From Candidatus Dadabacteria bacterium (GTDB lineage Bacteria > Desulfobacterota_D > UBA1144 > Nemesobacterales > Nemesobacteraceae), in NCBI GenBank assembly GCA_009837205.1, contig VXTZ01000026.1, positions 83,629 through 147,628 on the forward strand: a stretch of 64,000 nt of DNA, in the 5' to 3' direction. Below the pieces are notes generated by a model. That model worked only from the letters and a program-made list of their open reading frames with translations, ran no database searches and was not told the origin of the DNA. Numbering within the stretch: position 1 is the stretch's first letter; the number at the start of each line of letters is the position of its first letter. Below are positions 1 to 64,000 of the stretch, piece by piece. The translations under genes were made by a program, and so were the position numbers.

Positions 1-1
1 T

Positions 2-352
2 GAGAAGCTCAGACGCTGGAGCGCCTCAGGTGCGGGATTTCATCCCGAGGCCGTAAAAGAGTATGTTCGCTGTTTCAGCGATCCGCGCGCAATCCATGCA
101 AGCTGCGAAGACTACAGGGCCGCGGCCTCCATAGATATTGTCCATGATGAAGAAGATATGGACGCCAGGATAACGTGTCCACTTCTTGCCCTCTGGGGCG
201 GAAAGGGGTTCATTCACAGAACCTATGACGTGCTTAGCGTATGGAGGGAAAAAGCGCTCAGCGTTTCGGGAAAACCGCTTGACTGCGGCCACTTTGTCCC
301 GGAGGAAAAACCCCGGGAGACCTCCGCGGAACTGCTGTCATTTTTCAGGTAA
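2..352 (+). CDS. alpha/beta-fold hydrolase, C-terminal fragment (N-terminus lies upstream of window)
   Basis: Frame is open from nt 2. Translation '...[34 protein letters not shown]...[10 protein letters not shown]' matches the C-terminal cap and catalytic-His region of haloacetate-dehalogenase/epoxide-hydrolase-type alpha/beta hydrolases. GC-rich relative to what follows. Confidence 0.6.
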
Positions 353-685
353 GGGGTTTCAGCAAGGAGAAACCGTAAGGTTTTTGCTGAAAATTATTTA
401 CGGTTCAACCGTTCTACATCAAGCCCGCTTTGGTATTGATATGTCTCGTAAGGTTGTAATCATAACAATTCCCCATACCGTTTTGATATCTTAGACGCTT
501 TACTTTCTCTTTTTTCTAAAATATAATTTCAATCGCTTACAACTGAAGAGGTCCCGCTACGTCGGGTCTCTGTGAATATAAAACCCGATTCCAGGGAAAT
601 AAGCAGAACGTCCAAATCTCTTTGGTTGTAAGCAAGGCCCGGCACCCACGTGTGTCGGAGATCAGCTTACTGGAGGTATTAATTC

Positions 686-1102
686 ATGAGGAAACACCGC
701 CTGATTTATGGATTTTCTGTTTTAGCCGTTGCAGTAGTATTGGGATTGTTCTATTACGGCACGAAGAACGATGCTAAACAATCTAATTCACACATTATTC
801 CATCCGATTTGAATTCCACCCCCTCTCTTTCCAATAAAGTGTCGGAATCGGTGCAGAAGGATAAGCCTCAGGTTTCCATTAAAAATAAGTCTCTTAAGCA
901 GCCGGAACATCGACCGGTTAAGCAAGAACCCCAGTTCCAGCCTGACACGGTTGATGGAAATCCAATAATCCTTACAAAAAAGAAAGTCGTGCTCGAAGAC
1001 GGGAAAGAAATTATGGTCTTTGAAAATGTTCCTGATTCATGGAGGACAGAGACCGAAGTACATTTTGATAAGGGGGGCAAACCTCATGTTACACATCGCT
1101 AA
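686..1102 (+). CDS. hypothetical membrane-anchored protein (N-terminal TM helix, Pro/Gln-rich linker, small C-terminal domain)
   Basis: ORF with an N-terminal hydrophobic segment (FSVLAVAVVLGLFYY). AT-rich. Directly upstream of and overlapping the metalloprotease start. No recognisable family. Confidence 0.4.
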   Translation: MRKHRLIYGFSVLAVAVVLGLFYYGTKNDAKQSNSHIIPSDLNSTPSLSNKVSESVQKDKPQVSIKNKSLKQPEHRPVKQEPQFQPDTVDGNPIILTKKKVVLEDGKEIMVFENVPDSWRTETEVHFDKGGKPHVTHR

Positions 1103-2393
1103 CAAATGGATTTTCACTCTATCCTTTTTCTTCATTATGGCCGTATTCCTCCCGGTTCAGGAGAGTGTGGCAACAACATTTAGAGCAATATACGCTGATG
1201 CTCCAGGTACAGGGTTTTATGATGAAACCCATATGACTGATCAGCTTGCCCAGGGCAATATTATCGGTACAACCGTCGGAGAAGTAAGAAGAAACGCATT
1301 CGAAGCTGCTCTTGATATTCTAGAAGAAAATATTTCAACTAACAACAATGAAGGAGTTGTAATACAGGCGTCGTTTGATGATTTAGGAGCGCCAAGCTCA
1401 AGAGGTATAGTTCTTGGTGGAGCTCTCCCAGCAGATCATGTTTTTTTAGGACTAGTTCCTGGGTTACCAGTTTGTTCAGCATCATCTTTTTTTCAAACAC
1501 CACCACAGTGTTCGGTTCCTTTACTCAACGAGCCGGGGGTTGTGGGAGTGCCTTTAGCGCTTGCTGAACATATTACGGGACAAGGATTTAACGGAAATAA
1601 TCCAGATATTCTAATAAAATTCAATGAAAGAGCTCCATTTTATTTTGGAACAGAAACCACGCCTTTTAATTACGTCAATTTTGTTCTAGTAGCAGCGCAT
1701 GAACTATTCCATGGTCTGGGGTTTTACGATTCATTTCGAGAGGATGGTAGTTTTATTGCATTAACGGAACTGGGTGGCAGTCTGGTTCCTGTGTTTTCTT
1801 ATTACGACATAAATCTATACTCAGAAAGTGAAGAAGACTTGCTTGTAAATCTTTCGCAGTCTGAAAGGCGGAACGCTATTACCTCAGTAGATGGTCTCTC
1901 ATGGGATGGGACGCTAGGAGGCCTATTTGATACTAGTTGTGGACAGCTTATGGGCGAAGCTTTAATGGATTATTACCCATCTGCCGTAGATAAAGAAGGC
2001 CGACCTCAACTCTATGCGCCTAGACCTTACGAGCCAGGGAGTTCTATCTCACACTTTGTTCAAACTTCTAAAGACTTAATGAAGCCTTCAGTCGATGGTG
2101 TAGAGCATGCTGACTTCACGCTTGGGGTGCTTTTGGACATGTTGTGGGTTGTAGGAGATATTTCCCCTGACCGATTAGAAGTTCTTGAAGATTGCCTCAC
2201 TAGTTCTGGAGGAGAAACAGAGCCAGAATCTACACCTGCTCCTGATACACCAGGGCAATCAAGTGGCGGGGGCAGTGGTGGTGGATGTACTATTGCGGAA
2301 ACTCAAGCCATGTCGCAAAACACTATTTTAAACCTGCTTTTAATCCTGCTTACTATGGTTCCTTGCTTTCAACTATACAGGAGAGGAGGTTAA
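1086..2393 (+). CDS. secreted zinc metalloprotease (HExxHxxGxxD metzincin-like) with C-terminal Gly-rich/Cys + TM + Arg sorting tag
   Basis: Start chosen at the ATG preceded by an AAGGGGGG RBS. Signal peptide MLHIANKWIFTLSFFFIMAVFLPVQESVA. Zinc-binding motif HELFHGLGFYD. C-terminus ...GGGSGGGCTIAETQ..ILNLLLILLTMVPCFQLYRRGG. Confidence 0.7.
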   Translation: MLHIANKWIFTLSFFFIMAVFLPVQESVATTFRAIYADAPGTGFYDETHMTDQLAQGNIIGTTVGEVRRNAFEAALDILEENISTNNNEGVVIQASFDDLGAPSSRGIVLGGALPADHVFLGLVPGLPVCSASSFFQTPPQCSVPLLNEPGVVGVPLALAEHITGQGFNGNNPDILIKFNERAPFYFGTETTPFNYVNFVLVAAHELFHGLGFYDSFREDGSFIALTELGGSLVPVFSYYDINLYSESEEDLLVNLSQSERRNAITSVDGLSWDGTLGGLFDTSCGQLMGEALMDYYPSAVDKEGRPQLYAPRPYEPGSSISHFVQTSKDLMKPSVDGVEHADFTLGVLLDMLWVVGDISPDRLEVLEDCLTSSGGETEPESTPAPDTPGQSSGGGSGGGCTIAETQAMSQNTILNLLLILLTMVPCFQLYRRGG

Positions 2394-2630
2394 GGTTGTT
2401 ACGAAAAACAAAAGCATCCTTTAAGTAAGAGGTGGTGATCAGCGCAAGCTTGTAAGGGATTAAATGTAGGCAAACATTTACCCGTCGGAGAAGTTGCGAA
2501 GGTAATTCAGTGAATGACAAGCAGCCGTGGCAAGTTAAACTGGATGATTCAATGAGAGTAATATCATATTCCGCTTTGGCGATGTCTACAACGTTGACTT
2601 GATTGACTACCGCTAGAAAGAGGCAGCAAT

Positions 2631-2933
2631 ATGACGATAAACAGTCCGCCGCATCCCGACCGCAGCATCAGGGAAAACTGCCTAGCCCCACTTGGGTTGA
2701 ACGTTACCGAAGCGGCAAAAATTTTGGGTGTTGCTCGTCACACGCTTTCGCGCATACTGAACGGCCATGTGGCAATTTCACTGGAGATGGCTATCAGGCT
2801 TGAGAAGGCGGGATGGTCCAATGCCGAGTTCTGGCTACGTCGCCAGACCACTTACGACCTGGTGCAGGCACGCAAGGGCGAAGACCGGATCAATGTTGAG
2901 TTCTACCGGTCGCAGCGGACGGAGAAGGAATGA
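2631..2933 (+). CDS. higA: HigA-family antitoxin (XRE HTH)
   Basis: [77 protein letters not shown] matches the HigA 'NPPHPGE...GLS..LA..LGV.R...S.I.NG...IS..MA.RL...G.S.EFWLNLQ..YDL' consensus. Confidence 0.8.
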
Positions 2934-3095
2934 ATACCGAACATGAGCACAGCAAAAAGCCCGTAGCAATACTTAGCCGGATATAGGTTCAGGTACCAAG
3001 AAAGCCAGTTGGTCTGTAAGCTGAGTTCTGTTAAATACAGTCATTCATGTCCTTGTAAAATATATCTCTGCAGACATGGGGACGGGGAGTTACAA

Positions 3096-3332
3096 ATGCC
3101 GTTAGAAAAACCACTTGCATATTTCAGGAAGCACCAGGAAAAATTTGCCCGGGAGCACCATGGGAAATTCGTGGTTATCTATGAAGAAGATGTAGAGGGC
3201 TTCTACAAGAGCGAATTGGAAGCATACACAGTCGCAATAAAAAAACATCCGGACGGATTGTTTCTTCTTCGGCAATGCCTAAGGCTCGAAGAAGAAAACG
3301 TGGCTGTGTTCCACTCTAGGATTGCTGGCTAA
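3096..3332 (+). CDS. hypothetical small protein (possible TA-associated; alternative GTG/ATG start at 3009)
   Basis: ORF between higA and vapB. MPLEKPLAYFRKHQEKFAREHHGKFVVIYEEDVEGFYKSELEAYTVAIKKHPDGLFLL resembles small DUF5678-like proteins often found next to TA loci (low certainty). Confidence 0.35.
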   Translation: MPLEKPLAYFRKHQEKFAREHHGKFVVIYEEDVEGFYKSELEAYTVAIKKHPDGLFLLRQCLRLEEENVAVFHSRIAG

Positions 3333-3506
3333 CTGTCTCCGGAAACGAATCATTCGTCATTCACCATCAAGTTTCCAGGTGCGGCTGCAGTACTTGAAAA
3401 AATACTTGCCTGACTTTCCAAATTCCGTCACGCCTATATATTGATTTTGTAAAAGAGATGGAGAAAGGGAAATCTTGACTCACAAGGAAGGATTGCAACA
3501 AATGAG

Positions 3507-3782
3507 ATGGCCATGCACATCGTAAAAATTTTTAAGAGCGGCCGTAGCCAAGCTATCCGCATACCGAAAGATTTCGCCTATGAAGGCGTAAAGGAGCTGA
3601 CCGTGCGGAAAATCGGCGAAAAACTGATCTTGGAACCAGTACGCAAGTCTTGGCTGACTCTGTATGACGAGATCGAGCCGTTAGGAACAGATGACAACTT
3701 TCTGGCTGATCGACCTGACTTGTTCGCCATTGACGAAAGCAGGGTGAAGTTTAAATCTGTTCGCATAAGCCGTAACAGATGA
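3507..3782 (+). CDS. vapB: AbrB/MazE-fold antitoxin, VapB-like
   Basis: MAMHIVKIFKSGRSQAIRIPKDFAYEGVKELTVRKIGEKLILEPV is the classic SpoVT/AbrB swapped-hairpin antitoxin N-terminus (K.F.SGNSQAVRIPKEF...). Confidence 0.75.
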   Translation: MAMHIVKIFKSGRSQAIRIPKDFAYEGVKELTVRKIGEKLILEPVRKSWLTLYDEIEPLGTDDNFLADRPDLFAIDESRVKFKSVRISRNR

Positions 3783-3997
3783 TCGTTTCTGTTATAACCG
3801 GTGACTGCATATTACGACTGAATTCCGAGTGCGCGAGTTTCAAGTTAATTGACGCAGTAAAAACGTTTCTCGCAGTCATCACCAAAACGCTTTTCACACT
3901 CTCCAAGAATGTGAGAAGTGTATACTACGAATCCCCGTCGTTATTGAGATTGAGAAGTGGACCTCAGAAAAAACAGGTTGCAATCCTTATTCTTTAG
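3779..3997 (+). pseudogene. short ORF start-overlapping vapB stop (ATGA); probable truncated/decayed toxin gene
   Basis: A 72-aa ORF in the position where a ~130-aa PIN/VapC or MazF toxin is expected. No PIN acidic quartet is recognisable. The frame closes after 72 codons and no continuation is found in other frames. Confidence 0.3.
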
Positions 3998-4059
3998 TGT
4001 AGTTTTCTGAAACGAAATACGACCGGATATGTGGAATTAATATTCTAGGTGACACAGCC

Positions 4060-4488
4060 ATGCAGACCACTGTATTAGATGTAGCCGAGTATATACTTCA
4101 GAAGAAAAAACCAATCCCTGCCATGAAATTGCAGAAGTTGGTCTATTACTGCCAAGCTTGGTCATTGGTATGGGAAGACAGGCCCATTTATAAAAACAGG
4201 ATAGAAGCTTGGGCTCATGGTCCTGTAGTTGTCGACCTGTATTACGCCCACAGAGGTGAATATATGTTGGAAAGCGTCGGAGGCAATCCTTCAATTCTTT
4301 CCCAATCAGATATTGAGACCATTGATGCTGTTTTGGAATATTACGGCGAGAAATCTTCACAATGGCTGTCGGATCTCACCCATCAGGAACGCCCATGGCA
4401 AAAAGCTCGCAGGTCCCTGCCGAGAGGGCAGCGGGGAAGTGAGGAAATAACGCTGGCATCCATGGCGGAATATTACGGTTCTCTCTGA
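4060..4488 (+). CDS. Panacea-domain (DUF4065, COG3600/GepA/SocA-like) antitoxin
   Basis: KLQKLVYYCQAWSLVWEDRPIYKNRIEAWAHGPVVVDLYY and the C-terminal LTHQERPW match the DUF4065/Panacea core (KLQKLLYY.Q.W.L......LF.E.FEAW..GPV...LY ... THxExPW). Confidence 0.75.
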   Translation: MQTTVLDVAEYILQKKKPIPAMKLQKLVYYCQAWSLVWEDRPIYKNRIEAWAHGPVVVDLYYAHRGEYMLESVGGNPSILSQSDIETIDAVLEYYGEKSSQWLSDLTHQERPWQKARRSLPRGQRGSEEITLASMAEYYGSL

Positions 4489-4505
4489 TAGGTGGACATA
4501 GATGC

Positions 4506-4961
4506 ATGGTCAAAAAACGCAACGGTCGAAAACGTCCGAAGAGAAAAGCGAATCCTGATCCCAAAAAATCCCCACAAATTCAAACCGGCGTTCAGGAGTC
4601 GTTTCAAGGGCACAAAATAAGATGGTCTTTTTCTATTCTGGATATGGGCGGTCCTTTCGGGTGGTCAAAATGTTCGGTCTCCGTTCTGAATGATGTGCTA
4701 AAGCCACGACTCAGCAATTTTGAAACTATGACTTGGGCAGAAATTGAATCCCACAGGCACCATTCTATTCCAACAGGAGATCTTTCAACACAGGCCCAAA
4801 AACGTCTTTCTGACAAGAAGCTAAGCGATGTGGATGAGGTTTTTTCCTTGGCAATAGGTAGCAAAGAGAGAATTATAGGGATTCGTGACCGTGACGTCTT
4901 TAAATTGCTTTGGTGGGATCCGAAGCATGAAGTCTGCCCATCAACGAAAAGACATACATAA
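4506..4961 (+). CDS. uncharacterised 151-aa protein, polybasic N-terminus; candidate toxin partner of the Panacea antitoxin
   Basis: Starts 17 nt after the DUF4065 gene on the same strand. N-terminus KKRNGRKRPKRKANPDPKK. C-terminal ERIIGIRDRDVFKLLWWDPKHEV is reminiscent of the RelE/ParE terminal beta-hairpin. No known family assigned. Confidence 0.5.
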   Translation: MVKKRNGRKRPKRKANPDPKKSPQIQTGVQESFQGHKIRWSFSILDMGGPFGWSKCSVSVLNDVLKPRLSNFETMTWAEIESHRHHSIPTGDLSTQAQKRLSDKKLSDVDEVFSLAIGSKERIIGIRDRDVFKLLWWDPKHEVCPSTKRHT

Positions 4962-5158
4962 TCCTCAGGGCCGATGACTGACAGGCTGGTCGGAAGCCGG
5001 TTCTCTACAATAGATTTACAATCGCCCCTTCAACCACTTATCAAGAACGGCGTAGTTCTACAGGACTGTCCTGTCATCCCAATTCATATAGAGCGTACTG
5101 TCAGTTCCCCGTTCAAACGAGTTCTTTATAATTCTCCTACTTCGTATAAATTATCATC

Positions 5159-6118
5159 ATGTCGAAAATGCTTTTCGTGATGGACCCGATCGAGTCCATA
5201 AACATAAACAAGGACACCACTTTCGTCATAATGCTCGAATGCCAGGCAAGAGGGCACGAAATTCGCTACTGCGAACTCAAGGATCTTTTCGTAAAGGACT
5301 CCGAGGCATGGGCGGATTCAACCAAGCTTCGTCTCGAGAGAAAGAGTGATTACTACTCAAAGGGATTAACGGGAACTTCTCCGCTTGATGACTTCGACAT
5401 CGTATGGATGAGAAAAGATCCCCCCTTCAACATGGACTATATCTACTCGACCTACATACTAAACAGGGTTGACGAGTCCGAAACGCACGTGATAAACCAC
5501 CCGGCCGGTATACGGGAATCTAACGAGAAGATGTACAGCCTTAATTTCGCCGACTACATCCCCCCTACTCTGGTTTCAAAAGACATAGAAAAACTGAAGG
5601 AATTTCTCTATGAGACCGGCAACGAGATTGTGGTAAAACCGCTTGACGGCTACGGCGGGGAGGGAATTTTTCTCGTAAGGGCCGATGACCCTAATCTCAA
5701 CGTGATACTCGAGAGCATAACCGACTTCGGGCGGACCTACGTGATGGCCCAGAAATTCATAAAAGAGGTTTCGCAAGGAGACAAAAGGGTTATAATTCTA
5801 AACGGCCAGCCCATAGGAGCCGTGATGAGGGTAGCCGCAAAGGGAGAATTCAGAAGCAATTTCCACTCCGGAGGATATCCCGAGAAAACCACTCTTACGG
5901 AAAGGGACCTGGAAATATGCGACGGCCTCAGACAGAAACTCTTAGAGGACCGGCTCTATCTGGTCGGAATCGACATAGTCGGAGGGTATCTGACCGAAGT
6001 CAACACCACTAGCCCGACATGCGTTCAGGAAATAAACTTTTTCAGCGGGGTAAAGCTTGAATCGCAGATAGTCGATTTTGCTGAGAGTATTATCCGCGGG
6101 ACTCCAGAGAGCCTTTAG
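5159..6118 (+). CDS. gshB: glutathione synthetase (ATP-grasp)
   Basis: MSKMLFVMDPIESININKDTTFVIMLECQARGHEI... is collinear with E. coli GshB (KLGIVMDPIANINIKKDSSFAMLLEAQRRGYEL...KPLDGMGG...TEINVTSPTC). Confidence 0.9.
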   Translation: MSKMLFVMDPIESININKDTTFVIMLECQARGHEIRYCELKDLFVKDSEAWADSTKLRLERKSDYYSKGLTGTSPLDDFDIVWMRKDPPFNMDYIYSTYILNRVDESETHVINHPAGIRESNEKMYSLNFADYIPPTLVSKDIEKLKEFLYETGNEIVVKPLDGYGGEGIFLVRADDPNLNVILESITDFGRTYVMAQKFIKEVSQGDKRVIILNGQPIGAVMRVAAKGEFRSNFHSGGYPEKTTLTERDLEICDGLRQKLLEDRLYLVGIDIVGGYLTEVNTTSPTCVQEINFFSGVKLESQIVDFAESIIRGTPESL

Positions 6119-6156
6119 AAAATTCCTAGGCGGGAAGCTAACGCAGGACTCTAACA

Positions 6157-6453
6157 ATGAAAATATCCAAAGAAGATGTGCTTAACACGGCCGAGCTTGC
6201 AAGGCTCGAGTTTGATGACGAGACGCTTTCGAAGTTCACCCGTCAGCTCGGGGACATCCTCATCCATATAGATGAGCTTGCCGAGCTTGACACGAAAAAC
6301 GTGGAGCCCACATCGCATGTGCTTGAACTCTCAACTCCTTTCCGAAAAGACGAGGTAAATCAGCTAATAACTGCTGAAGACGCCCTTAGCAACGCACCCA
6401 GCAAAGAAAACGATTTCTTCACGGTTCCAAAAGTCATAGAGGACCAGAGCTGA
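6157..6453 (+). CDS. gatC: Asp-tRNA(Asn)/Glu-tRNA(Gln) amidotransferase subunit C
   Basis: [46 protein letters not shown] is the GatC consensus. Immediately upstream of gatA. Confidence 0.9.
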
Positions 6454-6457
6454 CCCA

Positions 6458-7921
6458 ATGTCCATTCCAAGAACCATAAAGGAAGCAGCCGCGTTAATAG
6501 AGAGAAAAGAGGCCTCCCCGGTGGAACTCGCCGAACTTTTTCTCGAGCGCATATCCTCCGAGGACGCAAAAATAAACTCTTACATCACCGTCTGGAAAGA
6601 AGCGGCCTTGGAGGCCGCCAGAGAGGCGGAAAAAGAGATATCCGAAGGAAACTATCTGGGACCTCTCCATGGGGTCCCGATAGCGCTTAAGGATATTTTC
6701 GTGACAAAGGACTCGCGTACCACCTGCGGCTCGAAAATGCTGCGGGATTTCATCGCTCCCTACAATTCCACCGTGGCCGAAAAACTCATGGCGAGCGGTT
6801 CCGTAGTACTCGGGAAAAACAACATGGACGAGTTCGCCATGGGATCTTCAAACGAAACATCTTACTTCGGACCGGTAAGAAACCCCTGGGACACCGACAG
6901 GGTTCCGGGAGGATCAAGCGGAGGAAGCGCCGCCGCCACAGCGGCAAATCTGTGCGTCGCGTCAGTCGGAACAGACACCGGGGGTTCCATAAGGCAGCCC
7001 GGCTCCCTCTGCGGAGTAGTGGGAATGAAACCCACCTACGGAAGGGTAAGCCGCTACGGCATGATTGCATTCGCTTCTTCCCTCGATCAGGCGGGACCGC
7101 TTGCGAAAACCGTTGAGGACGCAGCCATAATCCTCTCCTCCATAGCAGGCCATGACCCGATGGATTCAACATCCGTAAACCTTCCGACCGCTGATTACGC
7201 AAGCGCGCTCAATACGGACATAAAGGGGCTACGGGTCGGCATACCGAAGGAATACTTCATCTCGGGGATGGATCCCGAAGTGGAAGAATCCGTCCGCAAA
7301 GCTATCGCCGAACTTGAAACCATGGGAGCGGAAATTGTGGAGATTTCGCTTCCTCACTCCCGCTATACGGTCTCAACCTACTATATAATAGCCCCTTCGG
7401 AAGCAAGTTCGAACCTAGCAAGGTACGACGGAGTAAGATACACATACCGCTGTGAAAATGCGGAAACCCTGAGAGATCTGTTTTTCAGAAGCCGCTCGGA
7501 AGGGTTCGGAGACGAAGTGAAGAGAAGAATAATGCTTGGAACCTACGCCCTTTCCACAGGCTACTATGACGCCTATTACCTGAAAGCCCAGAAGGTAAGA
7601 ACCCTTATAATAAGGGATTTTGACAGCGCCTGGGAAAAAGTTGACGTGATAGCGAGCGCCACTTCTCCTGAAACCGCTTTCAGAATAGGCGAAAAAGCAG
7701 ACGATCCCCTTAAAATGTACCTATCCGACATATTTACCATTCCCTGCAACATAGCAGGACTCCCCGGAATATCAGTCCCCTGCGGATTCAGTTCAGAAAA
7801 GCTTCCGATAGGGCTTCAGATAATGGGAAAGCCATTCGACGAGCAGACAGTGCTCAACGTTGCGTACGCTTACGAGCAAAGCACGAAGTGGTACGAAAAA
7901 GAAGTGTCCCCTCTTGGATAA
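6458..7921 (+). CDS. gatA: Asp-tRNA(Asn)/Glu-tRNA(Gln) amidotransferase subunit A (amidase signature)
   Basis: 487 aa with the amidase signature [10 protein letters not shown] and catalytic-Ser region. gatC-gatA order. Confidence 0.95.
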
Positions 7922-8004
7922 TCGCAACCCAGGATACACCTCAGCCCAAAAACATGTTATCATCGAAATATGAAGCTTCTTTTCCCGGTACAGGAGGACG
8001 GGTT

Positions 8005-8169
8005 ATGAGCAAAGAAAAAAAGTGTACCGTATGTGGCAAGCCTTCTCCCGATTTCATATGCGAGTCATGCAAGTCGAATATTCAGGCTGAGGCCGTGGGC
8101 AAGAAATCAAAGATGGAAAAGCAGGTGAAGGTAGGCGGTTCAATAGCCGATAAGCGTTCAAAAGAATAG
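8005..8169 (+). CDS. small zinc-ribbon protein (CxxC...CxxC)
   Basis: MSKEKKCTVCGKPSPDFICESCKS... preceded by an AGGAGG RBS. The longer ORF-track version (from 7888) overlaps the gatA 3' end and is probably not the real start. Confidence 0.4.
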   Translation: MSKEKKCTVCGKPSPDFICESCKSNIQAEAVGKKSKMEKQVKVGGSIADKRSKE

Positions 8170-8174
8170 TAGCT

Positions 8175-9026
8175 CTATTCTTCCCAGATTTCGAGGGCGA
8201 TCCTGTATACGCTGTTCTTCAACGCCCCAGAGGATTCGCAGACCGTGCGTACTGCATCACTGAGAGCGGTCCCGCTCTCTTTCATTGCGCGAAGCGTCCT
8301 TTGCACTTCTTCTATTGAGATCTCTCCTCGCCCTTCCCCGTTGCCCTCTAAAACAATTGTCACTTCCCCCTTAATCGATTCTTTCTTTGAAAGAATCGAT
8401 ACCACCTCCGAAACTGATCCCCGGATTACCTCTTCGTAAAGTTTTGTCATTTCCCTAGCAATGCAGATATTCCTGTCGCCGAGAATTTCCAGCATAAGAC
8501 TCAAGGTGCGTGAAAGTCTTCTGGCGGACTCGTAAAAAACCATGGTGTATGGGTAGGATTTTACGTCCTTTAAAAGCTCTTTCTTCTTGCCTATGGTCTT
8601 CGGGAAAAAACCGAGAAAAAGAAAACTGTCTGTGGGAAGTCCCGAAACAACAAGTGCAGAGAGGACAGCCGAAGGACCGGGTATGGGAACTACTTCTATA
8701 TTGTTTTCAATTGAGAGATTTACAAGCCTCCACCCAGGGTCGGAAACCGAAGGAGTTCCGGCATCGGAAACCAGCGCCACGTCTTTGCCGTCTTTGAGTC
8801 TTTCAAGCAGCTTGGGCGATTTTTCAACTTCATTATGTTCATGATAGCTAGTGAGAGGGGTTTCGATCCCGTACCGGGTAAGGAGTTTTTTTGTGTTTCT
8901 CGTATCCTCGCACGCTATAACGTCGCAATCCTTAAGAACGTTTACAGCCCGCAAAGTTATGTCTTCAAGATTTCCTATCGGGGTAGAGACTACGAAGAGT
9001 TTTCCAAACATACTGTTATTCGGCAA
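8175..9026 (-). CDS. rsmI: 16S rRNA (cytidine1402-2'-O)-methyltransferase
   Basis: GKLFVVSTPIGNLEDITLRAVNVLKDCDVIACEDTR is the RsmI/tetrapyrrole-methylase N-terminus. 283 aa. Start may be the internal ATG at 9011. Confidence 0.9.
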   Translation of the reverse strand: MPNNSMFGKLFVVSTPIGNLEDITLRAVNVLKDCDVIACEDTRNTKKLLTRYGIETPLTSYHEHNEVEKSPKLLERLKDGKDVALVSDAGTPSVSDPGWRLVNLSIENNIEVVPIPGPSAVLSALVVSGLPTDSFLFLGFFPKTIGKKKELLKDVKSYPYTMVFYESARRLSRTLSLMLEILGDRNICIAREMTKLYEEVIRGSVSEVVSILSKKESIKGEVTIVLEGNGEGRGEISIEEVQRTLRAMKESGTALSDAVRTVCESSGALKNSVYRIALEIWEE

Positions 9027-9036
9027 ATTCCGCTTT

Positions 9037-10056
9037 CTACGTTTCGTATATATCGCGAAGTTCTTTCAGAATATCATCTAATAGGTTGCGGAACTTTTTC
9101 CTATTTACCTTGACACTTATTTCCGGATGAGCAAGCTCTACTCGATGGTTTCCGTGCTTTCCTGTAAAGTTGCTCAGTTTTGAATCACCAGTCTTTGAAT
9201 CATGGCTTTCCAGTTTCCTTTCCATAGCCGTGTACAGGGCCAAATACAATTTGTAACGGTAATAATCGTCTTTGTTCCTATCGAATCCTAATGCCTCAAC
9301 GAGTCGGAGAGTCGTTCTCTTGTTTTTTTCTATGTCAATCTTAATATCCTCCTCGAGGCCGTTGATCAATTTCTGTAAACGATCAGCTTTTACTCTTAAC
9401 TTCTCATCGTCCGTAGGAGCTTCAGCAACTAGCGTTGCACTCACAATTGGCTCTGGTTGGATATAGATCATGCGTCCATCTATATCGAAAAAGCAGGAAC
9501 GGCTAAAAACCTCTTTAATTGGGTCTTTACTTCTCTGTTCTATTCTTATGGCAGTAAGAATCATATCGACAAACTGATCGACACTATCTTCCTCTTCGGG
9601 CCATGTACTATCTGAAGTTTTCATTGTCATTATAATTTCTCTGCCAGAGAGGCCTCCCTGTAAAAATTCCTCACTTATAATGAAACAAGTATTTTCATCC
9701 ATTATGGTCTCGCATGGAATTTCTTGCTCTATTACGACAAAAAGAGAGGAGCCGTCTTTTCGGGAATTAACTTCCTCCTTCTCTACCTCTTCAACTTTGT
9801 GCCTAAAAGAAGGGGAAATTGAATAGTGATGGAACGGACTGTATTCCTCAAAGTAAGATTTCAAGTCTGAGACTACTGTCGCTCTTGATTGTTCCCGCTT
9901 GGCAATTAATAGGGGTGCAACCTTCATTTCAGCTTGTAAAAATATCCTAGGAAATTTGAATACATGAGTGTAGCAACGCCTCTTAATTTTGCACTTTGTT
10001 GGATGCCCATTCAATCCCCCTATATACATACGTTTAAGCCCAGCTTTCGTTAGCAT
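9037..10056 (-). CDS. hypothetical 339-aa protein, low-GC; C-terminal RVELAH (Rx4H, HEPN-like) motif
   Basis: Long ORF with no recognisable family. Its GC is visibly lower (~40%) than neighbouring core genes. Lies between rsmI and the tRNA-Ser region. The C-terminal 'GNHRVELAHPE' fits the Rx4-6H HEPN motif (speculative). Confidence 0.5.
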   Translation of the reverse strand: MLTKAGLKRMYIGGLNGHPTKCKIKRRCYTHVFKFPRIFLQAEMKVAPLLIAKREQSRATVVSDLKSYFEEYSPFHHYSISPSFRHKVEEVEKEEVNSRKDGSSLFVVIEQEIPCETIMDENTCFIISEEFLQGGLSGREIIMTMKTSDSTWPEEEDSVDQFVDMILTAIRIEQRSKDPIKEVFSRSCFFDIDGRMIYIQPEPIVSATLVAEAPTDDEKLRVKADRLQKLINGLEEDIKIDIEKNKRTTLRLVEALGFDRNKDDYYRYKLYLALYTAMERKLESHDSKTGDSKLSNFTGKHGNHRVELAHPEISVKVNRKKFRNLLDDILKELRDIYET

Positions 10057-10215
10057 TTGCTGCCTCCTTTTAAAGATGAAAAATATCCAACTTGTCTTGA
10101 TCTCTTGTCAACTATAGAGAGAAATTATCCAGTTTGTAGTGTGGGATACCAAGAGGAGCTTCTGTCCCCTGCTACCTCAAAAATCTTTTGTTCTAAGTTA
10201 GTTACAAACAGATAA

Positions 10216-10285
10216 TGGCGGAGAGCGAGGGCGGTTCAGAGCCTAACGACTGCCGGCGTGGACCAGGAGCGGTCCCCCGAGATGG
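10216..10285 (-). repeat. degenerate tRNA-Ser 3'-portion copy (pseudo-tRNA fragment; candidate att direct repeat)
   Basis: Plus strand 'ggcggagagcgagggcggttcagagcc...ctgccggcg' versus the tRNA-Ser gene 'tgcggagggcgagggattcgaaccc...cggacgccgg': 13/14 identical over the acceptor 3' strand, with recognisable T-arm and variable-arm remnants. Same orientation as the intact tRNA ~0.86 kb away. Confidence 0.45.
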
Positions 10286-10325
10286 CCGATTTGATAACTG
10301 AATAATGAGAAATACAAAGATCTAG

Positions 10326-10949
10326 TCATTTAGACAATTGTTCTTCTAACCTCTTGAAAATATCTTCCATTAATCCCACGAGTTCATCATGATAGCCTTT
10401 TAGTTTTGGTGCGTGCAGTTGAAGTTCTGAGTATGAGGAAGTGGCTGCGAAATAATCGCTGTTAGACACTGCTTTTTTATGCTCATCTACAAGCCTGCTA
10501 TTTATTTTGTAGTTGTCAATGATGGCTTTTAACGAAGTGTACACTTCTACTATTTTGCGTCGCAGGTCTAAGTCTGGGATCTGACCGATAAGATCTGCGT
10601 TTGAGTGGTAGATGGTAAAATAATCTTGGGAAATTGATACACGGACGTAAAAAACTTCTTCTTTGCCCTCTTCAAAATTTTTCCAACTAACCCCAAACTC
10701 TTCAAGATATAGGTTCCAGAGTACATGGAGTTCTTCTTCAATCGCCTGTAAAAAACCTAGAATGATTTCCTTCTGGCGCTTCTCATCACGTTGCTCCTGA
10801 GCTTTAAGCGTTTCGCGTACACTATCACGAGAGGCTTTAGCTGCCCTTTTCCCACCCTCCCTAGCAGCTAAGAAAGCACCACCTGCAATTATTAAGGCAC
10901 CAATTATTGATATTAAAAGCGGCCACATATAGTGCAACAATTTTTCCAC
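10326..10949 (-). CDS. hypothetical 207-aa protein with single N-terminal TM helix and coiled-coil; low-GC orphan
   Basis: MEKLLHYMWPLLISIIGALIIAGGAFLAA (TM), then a charged coiled-coil region. No family recognised. Bracketed by tRNA-Ser and its partial repeat. Confidence 0.5.
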   Translation of the reverse strand: MEKLLHYMWPLLISIIGALIIAGGAFLAAREGGKRAAKASRDSVRETLKAQEQRDEKRQKEIILGFLQAIEEELHVLWNLYLEEFGVSWKNFEEGKEEVFYVRVSISQDYFTIYHSNADLIGQIPDLDLRRKIVEVYTSLKAIIDNYKINSRLVDEHKKAVSNSDYFAATSSYSELQLHAPKLKGYHDELVGLMEDIFKRLEEQLSK

Positions 10950-11076
10950 AAGTTTTTTTCTCCAGTTTTATCTAAGGGTATATGCCTCTTTCATATCGTG
11001 GGATATAAAGAAGGGTTACTCTCTCCTCTTTCCACAAAAAATTTTTTATTTTCAGCAAGTTATAGATTAACAGTTG

Positions 11077-11159
<83 letters not shown>

Positions 11160-11196
11160 GGCAAAAGTCAGATTATACAGATAAACCAGACGCACT

Positions 11197-11655
11197 TCAC
11201 TGATCTTTCACGGTAATAGTTATTCTCTCCGAAAGCACGGGAGGTTTATGAGGTATGTGCAAATAATTACCCAGCAGCAAACGCAGTGTATGCTTCCCGG
11301 GAGCAAGGGTTATCTCCGTTTCCGTCTGCCCACCTCCGAAGTGCCTTACGTTCTCGCTGAAAGCAAGAGGTTTTTCCATATCCGGCAGATTTTCAAGATC
11401 GACTAACAGATGGTGATGCCCGGTATTTGGAACCTTGACCCCGGCCGGAGCGACCCCCATGTTCACAAGCCCAAATCTCACGGTAAAGGTCTTGCTGACA
11501 ACTTCTCCGTCTTTCGGAGAAATGATATACACCTTGGCACCCGGAGGAGATTCGGAAAAATACTCTTCCGCAAAAGCCATATTCCATGACACGGCCACGG
11601 CTATGAAAAGCAAGGAAAATGTCCTGATTATTATCATCTTGGAACCCTTAATCAT
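11197..11655 (-). CDS. secreted DUF4399-like protein (signal peptide)
   Basis: Signal peptide IIIRTFSLLFIAVAVSWNMAFA. The conserved 'GHHHLLVD' stretch is typical of DUF4399 periplasmic proteins. Confidence 0.55.
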   Translation of the reverse strand: MIKGSKMIIIRTFSLLFIAVAVSWNMAFAEEYFSESPPGAKVYIISPKDGEVVSKTFTVRFGLVNMGVAPAGVKVPNTGHHHLLVDLENLPDMEKPLAFSENVRHFGGGQTETEITLAPGKHTLRLLLGNYLHIPHKPPVLSERITITVKDQ

Positions 11656-11832
11656 GAAAACGATTGCTTATCTAAAGTACATGTTTTTTTCAGAATCGCC
11701 ACTTCACTGGAATGTCCGAAAAGGTGGAGAAAGACTGACCGGAGTCAAAGAAACAGAACCAATTCCAAGAGATATTGGGACAGAACTCTGAGCGGCGCGT
11801 TATGATGGGCCTAACCCGGGACCATAAGATTT

Positions 11833-12834
11833 CTAATTCCAGAGATCAACTACCACTCTTCCAACCTGGCCGCCCTTAAGTATAACGTCTATTTCAGGGT
11901 CAAGATCTTCGAGGGAGACTGTTCTGCAGATCCGCTCAAGAATATCGATCTTCCACTCGCCGGATATCTTTTCCCATACAAGCCGCCTTCTTCCCATCGG
12001 GCAGCTTGCAGAATCTATGCCCGCAAGCGTAACTCCCCTCAATATGAATGGATAGACATTCGTGTTGAGTTCATGGGAAGCCACATTGCCGCACGTAGTC
12101 ACAACTCCTCTTTGTCTCGTGGACTTAATAGCGGTGGCAAGTATCTCTCCGCCCACGGTATCAACCACCCCGGCCCACTGCCCCTTAAGCAGCAGCCTGC
12201 CCGAAGGGTCAGTTAAATCCTCTCTCCCGATTACTTCCTCTGCTCCCAAGTCCTCCAGAAACTGTTTCTGCCCCGCTTTTCCCGTCGAAGCCGTCACGCT
12301 GTAACCGGCTTTTCCGAGAATAGCGACGGCCATGCTGCCTACCCCTCCCGTCGCCCCGGTTACGAGAATCTTTCCGTCTTCAGGGCTTACTCCACCCTCC
12401 ACGATTCTTAACACTGACTGTGCCGCCGTAAAACCCGCGGTCCCGTACATCATCGACTCTTTTAGATCAAGCCCCGCAGGCAGGTTAACCACCCAGTCAG
12501 CCGGAACCCTCACGTATTGTCCAAATCCTCCGGAGGTATCCATTCCCAAGTCGTAGCCATGCACTATAACCTTGTCTCCAGATTCAAACTCTGCACTTTC
12601 TGAACGCTCGACTACACCGGCGGCGTCAACGCCGGGCGTATGGGGGTAATTCCTGGTAACGCCCCTGTTTCCTATGGCTGAGAGAGCATCCTTGTAGTTG
12701 AGAGATGAATATTTTACGTTTAGGAGCACCTCCCCGTCCGGGAGACTGTCTAGTTTTCTGGTCGTGATTTCCCTCGTGAATTTTTCATTTTCATCCCTGC
12801 TTACAACCATCGCCTTGAAATCATCAGAACTCAT
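11833..12834 (-). CDS. acuI: YhdH/AcuI-family NADPH:quinone/acrylyl-CoA reductase (MDR superfamily)
   Basis: KFTREITTRKLDSLPDGEVLLNVKYSSLNYKDALS...ILVTGATGGVGSMAVAILGKAGYSVTASTGK matches the YhdH/AcuI family. Confidence 0.8.
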   Translation of the reverse strand: MSSDDFKAMVVSRDENEKFTREITTRKLDSLPDGEVLLNVKYSSLNYKDALSAIGNRGVTRNYPHTPGVDAAGVVERSESAEFESGDKVIVHGYDLGMDTSGGFGQYVRVPADWVVNLPAGLDLKESMMYGTAGFTAAQSVLRIVEGGVSPEDGKILVTGATGGVGSMAVAILGKAGYSVTASTGKAGQKQFLEDLGAEEVIGREDLTDPSGRLLLKGQWAGVVDTVGGEILATAIKSTRQRGVVTTCGNVASHELNTNVYPFILRGVTLAGIDSASCPMGRRRLVWEKISGEWKIDILERICRTVSLEDLDPEIDVILKGGQVGRVVVDLWN

Positions 12835-12846
12835 TTAAAACCTCCT

Positions 12847-13755
12847 TCAGTTACGGTTTTTATCTCCGCAGAGATCCTCAAGCGCAAGTAAAAGCGCCTG
12901 CGTTCCGAGCCTCCCGTGCCCAAGCTCGCTCGCCCTTTCATAAAGGGATTTAACAAGAGCAAGCCCCGGAAGATCAATCCCCATCCGTTGCGATTCCCCG
13001 AGAGCAATCTCCATGTCTTTTATAAAATGTTCAACGAAAAAGCCCGGGTCGAAATCCCTGTCCATTATTCTGGGACCGAGGTTGTTCAGAAGCCAGCTCG
13101 AGGCCGCGCCGCTCCCCACGGAGCGAAGCATGGTACGGGGGTCCAGCCCTGCCTTCTGACAATAGATCAAGTTCTCGCAGATTCCTATCATTACCCCAGC
13201 TACCGTGATCTGATTGCACATCTTCGCATGCTGACCCGAACCCGCTTTTCCCTGGTGCACGATGTTTTTTCCTAGGAGCCCCAGAAGCGGTTTCACCGAA
13301 TTAAAAACTTCCTCATCTCCTCCAACCATTATTGAAAGCTCTCCCTTCACGGCTCCTACGTCTCCCCCGGAAACCGGAGAGTCCAAAGAAGAGCAGCCGA
13401 ACCCAAGCGCCTTTTCGTATATCTCTATTGCAAGGGTCGGTTCGGTCGTGGTCATGTCAACGAAGATGCGGCCGGGCTCGGGCTCAATCAGAAGGCCATC
13501 GCGACCGAAATACACCTCTCTTACGTCATCCGGGTAACCGACAATGGTAAAGATAACGTCAGCCTGGCGGACGACCTCGGCGGGAGAGTCGCACCAGGTG
13601 GCGCCTTCACTCAGCAGTTCTCCCGCCTTTTCCTTTGTTCTGTTAAAAACAAAAACGCGGTACCCGGCACGAACGAGATGTCCGCACATGGGCGCACCCA
13701 TGATCCCCGTTCCTATCCACCCTATCGAACTTTGCTCGGAACTTATTTCATTCAT
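12847..13755 (-). CDS. NAD(P)-dependent 3-hydroxyisobutyrate/tartronate-semialdehyde-type dehydrogenase (MmsB/GarR family)
   Basis: Rossmann motif IGWIGTGIMGAPMCGHLVRAGYRVFVFNRT plus the 6-PGDH-like C-terminal domain. Confidence 0.85.
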   Translation of the reverse strand: MNEISSEQSSIGWIGTGIMGAPMCGHLVRAGYRVFVFNRTKEKAGELLSEGATWCDSPAEVVRQADVIFTIVGYPDDVREVYFGRDGLLIEPEPGRIFVDMTTTEPTLAIEIYEKALGFGCSSLDSPVSGGDVGAVKGELSIMVGGDEEVFNSVKPLLGLLGKNIVHQGKAGSGQHAKMCNQITVAGVMIGICENLIYCQKAGLDPRTMLRSVGSGAASSWLLNNLGPRIMDRDFDPGFFVEHFIKDMEIALGESQRMGIDLPGLALVKSLYERASELGHGRLGTQALLLALEDLCGDKNRN

Positions 13756-13767
13756 TTGCGCTGGGAA

Positions 13768-15444
13768 CTATTGCGATGCGACGCTTTGCCGCTTAAGCAT
13801 GGGAAGATATTTCCCGCCAAGGAGTATATGACCCTCGCTTGAACCGGCAAGAAGCCTTTGCACGAGATATTCTCTGTCAGGCCCGAGAACGTTAACCCCG
13901 TGGTCTGACTCGACAAGGCACAGAAGCTTTATGTCGCTGCCATTTTGGGTTGCGGTCTCGTAAACCGCAGAATAGTTGAGAAGAGCAGCTTCCACGGTAC
14001 CGCAGGGAAGAGATGGATTCCGGGCTCCGGCGTGGTGTTCACTTCCCCGGAACCAGCATGGGTCAGGGTAGCCGTGGAAATGCAGAATCGACATTTCCTT
14101 CTCAATCAGAGAAGGGGCGTAAAGAGCGGAAGAGAGTGCCTGAGAGAGTATAACGTAAGTATCAAAAGACGGCCTTATATCTCTCCTCCCCAAGTCGACT
14201 CCTCTGGGTATTTGAAGATGAAGCTTTCCCTTCAAAAGGCCAATTCTGACTATATCCGAATCCGGATTCAAGTTTGTCTTATCGCATCCTGACCTTGAAG
14301 TGACAATCCATATGTCCGGAACCTGCTGATACACCGTCTCATCAGCGAGAAGGGTTCTAACATACCATCTGTCGTTCGAGGCCGCTCTTACCTCGTCGGG
14401 ATTGTAATTCGGAATCTCCTGCAGGGAATTCCACATATTCTCATCGATATATTTATCCCCATCGTATCCAGGAGGCTCGGCAAGCGCTATGAAACCGTAC
14501 GAAACCCCGGTTCTCCCGTCAAGTATTTTGTTCGCCACATCCCTGTGCGACAGGCGCTTTATCGCATCTATAAACTTCGACCCCGCAGGGAAAAGATCGG
14601 TGCTTTTGAGGTCAGCACCCAAGGTAGACAGCTTCTTGGCGTATTCAAATTCCTGCGGGTCGTACTCGCTTACGGAAAAACGCGTCAGAATAGGTGGCTT
14701 TATAGGAGCGTATATCTTCGGAATAAGCGAATAGAGCACGAAATCATCAAGCTGATCATGGGCGTATATGGAATCGGAGAGATTCATGTTTATTATCGCG
14801 AAATTCCTGCGCGAAACACCTATAACGATCTCCGACATGTTGTTTATCAGGTTTTTCAGGCCCAAGGAAATTTTTCTTTCATAGGTCGTATCCTCATTCT
14901 CAAACTCCGGGTCAAGGGACATTATCGTGATAACCTGGGTGTTATAGGGATCCTGGAGATAGCCGACGGTGAAATCGTCCGCCCATCCGCTTATCTTCAG
15001 TATGCTGCTGACCGAAAGGCTGTCCTTCCTGACAATCCTGTAGATGTTCTCGGCTACCTTGCTCAGAAGCCATCTGATCGGAGAAAGCTTCTTTTTAACA
15101 TCTATTACGGCGTTTACCTTCCTCCTAACGGACTTAAGTCCCATGAGCTTGGAAAACATTCCGTAAGATGCGTCCTCGGTGGTTGCGTCTTCCCAGGAAA
15201 TTACGTTTGCCCCGTTGCTCAGAAGCGAGTTTCTGAGTCTTTCCCTGTAAGCGTTTATCTCGGTGTTTGGGTAATTTTTCGGAAGCGGCTTGAAGGTTAC
15301 GATAACCCGCTCCGACATCTCAGTCGGATTTTTAGGGTTAACCAGGTTCTTTATCTTCGGCATTCCGGAAAGCGCCGCTATGGTCCGCAGATCTAAATCC
15401 GCAATTCCTTGACTTTCATTCATAAAAAAGACAACCTCACACAA
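13768..15444 (-). CDS. conserved hypothetical 558-aa protein, first gene of operon with two oxidoreductases
   Basis: Long ORF (likely start MNESQG at ~15423). A 13-nt gap to the downstream dehydrogenase gene. No motif recognised. Confidence 0.55.
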   Translation of the reverse strand: MCEVVFFMNESQGIADLDLRTIAALSGMPKIKNLVNPKNPTEMSERVIVTFKPLPKNYPNTEINAYRERLRNSLLSNGANVISWEDATTEDASYGMFSKLMGLKSVRRKVNAVIDVKKKLSPIRWLLSKVAENIYRIVRKDSLSVSSILKISGWADDFTVGYLQDPYNTQVITIMSLDPEFENEDTTYERKISLGLKNLINNMSEIVIGVSRRNFAIINMNLSDSIYAHDQLDDFVLYSLIPKIYAPIKPPILTRFSVSEYDPQEFEYAKKLSTLGADLKSTDLFPAGSKFIDAIKRLSHRDVANKILDGRTGVSYGFIALAEPPGYDGDKYIDENMWNSLQEIPNYNPDEVRAASNDRWYVRTLLADETVYQQVPDIWIVTSRSGCDKTNLNPDSDIVRIGLLKGKLHLQIPRGVDLGRRDIRPSFDTYVILSQALSSALYAPSLIEKEMSILHFHGYPDPCWFRGSEHHAGARNPSLPCGTVEAALLNYSAVYETATQNGSDIKLLCLVESDHGVNVLGPDREYLVQRLLAGSSEGHILLGGKYLPMLKRQSVASQ

Positions 15445-15520
15445 CCCGCATCAGGAAACAGGCACAGGGGCAAAAAACAGAGCAAACGAAAGTTCCAACC
15501 GAGTCCGGACAACCTAGAGT

Positions 15521-16270
15521 TTAACGATTGCTACGGATTTTTTCAATCTCGCGAAGCATCTCTTCCCGGACTACACCTTCAAGCTTTTCGCCACCCTCTT
15601 TTCCCTTTGGAAAGCTTGCGGTATCTATAGGAGGAAGGATTCTGACTACAATATCCCTGTCGGTATTAAGTTCGTAGGAACCCTTTTTCCTTATATCCTT
15701 GCCTCCCCATATGATCATCGGCACAACCGGCACCCTTGAAAGCGAAGCCATAAAAAAACCGCCCTGCTTAAAGGGAAGAAGTTCTCCATCCTCGCTTCTT
15801 GTGCCCTCTGGGGCAATAATCACTGAAGGCCCATTTCTTATTTTCCTTACGATTTCCCGGACTCTGTTCGTATCTCCAACCGAACCGTCCCTCGCAACGA
15901 AATATTGTCCGCTAAGTGAGCACACCCAGCCGATAAAAGGAATCGAGGCGACTTCATTCTTCATGACCGCCCTCCATTCGAAAGGCAGCGCCGCGGAGAA
16001 AACAGGTATGTCTAGGGAACTCTGGTGGTTGAACATCACTATGAAAGGAGCTTGCGGGAAGTTTTCAGTTCCTTTTACGTCAAGCCGCACTCCGCAGGAC
16101 CAAAGAACTGTTTTTCCCCAAGGCCGAACGGAGCACTTTATAAGATGCCTTACGGCAAGAAGTGACATCACGATTCCCACGCTGCCCCAGAATGCCGTAA
16201 ACAGAGACGAAAGAATTATTGCCACAATGCTTCTTATTTTCTTCATCACTGCTACTCCGTCGCGTCGCAA
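15521..16270 (-). CDS. plsC: 1-acyl-sn-glycerol-3-phosphate acyltransferase
   Basis: N-terminal TM, the acyltransferase H(X)4D block 'NHQSSLD' and the PEGTRS motif. Start probably MKKIRS (~16244). Confidence 0.85.
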   Translation of the reverse strand: MRRDGVAVMKKIRSIVAIILSSLFTAFWGSVGIVMSLLAVRHLIKCSVRPWGKTVLWSCGVRLDVKGTENFPQAPFIVMFNHQSSLDIPVFSAALPFEWRAVMKNEVASIPFIGWVCSLSGQYFVARDGSVGDTNRVREIVRKIRNGPSVIIAPEGTRSEDGELLPFKQGGFFMASLSRVPVVPMIIWGGKDIRKKGSYELNTDRDIVVRILPPIDTASFPKGKEGGEKLEGVVREEMLREIEKIRSNR

Positions 16271-16292
16271 AAAGAGTTTCCGGGATCCTGGC

Positions 16293-17174
16293 CTATGCGG
16301 GAACTATAATGTTTACTCCCTGCTCCTCAATCCGTATATCATGTTTTCCGGAACGAAGAAGAAATGTCTCCCCGTCCATGTGAGCCGGAAGATCGGTAAA
16401 GGTTTCAAACCGCAACTGCCTTGCCCTTACTATACTGACCTCTCGAAGTCCCTCATGGCGGCCCTCAAGCACCTTTTGTATCTTAAAAAGCCTTCCCAGA
16501 GAACTCATGTCGCTTATTATATGGATGTCGAGATATCCGTCGAATATGTCAGCCCCAGGAGCTAGGTTGAACTTTCCACCCTGAAAAGGGCCGTTTGAAG
16601 CGCCGAAGAGAAGCAGTCTTTCGCCCGCGACATCGACTTCTCCATCCATCTCGGAGAAAAAACCCTGGAACCGAAACGCCTCGATCACCGCTCCAACAAC
16701 GTAACCGAAGGAACCGAAACGCCTGAGGCCCAGATCCCCGAAATCGTGCGCTACGGCCCCGTCCATCCCTACCCCGAAACCGTTTATAAAGCATTTTTCG
16801 TCAACAAAAGCCACATCAGCTTTTCTCGTTCGGCCAGAAAAAATATTGTCCACCGCCGCACGCGTATTAAGGGGAATACCGGCTGCCTTCGAGAAATCGT
16901 TCCCGCTGCCTCCCGGAACTATTCCCAAAACAGCTTCGGTTCCGTGAATCGAACTTACGATCTCACTTGACGTACCGTCTCCTCCAAGAGAAATCATGTG
17001 GGTAAAGCCTTCACCAAGCCCTTCCGCGGCGATCTTCGCGGCGTGCCCGGGGAACTGCGTAAGTCTCACCTCGTGGACAATTTCTTTTGCTTCAAAAGCA
17101 CTACGGATCTGTTCAAGTGTTGGCCCAGGCGGTTTTGTACCCGCCTTGGGATTTGCTATTACAAGGTATTTCAT
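16293..17174 (-). CDS. diacylglycerol-kinase-catalytic-domain lipid kinase (YegS/BmrU family)
   Basis: MKYLVIANPKAGTK...MISLGGDGTSSEIVSSI...GIVPGGSGNDF is the DAGK_cat signature. Confidence 0.8.
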   Translation of the reverse strand: MKYLVIANPKAGTKPPGPTLEQIRSAFEAKEIVHEVRLTQFPGHAAKIAAEGLGEGFTHMISLGGDGTSSEIVSSIHGTEAVLGIVPGGSGNDFSKAAGIPLNTRAAVDNIFSGRTRKADVAFVDEKCFINGFGVGMDGAVAHDFGDLGLRRFGSFGYVVGAVIEAFRFQGFFSEMDGEVDVAGERLLLFGASNGPFQGGKFNLAPGADIFDGYLDIHIISDMSSLGRLFKIQKVLEGRHEGLREVSIVRARQLRFETFTDLPAHMDGETFLLRSGKHDIRIEEQGVNIIVPA

Positions 17175-17293
17175 CCTGTTCTATTGCTCCCGGAATCGGT
17201 GATTACGGAACATTATGATACCCTACAACTTGATTAATAATTGTTTTTCTGGTATTAAAACCAGATTTGCAAAAGGAATTCGGAGGATAATTA

Positions 17294-18214
17294 ATGACAG
17301 AAGAAGCCGTAGCTAGCGAAAAACTCAGCATGAAAAGCCTGCTTGAAGCGGGGGTACATTTCGGACACCAGAAAAGCCACTGGAACCCGAAAATGAAATC
17401 CTTTATCTTCGGAGCAAGAAACGGCATTCACATAATCGATCTTCAGCAGACCGTCACGCTTTTTAACAGGGCGTACACTTTCGTGAAAAACACAGTGGCG
17501 GACGGAGGAACCGTTTTGCTGGTGGGGACCAAGAAACAGGCCCGGGGAATAATCGAGGAAGAATCGGTCCGATGCAACATGCCCTACATAAACACGCGTT
17601 GGCTGGGCGGAACCCTTACCAATTTCAACACGATACGTTCGAGGGTTGATTACCTGCTGGAACTGAAGAAACTTGAGGAAGACGGGCAGATGGAAATGCT
17701 TCCGAAAAGGGAAGCGAAAAACCTTAGAAGGGAGATAGTAAAGCTCGAAGGGCTTCTGGGTGGAATAGTAACCATGAGGCGCGCTCCCGACGCTATTTTC
17801 GTCGTAGATACAAAAAAAGAGCATATAGCCATAAAAGAAGCGAGAAACCTCTCGATACCGGTTATAGCAATCGTGGACACGAACTGCGACCCCGCAAATG
17901 CGGATTATCCGATTCCGAGTAATGACGACGCCATAAGGGCGATAAAGCTGTTCACCTCAAAAATAGCCGACGCCTGCATTGAGGGAACTCACATATACCA
18001 GGAGAAACTGGTGAGCGGAGAGGTTGAACAGGTAAAAGAAGACAGCCTTGAGGGCGTAGTGGTAGAAAGGAAGGTATTTGTTTTCAAAGAAGCTGAGTCC
18101 GATGAAAGTGAGGAAAGCTTTGTTTCCGTAGCGATCTCCGAATCTTCGCAAAGTGAAGACGCTCGGGCACAGAAAGAGATATCGGAGAATACAGAAGATA
18201 AAAAAGAGGATTAA
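17294..18214 (+). CDS. rpsB: 30S ribosomal protein S2 (with ~50-aa acidic C-terminal extension)
   Basis: [38 protein letters not shown] is the S2 consensus. The tail is rich in E/D/S. Confidence 0.95.
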
Positions 18215-18216
18215 AA

Positions 18217-18813
18217 ATGGCTGAAATCAAGGCAACAATGGTAAAGGAGCTGAGAGAAAAAACAGGAGCTCCTTTTCTTGACTGCAAGAACGCGCTTGTG
18301 GAAACCGACGGGGACTTCGAAAAAGCTTCCGAGGTCCTGAGAATAAAGGGCGTCGCGAAAGCTTCTAAGAAAACTACCAGAAAAACCGACCAGGGAATCA
18401 TATCCTCATACGTTCACGCGGGTGGCAAGATCGGCGTAATGCTCGAAGTTAACTGCGAAACGGATTTTGTGGCCAGAAACGACGAGTTTCAGAACCTCTG
18501 CAGGGAAGTCGCCATGCAGATAGCGGCAAACAATCCGACTTACGTAAGAAAGGAAGAGGTTTCGGAAGAAGAAGTAGAAAATGAAAGGCGGATTCTCAAG
18601 GCAGAAGCTATGGAATCGGGAAAACCCGAGAATATAGCGGAAAAAATGGTTGCGGGAAGAATAAACAAGTTTTTCGAGGAGATATGCCTTCTTGAGCAAC
18701 CCTACATAAGAGATCCCAAGATGAAAGTCATGGATCTTGTAAACAACCTGATAGCCAAAATCGGCGAAAACATAGTTGTAAAAAGGTTCGTAAGATACCA
18801 GCTGGGCGAATGA
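18217..18813 (+). CDS. tsf: elongation factor Ts
   Basis: MAEIKATMVKELREKTGAPFLDCKNALVETDGDFEKASEVLRIKG. rpsB-tsf synteny. Confidence 0.95.
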   Translation: MAEIKATMVKELREKTGAPFLDCKNALVETDGDFEKASEVLRIKGVAKASKKTTRKTDQGIISSYVHAGGKIGVMLEVNCETDFVARNDEFQNLCREVAMQIAANNPTYVRKEEVSEEEVENERRILKAEAMESGKPENIAEKMVAGRINKFFEEICLLEQPYIRDPKMKVMDLVNNLIAKIGENIVVKRFVRYQLGE

Positions 18814-20138
<1,325 letters not shown>

Positions 20139-20150
20139 GAACCACGCGGA

Positions 20151-21431
20151 TTACCGCCCGATAACCCTGATACCATCCATATAGGGGACCAGCACCTCGG
20201 GAACCTCCACCGTCCCCTCTTCGGTCTGGAAGTTCTCGACAATCGCCAGCAGAGCCCTGCCCACAGCCACCCCAGAACCATTAAGAGTATGGAGATAGGC
20301 CGGCTTGGACCCCTTTGATTTTCTGTATCTTATGTTGGCGCGCCTCGCCTGAAACGCCTCAAAATTGCTGCAGGACGATATTTCCCTGTATCTGCCTTCG
20401 CTAGGCACCCATACTTCAAGATCATAAGTCTTGGCGGAAGAAAATCCCATGTCTCCCGTACAAAGAAGAACAACCCTGTAGGGAATACCCAAAAGTTCAA
20501 GAATCTTAGCGGCATCAGCAGTCAACATTTCAAGTTCCTCGTACGAATTCTCCGGGTCGGCGAAGCGTACAAGCTCCACCTTGTTAAACTGATGCTGCCT
20601 GATTATCCCGTGCACGTCCTTCCCGTAAGAACCCGCTTCCTTTCTGAAGCACGGAGTGTAAGCCACGTATTTAATCGGAAGCATCTCCGGGGGAATTATC
20701 TCGTCGCGGTGAATGTTGGTAACGGGAACCTCAGCAGTGGGAATCATGTAATAGTCCGTATCGCTAAGCTTGAAAAGGTCTTCCTCGAATTTGGGGAGAT
20801 TTCCCGTTCCAGTAAGACTCTCCGTGTTGGCTACGAAGGGAGTGAGAACCTCTGTGTACCCGTGCTGCTTGGTATGAACATCGAGCATGAAGTTTATAAG
20901 GGCTCTCTCAAGCCGCGCGCCCGCGTTTTTGTAAAGCGCAAACCGTGCACCTGCGATCTTCGTCGCCCTCGGAAGGTCCAGTATGTCGAGCTCGGCTCCC
21001 AGCAACACGTGGTCCTTTACCTCGAAGTCGAAATCCCTCGGTTCTCCCCACTTCCTTATCTCGACGTTTGCCGTGTCGTCCGGACCCTCGGGAACCGAGG
21101 AATCGGGCATGTTGGGAACGGTCAGAAGGAACTCCCTGAGAAGCCCCTCCACCTCCACTTTCTTCTCGTTAAGATCCTTTACCTCTTCCGAGAGAGCCTT
21201 CAGTTCGGGCAGAAGTTCTGCAAGTCCCTGCTGATCTCCAGACCTCTTAAGGACACCCACCTTTCTTGAGCCCTCGTTTCTCTGGTGTTCCAGAGTCTCA
21301 ACCCTTTTTATTATCTCTTTTCTGCGGGAATTCAGCACTGTAAACTCCGAGAGATCGGTCTCAAAACCGCGGGTAGCGAGTTTTTCGCCAACAAGATCAA
21401 TATTTCGCTCAATTAATTTGGGGTCTAGCAT
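20151..21431 (-). CDS. serS: seryl-tRNA synthetase
   Basis: [23 protein letters not shown]... N-terminal coiled coil plus class II core motifs. 426 aa. Confidence 0.95.
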
Positions 21432-21597
21432 CTAAAACACATACTCCGGCAGAACTTGAAAAAAGCAAAAGTCAGGTGTCTAATTTACACTCACAGTCGA
21501 TATTTTCAAACATCTCGAGACTTTGCACAAAAGGTTCTTTTCGGGTTTAATAACTGGATATATAAAGCTGAAAGAACGTCAGGAGAGAGAATAAGCA

Positions 21598-22317
21598 ATG
21601 AAAATACTGGATAACGGAATAGAAATAACCTACTTTGGACATTCCACTTTCTCAGTAAAATCGCCGGCCGGCAAAACGGTGATGATAGACCCGTGGATTG
21701 AGGGAAACCCCTCGTGCCCGGAACAGCTCCGTGAAGTCGGTCATGTTGACATCATAGCAGTCACACACGGACATTTTGACCATATAAGTGACGTGATTCC
21801 TCTATGCAGCAAATATAATCCCAAAGTGGTGGCAAACTGGGAGATCTGCGACTGGCTGGGCTCAAAGGGAATTCAGAACTGCATGCCGTGTAACAAGGGA
21901 GGCAACGTGGTCATAGACGGAATAAGGTTCACAATGACCCACGCCCAGCACAGCAGCAGCATGAAGGAGGAAGACGGAACTGTTATCTATGGCGGGGAAC
22001 CGGCAGGCTACATAATAAAGTTTGAAAACGACTACACAATATACCATGCCGGAGATACCAACATTTTCGGTGACATGAAACTTATATCGGAGATATACAA
22101 ACCACAGCTGGCAATGCTGCCCATCGGAGACCTCTTCACGATGTCTCCGCTTGAGGCATCATACGCATGCAGGCTGCTTAACGTGAAATGGGTTATCCCC
22201 ATGCACTACGGGACTTTTCCGCTTCTGGTGGGAACTCCGGATGAACTGAAGTCGCTGACCAAGGGCATGGATTCGCTGAGCGTGGTTGCCTTGGAACCGG
22301 GACAGCAGATCACATGA
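21598..22317 (+). CDS. UPF0173-family metal-dependent hydrolase (metallo-beta-lactamase fold)
   Basis: ITYFGHSTFSVKSPAGKTVMIDPW...VTHGHFDH matches UPF0173. Confidence 0.8.
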   Translation: MKILDNGIEITYFGHSTFSVKSPAGKTVMIDPWIEGNPSCPEQLREVGHVDIIAVTHGHFDHISDVIPLCSKYNPKVVANWEICDWLGSKGIQNCMPCNKGGNVVIDGIRFTMTHAQHSSSMKEEDGTVIYGGEPAGYIIKFENDYTIYHAGDTNIFGDMKLISEIYKPQLAMLPIGDLFTMSPLEASYACRLLNVKWVIPMHYGTFPLLVGTPDELKSLTKGMDSLSVVALEPGQQIT

Positions 22318-22393
22318 CTTGCAGAGACCTTTTACTTCAGAACTAAAGGAGCTTCTTTGTTCTCATAAAAAGACAGATTCGCAAAAAAGAGTT

Positions 22394-23080
22394 ATGAAAA
22401 ATCCGGCAAAATTATTAATCACCATCGCCGTGCTCCTTACGGTTTCCTGTGGGGGAAAGCAGGCGATTTACGAAGGAACAGCAGAACAACTTAATAACGA
22501 AGTGATTGAAGAACTTAACAAGGAAGGCGGTTTTCCTTGGATATTCGGTGGAACAAATTACGACAAAGTATTCGACATCCTCAAAGAAATACAGATCCGC
22601 TATCCCTATACCAAGTACGCCGCGCTAGCCGAACTCAGAAGCGGTGATGTTTATTTAAAAAAAAAGGAATACACTCTAGCCGCTGAGGAATACGAAAATT
22701 TCATAGCGAACCATCCGGGTCACAAAGAACTTGATTACGCAATGTATCGCCTCGGACTCTCCTACTATAAGATGAAAGCGGGGAAGGACAGAAACCATTC
22801 AAAACGGCTTCAGTCAATAAAGTGGTTTACACTGCTTAATAAGACCTATCCCGACTCCCCGTACGCTGAGCAGACACAGGATAAAATCGAGAAATCCAGA
22901 AGAATGCTCGCGGAAAGAGAAATCTACATAGGGAAATTCTATCAGAAGAAAAAGAACTACGAGGCGGCGGCGCAAAGATACAGAAACGTTCTTGAAAATT
23001 ACTCCGACACCGAATACGCCGAGAAAGCCAGGAAGCTTCTCAGAGAGACTGAGGAAAAATTATCCAAGCAGTCATCCTAG
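22394..23080 (+). CDS. bamD: outer membrane protein assembly factor BamD (TPR lipoprotein)
   Basis: Lipoprotein signal LLTVSCGG. TPR repeats with the BamD-typical 'YAEKA...' C-terminus. Start chosen at MKNPAKLL rather than the ORF-track 22286. Confidence 0.8.
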   Translation: MKNPAKLLITIAVLLTVSCGGKQAIYEGTAEQLNNEVIEELNKEGGFPWIFGGTNYDKVFDILKEIQIRYPYTKYAALAELRSGDVYLKKKEYTLAAEEYENFIANHPGHKELDYAMYRLGLSYYKMKAGKDRNHSKRLQSIKWFTLLNKTYPDSPYAEQTQDKIEKSRRMLAEREIYIGKFYQKKKNYEAAAQRYRNVLENYSDTEYAEKARKLLRETEEKLSKQSS

Positions 23081-23228
23081 TAACAGGAGAAACCTTTCCC
23101 CGAAGGTGCGGGCAAGCAATCCGCCACGTGAATTTAACGACAAGGTAATTTGCCGGGCGGCTGTGCGTATCGATCCGGAACGCGCGTTTTAATCAAACGA
23201 TGTAATTCCACTCAAACAAAAAACAGAA

Positions 23229-23687
23229 ATGGTGAAGACATACAAGCTGCTTGCATATCTAGTTGTGATTATTTTTCTCGCCTCCTGCGGGTCTTCTGAT
23301 GAAGAGGAGATAAATCTGCTTTTGGACAAGAGAGTCAGGTCCTTTCAGCTAAAAGACCCTGAAATGTATTCTGAGTGTATACACGAAGATTACAGGGCAA
23401 CTTCAGGGGAAAAAGTTGTTGACAAGCACGAGCTGGTAAGCAGGTTCAAGGACCAGGTATCCACCATTGACACGGTATCATTCGGCGAATCCGAAAGATA
23501 CATATACATCAACGGGACAGACGCAAGGGTAATGATGCTCTCTTCGATTGACGTAAAGATAGGTAGTTATTCAATGACATATAAAGCCAGAGAGGTTATT
23601 AACTTATCGAAAGTACTGGGGAAGTGGAGAATAACCAAGGAGTCTATGCTTAACTTGCTCAGCGGAACTATGATTCTTGATAACTAA
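23229..23687 (+). CDS. hypothetical lipoprotein (NTF2/SnoaL-like fold likely)
   Basis: Lipobox LASCGSS. No strong family signature. Confidence 0.5.
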   Translation: MVKTYKLLAYLVVIIFLASCGSSDEEEINLLLDKRVRSFQLKDPEMYSECIHEDYRATSGEKVVDKHELVSRFKDQVSTIDTVSFGESERYIYINGTDARVMMLSSIDVKIGSYSMTYKAREVINLSKVLGKWRITKESMLNLLSGTMILDN

Positions 23688-23690
23688 GAA

Positions 23691-24050
23691 CTAGCCGAAT
23701 TTCTTTTCAATATCTTCCTGCTCTTCCTTACACTCTATGCAAAGAGTAGTCTCCGGTCTTGCAATCAGTCTCTGCTCCGAGATCTCCTCTTCACACACCT
23801 CACAGATTCCGTAAGAACCATTCTCAAGTCTAACGAGCGCGTCGCGTATTTTCCGAAGCAGCTTTCTCTCCCTGTCCCTTTCCCGCAGTTCAAGAACCCT
23901 GTTCGACTCGGATAGCGCCCTGTCAAGTGGATCTGGGAAAGAATTGGACCCCTTACTCATCCTATCAACAGTATCATAGGCAATGCCCAGTATATCGGAC
24001 ATCTTCTGAATCAGGATGGTTCTTACCGTCTCCCTGGTTTCTGCCTTCAT
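23691..24050 (-). CDS. dksA: RNA polymerase-binding transcription factor DksA (C4 zinc finger)
   Basis: NGSYGICEVCEEEISEQRLIARPETTLCIECKEEQE is the DksA/TraR C4 finger. Coiled-coil N-terminus. Confidence 0.85.
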   Translation of the reverse strand: MKAETRETVRTILIQKMSDILGIAYDTVDRMSKGSNSFPDPLDRALSESNRVLELRERDRERKLLRKIRDALVRLENGSYGICEVCEEEISEQRLIARPETTLCIECKEEQEDIEKKFG

Positions 24051-24122
24051 GGAGAATATTATATATACCTACGTTTTTTTGTAAATTTGACGAAACGCGA
24101 CAAATACAATTAATTATCCGCC

Positions 24123-25010
24123 ATGGCGAGAATGAAGAGACTTACGATTGAGTTGCCGGGAGAAATGGCTGCACTTGTTTCAGATCTGCTCTTGGGTCTT
24201 GAAGCCGGAGGCGTTAGCGAGGAGCAAAGAGACCACGAAGAACCGTTAATTCATGCGTATTTCAAGGAAGAAATGGACATTGCGGGAATCATAACAACCG
24301 TAAGGGAGTTCTCTATGCTTTTTAGCGAAAACGCCGAGGCGGTCCGGTTCACCACCCGATACATAAATCAAGCAGACTGGGAAGGTTGGAAATCCTATTT
24401 GAAACCGGTAAGGGCGAGTCGTCGAATAGTTATCAAACCTCCATGGGAAAAACAATACAAGGCGGAGCGGGGAACCAAGGTAGTTGAAATAAACCCGGGA
24501 AACGCCTTTGGCACGGGACATCATGAAACAACAAGAATATGCGTAAGTTATCTGGACGAAATTATCGAAAAATCCCCTGGGTGTTCTGTTTTTGACGTGG
24601 GATGCGGGAGCGGTATTCTGGGTATCTGCTCAATCAAACTGGGAGCATACATTTCGTTTTGCGCAGACATTGATTTCAAGGCCGCAAAAGAAACTATCTC
24701 GAATTCCGCAAGGAACGCGACTTCCGACAAGGTAAAAGTCTGGTGTGGTTCTGCGGACTGTACACGGAAAAAATTCGACGTGGTTGTTTCTAACACATCC
24801 AAGGATACTCTTATTTCAATGAGGGAAAGTCTAAAAGAGAGACTTCTCCCCCTGGGACATCTTATAGTGTCCGGCATACAGGCAAACGAGAAACGTGAAG
24901 TGGCCGAAATTTACGGAAACTCGGGTTATGATATTGTCAGTGGGAAGGTCGAGGGCGGATGGGCCGGACTGCTCCTTAGGTTAAAGAAAACGAGAAAGCC
25001 TGAAAAATGA
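24123..25010 (+). CDS. prmA: ribosomal protein L11 methyltransferase
   Basis: PrmA N-terminal domain plus the SAM motif VFDVGCGSGILGI. Confidence 0.9.
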   Translation: MARMKRLTIELPGEMAALVSDLLLGLEAGGVSEEQRDHEEPLIHAYFKEEMDIAGIITTVREFSMLFSENAEAVRFTTRYINQADWEGWKSYLKPVRASRRIVIKPPWEKQYKAERGTKVVEINPGNAFGTGHHETTRICVSYLDEIIEKSPGCSVFDVGCGSGILGICSIKLGAYISFCADIDFKAAKETISNSARNATSDKVKVWCGSADCTRKKFDVVVSNTSKDTLISMRESLKERLLPLGHLIVSGIQANEKREVAEIYGNSGYDIVSGKVEGGWAGLLLRLKKTRKPEK

Positions 25011-26056
25011 ACTCTTTTAAAACTATAGAATGGAAAGACGACAGGGTCTTAATGATTGACCAGAGAAAGCTTCCGGGAGAGGAAGTCTACGTTGAATGCA
25101 CTACTTTTGAAGAGGTGGCCGAATGTATAAGGAAACTGGTTATCAGGGGAGCCCCGGCGATAGGAATAGCGGCCGCCATGGGAATGGCTCTCGGAGCCGC
25201 GGGTATCGGAAACGATTGCTCCTATGAAAATTTCGAAGAGCGCATGAAAGCCATATCGGATCACCTGGCCCTGACGCGACCGACAGCCGTAAATCTGTTT
25301 TGGGCCATCGCCAGAATGAACAGACTGATTTCCAAGTGCAGAGGCAAAGAAATTGAAGAGATAAAAAACCTTCTCATAACCGAGGCGATCAATATACAGA
25401 AAGAAGACATTGAGATATGCATGCAGATCGGGGAAAACGGATCCAAACTCATAAGAGAAAACTCTGTCATACTCACGCACTGCAACGCCGGAGGACTCGC
25501 CACCGCCGGTTATGGAACAGCTCTAGGGGTAATAAGGTCAGCCTTTAACCAAGGCAAGAATATAAGCGTAATATCATCAGAGACAAGACCCGTTCTCCAA
25601 GGAGCGAGGCTCACTACGTGGGAACTTGAGCGGGATGGAATCCCGGTCCGTTTGATAACCGACAGCATGGCCGGGCATCTGATGAGTAAGGGGATCGTGA
25701 ATTCGGTCGTGGTCGGGGCTGACAGGGTAGCTTCAAATGGAGATACGGCAAACAAGATAGGAACCTATTCCCTCTCCGTCCTGGCCAAGCATCACGGCAT
25801 TCCCTTTTACGTAGCGGCCCCCACTTCAACCATAGATACCGAATGCTTAAGCGGAGAGGATATTATAATTGAGCAAAGGGAACCCGAAGAAGTAACGCAC
25901 ATAGACGGGAAAAGAATAAGTGCGGAAGTAACCGCAATCAATCCCGCTTTTGACATTACACCGGCCGAAAATATCGAATGCCTGATAACTGAAGTCGGAC
26001 TGTTTAAAAAACCCTATGCTAAATCTCTCGGCAGACTTAAAAAGAAAGATCAGTAA
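25007..26056 (+). CDS. mtnA: S-methyl-5-thioribose-1-phosphate isomerase (eIF-2B-like)
   Basis: IEWKDDRVLMIDQRKLPGEEVYVECTTFEEVAECIRKLVIRGAPAIGIAAA is the MtnA consensus. Confidence 0.9.
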   Translation: MNSFKTIEWKDDRVLMIDQRKLPGEEVYVECTTFEEVAECIRKLVIRGAPAIGIAAAMGMALGAAGIGNDCSYENFEERMKAISDHLALTRPTAVNLFWAIARMNRLISKCRGKEIEEIKNLLITEAINIQKEDIEICMQIGENGSKLIRENSVILTHCNAGGLATAGYGTALGVIRSAFNQGKNISVISSETRPVLQGARLTTWELERDGIPVRLITDSMAGHLMSKGIVNSVVVGADRVASNGDTANKIGTYSLSVLAKHHGIPFYVAAPTSTIDTECLSGEDIIIEQREPEEVTHIDGKRISAEVTAINPAFDITPAENIECLITEVGLFKKPYAKSLGRLKKKDQ

Positions 26057-26529
26057 TCTCCCCTTTCAATTTCCTCCTGAGCTTCGACGCTCAGTTTCGT
26101 AAAGGGCATGACCATCAGCCTCTCTTCGCCTATTTTTTCCCCTGTAACCTCGCAGAAACCATATTCCCCGTTTTCAATCCTCTTTAGAGCATCATCTATC
26201 TGGTGCAGTTTGCTGCGCTCCCTGTTCGAAAGAGTAAGGGCAAGTTCTCTCTGCCTGTCTTCGGATGCGTGATCATAAAAATCTCCGACATTGAAACGCA
26301 GATGATCCGATTCCTCTTTCATTGATCGGGTTACATCTTTAAGCAGTTCCTTTCTCATCTCTTTAAGCATGGCAGTCATCTGGTTAAGGAACTTCTTTGT
26401 ATATTTTCTGGGGTTGGTTCTCCTCGACTTAGCTTTTGTTCCGGTCGCCGCAGAAGAACTTTCCTTCGAGGCCTTTTTTTCAGGTTTCTCCTTTTTTACT
26501 CTGGGCACGTTGACTCCTCCGGTAATCAA
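26050..26529 (-). CDS. DksA/TraR-family paralogue lacking the C4 zinc finger, with basic N-terminal extension
   Basis: ENGEYGFCEVTGEKIGEERLMVMPFTKLSVEAQEE has a single Cys only. The coiled coil is conserved. The N-terminus is K/R-rich. Confidence 0.7.
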   Translation of the reverse strand: MITGGVNVPRVKKEKPEKKASKESSSAATGTKAKSRRTNPRKYTKKFLNQMTAMLKEMRKELLKDVTRSMKEESDHLRFNVGDFYDHASEDRQRELALTLSNRERSKLHQIDDALKRIENGEYGFCEVTGEKIGEERLMVMPFTKLSVEAQEEIERGDY

Positions 26530-26672
26530 AGTCTAAAATTTTTAGGGTGAATTAAGATAAAATTATTATTCCTTTTGTCAATACCGGTCGTTGCCAGCAA
26601 TTGGGGACTATTATCTTGTCATATTCCCCGCCTCGGTGATAATATAGCTTTCTCAATTGTGACCCTTCCGAA

Positions 26673-28229
26673 ATGAAAAAAAGCTCTAACAATAGGGACG
26701 CCTGGGCGACCAAGACAGGCCTTATATTAGCCATGGCGGGCAACGCCATAGGCCTCGGCAACTTTCTTAGATTTCCAACGCAGGCCGCGGAAAACGGCGG
26801 CGGCGCTTTTATGATCCCCTATTTTATAGCATTTATCCTGATAGGGATTCCGATCATGTGGATGGAATGGGGAATGGGAAGGTATGGAGGGTCTCGCGGG
26901 CACGGAACAACCCCCGCAATATTCAATCTTTTCTGGAAAAGCCCCATTTCCAAAACCCTTGGCGTTATAGGGCTCTGGATACCCCTTGTCGTAACAATTT
27001 ACTACGTTTACATTGAATCCTGGACCTTGGGATACGCTCTGCATTTTCTCCTAGGAAGCAATCCCAGTCTCGATCCGGGGTCGGTTTCAAACGCCGCGGA
27101 GTACGTAAAACCCTACAGCAGCTTTCTTGCCGATTATCTCGGTGCGGGAGACGGGGTGTTCCTCACCCCTTCCAAGATGGCTATTACCGCCTTTGTAATC
27201 ACAATCAGTGCAAATTTCTACATCATGCTGAAAGGAATATCGGGAGGCATAGAGATATTCGTCAAGTATGCCCTCCCCATGCTGTTTGTCCTGGCGATAA
27301 TACTCGTAGTAAAAACTCTGACGCTCAAAACTGATTACGGAACCGCAATAGAGGGGCTTAACTTTCTCTGGAACCCCGACTTTGAAGCCCTTAAGAACCC
27401 GAAAGTATGGATAGCGGCGGCCGGGCAGATTTTCTTTACGCTGAGTCTGGCTTTCGGAGCAATAGTTGCGTACGCATCCTACATAAAGATCGATGATGAC
27501 GTAACCCTAAGCGGCCTGACTTCGGCAACTCTTAACGAGACAGTGGAGGTGATTCTCGGGGGCTCGATAGCCATTCCGGCTGCAGTGGCGTTCTTCGGAG
27601 TCGCAAGTGTGGTCACCGTAGCACAGTCAGGTGCATTCAGCTTGGGATTCGTAAGCCTCCCTGCAGTGTTCAGCAGCATTTCGGGAAGCCTAGGAGGAGT
27701 TGAGGCGGGCAGAATCTTCGGATTCTTGTGGTTTTTTCTCCTGTTTTTCGCCGGCATGACCTCGTCCGTAGCTATAGCATATCCCGTAGTAACCTTCCTT
27801 CAGGATGAATTCGGCATCTCGAGAGAAAGAGCTGTCGTATACACCATGCTGATAATAATTGTAAGCGTGCTGCCGGTGATACTGATAAGCCAGGTCCTTG
27901 ACGAATGGGATTTCTGGGCCGGCACCATAATGCTCGTCGTATTCGGATTCATTGAAATTGTAATGTTCATGTGGGTATTCGGGGCCGATAAAGCTTGGAA
28001 TGAAATAAACTCGGGGGGATTTATAAAGGCACCGCGGGTTTTTTATTACATCCTAAAATATCTGACACCGTTTTTCCTTCTGATTCTCATGTCGTGGTGG
28101 GGATACAGCAGTCTGCCTTCGATAATCGGAGAGACTAGCTGGAATATCTGGTTCGCTAGGCTTTATATTGTAGGGTTGTTTGTTTTCCTTTTAGCTATGG
28201 TTTATATTGCCGGTAGGAGGGAAAGATAA
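26673..28229 (+). CDS. sodium-dependent transporter, neurotransmitter:sodium symporter (SNF/NSS) family
   Basis: [59 protein letters not shown] is the NSS signature. 12 TM helices. Confidence 0.9.
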
Positions 28230-28390
28230 TGGATTTCGCCGCTGCACTCTTCATGTTTATCTCTTGGGCAAGCGTCTTGAGTCTTCTCTCTTTCTGCCTG
28301 ATAAAATTCCACAGAAACCCCAAGTAGCTGCCGCGGTAGCACCTTAAGATGTTCCGCAACCCTGGTTGGCAACCAGCAGGTGTTGCCGGC

Positions 28391-29740
28391 TTAGCCCTGT
28401 TCCGTTTCTTTTTGAAGAACTTCCTTGGGTTTTCCGATACGGAGAATTCTTATAACGTCTTCAAGCTGGTGTATCAAAAAGAGGGTAAGAGCAAAAGACG
28501 TAGCGAAAAGAACTAGGGAGTTTCCTCCGATTATCGCTATGAGAACTAACCCGGCCGAATAATAATTTCTCCTCCCCAAAAAGCGAAGACGGGCAAGCAG
28601 TTTCCTTAGGAGGGAAAGTTCCTCGGGATTGATATGCTTGTCGACTTCAAAGTACGCAACCAGACTTCCAGAATCTGTGTACTTTATCAGAAAGTAAAAC
28701 GACCATATCAGAAACAGGATGAAGATGATGATATTATAGGTTCCTAGGATCACCGCAACGGTGCTTCCGGTCTGAAGATAATATCCAACAGGAACTCCGA
28801 TCAGGAAGGAAAGCACTGTGAACTGGTCACTTATGGTATCAACCCACTGCCCTTTTTTTGTCTCCATAAGCTTTATTCTCGCAACTTCTCCGTCACACCT
28901 GTCCAAAACAGTTGCCACCTGCATGAAAAGAGCACCGAGCACCGGATGACCAAGGGCGTAAAGCGGCCCACAGAGCACCCCTATCAGGTTAATCAGAACG
29001 CTAGCAGCGTTAGGCGTAAGAGATGTTCTTATCAGGAGCTTGCTCAAAGGAAGAGACATCCGGCCGTTTATATTTCTGGCTATCCATCCGGTAGCCGTTT
29101 TACCTACGTGAGAAAAGATGATTCTTTCCGCTTCTTTTCGAGATTCCTTGGTATCCGAAAGGCGATACCAGTACCCGCTGTCGGCACTGAAGATTCTCAT
29201 ACGGTTCCGGGTGGCCTCGTCACCAAGCCAAGTATTGAGCCCGGCAGCCGAAAGCACAGATGGGACTTCTGTGAAGTTTACGGAGAAAGCGCCAAAGACG
29301 CTGCTTCCTCCACCGAAATACTTGGTTACGTAACCGGTTTCCCTGTCCATGCCAACAACAGGATCAGCGTCCTGCTGAACAAGCACAGAAAACTCATCCT
29401 CGCGGCAATCAGATGAATCACGAATGAATTTTTCAAGGGAATTGGAGTTTGTGACAACCAGAGAGGATTCTAAAATAAGAACCCTGCCCGAATCTACCGA
29501 CAGCGACTCTCCAGGTGGGACCCAGTTTATGTCCGATGTGATTCTCGGGTCATCAATAAGCAGGTTTTTTAGAAGACCCGCGTTGTCGGTAATTATATGA
29601 AACTGCTCAGTTCCGGCACGTTGACAATTTATTATAATTCTTTTGAGTTGAGGGACTTGCGCTATCGATTTGCTTGGGAATTTGGATAGATCCTCGCCAT
29701 TTGTTCCTGTGCCAGAACAAAGTACAATAGCGTCTTTCAT
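28391..29740 (-). CDS. bifunctional-architecture protein: N-terminal nucleotidyltransferase-like domain fused to CDP-alcohol phosphatidyltransferase membrane domain (IPCT/DIPPS-like)
   Basis: C-terminal 'DRCDGEVARIKLMETKKGQWVDTISD' fits D-G-x2-A-R-x8-G-x3-D-x3-D, followed by multiple TM helices. The N-terminal ~230 aa has an NTP-transferase-like fold with a degenerate G-x-G-T motif (LCSGTGTNG). Confidence 0.7.
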   Translation of the reverse strand: MKDAIVLCSGTGTNGEDLSKFPSKSIAQVPQLKRIIINCQRAGTEQFHIITDNAGLLKNLLIDDPRITSDINWVPPGESLSVDSGRVLILESSLVVTNSNSLEKFIRDSSDCREDEFSVLVQQDADPVVGMDRETGYVTKYFGGGSSVFGAFSVNFTEVPSVLSAAGLNTWLGDEATRNRMRIFSADSGYWYRLSDTKESRKEAERIIFSHVGKTATGWIARNINGRMSLPLSKLLIRTSLTPNAASVLINLIGVLCGPLYALGHPVLGALFMQVATVLDRCDGEVARIKLMETKKGQWVDTISDQFTVLSFLIGVPVGYYLQTGSTVAVILGTYNIIIFILFLIWSFYFLIKYTDSGSLVAYFEVDKHINPEELSLLRKLLARLRFLGRRNYYSAGLVLIAIIGGNSLVLFATSFALTLFLIHQLEDVIRILRIGKPKEVLQKETEQG

Positions 29741-29746
29741 GGCAGA

Positions 29747-30529
29747 TTATTCGGAGGAGTCAACAACTCTCAGAAGATTTGGGGCACGGTATTCCTTTTT
29801 CAAGAATCTGTCAGCCTGTTTTCTCGCCCTGAAAAGATCTAGCGGACAGTCGACATCCATCCAGTAAAGTTCGCCTATATCGAGGGGCTTGATTTTATAC
29901 CCCTTGCTTATAAGCCTGTGTATTGAGGAAATGTACCATTTGCCTTCGGCACCGGGATTCCTCATCTCTTCCTCAACCGCCCTTTTGAGCAGTTCAACAC
30001 CCGTATCCCTGAACATTCTTATGCCGACTGATTCGGCGGAGGTCTCAGCGTTTGAAATCTCCTTGCTTATCTTCGTGATTCTGCTGTCGTTGACAACAAC
30101 TTTCATGTCCTCCCTTTCATATCGAGATCTCTTTTTTATGGGAAGACAGATTTTTTCATCCCTGACTGCAAGCGCCTTGTCCAGAACACCTATCTCGTAT
30201 ACATCGTCTCCGTTCATGACCACTAAATCTTCGTCAAATTCGCTCCTGGCTATCCAGAGAGACACAAGGCTGTTTGTAGATTGATAGAATGGGTTGTAAA
30301 GGGTGTTGATTCTCATTCCCAGGCCATCGTAATTCCTTAGGAAATCCTCCACTCTCTCAAAACCGAAACCCACGACGATCACAACTTCGTTTATGCCGCA
30401 GTCCCTTATAAGGTTTATCTGGTGTTCAAGTATGGATATATTCCCAATATCAAGAAGACACTTGGGCTTGTCGTGAGTGTAGGGATATAGTCTAGTTCCC
30501 CTACCCGCTGCAAGTATTATAGCTTTCAT
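29747..30529 (-). CDS. sugar/alcohol-phosphate cytidylyltransferase (LicC/IPCT-type, NTP_transf_3)
   Basis: MKAIILAAGRGTRLYPYTHDKPKCLL... and the C-terminal 'YWMDVDCPLDL' are typical of CTP:phosphocholine and CTP:inositol-1-phosphate cytidylyltransferases. A 6-nt gap to the downstream CDP-alcohol transferase gene. Confidence 0.8.
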   Translation of the reverse strand: MKAIILAAGRGTRLYPYTHDKPKCLLDIGNISILEHQINLIRDCGINEVVIVVGFGFERVEDFLRNYDGLGMRINTLYNPFYQSTNSLVSLWIARSEFDEDLVVMNGDDVYEIGVLDKALAVRDEKICLPIKKRSRYEREDMKVVVNDSRITKISKEISNAETSAESVGIRMFRDTGVELLKRAVEEEMRNPGAEGKWYISSIHRLISKGYKIKPLDIGELYWMDVDCPLDLFRARKQADRFLKKEYRAPNLLRVVDSSE

Positions 30530-30727
30530 AAGTCAGATTTTTTAAATAGAAAGTCATACACCCGTGGAATCGAGAAAAGCAGACGATAACCCCGGCGAAA
30601 AACACGAGGAATAACGCCTTATTTCTTCAACATCCTCCGGGAGCTAATGTAACTATAGGAGCTAGGTATGTCAAACAGGGCTTTAATCCGCAAGTCTTAC
30701 GCGGGTTTTGGCTGAAACAAGGGGAAG

Positions 30728-31120
30728 TCACCCATCGGTCGCAAGTTTAAGACCGTTAATTCCAGATTTTATGCTGATTATATTGTTCATCTCATCAACG
30801 TATATAAGCTTGGGTCTGTGTGTTTGGCTCTGTTCTTCATCATAGATTGCAAAATCCGCTATTATCAAGCAATCGCCTTTTCTCGCAAGATGCGCCGCCG
30901 CACCGTTTACACAAACTATGTTTGAACCTCTCGCGCCTTCAATCACGTAGGTTGAAAAACGGTGGCCATTGGTCAGATTGAAAATGTGAACCTCTTCATA
31001 GGGAAACAGATCCGCTGCGTCCATGAGATTTCTATCAAGCGTAAGACTCCCTTCATAATCCAACTCGGCATCAGTTACCGTAACTCTGTGTAGTTTGGAT
31101 TTAAGGAGTACTCTCTGCAT
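30728..31120 (-). CDS. panD: aspartate 1-decarboxylase
   Basis: MQRVLLKSKLHRVTVTDAELDYEGSLTLD matches E. coli PanD ([25 protein letters not shown]). Start trimmed from the ORF-track 31141 so it does not overlap panC. Confidence 0.9.
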   Translation of the reverse strand: MQRVLLKSKLHRVTVTDAELDYEGSLTLDRNLMDAADLFPYEEVHIFNLTNGHRFSTYVIEGARGSNIVCVNGAAAHLARKGDCLIIADFAIYDEEQSQTHRPKLIYVDEMNNIISIKSGINGLKLATDG

Positions 31121-31130
31121 TACCAACCTC

Positions 31131-31988
31131 TTAAAGCACAATATTATCGATAAGCCTGGTATCGTCCAGCCTCACGGCCAGCGCCACCAAATCACCCTCC
31201 GCAGCTCTGTGCCGGAGCTCTAGGGTTTCAGGGTCTCTTATCTCAATATAATCAATATCATTAATTTGAGCCATACGCAATACCCTGTCTGCCTCGGCAA
31301 GCAGAATTTTGCAGTCACCGCAACCGCTTTTGAACTTCTTTCTGATCTCTCCCAGGGCTTTGCTCACCGAAGCCGCCTTGATTCTCTGCTCCGCGCTGAG
31401 GTAAGCGTTTCTTGAGCTCATGGCAAGTCCGTCAGGTTCCCGTACTATCGGCATTTCCACTATCTCGATGTCCATATCAAAATCCCGTACCATCTTCTGA
31501 ACAATCTTAAGCTGCTGGTAGTCCTTTCTTCCAAACACCGCAAAATCCGGACGGACAATGTTAAACAGCTTAAGCACAACCGTCGCTACCCCGTCAAAAT
31601 GCCCCGGCCTGAAAGGACCGCAGAGGCAGTCCCCAAGATTTCCCACAGAAACCGTGGTCTGAAAGCCGTCGGGATAAATATCGCTTATATCCGGATAAAA
31701 CAGATAGTTAACGCCGCAGCGCGCGAGTTTTTCCACGTCGCCTTCGTAGTCCCTTTCGTAACGATCAAAGTCCTCACCGGGTCCGAACTGAGTGGGGTTA
31801 ACAAAAACACTTGCGACCGTCACGTCCGCCCTTCTAACCGATTCCTCCACGAGGGTAATATGCCCTGTGTGCAGGGCCCCCATAGTGGGAACAAAGCCGA
31901 GTTTCTTGCCCGCTTCCCTGCAAGCATCGGAAATCTTCTTCATGTCGGAAGGGCAGTTGAGCACAGAAAGCGCCCCCGCACTATCCAT
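31131..31988 (-). CDS. panC: pantoate--beta-alanine ligase
   Basis: FVPTMGALHTGHITLVEE (HIGH-type motif). 285 aa. Confidence 0.95.
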   Translation of the reverse strand: MDSAGALSVLNCPSDMKKISDACREAGKKLGFVPTMGALHTGHITLVEESVRRADVTVASVFVNPTQFGPGEDFDRYERDYEGDVEKLARCGVNYLFYPDISDIYPDGFQTTVSVGNLGDCLCGPFRPGHFDGVATVVLKLFNIVRPDFAVFGRKDYQQLKIVQKMVRDFDMDIEIVEMPIVREPDGLAMSSRNAYLSAEQRIKAASVSKALGEIRKKFKSGCGDCKILLAEADRVLRMAQINDIDYIEIRDPETLELRHRAAEGDLVALAVRLDDTRLIDNIVL

Positions 31989-32781
31989 AAGACTGCTCCT
32001 GCGAAGGAAAAGTCCCTTTTTTTACCTCTTTCACGTATTTTTTTGTTGAATCGGAGATTGTCTTTGCAACCTTCGCGTATTTCTTGACGAACTTGGGGAG
32101 TGGCTCCGGCGTCAGGCCTATCATGTCGTTTACAACAAGCACCTGTCCGTCGCAATCCCCCCCGGACCCTATCCCGACTGTCGGTATTCCTAGACTCTCG
32201 GTAACATCTCTGGCCACCTCAGACAAAACGCTTTCGATAACCACCATGAAAGCGCCCGCCTGCTCACAGGACTTGGCGAGATCCAAAAGCGTTTCGCGCT
32301 CGCCCGGCAGACTTCCCTGTACCTTGTAACCACCCATTACGTGAACAGACTGCGGACAAAGCCCTATATGAGCAACAACGGGAATCCCGGCTTTCTGGAT
32401 GCGGTACACGGTATCGACGTATGCATCATTTACCTCAAGCTTAACCGACTCAGCCCTCCCTTCCTTTAAAAGTCTTCCGGCGCTCTCTATAGCATCTTCG
32501 GGAGATTTCTGATAGGAAAGAAAGGGCATATCCGTGCACAGATGGGCCCGGTTCACACCTCTTGAAACAATCTTCGTGTGATAAATCATTTCATCCAGCG
32601 TAACCGAAAGCGTATCTTCAAGGCCCTGAACCACATTGCCTAGAGAATCTCCAACCAGAACCACATCTACTCCCGCTGCGTCCACTATCGCGGCAATGGT
32701 AGCATCGTACGCCGTTATCATGGCGATTTTCTCACCCTGCTCCTTCATCTTACGAAAATCAGCTGTTCTCAGTTTTTTCAT
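31981..32781 (-). CDS. panB: 3-methyl-2-oxobutanoate hydroxymethyltransferase
   Basis: KKLRTADFRKMKEQGEKIAMITAYDATIAAIVDAAGVDVVLVGDSLGNVVQG is the PanB consensus. Confidence 0.95.
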   Translation of the reverse strand: MKKLRTADFRKMKEQGEKIAMITAYDATIAAIVDAAGVDVVLVGDSLGNVVQGLEDTLSVTLDEMIYHTKIVSRGVNRAHLCTDMPFLSYQKSPEDAIESAGRLLKEGRAESVKLEVNDAYVDTVYRIQKAGIPVVAHIGLCPQSVHVMGGYKVQGSLPGERETLLDLAKSCEQAGAFMVVIESVLSEVARDVTESLGIPTVGIGSGGDCDGQVLVVNDMIGLTPEPLPKFVKKYAKVAKTISDSTKKYVKEVKKGTFPSQEQSYG

Positions 32782-32818
32782 TATTCGACTCTATCTCTTT
32801 TTCGAAACCGCTAGGGGA

Positions 32819-33484
32819 TCACTCAACATATATTCTGGCTGAGTATCCCCGCTTCCTCAAAACTACGCGAAGCGTCTCGGCATCTTTCCTTTTCTTGAAC
32901 CTGCCAACCCTCACCCTGTAATAAGTATCCCCCTCAAAAGCAAAAGATTCCACCCTCACATCCTCGTCCGTGACACGCGAAAGCTTTCTTTTGAGTTCAT
33001 TGGCCGCCGCCTTGTTTCGAAAAGAACCGGCTTGGACTGTGTAGAGGGAGACAAAAAGGCTTTCTGACCTTTCAGAGGGTGTCGACAGCACTTCTACTTT
33101 CACTTCCGCAACACCACTTCTAACAAGTCCGATGGCTTTCGCGGCCGCATATGAGAGATCTATCACCCTGCCCCTTATGTAAGGACCCCTGTCATTTATC
33201 CTGACCCTTACCTGCCTGCCATTCTCGCGATTGGTAACACGCACGACGGTACCAAAAGGAAGCTCCTTGTGCGCCGCGGTATAGGCATTTCTATTGAATA
33301 CCTCGCCACTTGCGGACCTCTTGCCATGTTCCTTGTCCCCGTACCAGGAAGCCTTGCCGTACTGTACGGTATGCGTCGACTTGGGCCGCTGAAAATCCCG
33401 GCTTTCCCACTTCGGGGAACCTGAAGAAAAAGAGCAACCGACCGCAAAAAACGCAATCAAGACGGCGAATCTGACCCAGATCAT
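32819..33484 (-). CDS. rlpA: septal ring lytic transglycosylase RlpA (DPBB domain + C-terminal SPOR)
   Basis: GKASWYGDKEHGKRSASGEVFNRNAYTAAHKELPFGTVVRVTNRENGRQVRVRINDRGPY is the RlpA barrel. The C-terminus is a SPOR domain. Confidence 0.85.
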   Translation of the reverse strand: MIWVRFAVLIAFFAVGCSFSSGSPKWESRDFQRPKSTHTVQYGKASWYGDKEHGKRSASGEVFNRNAYTAAHKELPFGTVVRVTNRENGRQVRVRINDRGPYIRGRVIDLSYAAAKAIGLVRSGVAEVKVEVLSTPSERSESLFVSLYTVQAGSFRNKAAANELKRKLSRVTDEDVRVESFAFEGDTYYRVRVGRFKKRKDAETLRVVLRKRGYSARIYVE

Positions 33485-33615
33485 AAGGTTCTATTTTACC
33501 ATAACGGATTCCCTCGCAGACACCGACATGCCGGAAATACCCGTTTTACCGGCCGCAGTCTTGAGATTATAAGCGGTTATAATAAAATAGTGCCACCAAA
33601 AAACAGGCAGATACG

Positions 33616-34812
33616 ATGAACCGGCCGGATTATAATTTTTCCCTGATAAACCGACTTCCCCCTTACGTGCTAGGCGTAGTCAACGAACTTAAACACAAAG
33701 CACGCGCCAGAGGAGAGGATATAATCGACCTCGGCATGGGGAACCCTGATCAGGCAACGCCGGACCACATAGTGGAGAAACTGCGCGAGGCAGTAAGTGA
33801 ACCCAGAAACCACAGATACTCCGCTTCCGCCGGACTGCCCAAACTTCGTCTGGCCATAACCGACTGGTACAGAAGAAAATACGATGTTGACCTTGACCCG
33901 GATTCCGAAGCCGTCGTCACGATAGGATCAAAAGAAGGCATATCGCATTTAATGGTCTCCATACTCTCCCCAGGAGATATGGCGATAGTTCCAAATCCCT
34001 CCTACCCGATACACAGCTACTCCGTAATCATAGCAAGAGGAGACACTCACAGTTGTCCCATGGGGAAGAAAGAAGACTTGATACAGTCAATAGAAAAAGC
34101 GATAAAGGAAGTGTGGCCAAAACCCAAAGTCCTTATTCTTTCATTCCCCAACAACCCGACAACACAAGTCATGGACCTTGATTTCTTCGAGAAAATCTGT
34201 GACCTGGCACGTGAGACGGGTCTTATAGTAGTGCATGATCTGGTTTACGCAGAGCTGTGTTATGACGGATACAAGGCCCCGAGCATAATGCAGGTAAAGG
34301 GAGCCAAAGACGTTGCGGTGGAATTCTATTCACTTTCCAAAACCTACAGCATGCCCGGCTGGAGGGTAGGCTTCATGGTGGGAAATCCAGAAATCGTTTC
34401 CGCGCTCAAAAGGATAAAAAGTTACCTTGACTACGGAATATTCCAGCCGATCCAGATAGCCGCAATTACCGCTCTCAACGGACCTCAGGAACCTGTAGAG
34501 CGCATAAGGGAAACCTACAGGTCCAGAAGAGACAAGCTGATCGAATCATTCGCAAGGGCCGGATGGGAAATCCCAAAACCGAAAGCCACCATGTTCGTAT
34601 GGGCACAGATACCTGAAGAGTTTGCGGAAATGGGGTCGCTTGAATTCTCGAAACTTCTTATAGAGAAATCAAAAGTCGCCGTATCCCCCGGAGTGGGATT
34701 CGGAAACTACGGAGAAGGATTCGTAAGACTTGCACTTGTTGAGAACGAAAACAGAATAACTCAGGCGGCAAGGGGAGTTAGGAAGCTTCTTCAGGGCGCC
34801 CACGGCTACTAA
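33616..34812 (+). CDS. class I/II PLP-dependent aminotransferase (alanine/aspartate transaminase-like)
   Basis: [43 protein letters not shown] and '[14 protein letters not shown]' (PLP-Lys region). Confidence 0.85.
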
Positions 34813-36719
34813 AAAGCCTGCCCTATGCTTATAAAAATCTTGAATCTGTCGTCTCTTTCCTCATCCTCGGGGTTTAGAAGGTAGCCGAAATCCGCCCTGA
34901 TCGGCCCGATAATCGTATGGTATCTCAATCCGGCACCGGCCGCGTACTTCAGGTTGGAAGCACTGAAACCGAAACTCTTTGAATAAACATTTCCGTAATC
35001 GAAGAAAATTACCGCTCCAAGCTTGTTAAAAAGTCCGAAGCGGGCTTCAGCGTTGCCAATGATAATAGAGTTGCCCCCAAGAGGATCCCGATCCGAATTA
35101 AGCGGACTCAGATGCTGAAATGAATAACCCCTCATGCTTGCACTGCCTCCGGCGAAGAATCTTTTGAAGATCGGCACGTTAAGCGGGTCAGTTCCCCCAA
35201 GTGTGCTTATATTTCCAATCGTCGCCCTTTTTCCCAGAACGATCCCGGAAACACTCTTGTAGTACCTTAACTCGGCCAGAAACTTCAGGTAATCGGTGCG
35301 GGCGGAGCTAGTGGTCTGAATCGGTCTTTCCATGAAGAAAAACAGCCGCATTCCACTGGTAGGATTTATAAGGCTGTCGGTCAGGTCATACTCAATTCCC
35401 AGATCAACAGCCGTCAGGAAAACGCTGTCGCGGGCACTTTCAATCGGCGTTCTTACCACCTGAGAGTCTATATTCGCAAATACGACGTTCAGGGAACTGA
35501 AAAGTGTGAGATAATCAAAAAACTCCTTGGACAAGGTACTGTTGAAATCGAAACTCAAGCCCTCATAGCCCGGAAAATCATCCCTTCTCACGTCAAGCAA
35601 AAAAGCAAGACTGGAGTTTCTGCCGACTAAGTGGGGCTGATCAAGTCTGGCCAGTAAACCCCGTGTCAGGGATGAATAACTGGAAGTGACCTGAAGGATC
35701 CTTCCGCCGTCAAAAAAATTCCTCTGGTTCCAAGATAGCTGCGCCCTTAGATTGTCCTCCGTGGCGTATCCAACTCCAAGCCTTATCGTTCCGAGTTTCC
35801 TTTCAGTAACGCTGTATATAGTCCGAACCTCGAAGTTCCGCCGGTCGTATTCAGTATCCACTATAACGGAATTGAAAAGTCCGGTTTCAAAAATGTTCGC
35901 CCGCGATTTCTGAGTTTCTTTGAGAGAAAACAGGTCCCCTTGCTCGTACTCTATCTCCCGTTCGAGAAGTCTGGTGGCAATATCGGAATTTCCCCTGAAC
36001 ATCACGTCGCCGAAATAATATTCCTGGCCCGGGTCGATGATGAATTCAACATTAACCTCTCTGCTCCTCAGGCTCACAATCGCTTCGGATTTTACATCCG
36101 GCAGAGGATAACCCCTATCGGAGAACAACTCCGTGATAAGAACTTTTGACCTCTGGTAGCTTATCTGGGAAAAAGGTTTCCCCTCTTCCAAGAGGATTAC
36201 CTCGGCGACATCGGAGACGTAATCGTCCGGGTGGTTACCGAGAACCGCTATGTTCAAAGTCTTCACTATTACGGGATCCCCTTGCTCCACCCTTATTTCT
36301 ATATCCACTTTTCGGTTTCCATCCCGGAAATCTAAGGTATGGGTTACTGTGGAACCGTAATAACCATGTTCCCTGAGAACCTGCTCTATTCTTTTTATAT
36401 CGTCCTCAAGGAACTGCTCGTTGAATTCCGGACGTTTTCTCCAAGGTCTCCTTGAGGGAAAAGGAGTTATCATGGAGTCCTTTATTCTCTCGAGTTCTAT
36501 GTCTTTTAACCCCTTTATCTTGATCCCGGAGATAAAAACCGTTTCGTCCTTCTCCGCTTCCTCGGCTCTAACATCCAAAGCCAAGGGAAAAAGGACGAGA
36601 AGAAAAAAAAGCCCCGAGAGCAAAAAGGCGACGCTTTGAGGTATGCAAAGGAGTTCGCGCGGGAAGTTGCTGCTATAGTTGCGGTCAGAAAAAGAAGATA
36701 TAGGACTATCCATTTCCAT
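34809..36719 (-). CDS. Omp85-family outer-membrane protein (POTRA domains + 16-strand barrel; BamA/TamA-like)
   Basis: The POTRA segment '[27 protein letters not shown]...' (RIKDSMI identical) is followed by a surface-antigen barrel ending in an aromatic (…IGQAF). The ORF track extends to 36896. Start set at MEMDSP just before the signal peptide. Confidence 0.8.
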
Positions 36720-36998
36720 TAATGTTAACAAGGACAAATTGACTTTGACAAGAACAAACCGAAAAAACCGGCGGGTTAGAAACAGACGCAGACACTTTAG
36801 CTGTACAAGAATCAACGATAACCGGCCGTGCGCGTAAAACCACATGCAGAGCGATTCCGGACTAGGAGACAATTGACAAAATTGCCGAACCCGCACCGCC
36901 TAAGAAGCAGCAATTCGCATGTATAGCGGGAAAAAACAAGACCGCTTATACATAATAATACGGCAATATGATATTATTTTTACCGAGGTCGTTTAACC

Positions 36999-37319
36999 AT
37001 GGAGCTTTTGTTGCTCATTCTGTTTGTCTTGGTCGGATTTTTCGCCGGCACATATATACTGGGAACTTTCTTCTCCCTTGTTTTCATGCAGTTGCCGGAG
37101 GTCTTCAGATCAAGGGCCAGTGGGAGTTCTGAAGTGCCTGTACAGAGGCTTACGCATCTAATTTTGGAAACCATAGGGTGGTTCCTGCTACTTCTCTCGC
37201 TTATATTCCTAGTAAACAAGTACCTTGCCGGCTATCAGAAGCTTTTTCTCTGCGGTATATACGTAGCCTTGGCTTTCCACATAGGAACGCTTCTGAACCT
37301 TTACGGAAGACCTTCGTAA
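36999..37319 (+). CDS. hypothetical small membrane protein (3 TM)
   Basis: Hydrophobic ORF with no family recognised. Confidence 0.4.
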   Translation: MELLLLILFVLVGFFAGTYILGTFFSLVFMQLPEVFRSRASGSSEVPVQRLTHLILETIGWFLLLLSLIFLVNKYLAGYQKLFLCGIYVALAFHIGTLLNLYGRPS

Positions 37320-37458
37320 AGCGCAAAGAGAAAAACAGGGAGGACCGCGTCGCTTTCTCGTGCTGTGTGAGTATAGACGTGCTCTCAAATTCAACTAATC
37401 CAGTTTTTTACTCGAGGCAGGTCGCAAGACCCAAGGGAAAAACCACTGTTTTTACGGG

Positions 37459-38172
37459 CTAGCGCTTTTTCTGCGCTGAAAAGTTACTATCAATAAACAT
37501 CTGCCTGGCAGGATCTCCTGGATCCTCCCTGCGTTTGCGGCGCAGATCCTTCGCCGTCTTTTTTTCCAGAACAGGTTTATGAATATATTCAATTTCTATT
37601 GTTCTTTTTTTAGAGTTCACGTTTGCAAGTACTACTGTGTCCGAAAGATTCCACGACAGAACCTCGTAAGAGAACATCTTCTCCCGCTCGAAAGCGTCGC
37701 CGAGAACATTAGCAAGATCACCGACAAGTTCGCTTTTTGCGAACGCAAAACGGGTCTCATCCTCAAAACTGAATAAGATGGAACTTGACATAAGATTGTC
37801 TTTATAAAATTCAAGCCGGGTTTCATGGTCGGGCGGCGGGTCAAGAGCAACTCCGGACAAGGAACCGTCCAGAACAACTTTTCGTAGATCGTTTGAGTAC
37901 TCGCGATCAGAAATAACCTTGAGTTTGGAAGATTCGATCAGATTAAGTGCGTCTTTTTTAGAAATCCCGAATTCAAAACCGTGAGGAATCCTGAGATTCA
38001 CTTGGCTTCCCTCAAGAGGAAAGGGAAAGAAGAAGCAAACTGAAAAAATAAGCGTCAGCCAAATTTTCGCGCAATGCATAAGGTTTTCCCGTGATATAAA
38101 CCGCTTAAACCCGTGGTATACTTTGGAACCTGTGATTCTAACTGTTTTATACAAGCTTGTTAAACGCAGCAC
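37459..38172 (-). CDS. hypothetical secreted protein (probable start MHCAKIWL ~38079)
   Basis: Signal-peptide-like WLTLIFSVCFFFPFPLEGS. No family recognised. Confidence 0.45.
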   Translation of the reverse strand: MLRLTSLYKTVRITGSKVYHGFKRFISRENLMHCAKIWLTLIFSVCFFFPFPLEGSQVNLRIPHGFEFGISKKDALNLIESSKLKVISDREYSNDLRKVVLDGSLSGVALDPPPDHETRLEFYKDNLMSSSILFSFEDETRFAFAKSELVGDLANVLGDAFEREKMFSYEVLSWNLSDTVVLANVNSKKRTIEIEYIHKPVLEKKTAKDLRRKRREDPGDPARQMFIDSNFSAQKKR

Positions 38173-38184
38173 GGTGAAACTTTA

Positions 38185-38652
38185 ATGGAAACGATCATAG
38201 GAGTAATCGGAGCAGCTAACGCAAGTGAGAAGGAAGAAAGAACTTCGGAAGAGGTCGGAGTTCTTATTGCCAAAGGGGATTGTTTTCTGCTTTGCGGCGG
38301 AATGGGAGGAGTTATGGAAGCCGCGTGCCGAGGAGCAAAATCAGCCGGAGGCACCACAATCGGGATCCTCCCCGGACCCGAAGCCTCCTTGGCCAACAGA
38401 TTCATCGACATACCAATAGTTACAGGGATGGGTGAAGCAAGAAACGTGATAGTAGCAAAGTCAAGCCATTCTATAATCGCCATTGGAGGCAGTTTCGGCA
38501 CCCTGTCGGAGATATCGTTCGCACTTAAGTCCGGAATTCCCGTTATCGGGCTTGACACCTGGGATGTCTCTGAGGAAATTATCAAATGCGAAACTCCGGA
38601 AGAAGCAGTGAGAACAGCCTTTGAGCTATCCTCCCTCAGGAAAAGGGCCTGA
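38185..38652 (+). CDS. TIGR00725/SLOG-family Rossmann-fold protein (LOG-like)
   Basis: IGVIGAANASE...LLCGGMGGVMEAACRGAKSAGGTTIGILPG matches TIGR00725. Confidence 0.7.
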   Translation: METIIGVIGAANASEKEERTSEEVGVLIAKGDCFLLCGGMGGVMEAACRGAKSAGGTTIGILPGPEASLANRFIDIPIVTGMGEARNVIVAKSSHSIIAIGGSFGTLSEISFALKSGIPVIGLDTWDVSEEIIKCETPEEAVRTAFELSSLRKRA

Positions 38653-39209
38653 TGAAAACCTCCCCGAACAAGCAAAAAGAAATGGCACTGGAAGAGATAG
38701 GAAGTTACATAAGACGCGTTCCCGATTTCCCGAGTAAGGGAATACTTTTCTACGATATAACCACGCTGATTAAAAACGCCGGAGCTTTTCAAAAATCCGT
38801 TGACATGATGGCGGAAATGCTCGCCGGCAAGGAGATAACCTCATTTGTCGCGCCCGAGAGCCGAGGTTTTATCTTCGCTTCCGCCTTATCCTATAAGCTT
38901 GGAAAAGAATTGATCCTAGTGAGGAAGCCCGGCAAGTTGCCAAGCGACACCGCAAGCGTTTCATATGACCTTGAGTATGGAAAAGACGTTCTGGAAATTC
39001 ACAAAGACGCGATAAACGGTAAAAGCAGAGCAGTAATCGTCGATGATCTCCTGGCCACGGGGGGAACAGCGCACAGTACCGGGCGCCTAGTGGAAGAACT
39101 AGGCGGAAGCGTCGCCGGGTACCTCTTTCTTGTAGAACTTACGGGACTCAAGGGGGCCGAGGCTCTTTCCCCCCACCCGGTCTGGTCCCTACTTAAAATG
39201 CCGGGGTAA
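38652..39209 (+). CDS. apt: adenine phosphoribosyltransferase
   Basis: PRPP-binding loop VIVDDLLATGGTA. Type I PRTase size. Confidence 0.9.
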   Translation: MKTSPNKQKEMALEEIGSYIRRVPDFPSKGILFYDITTLIKNAGAFQKSVDMMAEMLAGKEITSFVAPESRGFIFASALSYKLGKELILVRKPGKLPSDTASVSYDLEYGKDVLEIHKDAINGKSRAVIVDDLLATGGTAHSTGRLVEELGGSVAGYLFLVELTGLKGAEALSPHPVWSLLKMPG

Positions 39210-39212
39210 AAA

Positions 39213-40313
39213 TTGAAAAAGATACAAGTCAAAGTCAGGTCAAACGAAGATAACTCCTATGAAATCCTGATCGGCCAAGGTCTTCTGAGCCAGATTGCCG
39301 GCGATCTGGTCGAGGCATCCATAGCTCATTCCCATGCCCTAGTAACCGATTCAAACGTGGCGGATCTCTATGGAGCAAAACTTCTGAGCGATCTTGGGGA
39401 AGTGCTCCCAGAAGTCAGTATGATTGTTTTTCCGGCGGGAGAGCAAAGCAAAACCAGAGAAATCAAGTCCTTCATAGAAGACAAGATGCTCGAATCGGGA
39501 TTCGGCAGGGATTCTTCGGTCATAGCACTCGGCGGCGGGGTCGTGGGAGATATAGCAGGATTCGTGGCCGCCACTTACATGAGGGGAGTACCCTGCGTTC
39601 AGGTGCCGACAAGCCTAGTTGCCTGCGTTGACAGTTCGGTGGGAGGAAAAACTGCTGTAGACACCCCTCACGGAAAAAACCTCATCGGTTCCTTCTATCA
39701 ACCATGGCGGGTGTATGTGGACACAGACATGCTTAAAACCCTTGAACCGAAGCAACTCGCGGAGGGACTCGCCGAAATAATTAAATACGGTGTAATAAGG
39801 AGTGAGGATTTCTTCCAGTACCTAGAAGCAAATATCGAGAAAATCTACGATTTCGACGACGCTACGCTGCTCGAGGTGATAGAGACAAGCTGCAGGATCA
39901 AGGCGGAAGTGGTCGAGAAGGACGAAAAGGAGCAGAACCTGCGGAAAATCCTTAATTTCGGGCACACGGTCGGCCACGCAATCGAGCAGTTATCCGACTA
40001 TACAATCTCCCACGGAGAAGCGATTTCCGCGGGAATGGCAATTGAGGGAGAAATCGCTCTGGGTGAAACAGGGTGGAGCAAAGAAGAACAGGGCAGGCTC
40101 ACCCTTCTTCTGCAGAGAGCGGGACTTCCTACTGAGCCTCCACGCGGGGTAAACGTGGGGAAAATAATCGATGTCATGAAGATCGACAAGAAAGCCAGAA
40201 AAGGCAAGATAGAAATGTCGCTTCCCGAGTGCATAGGCAAGATGAAAGAACATGAGGGAGATTACGGAATAAAGATCGGGGAGCAGACCATAATTTCCGC
40301 TTTCAGATCCTGA
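39213..40313 (+). CDS. aroB: 3-dehydroquinate synthase
   Basis: VIALGGGVVGDIAGFVAATYMRGVPCVQVPTSLVACVDSSVGGKTAVD is the DHQS nucleotide/metal-binding consensus. Confidence 0.95.
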   Translation: MKKIQVKVRSNEDNSYEILIGQGLLSQIAGDLVEASIAHSHALVTDSNVADLYGAKLLSDLGEVLPEVSMIVFPAGEQSKTREIKSFIEDKMLESGFGRDSSVIALGGGVVGDIAGFVAATYMRGVPCVQVPTSLVACVDSSVGGKTAVDTPHGKNLIGSFYQPWRVYVDTDMLKTLEPKQLAEGLAEIIKYGVIRSEDFFQYLEANIEKIYDFDDATLLEVIETSCRIKAEVVEKDEKEQNLRKILNFGHTVGHAIEQLSDYTISHGEAISAGMAIEGEIALGETGWSKEEQGRLTLLLQRAGLPTEPPRGVNVGKIIDVMKIDKKARKGKIEMSLPECIGKMKEHEGDYGIKIGEQTIISAFRS

Positions 40314-40321
40314 CACGGAAA

Positions 40322-40930
40322 ATGAAGCTAACCGACCCTGCGATGGACATCTCTTTGTTTTCGCTTCCCATCGGCAAAAAAGACATCTTCTGCGACGAAA
40401 AACCCCTAATACTTGAGATCGGCTTTGGAGAAGGAGAATTTCTCATAAACGCAGCGCAATGCGACCCAAGCAGAAACTACCTTGGTATCGAGATCAAGAG
40501 AGGAAGATTCCGAAAAGCGGTGCGTGCTGCGGAAGAGCTCTCCCTGGAAAACTTAAAATTCCTCCACATTGAAGCTGAGATCGCACTCAGACAGGTCTTC
40601 AGAGAAAGAATGTTTGATCTTGTCTTGGTGAACTTCCCCGACCCCTGGCCGAAGAAAAAACATTCAAAACACAGAATGTTCAACCGGGAATTTATAAGCT
40701 GCCTGGCAAAAGTGCTTACGAGAAGCGGGAGGACCGTAATAAAGACCGATCAGTTGAGCTACATTGAGCAGATAGTGTCCGAATTCAAAAGAAGTCGCTT
40801 GTTCCGTCCCGTGCACCCTCCACCCGGTTTCGTCGAGGCTCGAAGAGGAGAAACAGAAACGAAATTCGAAAAACATTTCAGGGAAGCTTCGCAAGATATA
40901 TTCAGCGCCGTTTTTCTAAATCTTCCCTAG
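40322..40930 (+). CDS. trmB: tRNA (guanine46-N7)-methyltransferase
   Basis: PLILEIGFGEGEFLINAAQCDPSRNYLGIEI...FPDPWPKKKHSKHR is the TrmB consensus. Confidence 0.9.
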   Translation: MKLTDPAMDISLFSLPIGKKDIFCDEKPLILEIGFGEGEFLINAAQCDPSRNYLGIEIKRGRFRKAVRAAEELSLENLKFLHIEAEIALRQVFRERMFDLVLVNFPDPWPKKKHSKHRMFNREFISCLAKVLTRSGRTVIKTDQLSYIEQIVSEFKRSRLFRPVHPPPGFVEARRGETETKFEKHFREASQDIFSAVFLNLP

Positions 40931-41034
40931 CAAACAAGCTCAATACGTCGATATGTAAAAACATTATAATTGACATTAAGAATGTTCTATGTATTAAGTT
41001 TGTCCGTTCCGCACAAAATATGGAGGTTTTTTAA

Positions 41035-42054
41035 ATGATAGTAGTAATGAAGCAAAAGGCGACCAAGGAAGATATAGACAAGGTCAAATCCGTTATAAAG
41101 GAACTTGGCTATTCGCCGCATCCGATCGAGGGAATTCTCAGGACTGTCATCGGAGTGGTCGGAGACGATAGAGGAAAGCCACATGACCTCGACGTTCTCA
41201 AACAGCTACAGGGAGTCGAAAAGGTCGTTCCTGTGCTTCAGCCCTACAAGCTAACAAGCAGGGAAGTGAACGATGAAACCTCCGTTTTCAATGTGGAAGG
41301 CGTTACAGTAGGGGACAGGAATATCCCAATAATCGCAGGACCGTGCTCGGTTGAAAGCGAAGAACAGATAATGACAATTGCAGCTTCCATAAAAGATTCA
41401 GGGGCGTCAATGCTCAGAGGCGGCGCGTTTAAGCCCAGAACTTCTCCCTATTCTTTCCAGGGTCTTGGAAAAGAGGGACTGGAACTTCTCATCAAGGCAA
41501 AAGAAGTGACCGGACTGCCCATAGTAACCGAAATAATGAGCCCGGATGATCTTGAACTGGTCGAGGAATACGCGGATGTGCTTCAAATCGGAGCGAGAAA
41601 TTCCCAAAACTACTCGCTTTTAAGACATGTCGGCAAATCAAAGAAGGCCGTCCTGCTAAAACGGGGGATGTCAACAACCATAAACGAATTCCTCATGTGC
41701 GCAGAGTATATACTGTCGGAGGGCAACAGTAACGTAATGCTCTGCGAACGCGGGATAAGGACCTTTGAGACTGCGACCAGAAATACTTTTGACCTGAACG
41801 CTATCCCGGTACTCAAGGAAAAGACCCACCTGCCTGTTTTCGCCGACCCTAGCCATGGAACCGGCTACTGGCAGTACGTAATTCCAGTAACCTTAGCCTC
41901 AATAGCCGCCGGAGCGGACGGAGTAATTGTCGAGGTTCATAACAACCCGGAGACCGCCGTTAGTGACGGAGCTCAGTCGCTTAAACCGAAAACATTCAAA
42001 AACCTGATGGAAAAAGCTGCCCCCGTTGCCGAAGCCATTGGAAGAAGCATTTAG
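41035..42054 (+). CDS. 3-deoxy-7-phosphoheptulonate (DAHP) synthase, type I-beta with N-terminal regulatory domain
   Basis: KdsA-like barrel ([12 protein letters not shown]...ADPSHGTG) with an N-terminal ~70-aa ferredoxin-like extension. Confidence 0.9.
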
Positions 42055-42068
42055 AGATTTCTCGGATC

Positions 42069-42671
42069 TCATAAGGAAATCAGGACTTTTCTTCCACTGA
42101 GAGTCAGTTTTCCCTCGCAGAAAAGCCTTATGGCTTCAGGCAGTATCCTGTATTCCTCAGCATGGATTTTCTCAAGCAGAGTCTCTTCCGTATCTTCCTC
42201 CGTAACCGGAACAACGGCCTGAAGAATAATGGGACCCGCGTCAACTTCCTCCCTCACGAAGTGGACTGTGCAACCCGTTTGTTTCACTCCGTAGTCAAGT
42301 GCCTGTCTTACTGAATTTGTTCCCGGAAAAGAAGGAAGCAGGGAAGGATGAATGTTGATGATACGGTTCGCGAAACGGCCTAAGAAATAAGGAGTAAGTA
42401 TCCTCATAAACCCGGCAAGTACGACAAGGCCTATGTCATATCTGTCGATTTTCGCGACTATCTGTCTTTCGAACTCTTCCCTTGATTCAAAATCCCTGCC
42501 TTTTACGAGCTCCACGGGAATGCCGTGTTTCCTAGCCCTCTCAATCGCCATGACTCCAAGAGTATCACAGACAACCACGGCTATATTTGCGGATTCTATG
42601 CCGGAATCTATTACCGCCTGAAGATTTGTTCCGCTTCCGGAAACAAACACGGCAACGTTGGTCTTTGACAT
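42069..42671 (-). CDS. purN: phosphoribosylglycinamide formyltransferase
   Basis: MSKTNVAVFVSGSGTNLQAVID...INIHPSLLP is the PurN consensus. The ORF-track N-terminal extension (to 42722) overlaps the 5S rRNA and is rejected. Confidence 0.9.
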   Translation of the reverse strand: MSKTNVAVFVSGSGTNLQAVIDSGIESANIAVVVCDTLGVMAIERARKHGIPVELVKGRDFESREEFERQIVAKIDRYDIGLVVLAGFMRILTPYFLGRFANRIINIHPSLLPSFPGTNSVRQALDYGVKQTGCTVHFVREEVDAGPIILQAVVPVTEEDTEETLLEKIHAEEYRILPEAIRLFCEGKLTLSGRKVLISL

Positions 42672-42712
42672 CGCAGGCACCGGAAACTTGAGAAAGCAAG
42701 GGAAGAAAAAAA

Positions 42713-42825
42713 GGGCAGCCACCTACTTTCCCACTCCTGAAAGGAGCAGTATCATCGGCCTATAAGGACTTAACTTCCGGGTTCGGGATGGGACCGGGTG
42801 CTTCCCCTTCAGCATAGCCACCCTA
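42713..42825 (-). rRNA. 5S ribosomal RNA (solitary)
   Basis: Reverse complement ...GGGAAGCACCCGGTCCCATCCCGAACCCGGAAGTTAAGTCCTTATAGGCCGATGATACTGCTCCTTTCAGGAGTGGGAAAGTAGGTGGCTGCCC. This matches the universal 5S loop C (CCCAUGCCGAACUCAGAAGUGAAAC) and the helix IV/V (GCCGAUGGUAG...GAGAGUAGG) blocks. It is followed by a T8 run. Confidence 0.85.
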
Positions 42826-42870
42826 GAAAGAAGAAATTACCACTGAAAAAAATAATGTCAAGCTAAAATA

Positions 42871-44355
42871 TCAGTCAGTATTAAAACCCCGTATTGGAAG
42901 AGCTCTTCCGAACCTTTTGAGCTTCTTAATGGCCTTTACCTCGATCTGCCTTATTCTCTCGCGGGTAACGTTCAATTTTTTCCCTATTTCTTCAAGGGTG
43001 TATTCCTTGTCCTCATCTATACCAAAACGCATTTTAACGACTCCTTCCTCCCCGTTACTGAGGTTGGTGCAGAGCGCGTTGCGCATGATCCGGTTCAATT
43101 CTTTGGTTTCGAGCATGTCAAGCGGAGAAGTGGAAGCCGGGTCCGAGATAATATCCATCAGCCTGCAATCGTCCTCGCCAATCGGGGACTCCAGGGAAAT
43201 CGGGTCACGCGACACCTTCATGATCTTCAAGACCTTATCAAGAGGTATGTCCATTGCCTCGGCTATCTCTTCCGGCCTGGGTTCCCTCCCTAATTTCTGC
43301 ATCAGGGATCTAGAGATCTTGTTCAGCCTGTTTATATTTTCGGTCATGTGAACGGGAATCCTTATAAGACTTCCCTGATCGGCTATTGCACGTGTAATTG
43401 CTTGCTTTATCCACCATGTGGCGCAGGTTGAAAATTTGTATCCCATTCCATGTTCGAACTTTTCAACCGCTTTCATCAACCCCATATTGCCTTCTTGAAC
43501 CAGGTCGAGAAACGGCAACCCTCTGTTAACGTATTTTCTCGCTATACTGACTACGAGCCTGAGGTTGCACTCGATAAGTGTTTTTCTGGCTTTCTTAGTA
43601 GCCTTCTTTGCTCTTTCAAACCTTCTAAGCACCTTTTTAAGAGAAGCGATTTCCTCCTCGGAATATTCAGATTTCGAACCATTGCCAATCGAATCGTCTG
43701 AACCATCCATCATGCAGTCACAATCCCCGCCCTCAATCCTGTCCACATATTCGACGGCCAGGTTGTATATCCTGTTGGCCTGCGTAGAGGAGAAATCGAT
43801 TTCGTCAAGAAGTTCTACGGTCCGTTCGTTATTCTTTCTGATTCGTTTAGAGATCTTGGCTCTTTCGGTATTTGAAAGAGTTGAAGTATCAAGTTTTTTT
43901 CTCAGTTCTTCGGTCTCAGCAAAAAGTTCTCTGATTGGAAGAAAGTTCCTCGCGGAATTTCTATATGTTTCGCCGTCAGCGGGGAATTCTACGTCCTCGC
44001 CTTGGTAGCCTGCACCGAGTGCCCCTTCTTTTATCTCTTCTTCGAGCTTGAGAACCTTTTTCATCATGAAGGGGTTCTCTATTATCATTCTTGCGATTAT
44101 TTTTTTGCCTTTTTCAATCTGTCTTGCTATCTCAACCTCTTCCTCCTTGGAAAGGAGGGAGTGCTGCGCAATAGCGAGAATGTACGATCTTATAGGGTCT
44201 TGGTCGGAATCATTGCTCTTTACGTGTTTGAGCTTGTCTTCCGCTCGAGAATCAGACGGGGCATTTTGAAAACTCTGTGAGGACTCAGAGAATTCCCCTT
44301 CGTCCTGCCCGTCGATTTCGCTCCTCAACCCGTTAGTCTCGTCGTTTGGATTCAA
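42871..44355 (-). CDS. rpoD: RNA polymerase sigma-70
   Basis: Regions 1.2-4.2 are recognisable (e.g. ...[18 protein letters not shown]..., [27 protein letters not shown]). Acidic N-terminal region. Confidence 0.95.
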
Positions 44356-46145
44356 CTTGCAGTTCCTCTTATGGTCTTTTCCATACTCACCAGATCCCTG
44401 TATTGCTCAACAAGTTTTCTTTCAAGGGTTTTATCAGAAGAATCACGCTGCTTGCGGATTCTTTCTATTACTTCATTACGCTTAAAAGCTATATTTCTCA
44501 GTTCAAGCTCCTTCACGCAATCGTTTAGTATTTTCTCCGAAGTCGTGTCGTCTATCAAATCATCCGAAGAAAAAATTAACTCGCTCAGCAGTTGCTGCAT
44601 CTCGATTTTCTCAAAAGAACTCATCAGGGAGGAAACTTCGGTAAACTCCCCTTCACCCACACGCTTGAGAATAACCTTTAAATCGCCATTTTCAAAATCC
44701 CTACCAATATTCTCAATCTTTTCGGCGCTCATCAGGTGGGGGAATTTAAGCAGTATCCTCACAATTTCTCTCTCATGAATGCTTTTTTCCGGAATCAAGG
44801 TCGTCGGTGCAAGCGACCCGCGGTTTCTTCCCGGATTCGAGGTTTTTACCAGAGAGAGAAACTCAGACTCCCTTATCCCGAAAAGCCCCGTTGCCTTGGA
44901 AACAGCTTCAGCTCTTCGGACCGGGTCTTTTATTTTTGAAACCAAGTCCACAAGAAATTTTATCGACTCTCCGGAAGACATTTTCTTTTCCCTGTACCTT
45001 GCAAAAGTGTCGTCAATAATAAAATCCGAGACATCAACGGCGGCCGCGATCAGCTCGGCGAGGCTCTCAGGCCCATGCTCCTCCAGATAATCATCGGGGT
45101 CGAGGCCATCGGGAATACGGCAAATACTTGAAGAAATCCCCTGCTCAAGAAGAATCTCTCCGGCCCGGACGGCGGAACGTATCCCAGCGGTATCACCGTC
45201 GTAGACAATCACCACCTCCTCGCAGAAACGTCGCAGAAATCTGGCGTGCTCATTCGTAAAGGCCGTTCCCAAGGTGGCAACCACGTTGCGTATTCCATTT
45301 GCGTAGAGCTTTATGAAATCCATGTAGCCTTCAACCAAAACGGCTTTCCGTTTTCTTCCGATTTCACTTTTCGAGTGGTAGAGTCCGTAGAGAACGCTCC
45401 TTTTGTCGAAAACAGGGGATTCAGGGGAATTCATGTATTTCGGCTGTTTGGATTCGTCTTCGCTCAGAGTTCTGCCGCCAAAACCGCAAATTCGTCCTGT
45501 TATCTCGTTTATGGGGAAAATAATTCTGTTTCGGAACCGATCGTAGTGACCGCTTCCGCTCTCCCTCGCAACAACAAGACCAAGCTCTTCGAGTTCCTTG
45601 ACACCGATATTGTTTTTTGAAGCGAATTTCACAGCGGCATCCCATCTGTCGGGGGCAAAACCGAGCTTGAATTCCTCGATTATCTCCGAGCTGATTCCCC
45701 TTGATTCTAGGTACTCTCTAGCCCACGCGGAGTTTTTTGCTGAACTGCGGAGGTTCTTGCTGTAAAACGAACAGACAAGAGAATTTATCTCAAAAAACCT
45801 GGCCGAAGTGGCCTCTTTTTTCTTCTCACTTCTGGTGCGCGGACGCGGAGCCGGGAGCCTGACTCCGGCTTTCTGCGCAAGTTCCTTTAAGGCTTCGCGG
45901 AAACCTATATTGCTGTATCTCATCAGGAAGCCAAATACATCTCCTCCGGCTCCGCAGCTGAAGCAATGGAAAAAACCCTTCTCATCATTTACGTGCATGG
46001 AAGGGTTGTTGTCGTCGTGGAACGGGCAGAGCCCGATATGGTTCTTTCCAGATTTTTTAAGGGAAACAAAGCCCTGTATGACGTCTACTATGCTGAGCTT
46101 TGCCTTTATATCCGCTATCGCTGATGTGAAAGAAGAGTTCTTCAT
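44352..46145 (-). CDS. dnaG: DNA primase
   Basis: Zinc-binding [34 protein letters not shown] plus TOPRIM (LVEGYMD). rpsU-dnaG-rpoD order. Confidence 0.95.
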
Positions 46146-46214
46146 TCAAAGCGGCTTAATCGGGGGGGGGCCTTCAGAAATAACTTCCGATGAAAACCGT
46201 CAAACTGAGACGGT

Positions 46215-46403
46215 TTATCTTCTTTTCCTGCTTGAACTGCGTTTTTTGGCGGCAAACAGCTTCTTTTTTTTCTTTTCGCTCGGTTTTTCGTAGTATTCTC
46301 TCTTCCTTACTTCAGAAAGAACCCCACCCTTTTCAACCTGTTTCTTAAACCTTTTTAAAGCGCTGTCAATGCTTTCGCTGCTACCTACTGTTATTCCTGG
46401 CAA
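46215..46403 (-). CDS. rpsU: 30S ribosomal protein S21
   Basis: [48 protein letters not shown] is the S21 consensus. Confidence 0.9.
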
Positions 46404-46494
46404 AAAATCAAAACCTCCATCCTCATGGGGGTGAAAATCCTAAAGGATAAAAAAAAGGTTGTCAAATCACCCGCCGGTCGCTCTTTCCCGCCGA

Positions 46495-46683
46495 CTATTT
46501 CGATTGTTTTTCCAGAAGCGGGAATTTTCCAACCATCTCACGGTTCTTTCTTATCTCTTCCTCGATTCTGCGGGCGTTTCCCTTCTCGAATTCATGGTCG
46601 TAGGGCTCCTGGGAAACCCTCTGCTCTTCCAGTCTGCTGTTCCAGGAATCCCGCCTGTTTCTGATTTCATCCACAAGTCCCAT
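46495..46683 (-). CDS. hypothetical small charged protein
   Basis: A 62-aa ORF between rpsU and the deacetylase gene. No family. Weak coding evidence. Confidence 0.3.
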   Translation of the reverse strand: MGLVDEIRNRRDSWNSRLEEQRVSQEPYDHEFEKGNARRIEEEIRKNREMVGKFPLLEKQSK

Positions 46684-46719
46684 GACAATCCTCTTTTAGG
46701 TGATTTCTCCGCAACCGTT

Positions 46720-47610
46720 TCAGTTCAAAGCGGCTGTCGATATTTTCATAAATTCAACCTTTTTCTCAATCTTGGGCATATACTCCTCAAGAGCATCTAT
46801 TGTCTGCGGGTAGGGATGGCCTATACCTACAGCTATGCCTTTTTTCTCAGCAATCCTTACCAAGCGGTCAAGCTGCTGCATAGTATACTCCTTGCCCCGC
46901 TCGCTCTGGTCAATAAAAACATCCCTTTTAAGCACCTTTACTCCAAGCCGCCTCGCTACGCTGTATCCGCGGGAGTTGGGGGTCGTAAGGCTGTCAACAA
47001 AGTAAAGACCCCTAGCCTTCAGTTCCCGCATTATTGTTTTTACCGGCTCTTCATTCTCCATGAACTTAGAGCCCATATGGTTGTTGACTCCGACTATGTT
47101 GGGGACGGCCATGATGTTTCTTCTTAGCTCCTCCCTCATCTGGTCCATCGAGAAGCCGAGCAGCAAAACTCCTTCTCCAGCGTCATCGGCCGTATAACCG
47201 GAGGCATACTTGGGTTCCATGGGGAGGTGGAGAATCACGTCCTTTCCCCCGCGGTAAGCAGCGCGTGCAACGTACAGGGAATGGGAAAGATGCGGAAGCA
47301 CGGCTAAGTTAAGCGGTTGTTTGATCCTGAGTATTCTGTCAATCGACTCCTTGTCATAGCCCAAGTCATCTATTATGAGGACAACTCCCGGACGCCGGGG
47401 CTCTTTCTCCGCAATCTTATCCGTCGCAGTAGGCGTAGCCTCCCGGTGTGACCATCCGTCAAAAAATCTTTCGATATACTTGAGGCCGAAAATCGAAAAG
47501 GCGAAAAAGAAAACCAGAGCCAGAACTGCGTGGGTAAGTCTTGCCGTGCGTTTTTTATCGCCGGTTTTTGCCGTAGACTGTCTTTTTCTCGTTCGCTTCT
47601 TCTGACTCAA
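46720..47610 (-). CDS. divergent polysaccharide deacetylase (YibQ family)
   Basis: N-terminal TM. GVVLIIDDLGYDKESIDRILRIKQPLNLAVLPHLSHSLYVARAAYRGGKDVILHLPMEP matches YibQ. Confidence 0.8.
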   Translation of the reverse strand: MSQKKRTRKRQSTAKTGDKKRTARLTHAVLALVFFFAFSIFGLKYIERFFDGWSHREATPTATDKIAEKEPRRPGVVLIIDDLGYDKESIDRILRIKQPLNLAVLPHLSHSLYVARAAYRGGKDVILHLPMEPKYASGYTADDAGEGVLLLGFSMDQMREELRRNIMAVPNIVGVNNHMGSKFMENEEPVKTIMRELKARGLYFVDSLTTPNSRGYSVARRLGVKVLKRDVFIDQSERGKEYTMQQLDRLVRIAEKKGIAVGIGHPYPQTIDALEEYMPKIEKKVEFMKISTAALN

Positions 47611-47622
47611 GCTCCTATCTCC

Positions 47623-48762
47623 TCACATGTGCTTTACAGTTTCCAACGCCCTTGCAAGCTGCGGGTCCGAGGGGGCATCCTTGTCGCCGCTTTCAACAAA
47701 AATATCAGGTTCTATGCCCTTGTCATCTATCAGAACCCCCTTGGGGGTGAAAAGCCTCGCCGTGGTTATCTTCACTCCCGTTTCCCCCGAAAGTTCTATT
47801 ACGGACTGAACTGAACCCTTGCCGAATGTTCTCGTACCGACTATCTTAGCCCTGCCGCTGTCTTTAAGTGCTCCGGCAAGAACTTCGGAAGCACTCGCAC
47901 TCCCCCGGTTTACGATTACGGCAACGTGATTGGTCGGTATATCCATGCCCTCCCTGGCGAAATACTCCTTCGAAGTCAGTTCAGACCTTCCCTTCACGTT
48001 CAGGATAAGCCCTTTATCCAGAAACATGTCGCTAAGCGCAAGCGCCTGTTCAAGCAATCCTCCGGGGTTGTTCCTGAGGTCAAGCACAAGTCCTCCGAGC
48101 TTCGCACCGTTTTCCTCCTCAAGCCCCTTGTAAGAACTGAGAAACTCATCCGCAGAATCCCTGTGGAACTGCGATAGCTTTATATAACCTATATCTTTTT
48201 CGATCAACCTGGACTCGACACTCCTAAGTTTCACTATCCGTCTTGTGATGGTGAACTTATGGGTTTCCTCGGTTCCATCTCTTCTGACAACGATATCAAC
48301 TTTAGTTCCTTCTCTGCCCCTTATGCGGTCCAGAGCGTCAACTATGTTGGTCTTCTCGGTACTTTCTCCATCTATAGAGATGATCACGTCTCCCGATTTC
48401 ACGCCGGCTTCCTGCGCAGGACTTCCTTCAATCGGAGATATCACGGTCAAAAACCCGTCGCGCACCGTAATCTCGATTCCTATGCCCTCAAATTCCCCCA
48501 TAGTTCCTATCTCAAGGTTCCTCAAGCCCTCGGATGAAAGGTAAACCGAGTAGGGATCAAGGGAATCGAACATGCCTCTTATGGCGCTTTGGGTCAGTTG
48601 CTCGGAGGAAACCTCTTCCACATAGTTTTTCTCTATAAGGTTCAGGGCCTTTGCAAAGTCGGAAAGGCCTCTGTACGTATCTTCTTTTGCGAGAAGTGGG
48701 GTTGAAAAAAGAGAAGCCGGAATTAACGCGTATACTATGAAAAAAAAGCGGAACTTTGTCAT
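47623..48762 (-). CDS. ctpA: carboxyl-terminal processing protease (S41) with PDZ domain
   Basis: Signal peptide, PDZ (GDVIISIDGEST), catalytic 'GSASASEVLAGALKD' Ser and the K of S41. Confidence 0.9.
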   Translation of the reverse strand: MTKFRFFFIVYALIPASLFSTPLLAKEDTYRGLSDFAKALNLIEKNYVEEVSSEQLTQSAIRGMFDSLDPYSVYLSSEGLRNLEIGTMGEFEGIGIEITVRDGFLTVISPIEGSPAQEAGVKSGDVIISIDGESTEKTNIVDALDRIRGREGTKVDIVVRRDGTEETHKFTITRRIVKLRSVESRLIEKDIGYIKLSQFHRDSADEFLSSYKGLEEENGAKLGGLVLDLRNNPGGLLEQALALSDMFLDKGLILNVKGRSELTSKEYFAREGMDIPTNHVAVIVNRGSASASEVLAGALKDSGRAKIVGTRTFGKGSVQSVIELSGETGVKITTARLFTPKGVLIDDKGIEPDIFVESGDKDAPSDPQLARALETVKHM

Positions 48763-48888
48763 TGAGACCTACGTTTCCTGTAGTTTACCTGAAAGGATTT
48801 TTTTTTGGACTAAGCAAGTAAAGCAGGATTTTCGCCCTTGATGAAAAAGGGGAAATAAGATAGGTTTACGGTAGATCGGTTTACTTAT

Positions 48889-49107
48889 ATGTCCACACTT
48901 TTTACTGGAATAATATCAGGATTTGTCAAAAGTTGCGTTTCCGACCTTCCCGAAGCATCCCGGGAGTGGGTTCCGCTGAAAAGAGCCCTTTTCTACCTGG
49001 GGGCACTTCTCATATACCCGGTCGCCCTGATCGTGGCCATGGTGGTAATTGCTACGGTCGTTCTGATCGCATATCCCGTTTCTTACATCTATCGGGCGGC
49101 GAGCTGA
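48889..49107 (+). CDS. hypothetical small membrane protein
   Basis: 72-aa hydrophobic ORF upstream of uppS. Weak evidence. Confidence 0.3.
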   Translation: MSTLFTGIISGFVKSCVSDLPEASREWVPLKRALFYLGALLIYPVALIVAMVVIATVVLIAYPVSYIYRAAS

Positions 49108-49147
49108 AGCGACGGTTGTCAGCGAAGTTCTCAAACAATGTCTCGTA

Positions 49148-49888
49148 ATGCAGAAAAACCGTAACATTTCCACACCGGGTCCTATCCCCAGACACGTTGT
49201 CATAATAATGGACGGCAACGGAAGATGGGCGAAGCGAAAGAATCTCGACAGGATGATCGGTCACAGGGAAGGAATAAAATCTGCAAGATCGGTGGTCCGT
49301 GCCGCGCGGGAGATCGGGATAGAATATTTAACTCTTTACGCATTCTCCGCCCAGAACTGGAAGAGGCCGGGGGAAGAGGTTTTCGCCCTAATGGATCTTT
49401 TAAGGCAGTACCTCTCAAATGAAGGCGAGAAGCTGCTTGCGCAGAACACCAGGCTAAATGCGATCGGGAATCTCTCGAACCTTCCCAAAGACATACGTGA
49501 GCTTCTCGGGCGCGTGATGAAAATGACGGAGAAATGCGACTCCCTGACGATAACCCTGGCTCTTAGCTACGGGGGCAGGGAGGAGATAATCAACGCCGTG
49601 AACAGCATAATCGAGGAGGGAAAGAAAAAACCGATTTCCGAGAAAGACTTTCAGGAATATCTCTATACCTCCGGCCTGCCTGAACCGGATCTGCTCATAA
49701 GAACCGGGGGAGAAATGCGACTTTCGAACTTTCTGCTGTGGCAACTGGCCTATGCCGAAATATACGTCACGAAGACACTCTGGCCGAATTTCAGAAGAAG
49801 GCATCTGCTAAAGGCCATCGCCAATTACCGTAACAGGGAAAGAAGGTTCGGACTGACAGGAGAGCAGATACGGGAGAAAGGGCGCTAG
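49148..49888 (+). CDS. uppS: undecaprenyl-diphosphate synthase
   Basis: PRHVVIIMDGNGRWAKRK...GIEYLTLYAFSAQNWKRP...RLSNFLLWQLAYAE are the cis-prenyltransferase motifs. Confidence 0.95.
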   Translation: MQKNRNISTPGPIPRHVVIIMDGNGRWAKRKNLDRMIGHREGIKSARSVVRAAREIGIEYLTLYAFSAQNWKRPGEEVFALMDLLRQYLSNEGEKLLAQNTRLNAIGNLSNLPKDIRELLGRVMKMTEKCDSLTITLALSYGGREEIINAVNSIIEEGKKKPISEKDFQEYLYTSGLPEPDLLIRTGGEMRLSNFLLWQLAYAEIYVTKTLWPNFRRRHLLKAIANYRNRERRFGLTGEQIREKGR

Positions 49889-49889
49889 A

Positions 49890-51047
49890 TTGAAAAAAAT
49901 CTCCATACTCGGATCAACCGGCTCGATCGGGTCGCAGACCCTTGAAATAGTACGAAGATTTCCCGAAAGATTCGAGGTAACGGGCCTTTGTGCGGGAAAA
50001 AACATTGATCTTCTTGCAGAACAGATAACAGAATTCGCCCCGAAGATCGTATCGGTTACCCGAAAGGACGACTCGGAACGACTCAGGGAAATCGCCGGTC
50101 CGAAAACACAGATATATTACGGAGACGAGGGAAATATCGCAGTTGCTACGGAAGGCGATTGCGATCTGGTTATATCCTCCATGGTAGGTTTCCCAGGGCT
50201 TCTGCCTACACTGTCTGCAATACGGGCCGGAAGAAACGTTGGGATAGCAAACAAAGAATCTCTTGTGGTCGCAGGAGGACTTCTTATTTCCGAGGCAAAA
50301 AACCAGGACGTTACCCTCCTCCCCGTGGACAGCGAGCATAGCGCCGTTTTCCAGACGCTTCTTGAAAAGGACCGCGAATTTCTTAAACGGATCATTATAA
50401 CGGCATCGGGTGGGCCGTTTCGCAAAACCCCGAAAAAAGACCTGGAAAAGGTTACGGTCGCCGACGCCCTCTGCCACCCCACATGGAAAATGGGAGAGAA
50501 AATAACCATAGATTCGGCGACGCTGATGAACAAGGGGTTTGAAATTATAGAGGCGAGGTGGTTTTTTGACATGCCCGCCGAAAAAATATCAATTTGGGTA
50601 CACCCCCAGAGCATCGTGCATTCAATCCTTGAATATGTTGACGGCTCGTTCATAACCCATCTTTCCGCCTCCGACATGAAAATACCGATAGCCCAAGCAC
50701 TCTCCTATCCCGAAAGACTCGATCTAGGGTGCCCCGACGCCTCGCCGGACGACCTCTCGGACATCACGTTTGAGAAGCTGGACACAGATAAATTCGAGGC
50801 TCCCGCGATCGCAATTGAATGTCTCAGAATGGGCGGCACCTATCCAACCGTGCTAAACGCCGCGAACGAAGTGGCAGTAACGGCATTTCTTGACGAGACA
50901 ATAAAATTCACCGATATAATCCCGATAGTCAGGGAAACTCTCGAGCGTCACGACAAACTTGACTCGGGATGTCTTGACAATATATTAGAGGCGGACAGGT
51001 GGTCTAGGAGCACCGCCGGTTCTATAATGGAGAGCCTTCTTTCTTAG
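49890..51047 (+). CDS. dxr: 1-deoxy-D-xylulose 5-phosphate reductoisomerase
   Basis: KKISILGSTGSIGSQTLEIV...LCHPTWKMGEKITIDSATLMNKGFE is the Dxr consensus. Confidence 0.95.
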   Translation: MKKISILGSTGSIGSQTLEIVRRFPERFEVTGLCAGKNIDLLAEQITEFAPKIVSVTRKDDSERLREIAGPKTQIYYGDEGNIAVATEGDCDLVISSMVGFPGLLPTLSAIRAGRNVGIANKESLVVAGGLLISEAKNQDVTLLPVDSEHSAVFQTLLEKDREFLKRIIITASGGPFRKTPKKDLEKVTVADALCHPTWKMGEKITIDSATLMNKGFEIIEARWFFDMPAEKISIWVHPQSIVHSILEYVDGSFITHLSASDMKIPIAQALSYPERLDLGCPDASPDDLSDITFEKLDTDKFEAPAIAIECLRMGGTYPTVLNAANEVAVTAFLDETIKFTDIIPIVRETLERHDKLDSGCLDNILEADRWSRSTAGSIMESLLS

Positions 51048-52636
51048 TGATGACTACTATTCTGGCTTTTATTTTCGTAATAGGAATTCTGGTCTTTTTT
51101 CATGAGCTGGGGCATTTTCTGCTCGCGAAAAGAAGCAATATCAGGGTCGAGAAGTTTTCTCTAGGTTTCGGCCCGAAACTCGTTTCTTTTGTAAGAGGCG
51201 AAACGGAATACCTGATTTCGGCCCTTCCCCTCGGCGGATACGTGAAGATGTACGGTGAGGGCAAGGAAGATAACGTAATTGTCGAAAGCGTTGCAGACAC
51301 TGAGTCGCCACTTGCCTCAGGGGACAGAATTACCGGGATAAAAGGATTCAGTCTTGAGCAGTATGGAAGCTGGGAAAAGCTTCTCTATGCGCTAAAGTCA
51401 GACCCGCACCAGGAAAAAGAACTTGAAGTTGAAAGAGATGGGAAAGTCTACACTCTCACCGTCAGCGGTTCGGCCCTTTACAATATAGAGGCTTACTACG
51501 AAAAGGACTACCACAGGGGGTTTTCCGGCAAGTCTCTTACAGACAGATTCCTGGTGGTCATAGCTGGGCCCGCTATGAATTTCATAATTCCTTTTTTCTT
51601 CATGCCCCTTGTGTTCATGTTCGGCATAAGTGTCTCAGGTTATCTGGAAGATCCTCCTGACATAACTTACGTAAGAAAAGACTCTCCTGCCCATCTCTCG
51701 GGATTCGCCGCGGGTGACAGGATACTCAGCATAAACGGAAAAGAGGTCAAAGACTGGAAAGATGTGAACGTGGCTGTTCACTCAAATCCCGACTCGCTGC
51801 TTGAATTCAAGGTGAGAACCGGAAGCGAAACCAGGACTCTCACCCTTTTCGCCGAAGCCGGTTCCGATGGCAGGGTAGAAACCGGATTCGCAAGGCCCAT
51901 AGAGGCAACCATAGCAGAGGTGGCTGAGGATCGCCCCGCCTGGAGAGCGGGGATACGTCCGGGAGACAGCATCGAGGCGATAGACGGCGTAGAGGTTACG
52001 GACTGGAACCATATGTCGGACATAATAGCCGAAAGCAGGGGCAAAGAACTTGATTTCACGATTGAACGTGGGGAAGAGAAAATGCATTTTCGCCTGGCGG
52101 CGGAAATGCAAGAAGACATCGAACGCTACATAATCGGCATCACCCCAACCACAGACAGGGTGCTTAAAAAATACGGTTTCTTTGAATCAATTAACAGGGG
52201 AATAGCTGAAGCGGCGCGTATGACAGTTGAGATCACCATGCTTTTCTTCGGCTTCCTGTTCAAGCTCGTAACAGGAAAAATAGCGCTCGCAACAGCAGGA
52301 AAAACGGTAGCGGGACCACTCCTTATAGCAAAGGTGTCGGGAGACGTAGCTCAAAGCGGCATATCGAACCTCCTCCAGTTCACCTCGCTTATAAGCATAA
52401 ACCTCGCGCTTATAAACCTTCTCCCCATACCGATGCTCGACGGAGGACACCTGCTTTACCTGGCGATTGAGAAAATAAAGAGAAAGCCGCTTAGCATAAA
52501 GACCCTCGAGATAACCCAGCGAATCGGGTTTTCCTTTCTTATTTTCATCATGGCGGCGGCGCTGTATAACGACATTCTAAGGATGCGCGAAGACATATTC
52601 TCGCAGTTCGGCAGAATTTTAGACCTTTTCCGGTAA
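51047..52636 (+). CDS. rseP: RIP zinc metalloprotease RseP (M50, two PDZ domains)
   Basis: HELGHFLLAK (HExxH in TM1), two PDZ domains, C-terminal LDGGH motif (NLLPIPMLDGGHLL). Confidence 0.95.
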   Translation: MMTTILAFIFVIGILVFFHELGHFLLAKRSNIRVEKFSLGFGPKLVSFVRGETEYLISALPLGGYVKMYGEGKEDNVIVESVADTESPLASGDRITGIKGFSLEQYGSWEKLLYALKSDPHQEKELEVERDGKVYTLTVSGSALYNIEAYYEKDYHRGFSGKSLTDRFLVVIAGPAMNFIIPFFFMPLVFMFGISVSGYLEDPPDITYVRKDSPAHLSGFAAGDRILSINGKEVKDWKDVNVAVHSNPDSLLEFKVRTGSETRTLTLFAEAGSDGRVETGFARPIEATIAEVAEDRPAWRAGIRPGDSIEAIDGVEVTDWNHMSDIIAESRGKELDFTIERGEEKMHFRLAAEMQEDIERYIIGITPTTDRVLKKYGFFESINRGIAEAARMTVEITMLFFGFLFKLVTGKIALATAGKTVAGPLLIAKVSGDVAQSGISNLLQFTSLISINLALINLLPIPMLDGGHLLYLAIEKIKRKPLSIKTLEITQRIGFSFLIFIMAAALYNDILRMREDIFSQFGRILDLFR

Positions 52637-52656
52637 AATTACCTAGGAACAAGCCG

Positions 52657-53085
52657 ATGGCCATTGAGAAGGACAGCGAAGAAATACTCAAGATCAACAA
52701 CCTTTTTTACGAGGCCTTGGGAACCAGAAATCTAGAGCTGATGGGAGAGGTCTGGGTAAAGGACTCAAGATCCGGCTGCGTCCACCCGGGATGGACAGCT
52801 CTTCGCAACTGGGAAGCCATAAGGCAGAGCTGGGAAAGTGTTTTTGATCCCCAAGATCAGGTTGACATCAGCATTTCTAACGTGACCGTGGATATAAGCG
52901 ACAACATCGCCTGGGTCACCTGCCTGCAGGAGATGGTATACATAAAAAGGGATCCGGTCATGTTTAATCTCTCTCAGTCAACCAACATATTCGAGAAGCA
53001 AAATGGCAGGTGGCTTATGGTCTTCCATCATGCTTCACCAATTCCCGTAGGTGGTTACGAACCGGATAAAAAAACCATACAGTAG
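52657..53085 (+). CDS. NTF2/SnoaL-like (DUF4440-type) small protein
   Basis: LKINNLFYEALGTRNLELMGEVWVKDSRSGCVHPGW...NGRWLMVFHHAS is an NTF2-like fold signature. Confidence 0.6.
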   Translation: MAIEKDSEEILKINNLFYEALGTRNLELMGEVWVKDSRSGCVHPGWTALRNWEAIRQSWESVFDPQDQVDISISNVTVDISDNIAWVTCLQEMVYIKRDPVMFNLSQSTNIFEKQNGRWLMVFHHASPIPVGGYEPDKKTIQ

Positions 53086-53093
53086 CCGGAACT

Positions 53094-53636
53094 TCAGGAA
53101 GTCTCTTCCTTCTGACTCATTCGCTCAAGATAGACCGAGGCACCCATCTTTTCAAGTCGCGCTGCCTTTTTCCTTACTTCGGAAGAAAGCTTCTTTTTGT
53201 ACTCTGCTACTGCGCGTGAAAGTTCCAGATCGGCAACGGAAAGAATTTCAACGGCAAGGATGCCGGCGTTTTTCGCCCCGCCGAGGGCAACCGTGGCGAC
53301 CGGGACGCCTGAAGGCATCTGCAGGATGGAAAGCACAGAGTCCCATCCATCAATCGAGTTTGAGGATTTTATCGGAACCCCTATGATCGGAAGGGGAGAA
53401 ACGGAGGCCACCATTCCCGGAAGATGCGCCGCACCCCCTGCCCCGGCTATTATGACCTTAACTCCTCTTTTGTGAGCTTTTTTTGAAAAATCCACAAGCC
53501 GCTCCGGAGTTCTGTGTGCCGAGACTATGGTAACTTCATGCCCTACGCCGAATTGTTCCAGAACCTCAACCGCTTCCGCCATGACTGGAAGATCCGAGTC
53601 AGAACCCATGATAACGCTTACTAAAATAGGTTTCAT
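53094..53636 (-). CDS. purE: N5-carboxyaminoimidazole ribonucleotide mutase
   Basis: [14 protein letters not shown]...AHRTPE...[16 protein letters not shown] is the PurE consensus. Confidence 0.95.
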
Positions 53637-54784
53637 GCTATCGCCCTCAGATTGCTCATTATGAATCTCGCTTTCTCAAGCGCGCCTGAAATATCATCGT
53701 CAAGCACGGTGACATGTCCCATCTTTCTGTAAGGCTTGGTAAGGGTCTTACCGTATATGTGGAACTTGGCTCCTTCAACGCCCATGCATCCACGAAGTCC
53801 CTCGTACCTTACCTCGCCCTCGAAACCCGGCTGCCCGAGAATGTTAATCATAACAGAAGGAGTTTTTATTTCAGTATCGCCCGGGGGAAGATCAAGAATC
53901 GATCTCAGACACTGCTCATACTGCGAGGTGCGAGCCGCGTCAATCGTGTGATGCCCGCTGTTATGCGGTCTCGGAGCGGATTCGTTTATAAGTATCTCTC
54001 CTTTTTTGGAAACAAACATCTCAACCGCAAGTATCCCGCACATGTCAAAAGACCTTATCGTGCGCTCGGCAAGTTCACATGCCTGAGCGGACATTTTGTC
54101 GTCAAGCTCGCAGGGACTTATCAGGAATTCAACTATGTTTGCATTGCTGTTAAACAGCATTTCTACCGGAGGAAACCATTTCGTTTCTCCGGTGGAATTA
54201 CGCGAGACTATAACGGAAATCTCCTTCTCCACATCAACGAGGTCTTCAATGACGGATTCTCCTTCTAAAAGATCGTCGAGCTGTTCCTTTTTTCTAACGA
54301 CATAAACTCCTCTTCCGTCATAACCCGTCCTTGAAAGTTTCTGGACGAAAGGAATTTTTATCTCACCGGACCCTACGGCCGCAACTATAGCCTCTTTCCC
54401 GGGAAAGACCGAAAAATCGGCTGTGGGGAGCCCCTTTGAAACATAGAACTCCTTCTGCTTCGCCTTGTCCTGTATGAGTTCAAGCGCGTGGGGTTCAGGC
54501 CTTATGATGACTCCTTCTTCCCGCAGCCGAAAAAGCGCCTGCAGGTTTACGTGCTCAATCTCTATTGTCAGGATGTCAACATTTCTGCCAAACTCGTAGA
54601 CATCCTCGTAATTCCTGAAATCTCCATGGGTAAACCCGGTGCACACGGACGCCGTCGGACAATCGGCGGAAGGATCGAGCACATAGGTGCGGAGGTTCCA
54701 GTTGCTCGCAACCAGACAGAGCATTTTCCCGAGCTGACCGCCTCCGAGAATTCCCAGTTTTACATGTTCAAAATCCATGGCCAT
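53633..54784 (-). CDS. purK: N5-carboxyaminoimidazole ribonucleotide synthase (ATP-grasp)
   Basis: [13 protein letters not shown]... plus an ATP-grasp core. Start set at MAMDF (the ORF track extends to 54808 and would overlap the HAD gene). Confidence 0.9.
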
Positions 54785-54797
54785 TATACGCCAGAAG

Positions 54798-55457
54798 CTA
54801 CAAATCAATAATTGAGAGCAGTTCCATCGGAGTTTCTATAAGATGTTCGGCTCCGTTTTCACGAAGCTCGTCTCCCGTTCGGAAACCCCAGAGAACTCCC
54901 ACCGGAAGCATACCCGCCCCAACTGCAGTAAGCATATCCACCCCCGAGTCTCCAAGATAAACCATCTGTGACGAGTCAATTCCGAGTTCCCTTGATATCC
55001 GCAGCGCTCCCGAGGGATCCGGTTTTCTCGGAATTTCATCCCTCTGCCCTATGACCACCTCGAAATTCCAGTCGGCAAGCAGATCCTCCACGTATTTTTC
55101 GGTAAACACGTGCGGCTTGTTGGTAAGAATCGCCTTTTTCAGACCTCTTTCGGAAAGCTCGTTCAGAAGATCCGGTATACCGTCATAAAGAGTGGTTTTT
55201 ACGTTAAAGGCACGGCTGTAGATGCTGTTGAAATCGGTAAGGCATTTTTCAACGACAGCATCATTGTTTCTTTTGTCCTCGGGGAGGGCTCTTGACACCA
55301 TAACCTTCGGACCCTTTCCTATAAAGTACTTGTAGCACCCGGTCGCGCGCGGCGGAAATCCGTTTATTCCGAGTGCCTGATTCACGGCATCAGCAAGATC
55401 CTCAAGAGAGTCAATCAGGGTTCCGTCAAGGTCAAATACAACTGCTCCGTAGCTCAT
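54798..55457 (-). CDS. HAD-superfamily hydrolase (phosphoglycolate phosphatase-like)
   Basis: VVFDLDGTLIDS motif I, 'LTNK' motif II region, 'GDSGVD' motif IV. Confidence 0.8.
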   Translation of the reverse strand: MSYGAVVFDLDGTLIDSLEDLADAVNQALGINGFPPRATGCYKYFIGKGPKVMVSRALPEDKRNNDAVVEKCLTDFNSIYSRAFNVKTTLYDGIPDLLNELSERGLKKAILTNKPHVFTEKYVEDLLADWNFEVVIGQRDEIPRKPDPSGALRISRELGIDSSQMVYLGDSGVDMLTAVGAGMLPVGVLWGFRTGDELRENGAEHLIETPMELLSIIDL

Positions 55458-55597
55458 AATCTTGGGGAATTATATCTTATGTAAGTCCTTGCTACAAAAC
55501 GGACCGCGGTAGATGCGAAACTTCCGCAGTCTGTTAAAATTGAACTGCTTGAATTCACAAAAGGGTTACTCAAGTTCAAGGATCTTGGTATAAGCAA

Positions 55598-56923
55598 TTG
55601 TCAATAACAGTAATCGGCGCAGGGCTCGCAGGGGTTGAAGCCGCAAATCAGATCTCAAAGTTTGGAGTAAGGGTAACTCTCTATGAAATGAGGCCGCGGA
55701 GGAAAACCGCCGCGCACAGAACTTCGGATCTCGCGGAGCTTGTGTGCAGCAATTCTCTCAAATCGGCATCCATGGAGAACGCCTCAGGAATACTTAAAGA
55801 GGAAATGAGGCGCCTCGGCTCACTCGTGATCGAGGCAGCCGAGGCCTCAAAGGTTCCCGCGGGAAAAGCTCTCGCGGTCGACAGGGAAATGTTCTCGGAT
55901 TACATAACGCGGAAAATCCAGGGCAACGAACTTATAGACCTGAAAAGGGAAGAGGTAACGAAAATACCCGAAAACGGGACCGTGGTCGTGGCCACCGGTC
56001 CTCTTACCTCGGATGCACTTTGCGCGGAGATTTCCTCGCTCACGGAATCCGAATATCTTTACTTCTACGACGCCATCTCGCCGATAATCGACGCAGATAC
56101 AATCGACCGCTCGAAAATCTTCAGGGGATCAAGATACGGCCACGGAGACTCTGAGGAGGGAGATTATCTCAACTGTCCGCTCTCTGAGGATCAGTACTAC
56201 GAGCTTGTTGACGACCTGATCCGCGGAGAAAAAGTGGAGACTAGGGAATTTGAGAAAGCACTCTACTTCCAAAGCTGCATGCCGGTTGAGGTCATATGCG
56301 AGAGAGGAAGAGATACTCTTCGGTTCGGCCCCCTAAAACCCGTCGGCCTAATTGATCCGAGAACCGGGAAAACCCCCTTTGCAGTTCTGCAACTAAGAAC
56401 GGAGAACAGCGAGGAAACGATGTACAACATGGTGGGGTTTCAGACAAAGCTCAGATACCCTCAGCAAAGAACCGTTTTCAGGAAGATCCCGGGGCTTGAA
56501 AGGGCGGAGTTTCTAAGATACGGAAGCGTGCACAGAAACACGTACATAGATTCCCCGAGACTCCTTGAGAAAGACCTTTCCCTGAGTTCCCGTCCGGGCG
56601 TCTTTTTCGCCGGGCAGATCACGGGAGTTGAAGGATACGTCGAGTCCGCAACAACCGGAATCGTCTGCGGAATAAACGCCTCGAGAAAAGCGCTTGGGCT
56701 CGCACCTGCCCACGTCCCAAGGGAAACATCCATAGGTTCCCTGCTTGAGTACATCTCAACCCCAGGAAAAAGCGGATTTCAGCCGATGAACATAAACTTC
56801 GGGCTTTTCCCCAAGGTTGAGGGAAAAATGGGGAAAGAAAAAAAGCGTAGGATTATCGCTCAAAGAGCTATAGAAAGCATGAGTGCGTACGACCCTTTTT
56901 ACCGGGTGTCCGCTTTTCGCTGA
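55598..56923 (+). CDS. trmFO: methylenetetrahydrofolate--tRNA-(uracil54-C5)-methyltransferase (FAD)
   Basis: ITVIGAGLAGVEAANQISKFGVRVTLYEMRP...ELVCSNSLKS is the TrmFO/Gid consensus. Confidence 0.95.
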   Translation: MSITVIGAGLAGVEAANQISKFGVRVTLYEMRPRRKTAAHRTSDLAELVCSNSLKSASMENASGILKEEMRRLGSLVIEAAEASKVPAGKALAVDREMFSDYITRKIQGNELIDLKREEVTKIPENGTVVVATGPLTSDALCAEISSLTESEYLYFYDAISPIIDADTIDRSKIFRGSRYGHGDSEEGDYLNCPLSEDQYYELVDDLIRGEKVETREFEKALYFQSCMPVEVICERGRDTLRFGPLKPVGLIDPRTGKTPFAVLQLRTENSEETMYNMVGFQTKLRYPQQRTVFRKIPGLERAEFLRYGSVHRNTYIDSPRLLEKDLSLSSRPGVFFAGQITGVEGYVESATTGIVCGINASRKALGLAPAHVPRETSIGSLLEYISTPGKSGFQPMNINFGLFPKVEGKMGKEKKRRIIAQRAIESMSAYDPFYRVSAFR

Positions 56924-56938
56924 AACCATAGAGCTTGC

Positions 56939-56988
56939 CCTATAGCCCAGAAACAGGTAAGAATATGGGCTATAGGAGGTGTTTTTAT
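56939..56988 (+). terminator. hairpin (10-bp perfect stem CCTATAGCCC/GGGCTATAGG, 18-nt loop) followed by T5; candidate trmFO terminator overlapping the fic RBS
   Basis: The inverted repeat was read directly. A U-tract (gtttttat) begins 5 nt after the stem. Confidence 0.35.
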
Positions 56989-56993
56989 AGCTC

Positions 56994-58145
56994 ATGAAAT
57001 GGGTATGGCAACATTCTAACTGGCCGGACTTCACATGGGATCGGTCTGTTCTGGCACCTTTCGAAGAGCGTTTCCTGCATGAGTCAGGTCGCAGGATCGG
57101 CGCTTGGCGCCAGCTCACCCATGAAGATCAGTCCGAACTGCGAGTTAAATGGCTGAGCGGCGAGGCGGTCGAAACATCCGCAATTGAAGGTGAGATTCTC
57201 GACCGGGAATCAGTGCAATCCTCCATCCGACGACGATTTGGATTAACCGCCAGCCGGAAAACCGCTTCACCCGAGGAAGAGGGAGTAGCTGAAATGATGG
57301 TAGCGCTCTACCATGAGTTTGACCGCCCGCTTGACCACGAAACGCTGTGGCGCTGGCACCGGATGCTTATGCGAGACCGTCCTCATCTGGAGGTTGTCGG
57401 CGGCTATCGTCGCCACCCCGAAGCTATGCAGGTCGTTTCCGGGCCGGATTATAACCCCAAGATTCACTATGAAGCACCACCTTCGGAGCGGATGACAGAG
57501 GAGATGGAACGTTTCATAGAGTGGTACGATCAGATTGCCTCAATCGGAAGCAGGATGTCCTCTCTGGCATGGGCCGGGACGGCACATCTGTACTTTGTAC
57601 GTATTCACCCCTTCGAGGACGGAAACGGTCGCATAGCCCGTGCTTTGGCGGAAAAAGCCCTCGCCCAGTCACTCGGCGAACCAAGTTTAATTGCGCTTTC
57701 CCGCACCATCGCCCGAAGGCGCAAGGGCTACTATGCTATTCTGGATGAGAGTGGCAGATCGCTTGATATCACCAACTGGCTTGTGTGGTTTGCGGATACA
57801 GTGCTTGACGCCCAGACCTGGAGCGAACGCCGTCTGATCCGGTCAATTCAGCAAACACGGTTATTCGATCGGCTCCATGGTTCGTTAAACCCGCGACAGG
57901 AAAAAATCCTTCTACGGCTCTTCGATGCTGAACCGGATGGTTTTGAGGGCAGTCTCAGCGCACAAAATTATCAAAGAATAACTGGGGCAACGGCTTCGAC
58001 GGCGACGCGCGATCTAGCTAATATGGTCGCCATGGGCGCACTAAACAGAACCGGGCAGCGACGCCACACACGGTACTGGCTCAAACTGCCTTCCTTTGAG
58101 GAATCGGACCGTTATAAAACAACTGGTCAACAAACAACCTCATAA
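56994..58145 (+). CDS. Fic-family protein (DUF4172 N-terminus, FIC core HPFEDGNGRIARAL, internal inhibitory TxxxEG helix, C-terminal wHTH)
   Basis: Canonical Fic motif HPFEDGNGRIAR. 'TSAIEGE' matches the (S/T)xxxE(G/N) inhibitory motif (class II arrangement). GC content is visibly higher than in flanking genes. Confidence 0.85.
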   Translation: MKWVWQHSNWPDFTWDRSVLAPFEERFLHESGRRIGAWRQLTHEDQSELRVKWLSGEAVETSAIEGEILDRESVQSSIRRRFGLTASRKTASPEEEGVAEMMVALYHEFDRPLDHETLWRWHRMLMRDRPHLEVVGGYRRHPEAMQVVSGPDYNPKIHYEAPPSERMTEEMERFIEWYDQIASIGSRMSSLAWAGTAHLYFVRIHPFEDGNGRIARALAEKALAQSLGEPSLIALSRTIARRRKGYYAILDESGRSLDITNWLVWFADTVLDAQTWSERRLIRSIQQTRLFDRLHGSLNPRQEKILLRLFDAEPDGFEGSLSAQNYQRITGATASTATRDLANMVAMGALNRTGQRRHTRYWLKLPSFEESDRYKTTGQQTTS

Positions 58146-58217
58146 CAAGCATGCCCGCGGGTAAAGCCCTTACAAACGTGCCGGCATATTTGATTCTTCT
58201 ATTTTAATGGTAGTATT

Positions 58218-59114
58218 TTGCCGGTCATGACATATCAGGAACTTATTTTGGCTCTTCAGGATTACTGGTCATCCAAGGGATGTCTGGTGGTCCAGCCCTA
58301 CGACATAGAAAAAGGCGCCGGAACTTTTCACCCGGCCACATTCCTGCGTTGCCTCGGTCCCGAGCCTTGGCACGTGGCATATGTCGAACCTTCAAGGAGA
58401 CCGACCGACGGAAGATACGGAGATAATCCCAACAGGCTTCAGCACTACTATCAGTTCCAAGTGATAATAAAGCCTTCTCCCGATGATATCCAAGAACTTT
58501 TCCTCGACAGTCTGAAGTCATTCGGAATAAACCCGCTTGAGCACGATATAAGGTTCGTTGAGGATGACTGGGAATCCCCGACGCTCGGAGCGTGGGGACT
58601 TGGTTGGGAGGTTTGGCTTGACGGTATGGAAATAACCCAGTTCACATATTTTCAGCAGGCGGGCGGAATAGATCTTGATCCGATATCGGCCGAGATAACA
58701 TACGGAACCGAAAGAATAGCGATGTACCTGCAGGAAGTCGAAAGCGTTTACGATCTTGAATGGACAAAGGGAATAACGTATGGAGAGATTCATCATCAGA
58801 GCGAAGTCCAGTTCTCAAAGTACAACTTCGAGGAATCCGATCCCGCGATGCTAAGCGACCTGTTTAACATGTACGAGCAGGAATGCAGATCACTTATCGA
58901 AAAGGAGCTTCCCCTCCCCGCTTACGAATACTGTCTTAAAAGTTCGCACACCTTCAACCTGCTTGACGCGAGAGGGGCGATTGGGGTAGCCGAGCGGGCC
59001 TCATACATAGCGAGGGTAAGGGCGCTTGCGAATCTGTGCGCAACTTCGTATCTGCAGACCAGAGAAAACCTGGGATTCCCCCTCCTGAAAAACAACCCAT
59101 GGAAAAAGAACTGA
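58218..59114 (+). CDS. glyQ: glycine--tRNA ligase alpha subunit
   Basis: [41 protein letters not shown] is nearly invariant GlyQ. Confidence 0.95.
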
Positions 59115-61189
59115 TACTCGAAATCGGAACGGAGGAAATACCTGCTCTCTTCCTTGAAAAAGCCCGGGAGGATCTGGGCAATATTCTAAGCGGAGAACTC
59201 CGCGACAAGGGTATTGAATTCGAGGAAATGGAAATCTTCTATACCCCGAGAAGACTTTCGGCAAGGGTAAGCGGACTTGAGAGAAAGCAGAGAGACCGCA
59301 CGACCGAAAACTTCGGGCCGCCCAAGCGCATAGCGTTTGACGAAGACGGAAAGCCCACCAAGGCCGCTGCGGGTTTCGCCAGATCCCAGAAAGTCGATGT
59401 TGAGGAACTCGTCATCGCAAAAAGGGATAACGGAGAATTCCTCTGCGTAAGGAAGACGGTAAAAGGAAAAAAAACTTCATCCGTTCTAAAAGAGATTCTT
59501 CCGGGAGTGATCTCATCGGTCCCCTTCCGGAAATCAATGAGATGGGGCGACGGAAAACTGGCCTTCGCAAGACCTATAAGATGGATAGCGGCGCTCTACG
59601 ATGGCAAGCCAGTAAAATTCAGCGTTGAGAACATCAAAAGTTCTGACCGAAGCTTCGGTCACAGGTTCACTTCCCCGAAACCGTTTCGAGTGACATCCTG
59701 GGCCAATTACCTGAAAACACTTGAGAAAAACAACGTAGTAGCGGACCCGGAGAAAAGAAAGAAAATCATAAGAAGGGACACAGAGGCGGCGGCCAAAAAG
59801 ATAGGCGGAACCATAAAGGAAGATCCTGAACTGCTTGAAACCGTGGTGAACCTAGTGGAGCATCCGACGGTTCTGGTGGGAAAGTTCGAGGAAAAATACC
59901 TGCGGTTGCCCGAGGAAGTTCTTATAAGCGTGATGAAGAATCACCAGAAATATTTTCCCGTTTACTCTGAGAAGACCGGCAAGCTTCTTCCCTGTTTCAT
60001 CTTTGTCTGCGGAACCCCGGTTAAGGATAAACAGGTAATTATAAGGGGAAACGAGCGGGTAATAAGGGCAAGACTTAACGACGCCGAATTCTTTTTCTCC
60101 GAAGATACGAAGAAAAACCTAAGCGCCTACACAGAAGAGCTTGAGAGCATGATGTTTCTATCTGATATAGGGACTTACAGGGAAAAAGTCGAGCGTATGA
60201 GGATGCTTGCCGCCGATATTTTTGCCAGCCCCGATCTTGAAAGGGCCGCGGAACTCTCAAAGTCCGATCTCGCGACCCAGATGGTCTTTGAATTCGCCGA
60301 ACTCCAGGGTGTCATGGGCAAGTATTACTCGCTTGCTTCCAAGGAGAAAAAAGCCGTCGCGAACGCGATCGAGGAACAATACATGCCGCTTACGAGAACC
60401 GGTGAACTCCCGCGAACGAAAACCGGAGCGCTTCTAAGCATAGTGGACAAAACGGATAACATCTGCTCGTCCTTCATCGCGGGTCTCGCGCCCACCGGGT
60501 CTTCCGATCCCTATGCGCTGAGAAGACAGACCCTCGGAATAATAAGAATCGCCATAGAGAAGAAGCTTGATATTTCTCTCTCCACACTCCTTGAACGCGG
60601 CATAAGGCTCGTGCTCGACTCCATGGACGCGCAAAAAGCTCGTGACGGCAAACTGTCCGAAGAAGAACTTAAAGTGAACATTCTCGCGTTTTTCTCCGAG
60701 AGGTTCCGCAACCTAATGACAGAGTCCGGTTACGAGAGAAATGTCGTCGAATCCGTAATCTCGGCAGGGTTTGACAATCCCCTTGACGCCTACCGCAGAA
60801 TAAACGCGCTTGGGAAATTCGCAAAACGAAAGGATTTTGAGGCCCTAGCCACAGGCTTTAAGAGGGTTTTCAACATAGCGAAAACCAGACCGTCTTCACA
60901 GCTTGACAAGAAGCTGTTTAAGCAAAAAGAGGAAAAGGATCTCCACAGAGCTTTTACCAAGACGCAGACGGCGGTTTTAAAGAAATTGGCCGATCCTGAA
61001 AAAGCCGCCGGGCAAAGCGATTACCTCAAAGCGCTTGAATCCATAAAAACACTCTCCGCACCAATAGATCGTTTCTTTGACGCGGTAATGGTCATGGACA
61101 AAAACAAGAAGATCAGAGACAACCGTCTGGCCTTGCTCAATGAAATAAAAGATCTGTTTTTCATGATTGCCGATTTCTCGAAAATCTGA
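59099..61189 (+). CDS. glyS: glycine--tRNA ligase beta subunit
   Basis: [24 protein letters not shown] is the GlyS N-terminus. Start set at the internal ATG overlapping the glyQ end rather than the ORF-track 59036. Confidence 0.95.
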
Positions 61190-61215
61190 CACGCAACCAA
61201 CCATACGCTTATTAA

Positions 61216-62046
61216 TCAATAAATGCCCGGTATCAGGGCCTTGCGGTGCGGTGGATAATCCTTGAAGGTTTCCACATACCACTGATGGTTGCTGCGTGCC
61301 CTGGGAGCGAGATTGGCGGAGGTAAACAGCAGGAAGGCTAGGCCGCTCAACGACCACGTTGCTAGTGCCCAGCCGACCCATTCGAGGATTTCGCCCATAT
61401 AATTCGGGCACGAGACAAAGCGAAACCCGCCACCCTGCGGAACCACATAGCCGGTCCCGCCCGGCCTGCGTAGACGAATGAGGATATTGTCGGCGTGGAG
61501 GTTGAGAGCAATCCCGACTAGGAAAACCCCGACGCCGATCAGGAAACGAGGGTCGGCAAGCCATCCAACGGTGTACTCGCCGAATTCGGAAATGAATCGG
61601 GCATTGATGTAGGCGTTAATCACATTGAAGAAAAAGCCCGACCCGACCACCAGCAACGGCGTCTTCCGCCCGCTTGCCCTGATCCGAAACGGGTAAATGA
61701 ACGTCCGGTTCAGATAGTGGCACTGCCACATGACCAGAAAGAGCAGCGGCACGATGTGGAACGCAGACTTCCCGTTAAGATAGACGGCAAGGAAAACGAC
61801 AACCGCCGGCAGTTCCATGATGATCCAGCCGAGCCTGCTGGAAATGTGCGGTCCCCAGCCCGCACCTGCGTAATGACGGCCATAGGGTGCGGTTTTACGG
61901 AGCAGATAAAAAAACGTCGGGACAGCCGCAGCAATGACTGCCCATACAATCACGCTGTGAAGTTGTTCCTCGGCCATCTCAACCATTCTCGCCGAGCATG
62001 CCCTGCCCGTCAAACCATCGATAGGGCCTCTCACCGAATCCGCCAA
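61216..62046 (-). CDS. 3-oxo-5-alpha-steroid 4-dehydrogenase-family (DUF1295/ICMT-like) polytopic membrane protein
   Basis: C-terminal 'FVSCPNYMGEILEWVGWAL' matches the steroid 5-alpha-reductase C-terminal domain (CPNY.GE...W). Multiple TM helices. GC-rich. True start is probably an internal Met (~61977-61986). Confidence 0.75.
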   Translation of the reverse strand: MADSVRGPIDGLTGRACSARMVEMAEEQLHSVIVWAVIAAAVPTFFYLLRKTAPYGRHYAGAGWGPHISSRLGWIIMELPAVVVFLAVYLNGKSAFHIVPLLFLVMWQCHYLNRTFIYPFRIRASGRKTPLLVVGSGFFFNVINAYINARFISEFGEYTVGWLADPRFLIGVGVFLVGIALNLHADNILIRLRRPGGTGYVVPQGGGFRFVSCPNYMGEILEWVGWALATWSLSGLAFLLFTSANLAPRARSNHQWYVETFKDYPPHRKALIPGIY

Positions 62047-62158
62047 GGAACGCGGCCTGAACCCAAGTTCCGCCTGCGCAGACGTAATATCGGTAAATTC
62101 AGAGTATCATCCTGAAAATACTTGAGAAGCAACAGTATTCGGGTATCATTTCCCTCAT

Positions 62159-62338
62159 ATGTTCGGACAATTCGGCATATGGGAATTAATCCTGATCCTG
62201 GCAATCCTGCTCATAATCTTTGGTCCGAGCAGGCTCGGGGATCTGGGATCTTCGCTCGGCAAGGGAATAAGCGGGTTCAGAAAATCCCTAAGAGACGACG
62301 ACCCAGACAATAAGGAAGAAGGGCAAAGCGGCACCTGA
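62159..62338 (+). CDS. tatA: Sec-independent protein translocase TatA/E
   Basis: Hand-translated: [44 protein letters not shown].... The TatA signature is the TM helix, the 'FG' hinge and an amphipathic helix. It is 59 aa, below the ORF-track cutoff. Confidence 0.8.
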
Positions 62339-62353
62339 TCAGAAACCCTTTCC

Positions 62354-62848
62354 TCAATCCTTTATCTTCTCCGCAAGTTCCACAAGCACTCCGTTCGTTG
62401 ACTTGGGATGTATAAAGGCAACTTTACAGTTGTAAGATCCGGGTCTCGCATGTTCGTCGATCAGCCTGACACCTTCTTTTTCTAGGGCCCGGAGAGAAGA
62501 CTCTATATCGTCCACAAGAAAGCAGATATGATGAACACCTTCCCCTCTTTTCTCCAGGAATTGCGAAATCGGAGAATTTTCGTCCAAAGGTTCGATAAGT
62601 TCTACCGCAGTGCCCTCTCCCGATTCGGGGCAAAGCATCGATGTTTTCACCCCATAGTTGACTACATCCTCCCTGTGAACAACCCTAAGTCCGAGTAATT
62701 TGGAGTAAAGATCTTCAGCTTTCTCGATATCCTTTACGGCAATCGCTACATGATAAAGAAATCCGTTCTTGCTCAACTCAGAACACTCCTTTCGGCTAAC
62801 CCGAAGCCTCCTCTCTGGAAATGGCGTATTTCTCGAGAGGATCTTCAA
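62354..62848 (-). CDS. methylmalonyl-CoA epimerase (VOC/glyoxalase fold)
   Basis: LYHVAIAVKDIEKAEDLYSKLLG...GEGVHHICFLVDDI...AFIHPKSTNGVLVEL is typical MCE. The real start is probably later (~62776, TTG), which would remove the overlap with the RNase gene. Confidence 0.75.
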   Translation of the reverse strand: MKILSRNTPFPERRLRVSRKECSELSKNGFLYHVAIAVKDIEKAEDLYSKLLGLRVVHREDVVNYGVKTSMLCPESGEGTAVELIEPLDENSPISQFLEKRGEGVHHICFLVDDIESSLRALEKEGVRLIDEHARPGSYNCKVAFIHPKSTNGVLVELAEKIKD

Positions 62849-64000
62849 CCGATTTGAACTTTATCTTTACCCCCCTCTCCCGCTGGATTCTTCTCATGGA
62901 TCTTCCTTCTATTTCTCTGAGCTTCGCTATGACCTTCTTGTTGGCCTGGACGACAAGAGGCCCTTCAGCGCTCTGCCTTGTCCATTGATCAATATCCCTC
63001 AGTATCTCGTAACAGGTGGTGTATATCGACTTTATCCGTCCGCTCCCCTCGCAGGTATCACAGGGTTCGGTCAGGTCGGAAAGTATACTTTCCCTGACCC
63101 TGCGTCTGGTAAGCTGGATTACGCTGAAAGACGATATTTCCTGGATCGTGGTCCTCGCTTTATCCTTTTTCATCTCATTCGTGAAAAGCGACTCTACCTT
63201 CTTTCTGGACCTAACAGACTGCATGTCTATGAAATCGATAACTATGATTCCGACCAGGTTGCGAAGCCTTATCTGCCTCGCGGCTTCAACTGCGGCTTCT
63301 TCGTTCGTTTTCATTATTGTTTTCTTCTGAAACTCCTCTCCGACAAGTTTCCCGGAGTTAACGTCTATCACGGTAAGCCCCTCGGCCTCGTCTATGATCA
63401 GGTAGCCTCCCGACTTCATCCAGACCTTTTTTCTGTACATTTTTTCGACCTGGCTCTCGATTCCGTATCTGTCGAATATGGGTTCTTCTTTATCGTACAT
63501 ATCGACTTTGAAGCCATCCTTGTTAATCTTGTCGGAAAAGTACTTGGTAATCCGGCCGTGGGCTTTGGAGGAATCAACTACAATTTTCTTAAGGCCGTTT
63601 CCCATCAGGTCCCTGATGACCCTGATACAGGTATCGGCTTCTTCGTATATCACGCCCGGGTTTTTCGATTCTTCATACTTTTTCTTTATCCTTCTCCACT
63701 TCCTCACAAGCGCTTTCATCTCGCTCTTGATGTCCTTCTCGTCCGCTTCCACGCACGCCGTTCTCACTATAAAACCCATGTCTTCGGGCTTATTCCGCAT
63801 GATTTCGGAAAATCTTTTCCTGCTTTTTCTGTCGGTTATTTTGCGGGACAGGTTCACCGAGTCTGACCCGGGAAGCAGAACAAGATATTTGCCCGGTATG
63901 CCCACGTGAGAGGTAAGCTTGGGACCTTTGTTTCCGGTGGGTTCCTTTGTAACCTGAACCATAACCTCCTGACCCTGACGCAACACTTTCTGTATTGGCT
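62796..64000 (-). CDS. ribonuclease E/G family protein (N-terminal S1 region lies beyond window end)
   Basis: ...GQEVMVQVTKEPTGNKGPKLTSHVGIPGKYLVLLP (S1 end) ... DNase-I-like and Zn-link regions of the Rne/Rng catalytic domain. The frame is open to nt 64000. Confidence 0.85.
   Translation of the reverse strand, partial: PIQKVLRQGQEVMVQVTKEPTGNKGPKLTSHVGIPGKYLVLLPGSDSVNLSRKITDRKSRKRFSEIMRNKPEDMGFIVRTACVEADEKDIKSEMKALVRKWRRIKKKYEESKNPGVIYEEADTCIRVIRDLMGNGLKKIVVDSSKAHGRITKYFSDKINKDGFKVDMYDKEEPIFDRYGIESQVEKMYRKKVWMKSGGYLIIDEAEGLTVIDVNSGKLVGEEFQKKTIMKTNEEAAVEAARQIRLRNLVGIIVIDFIDMQSVRSRKKVESLFTNEMKKDKARTTIQEISSFSVIQLTRRRVRESILSDLTEPCDTCEGSGRIKSIYTTCYEILRDIDQWTRQSAEGPLVVQANKKVIAKLREIEGRSMRRIQRERGVKIKFKSVEDPLEKYAISREEASG

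Follow-up and report, generated by a model that had tools for sequence, protein, structure and literature searches.

Several described systems are close to the locus considered here. They include type II HigBA modules (PF05015 / TIGR02607), VapBC modules with a PIN-domain VapC of the tRNA(fMet)-endonuclease type, and the DUF5678 (PF18929) and clan AA retropepsin-like protease families (PF13650, TIGR02281/TIGR03698). They also include PanAT modules, which are predicted where the two genes are separated by no more than 100 nt and at least two species share the conserved pair (Kurata et al. 2022, PMC8832971); ParE-type toxin domains are listed among the PanA partners (PMC8832971).

The locus lies in a stretch of Candidatus Dadabacteria DNA of 64,000 nucleotides (the window), and it departs from each of these systems. 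Related genomes keep the canonical toxin-first order higB-higA with a full-length PF05015 toxin, whereas the window retains only 18 codons of higB, which are not functional as a toxin-antitoxin pair with higA. In relatives, vapB and vapC overlap at ATGA and the PIN toxin has 136 aa; the models nearest to this toxin are those of tRNA(fMet)-specific VapC, though the scores are under their cutoffs. In the window, however, about 25 nt are left of vapC, 1.25 kb of inserted DNA lies between them and vapB, and VapB ends in a foreign tail of 8 residues. Homologues of the small protein p78 match DUF5678, and the gene downstream of p78 in relatives has a DTGA motif and matches Asp_protease_2, but p78 of the window is under Pfam detection and its protease gene is gutted. 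The PanA of the window and its partner, p151, are within the limits used to predict PanAT modules (a gap of 17 nt; at least three lineages), but the p151 family is without a Pfam domain and has a basic N-terminal extension. The locus is read here, with a probability of roughly 85%, as a decaying toxin-antitoxin hotspot in which three modules have been stripped of their effector and a PanA module was inserted later.

The variable site and its anchors

Segment 356-5136 of the window is the filled state of a variable site that extends from an alpha/beta-hydrolase gene to gshB (Table 1). The hydrolase gene is the left anchor, with homology to relatives stopping at about 355, and gshB is the right anchor, with homology to empty-site genomes restarting at about 5137. 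The site was compared across 41 related loci, and 36 related loci were used for the hydrolase gene; loci from other genomes are labelled L0xx. In about 20 related Dadabacteria species the site is empty, with the stop codon of the hydrolase gene about 72-100 bp from the start of gshB. A further 10 species have some of HigA, p78 and VapB at precisely this site, with 83-94% aa identity, a recurrence which shows that the clustering is not a matter of chance.

Table 1. Features of the variable site and its anchors in the window
Feature	Position	Strand	Evidence or remark
Alpha/beta-hydrolase-like gene, conserved, 3' end	1..352	+	tblastn and blastn, 84-97% aa identity (36 related loci)
Cargo in hotspot: 138-aa ORF and 457-aa ORF (start 1020 or 1083)	686..2393	+	
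DNA holding the NDKQPWQVKLDD frame (2510-2602)	2394..2562	.	similarity to higB of relatives within shuffle range
higB 3' relic, last 18 codons, 6-nt deletion	2563..2616	+	DNA alignment with intact higB of L019 and L005
higA, HTH antitoxin, orphan, intact ORF	2631..2933	+	TIGR02607 6.7e-24
p78, DUF5678-like small protein, 78 aa	3096..3332	+	small partner in conserved pair with retropepsin-like protease
Retropepsin-like aspartyl protease relic	3333..3478	+	ATG start now CTG; internal deletion of about 338 bp
vapB, AbrB/MazE-fold antitoxin, orphan	3507..3782	+	NF040493 5.6e-20
Junction DNA (257 bp) with 72-aa ORF p72 (3779-3997)	3757..4013	.	outside the PanA-module homology
Inserted PanA-p151 module	4014..4962	+	homologous at nucleotide level to another Dadabacteria locus over 4014-4962 only
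panA, Panacea/DUF4065 antitoxin	4060..4488	+	PF13274 1.1e-19
p151, 151-aa putative toxin	4506..4961	+	predicted RelE/ParE-like fold, basic N-terminal tail
vapC remnant adjoining gshB	5035..5136	+	alignment with intact vapC (L007, L013) and relics in L011, L014, L015, L019
gshB, glutathione synthase	5159..6118	+	NF003573 4e-119; 41 related loci

The islet ORFs higA, p78, vapB, a 72-aa ORF (p72), panA and p151, followed by gshB, are all on the + strand and at the positions given for them in a first-pass annotation of this DNA. That annotation had described the region as a decaying toxin-antitoxin hotspot in which only the PanA pair was intact, a description that was upheld when related genomes were compared and intact higBA, vapBC and p78-protease genes were found in some of them. 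The short relic ORFs, which the annotation had allowed might prove to be conserved small proteins, have no conserved counterparts in relatives, none of which has p72.

Two further ORFs lie between the hydrolase gene and the islet. The 457-aa product, a secreted protein of metalloprotease-like type, has a sorting-signal-like C-terminal tail, and its match to NF038122 (3.4e-6) is under cutoff. No nucleotide homologue of this cargo was found by blastn in the other loci, indicating that it is lineage-specific; L002 and L041 have homologues with about 40% identity at the corresponding site, in reverse orientation. No origin was found for 2394-2562, 3757-4013 and 4963-5034, which counts against the reading of the locus as a decaying hotspot.

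The higB relic and orphan higA

The product of higA scores 83.5 bits against TIGR02607 (cutoff 47.7) and matches HTH_3 (PF01381, 2.2e-8), which places it in the HigA family, and it shares 83-89% aa identity with HigA of six relatives. An intact HigB-like toxin gene is absent directly upstream, as had been noted at first pass, so the locus does not contain a HigBA pair. The 5' three quarters of higB are gone, and the last 18 codons alone remain. This relic shares 82-89% identity with relatives in blastn from 2563-2566 onward, and its frame scores 66 against the HigB of relatives, a value reached by 0 of 300 shuffles.

The first-pass annotation had also proposed that a C-terminal relic of higB is present here. 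It was right about the DNA in which the relic lies, but the frame that it cited, reading NDKQPWQVKLDD and onward to a stop codon, is the wrong one. Extension of the relic upstream of 2563 was rejected, as the protein score in that frame was 28, which 21 of 300 shuffles attained, and 72 of 500 shuffles attained the DNA score.

Intact HigB (PF05015, 1.4e-19) is kept in L005 and L019. Elsewhere higB was inactivated independently: L010 and L011 have CGA to TGA nonsense mutations, L012 has an in-frame deletion, and both L014 and the window have large deletions.

p78 and a gutted retropepsin-like protease gene

The description of the next ORF as DUF5678-like held indirectly. No direct Pfam match was obtained with p78 itself, but PF18929 was matched by 26 of 71 homologues from the p78 profile (best E 2.8e-9), which has 857 homologous representatives. 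An AF2 model of p78 (pLDDT 88) predicts an alpha/beta core of the order alpha-beta-beta-alpha-beta and a disordered conserved tail that carries a conserved FHSRV motif.

A protease gene is found directly downstream of the p78 homologue in L053, L056, L057-59 and L060/61, and the pairing persists while p78 identity falls from 92% to 42%. The DTG(A) protease is present in L012, L053, L056 and L057, with an intact gene in L056, L053 and L057, and the L012 ORF matches PF13650 (Asp_protease_2) at 1e-6. The pair sits amid classical toxin-antitoxin modules and decays in the same way, the protease being lost or gutted while the small gene is kept.

The L056 gene, which is intact and encodes 161 aa, served as the reference for the DNA that follows p78 in the window. 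A 5' piece beginning LSPETNHSSFTIKF is fused to a 3' piece ending in CLTFQIPSRLYIDFVKEMEKGKS and a stop codon, and the DTGA catalytic region between them has been deleted, hence 3333-3478 does not qualify as a retropepsin (PF13650). In blastn, window positions 3097-3399 and 3398-3756 aligned with 8818-9120 and 9459-9817 of L012, and tblastn gave a match of 26 aa with 81% identity (E 5e-10). These alignments show that p78 is the survivor of a third decayed module, consisting of p78 and a retropepsin-like protease, that was missed in the first-pass annotation.

The one paper retrieved on DUF5678 does not describe its pairing with a retropepsin as a two-gene module. A literature search on retropepsin with toxin-antitoxin yielded nothing relevant beyond a note on proteins with a retropepsin domain that lie close to type III CRISPR loci of archaea. 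It is possible, though rather doubtful, that p78 and the cytoplasmic retropepsin-like protease form an undescribed toxin-antitoxin-like module in which the protease would be harmful and p78 its putative inhibitor.

vapB, the 72-aa ORF and the remains of vapC

VapB scores 71.3 bits against NF040493 (cutoff 60) and 32.9 against PF04014 (24.7), confirming its assignment, and shares 85-94% aa identity with VapB of 10 relatives. The homology to relatives stops at 3756, exactly at the native stop and vapC start, and codons 3757-3779 encode the new tail, SVRISRNR.

The first-pass annotation had taken p72 for a truncated toxin gene downstream of vapB. Its observations that the ATG of p72 overlaps the vapB stop (ATGA) and that PIN motifs are absent were both correct: p72 gave no Pfam or NCBIfam match, and no PIN match at E values up to 1-10, which leaves it outside the VapC/PIN family. 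However, the genuine vapC fragment is located 1.25 kb further on, after the PanA pair. It is highly improbable that p72 is a genuine gene whose translation is coupled to that of vapB and which encodes a truncated or novel small toxin. The frame is open for 72 codons and the overlap mimics the native vapB-vapC junction, but this overlap sits in non-homologous DNA, 24 nt past the native vapB stop. Furthermore, the only match to p72 among 5.8 billion proteins was itself, in an entry that is missing NCBI from its source list, unlike neighbouring proteins of the same genome, and the p72 DNA occurs in none of the 41 related loci, nor in the related PanA locus. The alternative that p72 is a vapC pseudogene, as the VapC-like appearance by eye of 'IVSVITGD' and 'RIPVVIEIEKW' might indicate, was dropped as Smith-Waterman scores were within shuffle range in all frames and at the DNA level. 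The 72-aa ORF is probably a chance reading frame in the junction DNA and not a gene.

The vapC fragment proper (5035-5059) consists of CACTTATCA and AGAACGGCGTAGTTCT separated by an 18-nt deletion, and matches vapC codons about 39-54. The rest of the remnant region is 'type B' gshB-proximal sequence, which is common to the relic-carrying loci, and blastn identity was 83-86% over 5044-5300. The direct local score of the 25-nt fragment against vapC was 14, reached by 4 of 500 shuffles. With a fragment this short, its probable identity as vapC leans largely on the intermediate relics in L011, L015 and L019. Intact VapC (PIN 1e-11, NF047863 8e-26) is present in L005, L007, L010, L013 and L041, and the breakpoints of the vapC relics differ among L012, L014, L015, L019 and the window.

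The PanA-p151 module

PanA belongs to the Panacea family (PF13274, 71.9 bits; gathering score 25.7). The pair was found to be conserved in three unrelated neighbourhoods (L042-45, L046 and L047), and dN/dS is about 0.15 for both panA and p151. In the window, the module is lineage-specific and, together with the 257 bp of junction DNA, is inserted exactly at the junction of the vapB stop and the vapC start. The p151 family has 38 homologues. Its basic extension covers about 35 residues ahead of a core with a predicted RelE/ParE-like fold, and on this predicted fold p151 is a candidate toxin. In the RelE type of fold, alpha-helices pack against an antiparallel beta-sheet. H86, R122, D138 and H141 are conserved in p151 and are candidates for a RelE-like role in catalysis. 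It would be expected to be toxic and to be neutralised by PanA.

Selection on the orphan partners

Constraint on the orphan genes was examined using lineage-private nonsynonymous (N) and synonymous (S) changes. Omega is about 0.2-0.6 for the orphan partners and 0.03-0.1 in paired copies. The difference was significant for HigA (orphan N17:S10, paired N1:S12; Fisher p = 0.0017), while for VapB (orphan N20:S11, paired N8:S13) p was 0.09, and for p78 (window N8:S2, others N8:S12) p was 0.058. HigA of the window has 9 N and 7 S private changes, and those in the HTH region include A46V and P51L. Orphan HigA, VapB and p78 are under relaxed constraint.

The first-pass annotation had suggested that the antitoxins are kept as anti-addiction modules, but relaxed constraint was found instead, and for this reason such retention is unproven. 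Pairwise dN/dS among orphan copies is 0.09-0.46, which is less than 1, and as most pairs reject neutrality, the orphan antitoxins may keep some function. Active maintenance of orphan HigA, VapB and perhaps p78, either as transcription factors or in an anti-addiction role in which they neutralise higB, vapC or protease genes that arrive, would be consistent with these values and with antitoxin ORFs that are intact in several toxin-less species. In addition, a vapC 3' deletion is common to the window, L011, L014, L015 and L019, suggesting that vapB outlived vapC through several speciations. However, the lineage-private changes of the orphans are indistinguishable from neutral (omega about 0.54-0.57, p = 0.12-0.14), omega for p78 of the window is about 1.3, and the relaxation of HigA relative to paired copies is significant. 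The orphans are also lost in their turn, as L011 is without vapB, L013 is without higA and 20 species are without everything. Active maintenance was hence considered rather unlikely, and the orphan partners would have little or no remaining function.

Proposed course of decay and mode of module entry

Under the decaying hotspot reading, the ancestor would have carried higB-higA, p78-retropepsin-like protease and vapB-vapC on one strand. A single ancestral array is a simplification, because module order differs in L010, L005 and L056. Independent deletions, nonsense mutations and frameshifts would then have eroded the modules in different species, the larger effector (HigB, protease or VapC/PIN) nearly always being disabled first while the small partner (HigA, p78 or VapB) stayed open. 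In the lineage of the window all three effectors are gone, leaving the 18 codons of higB, a protease gene without start and catalytic core, and 25 nt of vapC. PanA-p151, as a fourth module, probably landed later at the vapB-stop/vapC-start junction with the 257 bp of DNA, replacing the 5' part of vapC and giving VapB its new tail. We infer this order of decay and insertion events.

The variation in module order, the small size and common strand of all islet genes, and the recurrence of the same modules at a second site downstream of uvrD would also fit an array of mobile cassettes, integron-like or assembled by a site-specific recombinase, in place of passive decay. This is a very unlikely explanation. 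The modules are not bordered by recombination-site repeats or inverted repeats, window positions 1-8000 contain no ORF for an integrase or recombinase, and tRNA genes are lacking near the site, with the closest one at 11076. IS transposases were found in L005 only, and the module breakpoints vary by genome and cut coding sequence, as expected of illegitimate deletions. With neither attC-type border repeats nor intI among the ORFs of 1-8000, the islet is not an integron cassette array, and this idea was dropped. However, the same searches found no mobility gene, repeat or recombination site that explains how modules entered, which counts against the hotspot reading as well.

Rfam identified no element in the islet, a promoter and terminator scan found nothing informative above shuffle expectation, and PADLOC defence models gave no meaningful matches. 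Pfam scans of hand-assembled relic peptides, which are too short, also gave no matches.

Significance

For annotation, p72 should be left out of the gene calls, and each of the three relics should be recorded as a pseudogene. Two subjects for possible follow-up are the PanA-partner family with a RelE-like predicted fold and no Pfam domain, and the conserved pairing of DUF5678-like and retropepsin-like protease genes. The locus is a clear but ordinary case of toxin-antitoxin decay and turnover that leaves current understanding unchanged. It provides a well-resolved natural time series of this decay at one orthologous site in about 30 species, all from a phylum that is uncultured and associated with sponges. 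Over this series toxins have been lost again and again in independent events, antitoxins persist under relaxed constraint, and a new module sits in the wreck of an old one.

Variable site upstream of gshB

A scan for GshB using one genome per species yielded 41 loci, most of them from metagenome-assembled Candidatus Dadabacteria (Thermodesulfobacteriota) with GshB identity of 70-95%. In 20 species the site is empty, with only ~100 bp between the stop codon of an alpha/beta-hydrolase-like gene, the left anchor, and the start of gshB, and in 10 species the gap contains differing subsets of HigA, p78 (a 78-aa ORF) and VapB with 83-94% amino acid identity. As nucleotide homology between the window and the empty-site genomes ends at position 355 and picks up at 5137, positions 356-5136 are a variable site in its filled form. 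All of the ORFs that the first-pass annotation had described at 2400-5000 on the forward strand were present, and its interpretation of a decaying toxin-antitoxin hotspot, or graveyard, was largely right; intact ancestral states of the modules were found in relatives. The higB relic frame and the assignment of a 72-aa ORF (p72) to vapC did not stand, and a third module, involving p78, had gone unnoticed.

Features of the variable site and of the remainder of the window
Feature	Position	Strand	Evidence or remark
Alpha/beta-hydrolase-like gene	1-352		left anchor
138-aa ORF and 457-aa metalloprotease-like secreted protein	686-2393		lineage-specific, inside hotspot
higB relic	2563-2616		nucleotide identity 82-89%
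HigA	2631-2933	+	TIGR02607, 83.5 bits (cutoff 47.7)
p78	3096-3332	+	no direct Pfam match
Protease remnant	3333-3478		start codon now CTG
VapB	3507-3782	+	NF040493, 71.3 bits (cutoff 60)
Foreign DNA	3757-4013		257 bp
p72	3779-3997	+	ATG overlaps vapB stop; no Pfam domain
PanA	4060-4488	+	PF13274, 1.1e-19
p151 (151-aa ORF)	4506-4961	+	no Pfam domain
vapC fragment	5035-5059		codons about 39-54, 18-nt deletion
gshB	5159-6118	+	followed by gatC, gatA
5S rRNA gene	42710-42825	-	

Homologues of the 686-2393 cargo, ~40% identical, are in reverse orientation at the same site in two related genomes (loci L002 and L041), and the 457-aa protein has a sorting-signal-like tail at its C-terminus. The 5S rRNA gene appears unlinked from an rRNA operon, as neither 23S nor 16S rRNA was matched anywhere in the 64-kb window at Rfam gathering scores.

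In the related locus L005, the hotspot is enlarged to 7.4 kb (2545-10001) and includes IS/transposase genes and a second copy (8403-8589) of the 3' end of the hydrolase gene that lies upstream, with intact vapBC on one side and intact higBA and p78 on the other. The same modules occupy a second site in other Dadabacteria, downstream of the UvrD-helicase gene uvrD, where PanA-p151 is found in L042-L045 (about 3500-4460) and p78 then vapBC in L054 (2501-3964); the modules therefore shift between two or more sites on the chromosome. Module order differs in L005, L010 and L056.

Neither border repeats nor attC-like sites were found at the site, no tRNA gene was found nearby, and no recombinase is among the ORFs of window 1-8000. 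Breakpoints run through genes and vary from genome to genome. Illegitimate deletion and occasional insertion, which would shape the hotspot, explain this pattern better than a cassette system. An imperfect 23-nt direct repeat (74% identity) close to the right-hand border of the insertion, at 4476-4498 (end of panA) and 4998-5020 (just after p151), is probably due to chance.

Loss of higB and vapC

An intact HigB of 92 aa (PF05015, 1.4e-19) is encoded 5' of higA in L005 and L019. CGA-to-TGA nonsense mutations at codon 8 in L010 (about 9363-9400) and codon 3 in L011 (about 9136-9145) look like recent knock-outs, as the remainder of both genes is ~95% identical to intact copies. L012 has an in-frame internal deletion in higB, and L014 and the window have large higB deletions; the toxins in relatives were disabled independently. 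The window relic is the only part that aligns to intact higB, with a score of 66 that was reached by 0 of 300 shuffles, and the 169 bp upstream of 2563 have no significant HigB similarity. The relic peptide initially proposed, NDKQPWQVKLDD, is in another frame, and its likeness to HigB is not significant.

An intact VapC of 136 aa with a PIN domain (PF01850, 1e-11) overlaps the vapB stop in L005, L007, L010, L013 and L041; the nearest NCBIfam models are tRNA(fMet)-specific VapCs, with scores below the cutoffs of those models. The vapC deletion breakpoints vary among L012, L014, L015 and L019. In the window, vapB homology stops at 3756, exactly the native vapB-stop/vapC-start, and the last eight VapB residues (SVRISRNR) are coded by the foreign DNA that also holds p72 and falls outside the homology to a related PanA locus. 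This DNA was not found in any of the 41 loci and has no VapC similarity in any frame or at the DNA level, and p72 has no homologue but itself among 5.8 billion proteins. The proposal that p72 is a truncated toxin gene was therefore rejected, and we conclude from sequence comparison that it is probably a chance ORF in junction DNA. The true and only vapC-derived sequence in the window was split from vapB by the PanA insertion, and 3' of it is a gshB-proximal stretch common to other relic-bearing loci.

The p78-protease and PanA-p151 modules

A gene for a retropepsin-like aspartyl protease (carrying a DTGA motif and, when complete, encoding 161-190 aa) lies directly 3' of p78 homologues with identities from 92% down to 42% in L053, L056, L057-59 and L060/61, and is intact and abutting in L056 (2001-4234), L053 (2501-3298) and L057 (about 2000-2816). 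The L012 protease copy matches PF13650. In the window the gene is a wreck, its catalytic core removed by a 338-bp deletion, with a still recognisable 5' end, LSPETNHSSFTIKF, and a 3' end, CLTFQIPSRLYIDFVKEMEKGKS*, of 81% identity (E 5e-10). This leaves p78 as the orphaned partner from a third module. The description of p78 as 'DUF5678-like' holds by transitivity, as PF18929 (DUF5678) is matched by 26 of the 71 homologues tested; a search with a profile built on p78 homologues recovered 857 representative proteins. The p78 structure model (pLDDT 88) has a small alpha-beta-beta-alpha-beta domain and a disordered tail bearing a conserved motif, and gave no informative structural neighbour. Together, the DUF5678-like protein and the retropepsin-like protease may constitute a toxin-antitoxin-like system.

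None of the 38 p151 homologues has a Pfam domain. In three unrelated neighbourhoods a Panacea-domain gene is followed, after 6-23 nt, by a p151 homologue: at the site 3' of uvrD in other Dadabacteria, in a region containing F-type conjugation genes and on a Desulfobacteraceae contig. The window pair agrees with the criteria published for predicting PanAT modules (PMC8832971). The PanA pair thus looks, as first thought, like an intact module; it is lineage-specific, has a predicted RelE-fold partner and was inserted in the vapBC remains. Residues 1-35 of p151 (4506-4610) form a lysine/arginine/proline-rich tail, predicted to be disordered, before the predicted RelE-like core; this tail is found in all p151-family members and is unusual for RelE/ParE toxins.

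Constraint on the orphan genes

Pairwise dN/dS for VapB was 0.02-0.16 for copies with VapC versus 0.09-0.46 between orphan copies, and for HigA 0.05 between two genomes with intact HigB versus 0.16-0.38 where relic-bearing genomes were involved; gshB gave 0.06-0.14. Lineage-private nonsynonymous:synonymous counts, compared by Fisher test, were 17:10 in orphan and 1:12 in paired HigA (p 0.0017), 20:11 and 8:13 in VapB (p 0.09), and 8:2 in the window p78 versus 8:12 in other genomes (p 0.058). The orphan lineage-private ratios (omega about 0.5) do not differ significantly from neutral, and in most pairwise comparisons of two orphan copies the value is still significantly lower than neutral. Constraint on the orphan genes is clearly relaxed, though not demonstrably absent, and slow decay or a weak remaining function, for example in anti-addiction, may both fit these data. 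Toxin-antitoxin decay is an ordinary phenomenon, here documented in an uncultured phylum.

Follow-up and report, generated by a model that had tools for sequence, protein, structure and literature searches.

The stretch of DNA analyzed in this work, hereafter the window, comprises 64,000 nucleotides of a Candidatus Dadabacteria bacterium and carries a pair of neighboring genes on its minus strand, to which all coordinates below refer. Gene 1 (29747..30529) encodes a stand-alone IPCT-like nucleotidyltransferase of 260 aa with intact catalytic motifs, and gene 2 (28391-29740) encodes a protein of 449 aa in which a nucleotidyltransferase fold is fused to a CDP-alcohol phosphotransferase. Reading of the sequence placed both ORFs at the coordinates given in the original prediction, on the minus strand, and confirmed the spacer of 6 nt that separates the stop codon (TAA) of gene 1 from the ATG of gene 2 (29741..29746, taa-tctgcc-atg). 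The motifs that it had quoted, ILAAGRGTRL and WMDVD in gene 1 and LCSGTGTNG and DRCDGEVAR-IKLMETKK-GQWVDTISD in gene 2, are also present. Residues 1-210 of gene 2 (29111..29740) constitute a pseudo-IPCT domain, with the nucleotidyltransferase fold but with the catalytic motifs gone, and residues 211-449 (28394..29110) comprise a juxtamembrane helix and a polytopic CDP-alcohol phosphotransferase domain, in which a regular-expression search of the six-frame translation located the catalytic signature D280-x2-D283-G284-x2-A287-R288-x8-G297-x3-D301-x3-D305 (28826..28903). The stop codon of gene 2 (28391..28393) is separated from the end of a convergent SNF transporter gene, at 28229, by about 160 nt in which the scan called no terminator-like hairpin. 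Upstream, panD and gene 1 are 198 nt apart, and a consensus scan revealed in this spacer a sigma-70-like match (TTGACA-17-TACATT, 10/12 positions; 30646..30674), which as a consensus match only is a candidate for the pair's own promoter. We infer that both genes are co-transcribed, possibly with coupled translation. Functional links of the pair with panBCD and with the SNF transporter were considered and discarded, since the whole 20-kb region is syntenic group-wide and adjacency is therefore uninformative. Envelope genes, BamA-like and RlpA-like, occur in the same region.

Of 80 species-level loci, 79 have gene 1 immediately before gene 2, and this adjacency, together with the 6-nt spacer, suggests that the two products work together. 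One-genome-per-species data yielded 134 relatives, all of them on contigs with Dadabacteria synteny (a few in records under other phylum names) and from sponge, marine, soil, groundwater and vent samples. Practically all Dadabacteria sampled carry the pair. According to the record titles, the 80 loci derive from sponge, coral, seawater, soil, groundwater and sediment MAGs, with a few from hot springs or vents, and these sample sources, which are metadata only, suggest that the hosts are mostly mesophilic. The pair is also kept, in the same synteny, on contigs of about 1.04 Mb of a pelagic lineage, a retention that together with the group-wide spread points to a core role and not to a stress role. 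No description of the gene pair was found in the literature searched on Dadabacteria, including a paper on marine Dadabacteria.

In Pfam searches, gene 1 matched PF00483 at 4.9e-14 (52.9 bits), passing the gathering threshold of 21.2, and PF12804 at 2e-11. The nucleotidyltransferase motifs AAGRGTRL, KPKCL, NGDDVY and WMDVD are all present and align with those of active relatives, and the lid segment MKVVVNDSRITKISKEI parallels TKIRVEDGRVAKIGKDL of AfIPCT. Gene 1 comes closest, with up to 74.7 bits, to N-domains from bifunctional proteins of the IPCT/DIPPS-like type, and these proteins themselves match the A. fulgidus IPCT/DIPPS at 2.3e-49 and the IPCT alone at 2.2e-29; hhalign aligned gene 1 to the intact N-domains of these relatives over the full length, with motifs kept (99.9%, E 4.4e-35). 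Full-length matches were also obtained in the PDB with the T. maritima structure 4jd0 (5e-11) and the A. fulgidus IPCT 2xme (6e-9), and the N-terminal half of the NCBIfam model of IPCT/DIPPS (NF041135) scored 82.5 bits over residues 1-238. The dN/dS of gene 1 is 0.01-0.05. Gene 1 can be predicted to encode an active enzyme of the LicC/IPCT type, as originally proposed, on the basis of the retained catalytic motifs and of the full-length alignment to IPCT domains. Its identity as an IPCT is weakened by generic sugar-1-phosphate nucleotidyltransferases, which score about equally in NCBIfam.

The membrane domain of gene 2 matched PF01066 over residues 243-345 (1.7e-9, 38.7 bits, cut-off 22), and no second copy of its signature occurs in any of the six reading frames of the window. 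In two family alignments of 23-24 sequences (A1 and A2), D280, D283, G284, A287, G297, D301 and D305 are invariant, and R288 is invariant in A1 and conserved in at least 90% of A2. Signature and score above threshold place the predicted protein in the CDP-alcohol phosphotransferase superfamily PF01066. Matches in the PDB were AF2299 (4.7e-19) and the A. fulgidus IPCT/DIPPS (9e-16), and the family profile reached 1.8e-25 and 1.5e-19 with these two proteins. The Pfam matches of both genes and these PDB matches lie well outside chance expectation. The AF2 model contains about six TM helices, the juxtamembrane and TM1-TM4 region bears the DIPPS/AF2299-type motif TGWIARxINxxxSL, and the cytosolic loop after TM4 is conserved in a family-specific form (YTDSGSLVAYF...GRRNYYS), with loop motifs shared with the wider clade. 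Three arginines before TM5 (R386, R390 and R391) are conserved in the family alignments. Among NCBIfam families, NF041135 was the best for gene 2 at 91.2 bits, an alignment that spans residues 176-320 only and stays below the equivalog cut-off of 580 bits; this model is Thermococcales-specific, and even unambiguous bifunctional relatives attain no more than 236-278 bits with it. The next-best families, AIPS (51.5 bits) and the PIP synthases (PgsA1; 32.9 bits), share the catalytic signature and fell short of their cut-offs of 180 and 170; their donors are CDP-diacylglycerol or CDP-archaeol and they are without a cytosolic domain, whereas gene 2 has one. PgsA, PssA and cardiolipin synthase were rejected as identities, with 14 bits (cut-off 304), 16 bits (107) and 17 bits (ClsA, 240), and archaetidylserine synthase scored 18 bits against a cut-off of 240. 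In a distance-based tree with 200 bootstraps, the membrane domain formed its own clade within the DIPPS/AF2299 radiation in 191 replicates, distant from PgsA and PssA. Both the family scores and the tree thus side with the DIPPS-type relationship claimed earlier, and the domain does not fall within the phosphatidylglycerophosphate or phosphatidylserine synthases, a placement that would have contradicted that claim. The deep branching order is loose, since AF2299 was basal in 56 of the 200 replicates, and AF2299 and AfDIPPS fell inside the Dadabacteria clade in 4. The radiation comprises more than 1,000 protein clusters, in which forms with degenerate and intact N-domains are interspersed.

The N-terminal 210 residues of gene 2 matched no Pfam model; AF2 modelled them at a pLDDT of about 85-93 as a full nucleotidyltransferase fold, which Foldseek superposed on IPCT-DIPPS, HddC, ST0452, GMPP, RmlA and MurU. 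Alignment to active IPCT domains by hhalign covered 202 columns (99.35%, E 6.6e-21). In this domain GxGxR is replaced by GTGxxG, DH by SN and WqDVD by YWxRLS, and the PK Lys and the DDATKV lid are also replaced throughout the family; G10, G12, R34, A42 and G43 are invariant in the family alignments. The dN/dS of 0.10-0.17 shows that the domain is still constrained by purifying selection. Judged at the level of sequence, these comparisons show the predicted domain to be a descendant of the active IPCT domain of a bifunctional ancestor, with its catalytic residues lost, and this agrees with the original view of a degenerate nucleotidyltransferase-like domain that could be a regulatory or dimerization remnant. 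A fully active first domain, which would have counted against the original prediction, is not indicated. A recent duplication of gene 1 was ruled out as its source, as phmmer found no similarity between the two and hhalign gave a probability of only 17% over 47 columns; gene 1 and the N-domain each relate separately to intact IPCT domains. Gene 2 consequently lacks the competent N-terminal IPCT domain of a bifunctional IPCT/DIPPS, and gene 1 presumably provides the cytidylyltransferase activity in trans. The dead N-domain may act as a scaffold, as a dimerization or docking module, or as a ligand sensor. A precedent is the inactive GMPPA subunit, which regulates GMPPB. Another is AF2299 itself, whose N-terminal cytidylyltransferase-like domain is cytosolic and non-catalytic, so that the degenerate-domain architecture is not new (PMC4634129).

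Comparison with known systems helps to place the pair. AF2299 of A. fulgidus (PDB 4o6m, 4o6n, 4q7c) is the best sequence match of gene 2 among solved structures and has the highest target-normalized TM-score of the fold matches (TMt 0.73-0.75), and the two share the JM1 motif (GWIAREINRKVSLRIS vs. GWIARNINGRMSLPLS). Gene 2 has the AF2299-type layout of a cytosolic cytidylyltransferase-like domain, a juxtamembrane helix and a six-TM transferase, and AF2299 binds CDP-glycerol and does not process lipids (PMC4634129). However, the alignment of the Dadabacteria N-domain with full-length IPCT domains extends over about 200 residues, gene 2 cannot be aligned to AF2299 beyond TM4, and AF2299 lies outside the Dadabacteria clade in the tree, which leaves orthology unsupported. 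The bifunctional IPCT/DIPPS (AF0263, PDB 4mnd, NF041135) contains the same two domains in the same order, and 4mnd gave the best Foldseek E-value, with both domains aligned (6.3e-14, 461 columns). An intact bifunctional relative (P0134) bridges the two groups, matching 4mnd at 2.3e-49 and gene 2 at 1.9e-35. Unlike that enzyme, gene 2 has a dead first domain and a separate gene 1 instead, no inositol-phosphate synthase (MIPS) is linked, and the hosts are, by their sample sources, mesophilic. In Rhodothermus marinus, IPCT and BEPIS convert CDP-inositol to dialkylether glycerophosphoinositol, according to PMC4587543, citing Jorge et al., and in Bacteroides vulgatus a cluster encodes a putative NTP-transferase, a CDP-alcohol phosphatidyltransferase and a HAD protein (PMC9246714). 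These two systems share with the Dadabacteria pair separate cytidylyltransferase and CDP-alcohol phosphotransferase genes in one operon-like unit, the adjacency seen here in 79 of the 80 loci, and in both it is the head group that is activated with CDP, instead of the lipid (PMC4587543, PMC9246714). Their clusters include or adjoin MIPS, whereas the Dadabacteria pair is without it, and the likeness drawn here is one of gene layout.

We hypothesize a two-step route of the Kennedy type, to which we assign a probability of about 0.5. In the first step, homology suggests that gene 1 would condense CTP with a phosphorylated alcohol to form a CDP-alcohol, most likely L-myo-inositol-1-phosphate to give CDP-inositol or a related CDP-polyol. 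In the second, the membrane domain of gene 2, with its intact signature, would transfer the alcohol-phosphate from CDP to a hydroxyl acceptor with release of CMP; the preferred acceptor would be a membrane lipid alcohol (a diacyl- or alkyl-glycerol), yielding a phosphoinositol-type lipid comparable to that of the Rhodothermus IPCT and BEPIS, and some lineages may go on to 2-hydroxylate an acyl chain of this lipid and to glycosylate it. Several neighbors are suggestive of a lipid. An OlsC-like lipid acyl 2-hydroxylase (348 bits and E 1.8e-104 with NF052565) lies co-directionally just downstream of the pair in 32 of the 80 loci, and GT4 glycosyltransferases lie downstream of the pair in loci L039, L071, L073, L080 and L084, the best solved relatives of one of these being PimA (1.3e-13), MshA and PimB'. 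Intact bifunctional relatives adjoin a flippase-like PF03706 gene and, once, PlsB; a PF03706 flippase-like gene is also found near the Bacteroides clusters (PMC9246714). Together with the precedents for CDP-inositol-dependent lipid synthesis, namely BEPIS (PMC4587543, citing Jorge et al.) and the B. vulgatus cluster (PMC9246714), this context leans to the lipid among the two kinds of product first proposed, and a membrane lipid head group is more probably the product than a heat-stress solute such as di-myo-inositol phosphate (DIP).

Some observations weaken this reading. The OlsC-like and GT4 neighbors occur in none of the 33 loci of the window's own clade, and since the region is syntenic group-wide, the lipid-type neighborhood may be historical and not functional. 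In known CDP-inositol systems, the inositol-phosphate synthase usually clusters with the pathway. As had been stated at the outset, no such gene was detected among the roughly 45 ORFs of the window scanned with Pfam. A tblastn search with an M. tuberculosis Ino1 sequence also found no MIPS, be it in the window or, in 88 loci, up to 10 kb from the module, which is a weak negative. The three contexts of intact bifunctional relatives likewise contain no MIPS within 8 kb. The lipid acceptor is weakened because the closest solved relatives, AfDIPPS and AF2299, process no lipids (PMC4634129). Moreover, the TM helices of gene 2 number only about six, a layout that Clarke et al. connect with soluble acceptors, whereas they connect lipid acceptors with another three or four helices (PMC4634129). 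In addition, R386, R390 and R391 would suit a phosphorylated soluble acceptor.

These last features agree with the synthesis of a compatible solute, in which CDP-inositol (or CDP-glycerol) would react with inositol-1-phosphate or glycerol-3-phosphate, followed by dephosphorylation as in Archaeoglobus, to form DIP, glycerophosphoinositol or diglycerol-phosphate. The best characterized and solved homologs, IPCT/DIPPS and AF2299, take soluble substrates, as the six-TM architecture would imply (PMC4634129), and the Arg cluster could hold the phosphate of the acceptor. Furthermore, one MAG carries the pair twice, and its second copy is only about 1.4 kb away from a GH63 gene of the mannosylglycerate-hydrolase-like kind. 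IPCT/DIPPS has also been proposed as a pressure or stress adaptation in non-thermophilic deep-sea Thaumarchaeota. Nevertheless, we consider this explanation unlikely. DIP is a marker of (hyper)thermophiles, and the record titles of the 80 loci, from sponges, open ocean, soil and groundwater, do not indicate such an occurrence, so that a hyperthermophile-type DIP solute fits these organisms poorly. Presence throughout the group and retention on the pelagic contigs would be unusual for a stress solute; gene 2 attains 91 bits against the 580-bit equivalog cut-off, its C-terminal acceptor-side region is unalignable to AfDIPPS as well as AF2299, no MIPS or phosphatase gene is linked, and the neighbors (OlsC-like hydroxylase, flippase-like gene) are of the lipid type.

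It is less likely still that the alcohol is phosphocholine, phosphoethanolamine, 2-aminoethylphosphonate or another small phospho-alcohol, with diacylglycerol or a glycan as the acceptor. In the PDB, gene 1 obtained its best single E-value with LicC (1jyk), a CTP:phosphocholine cytidylyltransferase (5.2e-15), and an AEP-type nucleotidyltransferase (6pd1) matches at 2.2e-8; no MIPS is linked, and no cdsA was found in the window, its usual uppS-dxr position included, which would fit reliance on a Kennedy-type route. However, the LicC alignment is confined to the nucleotide-binding half (residues 1-104), and the substrate-side half aligns with IPCTs; an identity of gene 1 as LicC was discarded for this reason, as IPCTs and IPCT-like domains are what it aligns with over its full length. 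The loci examined show neither a choline or ethanolamine kinase nor phosphonate genes beside the pair, and the TGWIARxINxxxSL motif of gene 2 is of the DIPPS/AF2299 type.

A polyol-phosphate could also be added to a glycan or glycolipid of the envelope, in a teichoic-acid-like or capsule-like manner and not as bulk phospholipid. Several lineages encode GT4 glycosyltransferases and a second nucleotidyltransferase after the pair, and BamA-like and RlpA-like genes are encoded in the region. This seems improbable, as members of the CDP-alcohol phosphotransferase family are known to carry out single transfers, polyol-phosphate polymerases are known from other families, and no polymer export genes were seen beside the pair. 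Finally, that the N-domain of gene 2 is still active through non-canonical residues, making two activating enzymes in a duplicated head-group pathway, is hardly credible: its predicted fold is complete and confidently modelled, G10-x-G12, K33/R34, D64 and R66 are conserved and selection is purifying, but none of the motifs that active relatives and gene 1 conserve (G-loop Arg, PK Lys, D(H)/GDD site, lid and DxD site) survives anywhere in the family, no Pfam nucleotidyltransferase model matches, and the gene that precedes it by 6 nt, adjacent in all but one of the 80 loci, already provides an intact enzyme of this subfamily.

Returning to the two-step route toward a lipid, a bolder and doubtful proposal is that it constitutes a defining, possibly essential, head-group pathway of Dadabacteria to a phosphoinositol lipid, operating in mesophilic and even genome-streamlined bacteria, in which the fossil IPCT would serve as a docking or product-sensing module for the free cytidylyltransferase and channel the CDP-alcohol to the membrane site, with PIM-like glycolipids formed in some lineages through 2-hydroxylation and glycosylation of the lipid. 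In a sharper form, the route would partly replace CDP-diacylglycerol chemistry, as no cdsA was found at the uppS-dxr position. CDP-inositol chemistry has so far comprised the solutes of hyperthermophiles (DIP), the ether lipids of one thermophilic bacterium (BEPIS) and a hypothesis in gut Bacteroidetes. The pair described here is a strictly conserved and strongly selected relative of this chemistry throughout an uncultured, mostly mesophilic group whose members are common in sponges and in open-ocean water. Were gene 2 merely another DIPPS/AF2299-like enzyme without a known substrate, the finding would be an ordinary one; should a membrane lipid be made, it would be a candidate marker for the chemotaxonomy of Dadabacteria and another bacterial case of head-group-activated phospholipid synthesis. 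The pair also offers a clean natural case of a catalytic domain that became a pseudoenzyme, with its function shifted to the neighboring gene, and the interspersed intact and dead versions among the clusters of the radiation are well suited to the study of the roles of dead domains.

A tandem gene module lies on the minus strand of the window, composed of gene 1 (29747-30529; 260 aa in the ORF listing) and gene 2 (28391-29740; 449 aa), which are separated by a six-base gap (taa-tctgcc-atg). The original prediction of a cytidylyltransferase gene followed by a fused CDP-alcohol transferase was confirmed for the ORFs, the gap, the Pfam matches and the transferase signature, and every peptide string quoted in it was found in the two ORFs. 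The module places an intact IPCT-like enzyme beside a complete-signature transferase that carries a dead IPCT-derived domain, and both genes are tightly linked and under purifying selection. The remaining genes of the window are housekeeping genes. When one genome was scanned for each species, 134 relatives were obtained, and the 80 loci retained all belong to Dadabacteria-type metagenome-assembled genomes (MAGs), a few of them bearing other names with the same synteny. These mixed names are explained by the NCBI taxonomy, in which Candidatus Dadabacteria is a class within Thermodesulfobacteriota. Full Dadabacteria synteny was also observed at loci L021, L023, L039, L053, L071, L072, L079 and L084, deposited under foreign names (Candidatus Poribacteria, uncultured Spirochaetia, Ignavibacteriales), which are probably mis-binned or mislabelled MAG contigs. 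The closely related locus L030, from a 'Candidatus Dadabacteria bacterium RHO1_bin_23' contig, is 98.4% identical to the window over 21 kb.

In 79 of the 80 loci, gene 1 immediately precedes gene 2, with identities across loci of 57-99% for gene 1 and 40-99% for gene 2; in the remaining locus, L071, another IPCT-like gene lies downstream of gene 2 instead. A sister family (P0127-type, 35% identity) constitutes a marine pelagic lineage with the same panBCD-gene 1-gene 2-SNF synteny on contigs of ~1.04 Mb, consistent with the streamlined genomes reported for pelagic Dadabacteria (PMC8115339). This linkage and the pelagic synteny thus indicate that the pair is conserved, and probably a core feature, across the whole Dadabacteria group, most members of which come from non-thermal habitats. 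Two pairs occur in the MAG MFD09513_ilm_asm_bin6, on separate contigs (L055 and L063), the second one without panBCD and ~1.4 kb from a 903-aa GH63/mannosylglycerate-hydrolase-like gene.

Gene 1 matched PF00483 (4.9e-14) and PF12804. Its NCBIfam matches, each far under the cut-off, were archaeal GlmU-like enzymes in their nucleotidyltransferase half (100.6 bits), IPCT/DIPPS in its IPCT half (82.5 bits, residues 1-238), and AglF. In the PDB the lowest E-value was that of LicC (5.2e-15), with an alignment ending at residue 104, and full-length alignments were obtained with ST0452, the Thermotoga maritima protein 4jd0 (5e-11) and the A. fulgidus IPCT 2xme (6e-9). Its best matches among the gathered sequences, at no more than 74.7 bits, were the N-terminal domains of bifunctional relatives, in which an intact IPCT domain is fused to the transferase; these relatives hit A. 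fulgidus IPCT/DIPPS with an E-value of 2.3e-49 and IPCT alone with one of 2.2e-29. In a profile-profile comparison with these domains, gene 1 aligned over 229 columns at 99.9% probability (E 4.4e-35) and retained every motif, and its lid segment MKVVVNDSRITKISKEI parallels TKIRVEDGRVAKIGKDL of AfIPCT. The dN/dS of 0.01-0.05 reveals very strong purifying selection. From these sequence comparisons we conclude that gene 1 encodes a predicted active IPCT-like cytidylyltransferase, whose substrate would most likely be inositol-1-phosphate.

The sole Pfam match of gene 2 was PF01066 (residues 243-345; 1.7e-9), and its signature DRCDGEVAR-x8-GQWVDTISD, at nt 28826-28903, has no second occurrence in the window. 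The membrane domain scored highest in NCBIfam with IPCT/DIPPS (91 bits), AIPS (51.5) and PIPS (32.9), and low with archaetidylserine synthase (18 bits) and ClsA (17). The original prediction was set against a placement of this domain among phosphatidylglycerophosphate or phosphatidylserine synthases, a placement that is contradicted by the scores for PgsA (14 bits) and PssA (16 bits) and by the neighbour-joining tree (JM1-TM4 region, 200 bootstraps). In this tree the Dadabacteria proteins, including the pelagic ones, form a single clade in 191 of 200 bootstraps, and AfDIPPS or AF2299 fell inside it in only 4 of 200; intact and degenerate forms are intermixed, and the deep order is not resolved. 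The best PDB sequence match was AF2299 (4.7e-19; family profile 1.8e-25), together with AfIPCT/DIPPS (9e-16; family profile 1.5e-19). Both alignments span from the juxtamembrane helix through TM4, no alignment to either protein being obtainable beyond TM4, where the motifs YTxSGSLV and [RK]R[DN]xF/Y are shared with relatives over a far broader range. When 1.84 billion representative sequences were searched exhaustively, the result was 3,966 relatives at E <=1e-3 and 1,396 at E <=1e-10; among the top 150, an intact G-loop is found in a minority and a degenerate N-domain in most.

Residues 1-210 of gene 2 had no match in the Pfam search. For this N-domain, an AlphaFold model that used an alignment of 24 family sequences had pLDDT values of ~85-93. 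Foldseek aligned whole gene 2 with IPCT-DIPPS 4mnd (E 6.3e-14, 461 columns) and the N-domain alone with HddC, ST0452, GMPP, RmlA and MurU over ~230-250 columns; since the domain aligns across all these structures, it is predicted to be a complete nucleotidyltransferase fold. Comparison with the intact bifunctional N-domains by hhalign (99.35% probability, E 6.6e-21, 202 columns) revealed the replacement of AAGxGsRL by asGtGxxgE in the G-loop with loss of the Arg, of LLMaDHvF by LVlqSNlv and of WqDVDTp by YWxRLS, and the absence of both the PKPL lysine and the DDATKV lid. G10, G12, R34, A42 and G43 are nonetheless invariant in the family alignments, and dN/dS is 0.10-0.17, as compared to 0.06-0.17 in the membrane domain. 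The loss of motifs under continued constraint suggests that the N-domain is a pseudoenzyme domain, derived from IPCT and kept for a non-catalytic role, which may be scaffolding, docking or sensing. An origin as a recent duplicate of gene 1 is ruled out, since similarity between the two was undetectable in sequence and profile comparisons.

Regarding the module's function, we hypothesize that gene 1 would produce a CDP-alcohol, most likely CDP-inositol, and that gene 2 would move the alcohol-phosphate onto an acceptor with release of CMP. This predicted mode of working is like that of IPCT plus DIPPS, AF2299 and BEPIS. AF2299 is an earlier example of a CDP-alcohol transferase whose cytidylyltransferase-like domain is non-catalytic (PMC4634129), and the BEPIS system has separate IPCT and transferase genes. 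Orthology of gene 2 with AF2299 is not supported, and gene 2 falls outside the curated IPCT/DIPPS equivalog (91 versus 580 bits). What is new is the combination of a dead full-length IPCT domain with an intact stand-alone IPCT directly upstream, the strict conservation of the pair over an entire uncultured, largely mesophilic lineage, its occurrence without a linked inositol-phosphate synthase (MIPS), and the lipid-type accessory genes in related lineages. MIPS was not found in the window (Pfam, ~45 ORFs) or in the wider set of 88 loci (tblastn, approximate Ino1 query), and no description of the gene pair was found in the searched literature.

With modest confidence, we favour a lipid as the acceptor of gene 2, given the group-wide conservation that includes mesophiles and the ~1.04 Mb pelagic contigs, and given the OlsC-like and PimA-like genes next to the pair and the flippase-like genes next to its bifunctional relatives. 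Only insertions right beside the pair are informative, because the whole region is syntenic. In 32 of 80 loci, a co-directional PF05118 gene follows gene 2 after 20-120 bp, encoding an OlsC-like Fe/2-oxoglutarate acyl 2-hydroxylase (L003:11347-12144, with equivalents in, e.g., L005, L006, L037 and L039-L051). It scored 348.5 bits (E 1.8e-104; cut-off 450) with the ornithine-lipid acyl 2-hydroxylase model OlsC (NF052565) and 122 bits with LpxO. All these loci have a gene 2 at most 58% identical to that of the window, in whose own clade the gene is absent (0 of 33 loci). One or two GT4 genes follow the pair in L084 (11439-13829), L039 (12216-14472), L073 (11437-12585), L080 (5600-7797) and L071 (11894-14081). 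The best solved relatives of one are PimA (1.3e-13), MshA and PimB', and those of another Alr3699 and MshA, a likeness that constitutes weak evidence because the GT4 family is very large. Also encoded in L071 and L080 is a second nucleotidyltransferase of IPCT-like type, which shares 44% identity with the bifunctional relatives' N-domains. In three contexts of intact bifunctional relatives, from 'Deltaproteobacteria' MAGs, no MIPS occurs within 8 kb; in two of them a flippase-like but divergent PF03706 gene (HpnL-like, 113.7 bits) is accompanied by a radical-SAM gene on the downstream side, and one also has PlsB nearby. In the groundwater MAG loci L087 (6904-10380) and L088 (6857-10409), the bifunctional, PF03706 and radical-SAM genes constitute an uncharacterised three-gene unit. 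The radical-SAM protein (~320 aa) has the PTO1314 family as best model, far under the cut-off, and one of the same type (45% identity) is encoded at L071:5405-6388, 3.6 kb upstream of gene 2. Precedents for a lipid product are the Rhodothermus IPCT/BEPIS route (PMC4587543) and a route proposed for Bacteroides vulgatus (PMC9246714). The main rival is a soluble phosphorylated alcohol as acceptor, yielding a solute, as suggested by the soluble substrates of the solved relatives, the ~six TM helices of gene 2 (PMC4634129) and a conserved Arg cluster ahead of TM5.

Other features of the window were also observed. The uppS gene (PF01255) is followed 1 nt on by dxr (49148-51047), with no cdsA between them, and cdsA was not found among the ~45 window ORFs scanned; the common gene order is uppS-cdsA-dxr-rseP. 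Adjacent genes for a PlsC-type acyltransferase (PF01553) and a DAGK/YegS-type lipid kinase (PF00781 and YegS_C) are located on the minus strand (15521-17174), between rpsB and a 558-aa ORF (13768-15444) with no Pfam match. Likewise, no Pfam match was obtained for ORFs of 457, 339, 237 and 210 aa (1020-2393, plus strand; 9037-10056 and 37459-38792, minus strand). The BamA-like ORF (34809-36896, minus strand; POTRA and Omp85 in relatives) has 695 aa from a GTG start, and its true start is probably ~65-90 codons downstream, since its orthologues have 605-631 aa. A 276-aa membrane protein of the 3-oxo-5-alpha-steroid 4-dehydrogenase/polyprenol-reductase type (61216-62046, minus strand; PF02544, 5.5e-53) is unusual for a bacterium. 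A protein that combines a Fic/DOC domain with a DUF4172 at its N-terminus is encoded between gidA-like and glyQ genes (56994-58145, plus strand). Finally, two DksA/TraR-type zinc-finger genes (23691-24050 and 26050-26529, minus strand) flank prmA-mtnA, an arrangement kept in all relatives examined.

Follow-up and report, generated by a model that had tools for sequence, protein, structure and literature searches.

We consider it highly probable that the 5S rRNA gene lying between rpoD and purN in the window (the whole stretch of 64,000 nucleotides analysed here) is the ribosomal 5S gene of the organism, and that throughout Candidatus Dadabacteria, a class of Thermodesulfobacteriota in the NCBI taxonomy, this gene is detached from the 16S-tRNAIle-tRNAAla-23S cluster and forms a separate transcription unit. 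The gene is presumably already marked in the NCBI annotation of Dadabacteria MAGs, so it is not the gene but its architecture that is the discovery.

The 5S rRNA gene and its neighbours in the window

The features of the locus are listed in Table 1. The original prediction had proposed a genuine solitary 5S gene on the minus strand, and the Rfam covariance search confirmed it, with a match to positions 1-120 of the 120 positions of RF00001 that scored 86.7 bits, far over the gathering score of 38 (E=4e-17). Helix I is formed by pairing of 42824-42816 with 42720-42712, and from this pairing the mature 3' end is probably at about 42713-42711. In loops C and E, the blocks CCGAACCCGGAAGUUAAG and GCCGAUGAUACU...GGGAAAGUAGG were invariant across 39 distinct Dadabacteria-type 5S sequences. 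RNAalifold analysis of 18 diverse Dadabacteria 5S sequences gave the canonical three-helix-junction fold (helices I-V) with 32 pairs, 12 of which were kept by compensatory changes on both sides, while the loops were invariant. As far as sequences can tell, compensated stems together with invariant loops are the signature of a working structural RNA and not of a relic. The z-score of the single-sequence fold was +0.88, which is not significant, as is usual for 5S, and it was left out as evidence.

Table 1 Features of the rpsU-dnaG-rpoD-5S-purN region (positions in the window)
Feature	Position	Strand	Remarks
rpsU (ribosomal protein S21)	46215..46403	-	First gene of rpsU-dnaG-rpoD operon; Pfam PF01165, 70 bits
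dnaG (DNA primase)	44352..46145	-	TIGR01391, 446 bits
rpoD (primary sigma factor)	42871..44355	-	NCBIfam RpoD models
-35 hexamer TTGACA	42856..42861	-	Invariant in 9/9 aligned relatives
Extended -10 TGgTAATTT	42834..42842	-	TG 42842-42841; TGg 42842-42840; TAATTT 42839-42834
5S rRNA gene	42710..42825	-	Rfam limits; RF00001, 86.7 bits
T7 run directly after helix I	42706..42712	-	Putative U tract of an intrinsic terminator, 3'-end determinant
Spurious 17-codon N-terminal extension of purN	42672..42722	-	GTG 42722; overlaps 5S 3' end and T run
purN (GAR formyltransferase), 200 aa	42069..42671	-	TIGR00639, 233 bits; ATG 42671-42669
aroF-type DAHP synthase gene	41035..42054	+	NF006421, 499 bits; convergent, bounds the 5S-purN unit

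The loop E region of the window 5S, set against the Rfam consensus, reads GAUGA-UACU / GGGAAAGUAGG. The form GAUGAUACU / GGGAAAGUAGG (42732-42760) was seen at all Dadabacteria 5S loci and at L044, L050, and L053. When 185,579 species representatives were searched with a 39-nt pattern that holds this variant, all matches came from genomes of Dadabacteria type or from the Bacterium 3DAC lineage, which is unrelated to them, and judged by this pattern the loop E form is a rare 5S variant common to two distant groups.

The order on the minus strand is rpsU, dnaG, rpoD, 5S, and purN, and thus the 5S gene is located downstream (3') of the rpsU-dnaG-rpoD operon and not upstream of it, as had been assumed at first. 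A protein identical to the RpoD of the window is named in NCBI as a sigma-70 family factor of Candidatus Dadabacteria, and the DAHP synthase gene adjoins purN in most relatives too. As originally stated, the window is without 16S and 23S, and this result was obtained both by the Rfam scan and by blastn with Dadabacteria 16S and 23S sequences. The only other RNA at the gathering threshold in the 64 kb was tRNA-Ser(tga) at 11076-11159, and no tandem repeats were found in the window. Between a polysaccharide-deacetylase-like gene and rpsU there is an ORF of 62 aa (46495-46683, minus strand) without a Pfam match, and at the same position the examined relatives have an ORF as well (57-64 aa), likewise with no recorded Pfam hit; given this positional recurrence, it may encode a real small protein.

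Mechanical ORF calling gave purN a GTG start and a length of 217 aa (42069..42722). The additional 17 aa had been suspected to be spurious, with the true start at 42671, and three lines of evidence agree with this. All PurN homologues start at the residue equivalent to MSKTN and none has the extension, the TIGR00639 alignment begins at residue 5 of the 200-aa form, and the public gene calls contain exactly the 200-aa PurN. Moreover, the length of the T run differs among relatives, so the frame of the extension shifts.

Conservation of the locus and the predicted 5S promoter

The rpoD-5S-purN locus was found in approximately 145 related contigs, with PurN identities of 38-97% to that of the window. 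We examined the rpoD neighbourhoods of relatives with RpoD identities of 95, 91, 88, 73, 66, 56, 48, and 48%, plus two with 47-48%, and all of them had a full-length 5S gene (83-96 bits), with purN following closely in the same orientation. The neighbourhood on the rpoD side was found to be more variable. In L009, a gene for a 576-aa RTX-repeat protein is located between rpoD and 5S, and in L011, L012, L129, and L130, the gene of a XerC-like integrase lies there on the opposite strand, but in all five the 5S gene remains with purN.

The inserted genes themselves were identified as follows. The protein in L009 (11676-13406) carries RTX calcium-binding repeats (Pfam PF00353, 253 bits). The integrase is a XerC/XerD-like tyrosine recombinase with a Phage_integrase domain and a SAM-like N-terminal domain (L011 11662-12519, L012 11605-12483, L129 11608-12486, and L130 11987-12508); its gene occurs in deeper-branching clades, is absent in the clade of the window, and is truncated in L130. 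Other insertions lie farther away. L009 has a Peptidase_M78 and DUF4411 pair and a DUF772 gene inserted upstream of rpsU (5925-7480). In the close relative L006, HTH-domain genes and a DDE transposase (PF07592, ISAZ013 family) interrupt the conserved uppS-ctpB neighbourhood (2321-5303), and in the 95%-identical relative L005, a cadherin-like/fibronectin-III repeat protein of more than 2,548 aa replaces dxr-uppS upstream of ctpB (1-4220).

Upstream of the window 5S gene, the -35 and -10 hexamers of Table 1 are separated by 16 nt, and the flanks around these elements have otherwise diverged in the aligned relatives. For the statistics of promoter and T run, we compared 82 non-redundant Dadabacteria-type loci with 8 23S-linked controls. 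TTGAC[A/T] starting 35-41 nt upstream of 5S was present in all 82 loci but in 0/8 controls. A -10 element TAnnnT, with T1, A2, and T6 invariant, was likewise present in 82/82 loci, the spacer was 16 nt in 80 of the 82, and the TGn of an extended -10 was found in 30. Between the end of the -10 hexamer and the mature 5' end of 5S there are 7-13 nt. The original prediction had placed a promoter of the gene's own in 42826-42870, and the conserved footprint at 42861-42834 bears this out at the level of sequence: we infer a sigma-70-type promoter dedicated to 5S. A simple promoter scan missed it, with a -10 rule that needed 4 of 6 matches, and the comparative footprints were relied on instead; apart from the 5S promoter read by hand, nothing promoter-like was detected on the minus strand of 42300-43300.

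The same region could be read in another way, in which 5S would be the 3' tail of the rpsU-dnaG-rpoD transcript, released by RNase, and the TTGACA and TAnnnT motifs would be weak or serve another purpose. The stop codon of rpoD (TGA, 42873-42871) is only 9 nt before the -35 box of 5S, and a simple terminator scan found no terminator between them, so read-through from rpoD into 5S is probable. However, the distance between the motifs and 5S stayed fixed even where an RTX-repeat gene or an opposite-strand integrase gene has come between rpoD and 5S (L009, L011, L012, L129, and L130), and the three -10 positions that never vary are the very ones on which recognition by sigma-70 depends. In addition, stoichiometric 5S from a low-level mRNA operon is implausible given the demand for rRNA. 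We therefore regard the tail reading as improbable.

Copy number, 23S linkage, and assembly integrity

To count the 5S genes of this type, a 39-nt pattern from loop C to loop E, which was invariant in the first nine 5S genes, was searched by exact match in a collection with one genome per GTDB species and in a metagenome collection. The GTDB species collection gave 65 matches, and 61 of these were linked to purN/rpoD in the order 5S to purN (PurN 44-97% identical); one match lay directly after rpoD at the edge of its stretch. The remaining 4/65 were canonical 23S-5S arrangements, namely three operons of Bacterium 3DAC and one MAG. From the metagenome collection 51 matches were obtained, of which 36 were purN-linked (PurN 38-92% identical), 6 were truncated on the rpoD side, and 9 were of 3DAC type (23S 94-99% identical to that of 3DAC, or 5S fragments 100% identical to its 5S). 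All 23S-linked matches in both collections belonged to the 3DAC lineage. Bacterium 3DAC is an unrelated deep-branching thermophile, with an identity of only 72% between its 23S and that of Dadabacteria, so the four 23S-5S matches served as a positive control and indicated that the pattern was not biased to purN-linked copies. The 3DAC 23S had also been considered, via spurious ORFs, as a route to a Dadabacteria 23S, and this was dropped since 3DAC is unrelated.

Each of 23 Dadabacteria records with "chromosome" in the title (1.5-2.7 Mb) gave exactly one match. Several of them are closely related to the organism of the window; OZ220700.1, for example, shares 99% RpoD identity with it. These single-copy counts come from an exact pattern and not from covariance, and the sensitivity is imperfect, as the 5S variant of L129 (compensated CCCAG/CCUGG) was missed. 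Among the approximately 145 Dadabacteria-type 5S loci, none had a 23S gene beside the 5S gene.

One relative contained both parts of the rRNA gene set on one contig. L129 (NCBI GCA_942491865.1, a 477-kb contig) has the purN-linked 5S gene and the start of a 16S gene about 7.5 kb on; its synteny agrees with that of the remaining Dadabacteria loci, and the homologues of its MoeB carry the name Candidatus Dadabacteria. We analysed the stretch around its moeB as L131 (L131 7936-17169 corresponds to L129 12571-21596; RpoD 47% identical to that of the window). The order in L131 is 5S, purN, tRNA-Leu, protein genes mostly on the opposite strand, 16S (9498..7936), tRNA-Ile, tRNA-Ala, and 23S (7383..4370), with 5S located 7.5 kb upstream of 16S on the same strand. 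The 16S and 23S genes are therefore contiguous (16S-tRNAIle-tRNAAla-23S), and 5S alone is detached. Behind the 23S gene come 830 nt rich in A+T and then an alanine dehydrogenase gene; no 5S gene or remnant was detected in these 830 nt even at E<=10. About 60 nt past the 23S gene there is a palindrome with T7, which looks like the terminator of the rRNA operon. The proximity of 5S and 16S in L131 may be a trace of the local rearrangement that detached 5S. The window has no homologue of moeB or alanine dehydrogenase, so the arrangement of L131, with 5S 7.5 kb from 16S, is not valid for the window; for its sponge-associated clade, a fragmented operon is the likely state, as judged from the homology of the locus and the pattern-based single-copy counts.

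L131 is a soil-type Dadabacteria contig in which moeB adjoins 16S. Many MoeB homologues were found on contigs of 1-9 kb, which would be expected if the adjacency of moeB and 16S is common in the soil-type subclade.

The alternative that the purN-linked gene is a supernumerary (orphan) 5S alongside a canonical 23S-linked one, as in Francisella, was weighed against these counts. Orphan 5S sequences are known elsewhere (PMC3479022), the 39-nt pattern is not fully sensitive, as the L129 variant demonstrates, and two contigs (L003 and L004) break inside the 5S gene, as contigs do at repeats. But the breaks are at the edges of a universal 5S block and are accounted for by the 5S genes of other community members, the 23 chromosome-scale assemblies have one match each, 0 of the approximately 145 loci lie beside a 23S although the controls recover 23S-5S, and the 23S of L131 has no 5S behind it. 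A redundant copy would also not be expected to keep its promoter, structure, and compensatory evolution class-wide. The orphan reading is thus very improbable. The original prediction had left open an extra 5S copy or a fragmented operon; the fragmented operon is favoured by one 5S per chromosome and by the 23S without 5S in L131, and the extra copy is not.

The integrity of the junction was also checked. The exact PurN of the window is encoded on four contigs. An ENA scaffold of 89.6 kb matched the window at 100% identity across the 20.6 kb compared, and an NCBI MAG contig (GCA_009841925.1) matched it at 99.8%, sharing the junction and the exact 5S sequence. The two other contigs, both short and from the same organism, break off inside 5S, L003 at window position 42798 and L004 at 42755. 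These ends are the two edges of the loop C block that is universally conserved among 5S genes, which suggests breakage of the assembly graph at k-mers shared with the 5S genes of other community members. A chimeric join, named at the outset as a result that would have spoken against the 5S locus, or a decaying pseudogene would fit the metagenome source and the two broken contigs, but we rejected both readings as having practically no chance on the conservation data, since the same junction is present in independent assemblies, in long-read chromosome-scale MAGs, and in approximately 145 related contigs from many samples, and the 5S gene is full-length at 86.7 bits with invariant loops and compensated stems.

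Some public labels deserve mention here. L032, L040, and L062 are titled "uncultured Spirochaetia bacterium" and carry the Dadabacteria rpoD-5S-purN locus with a PurN 59-90% identical to that of the window, and MoeB P0193, labelled "Candidatus Korarchaeota archaeon", is 89% identical to a Dadabacteria (L129) protein. These four labels look wrong.

The 5S 3' end, purN, and comparison with other split rRNA genes

The run of T residues after 5S is T7 (42712-42706) and not T8, as first reported. A run of at least five T within about 25 nt after helix I was present in 70/82 loci vs 0/8 23S-linked controls, and some lineages without the T run have a long hairpin after 5S instead. In both the MFE and the centroid folds of the predicted window transcript, the G+C-rich helix I (about 9-10 bp) abuts the U7 tract. 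A scan for rho-independent terminators with a local hairpin (loop 3-8) found none; helix I is a long-range helix and not a local hairpin.

Of the 107 Dadabacteria-type loci whose sequence continues past 5S, 105 have purN within 1 kb on the same strand. Among 79 non-redundant loci, the spacer between helix I and the ATG of purN measured 12-15 nt in 10 loci (a marine clade), 21-50 nt in 34, 51-120 nt in 2, and 121-300 nt in 33. In the window, the ATG lies 38 nt beyond the 3' end that Rfam gives for 5S. The spacer is thus at most 50 nt in 44/79 loci, which leaves no room for a promoter of purN itself, and none was found in the scan, so purN would be transcribed through 5S by leaky termination. 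In the short-spacer clades, we infer that purN is expressed by read-through of 5S. The link between 5S and purN is not obligatory, as other genes separate them in L104 and L107, just as insertions separate rpoD from 5S in L009, L011, and L012.

No Shine-Dalgarno-like sequence was seen before the purN ATG in the window (42672-42709, …TTTCCGGTGCCTGCGATG), and in marine relatives the entire leader between 5S and purN is 12-15 nt of A/T. L104, with a gap of about 4 kb between 5S and purN, and L107 belong to one subclade, in which the inserted genes encode lipoprotein/signal-peptide-like products of 343 and 291 aa, which contain collagen-like G-x-x repeats, and also a protein of 865 aa.

With 5S as a separate transcription unit, the following mechanism can be proposed. 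The sigma-70-type promoter (TTGACA, 16 nt, TGnTAATTT) would place the start of the 5S transcript about 1-6 nt ahead of the mature 5' end, and the transcript would end at the U7 tract abutting helix I, so that the primary transcript would be almost the mature RNA. Leaky termination at U7 would allow expression of purN by read-through, and the rpsU-dnaG-rpoD transcripts probably also run into, and largely end at, the 5S/U-tract. The locus would then be a three-in-one module, which supplies a near-unprocessed 5S, a terminator for rpsU-dnaG-rpoD, and a promoter plus leader for purN. We put forward this combined module tentatively, as a possibility of rather less than even chance. If it is true, an enzyme of purine biosynthesis is hard-wired to an rRNA promoter, and in marine Dadabacteria the message for purN would be a 5S-purN co-transcript whose leader has 12-15 nt and no Shine-Dalgarno sequence.

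No relevant paper came up in literature searches on Dadabacteria together with 5S or unlinked rRNA genes, and for a 5S gene with its own promoter only a eukaryotic rDNA review was found, so this lineage appears to be undescribed as a case of split 5S. In eukaryotes, 5S genes stand alone and are the templates of RNA polymerase III; their transcripts start at or near the mature 5' end and stop at a T run just after the gene. These genes offer an analogy only, because the polymerase differs, the promoter lies within the gene, and the regulatory elements are not homologous.

Among bacteria, the closest case is Leptospira interrogans, in which rrs, rrl, and rrf are dispersed and a single 5S gene is unlinked (PMC6582327); the unlinked 5S is also mentioned in a passage of PMC3037291, citing Fukunaga and Mifuchi 1989. 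As in Dadabacteria, the single 5S is far from 23S and presumably transcribed on its own. Unlike in Leptospira, where 16S and 23S are also apart, the Dadabacteria contig L131 keeps 16S-tRNAIle-tRNAAla-23S and only 5S has left, and the 5S locus is fixed beside purN across the whole class. In the archaeon Thermoplasma acidophilum, 5S is at least 6 kb from 23S (PMC7761764), which resembles Dadabacteria, but there all three genes are unlinked and the transcription machinery is different. Francisella has three operons plus one unlinked 5S of 119 bp (PMC3479022), which also stands alone among protein genes; however, such orphans are additional copies or pieces that accompany intact 16S-23S-5S operons, whereas the Dadabacteria 5S appears to be the sole one. 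The common split of rRNA operons is that of 16S vs 23S-5S (PMC6582327), known from Helicobacter, Thermus, Borrelia, Rickettsia, Wolbachia, and Planctomycetes (PMC6582327; PMC7761764). These lineages share with Dadabacteria a fragmented operon with independent promoters for the pieces, but their break is between 16S and 23S and leaves 5S with 23S, and the break in Dadabacteria is between 23S and 5S.

Nothing is overturned by this finding, as unlinked 5S genes were already known in Leptospira and Thermoplasma, and it is a modest addition to the list of split rRNA operons. In practice, gene callers over-extend purN across the 5S gene, and quality checks of MAGs that expect a 5S adjacent to 23S look in the wrong place for Dadabacteria. 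The locus can also serve as a clean reference for a predicted sigma-70 promoter of Dadabacteria, defined by phylogenetic footprinting. For the biology of this uncultured and widespread lineage of sponges, ocean, soil, and subsurface, it means that the rRNA operon is probably broken throughout the class, and at an unusual place, the joint of 23S and 5S. It is also a natural case for studying how the stoichiometry of 5S is maintained in the absence of co-transcription, and whether transcription of an mRNA, that of purN, can pass through an rRNA gene.
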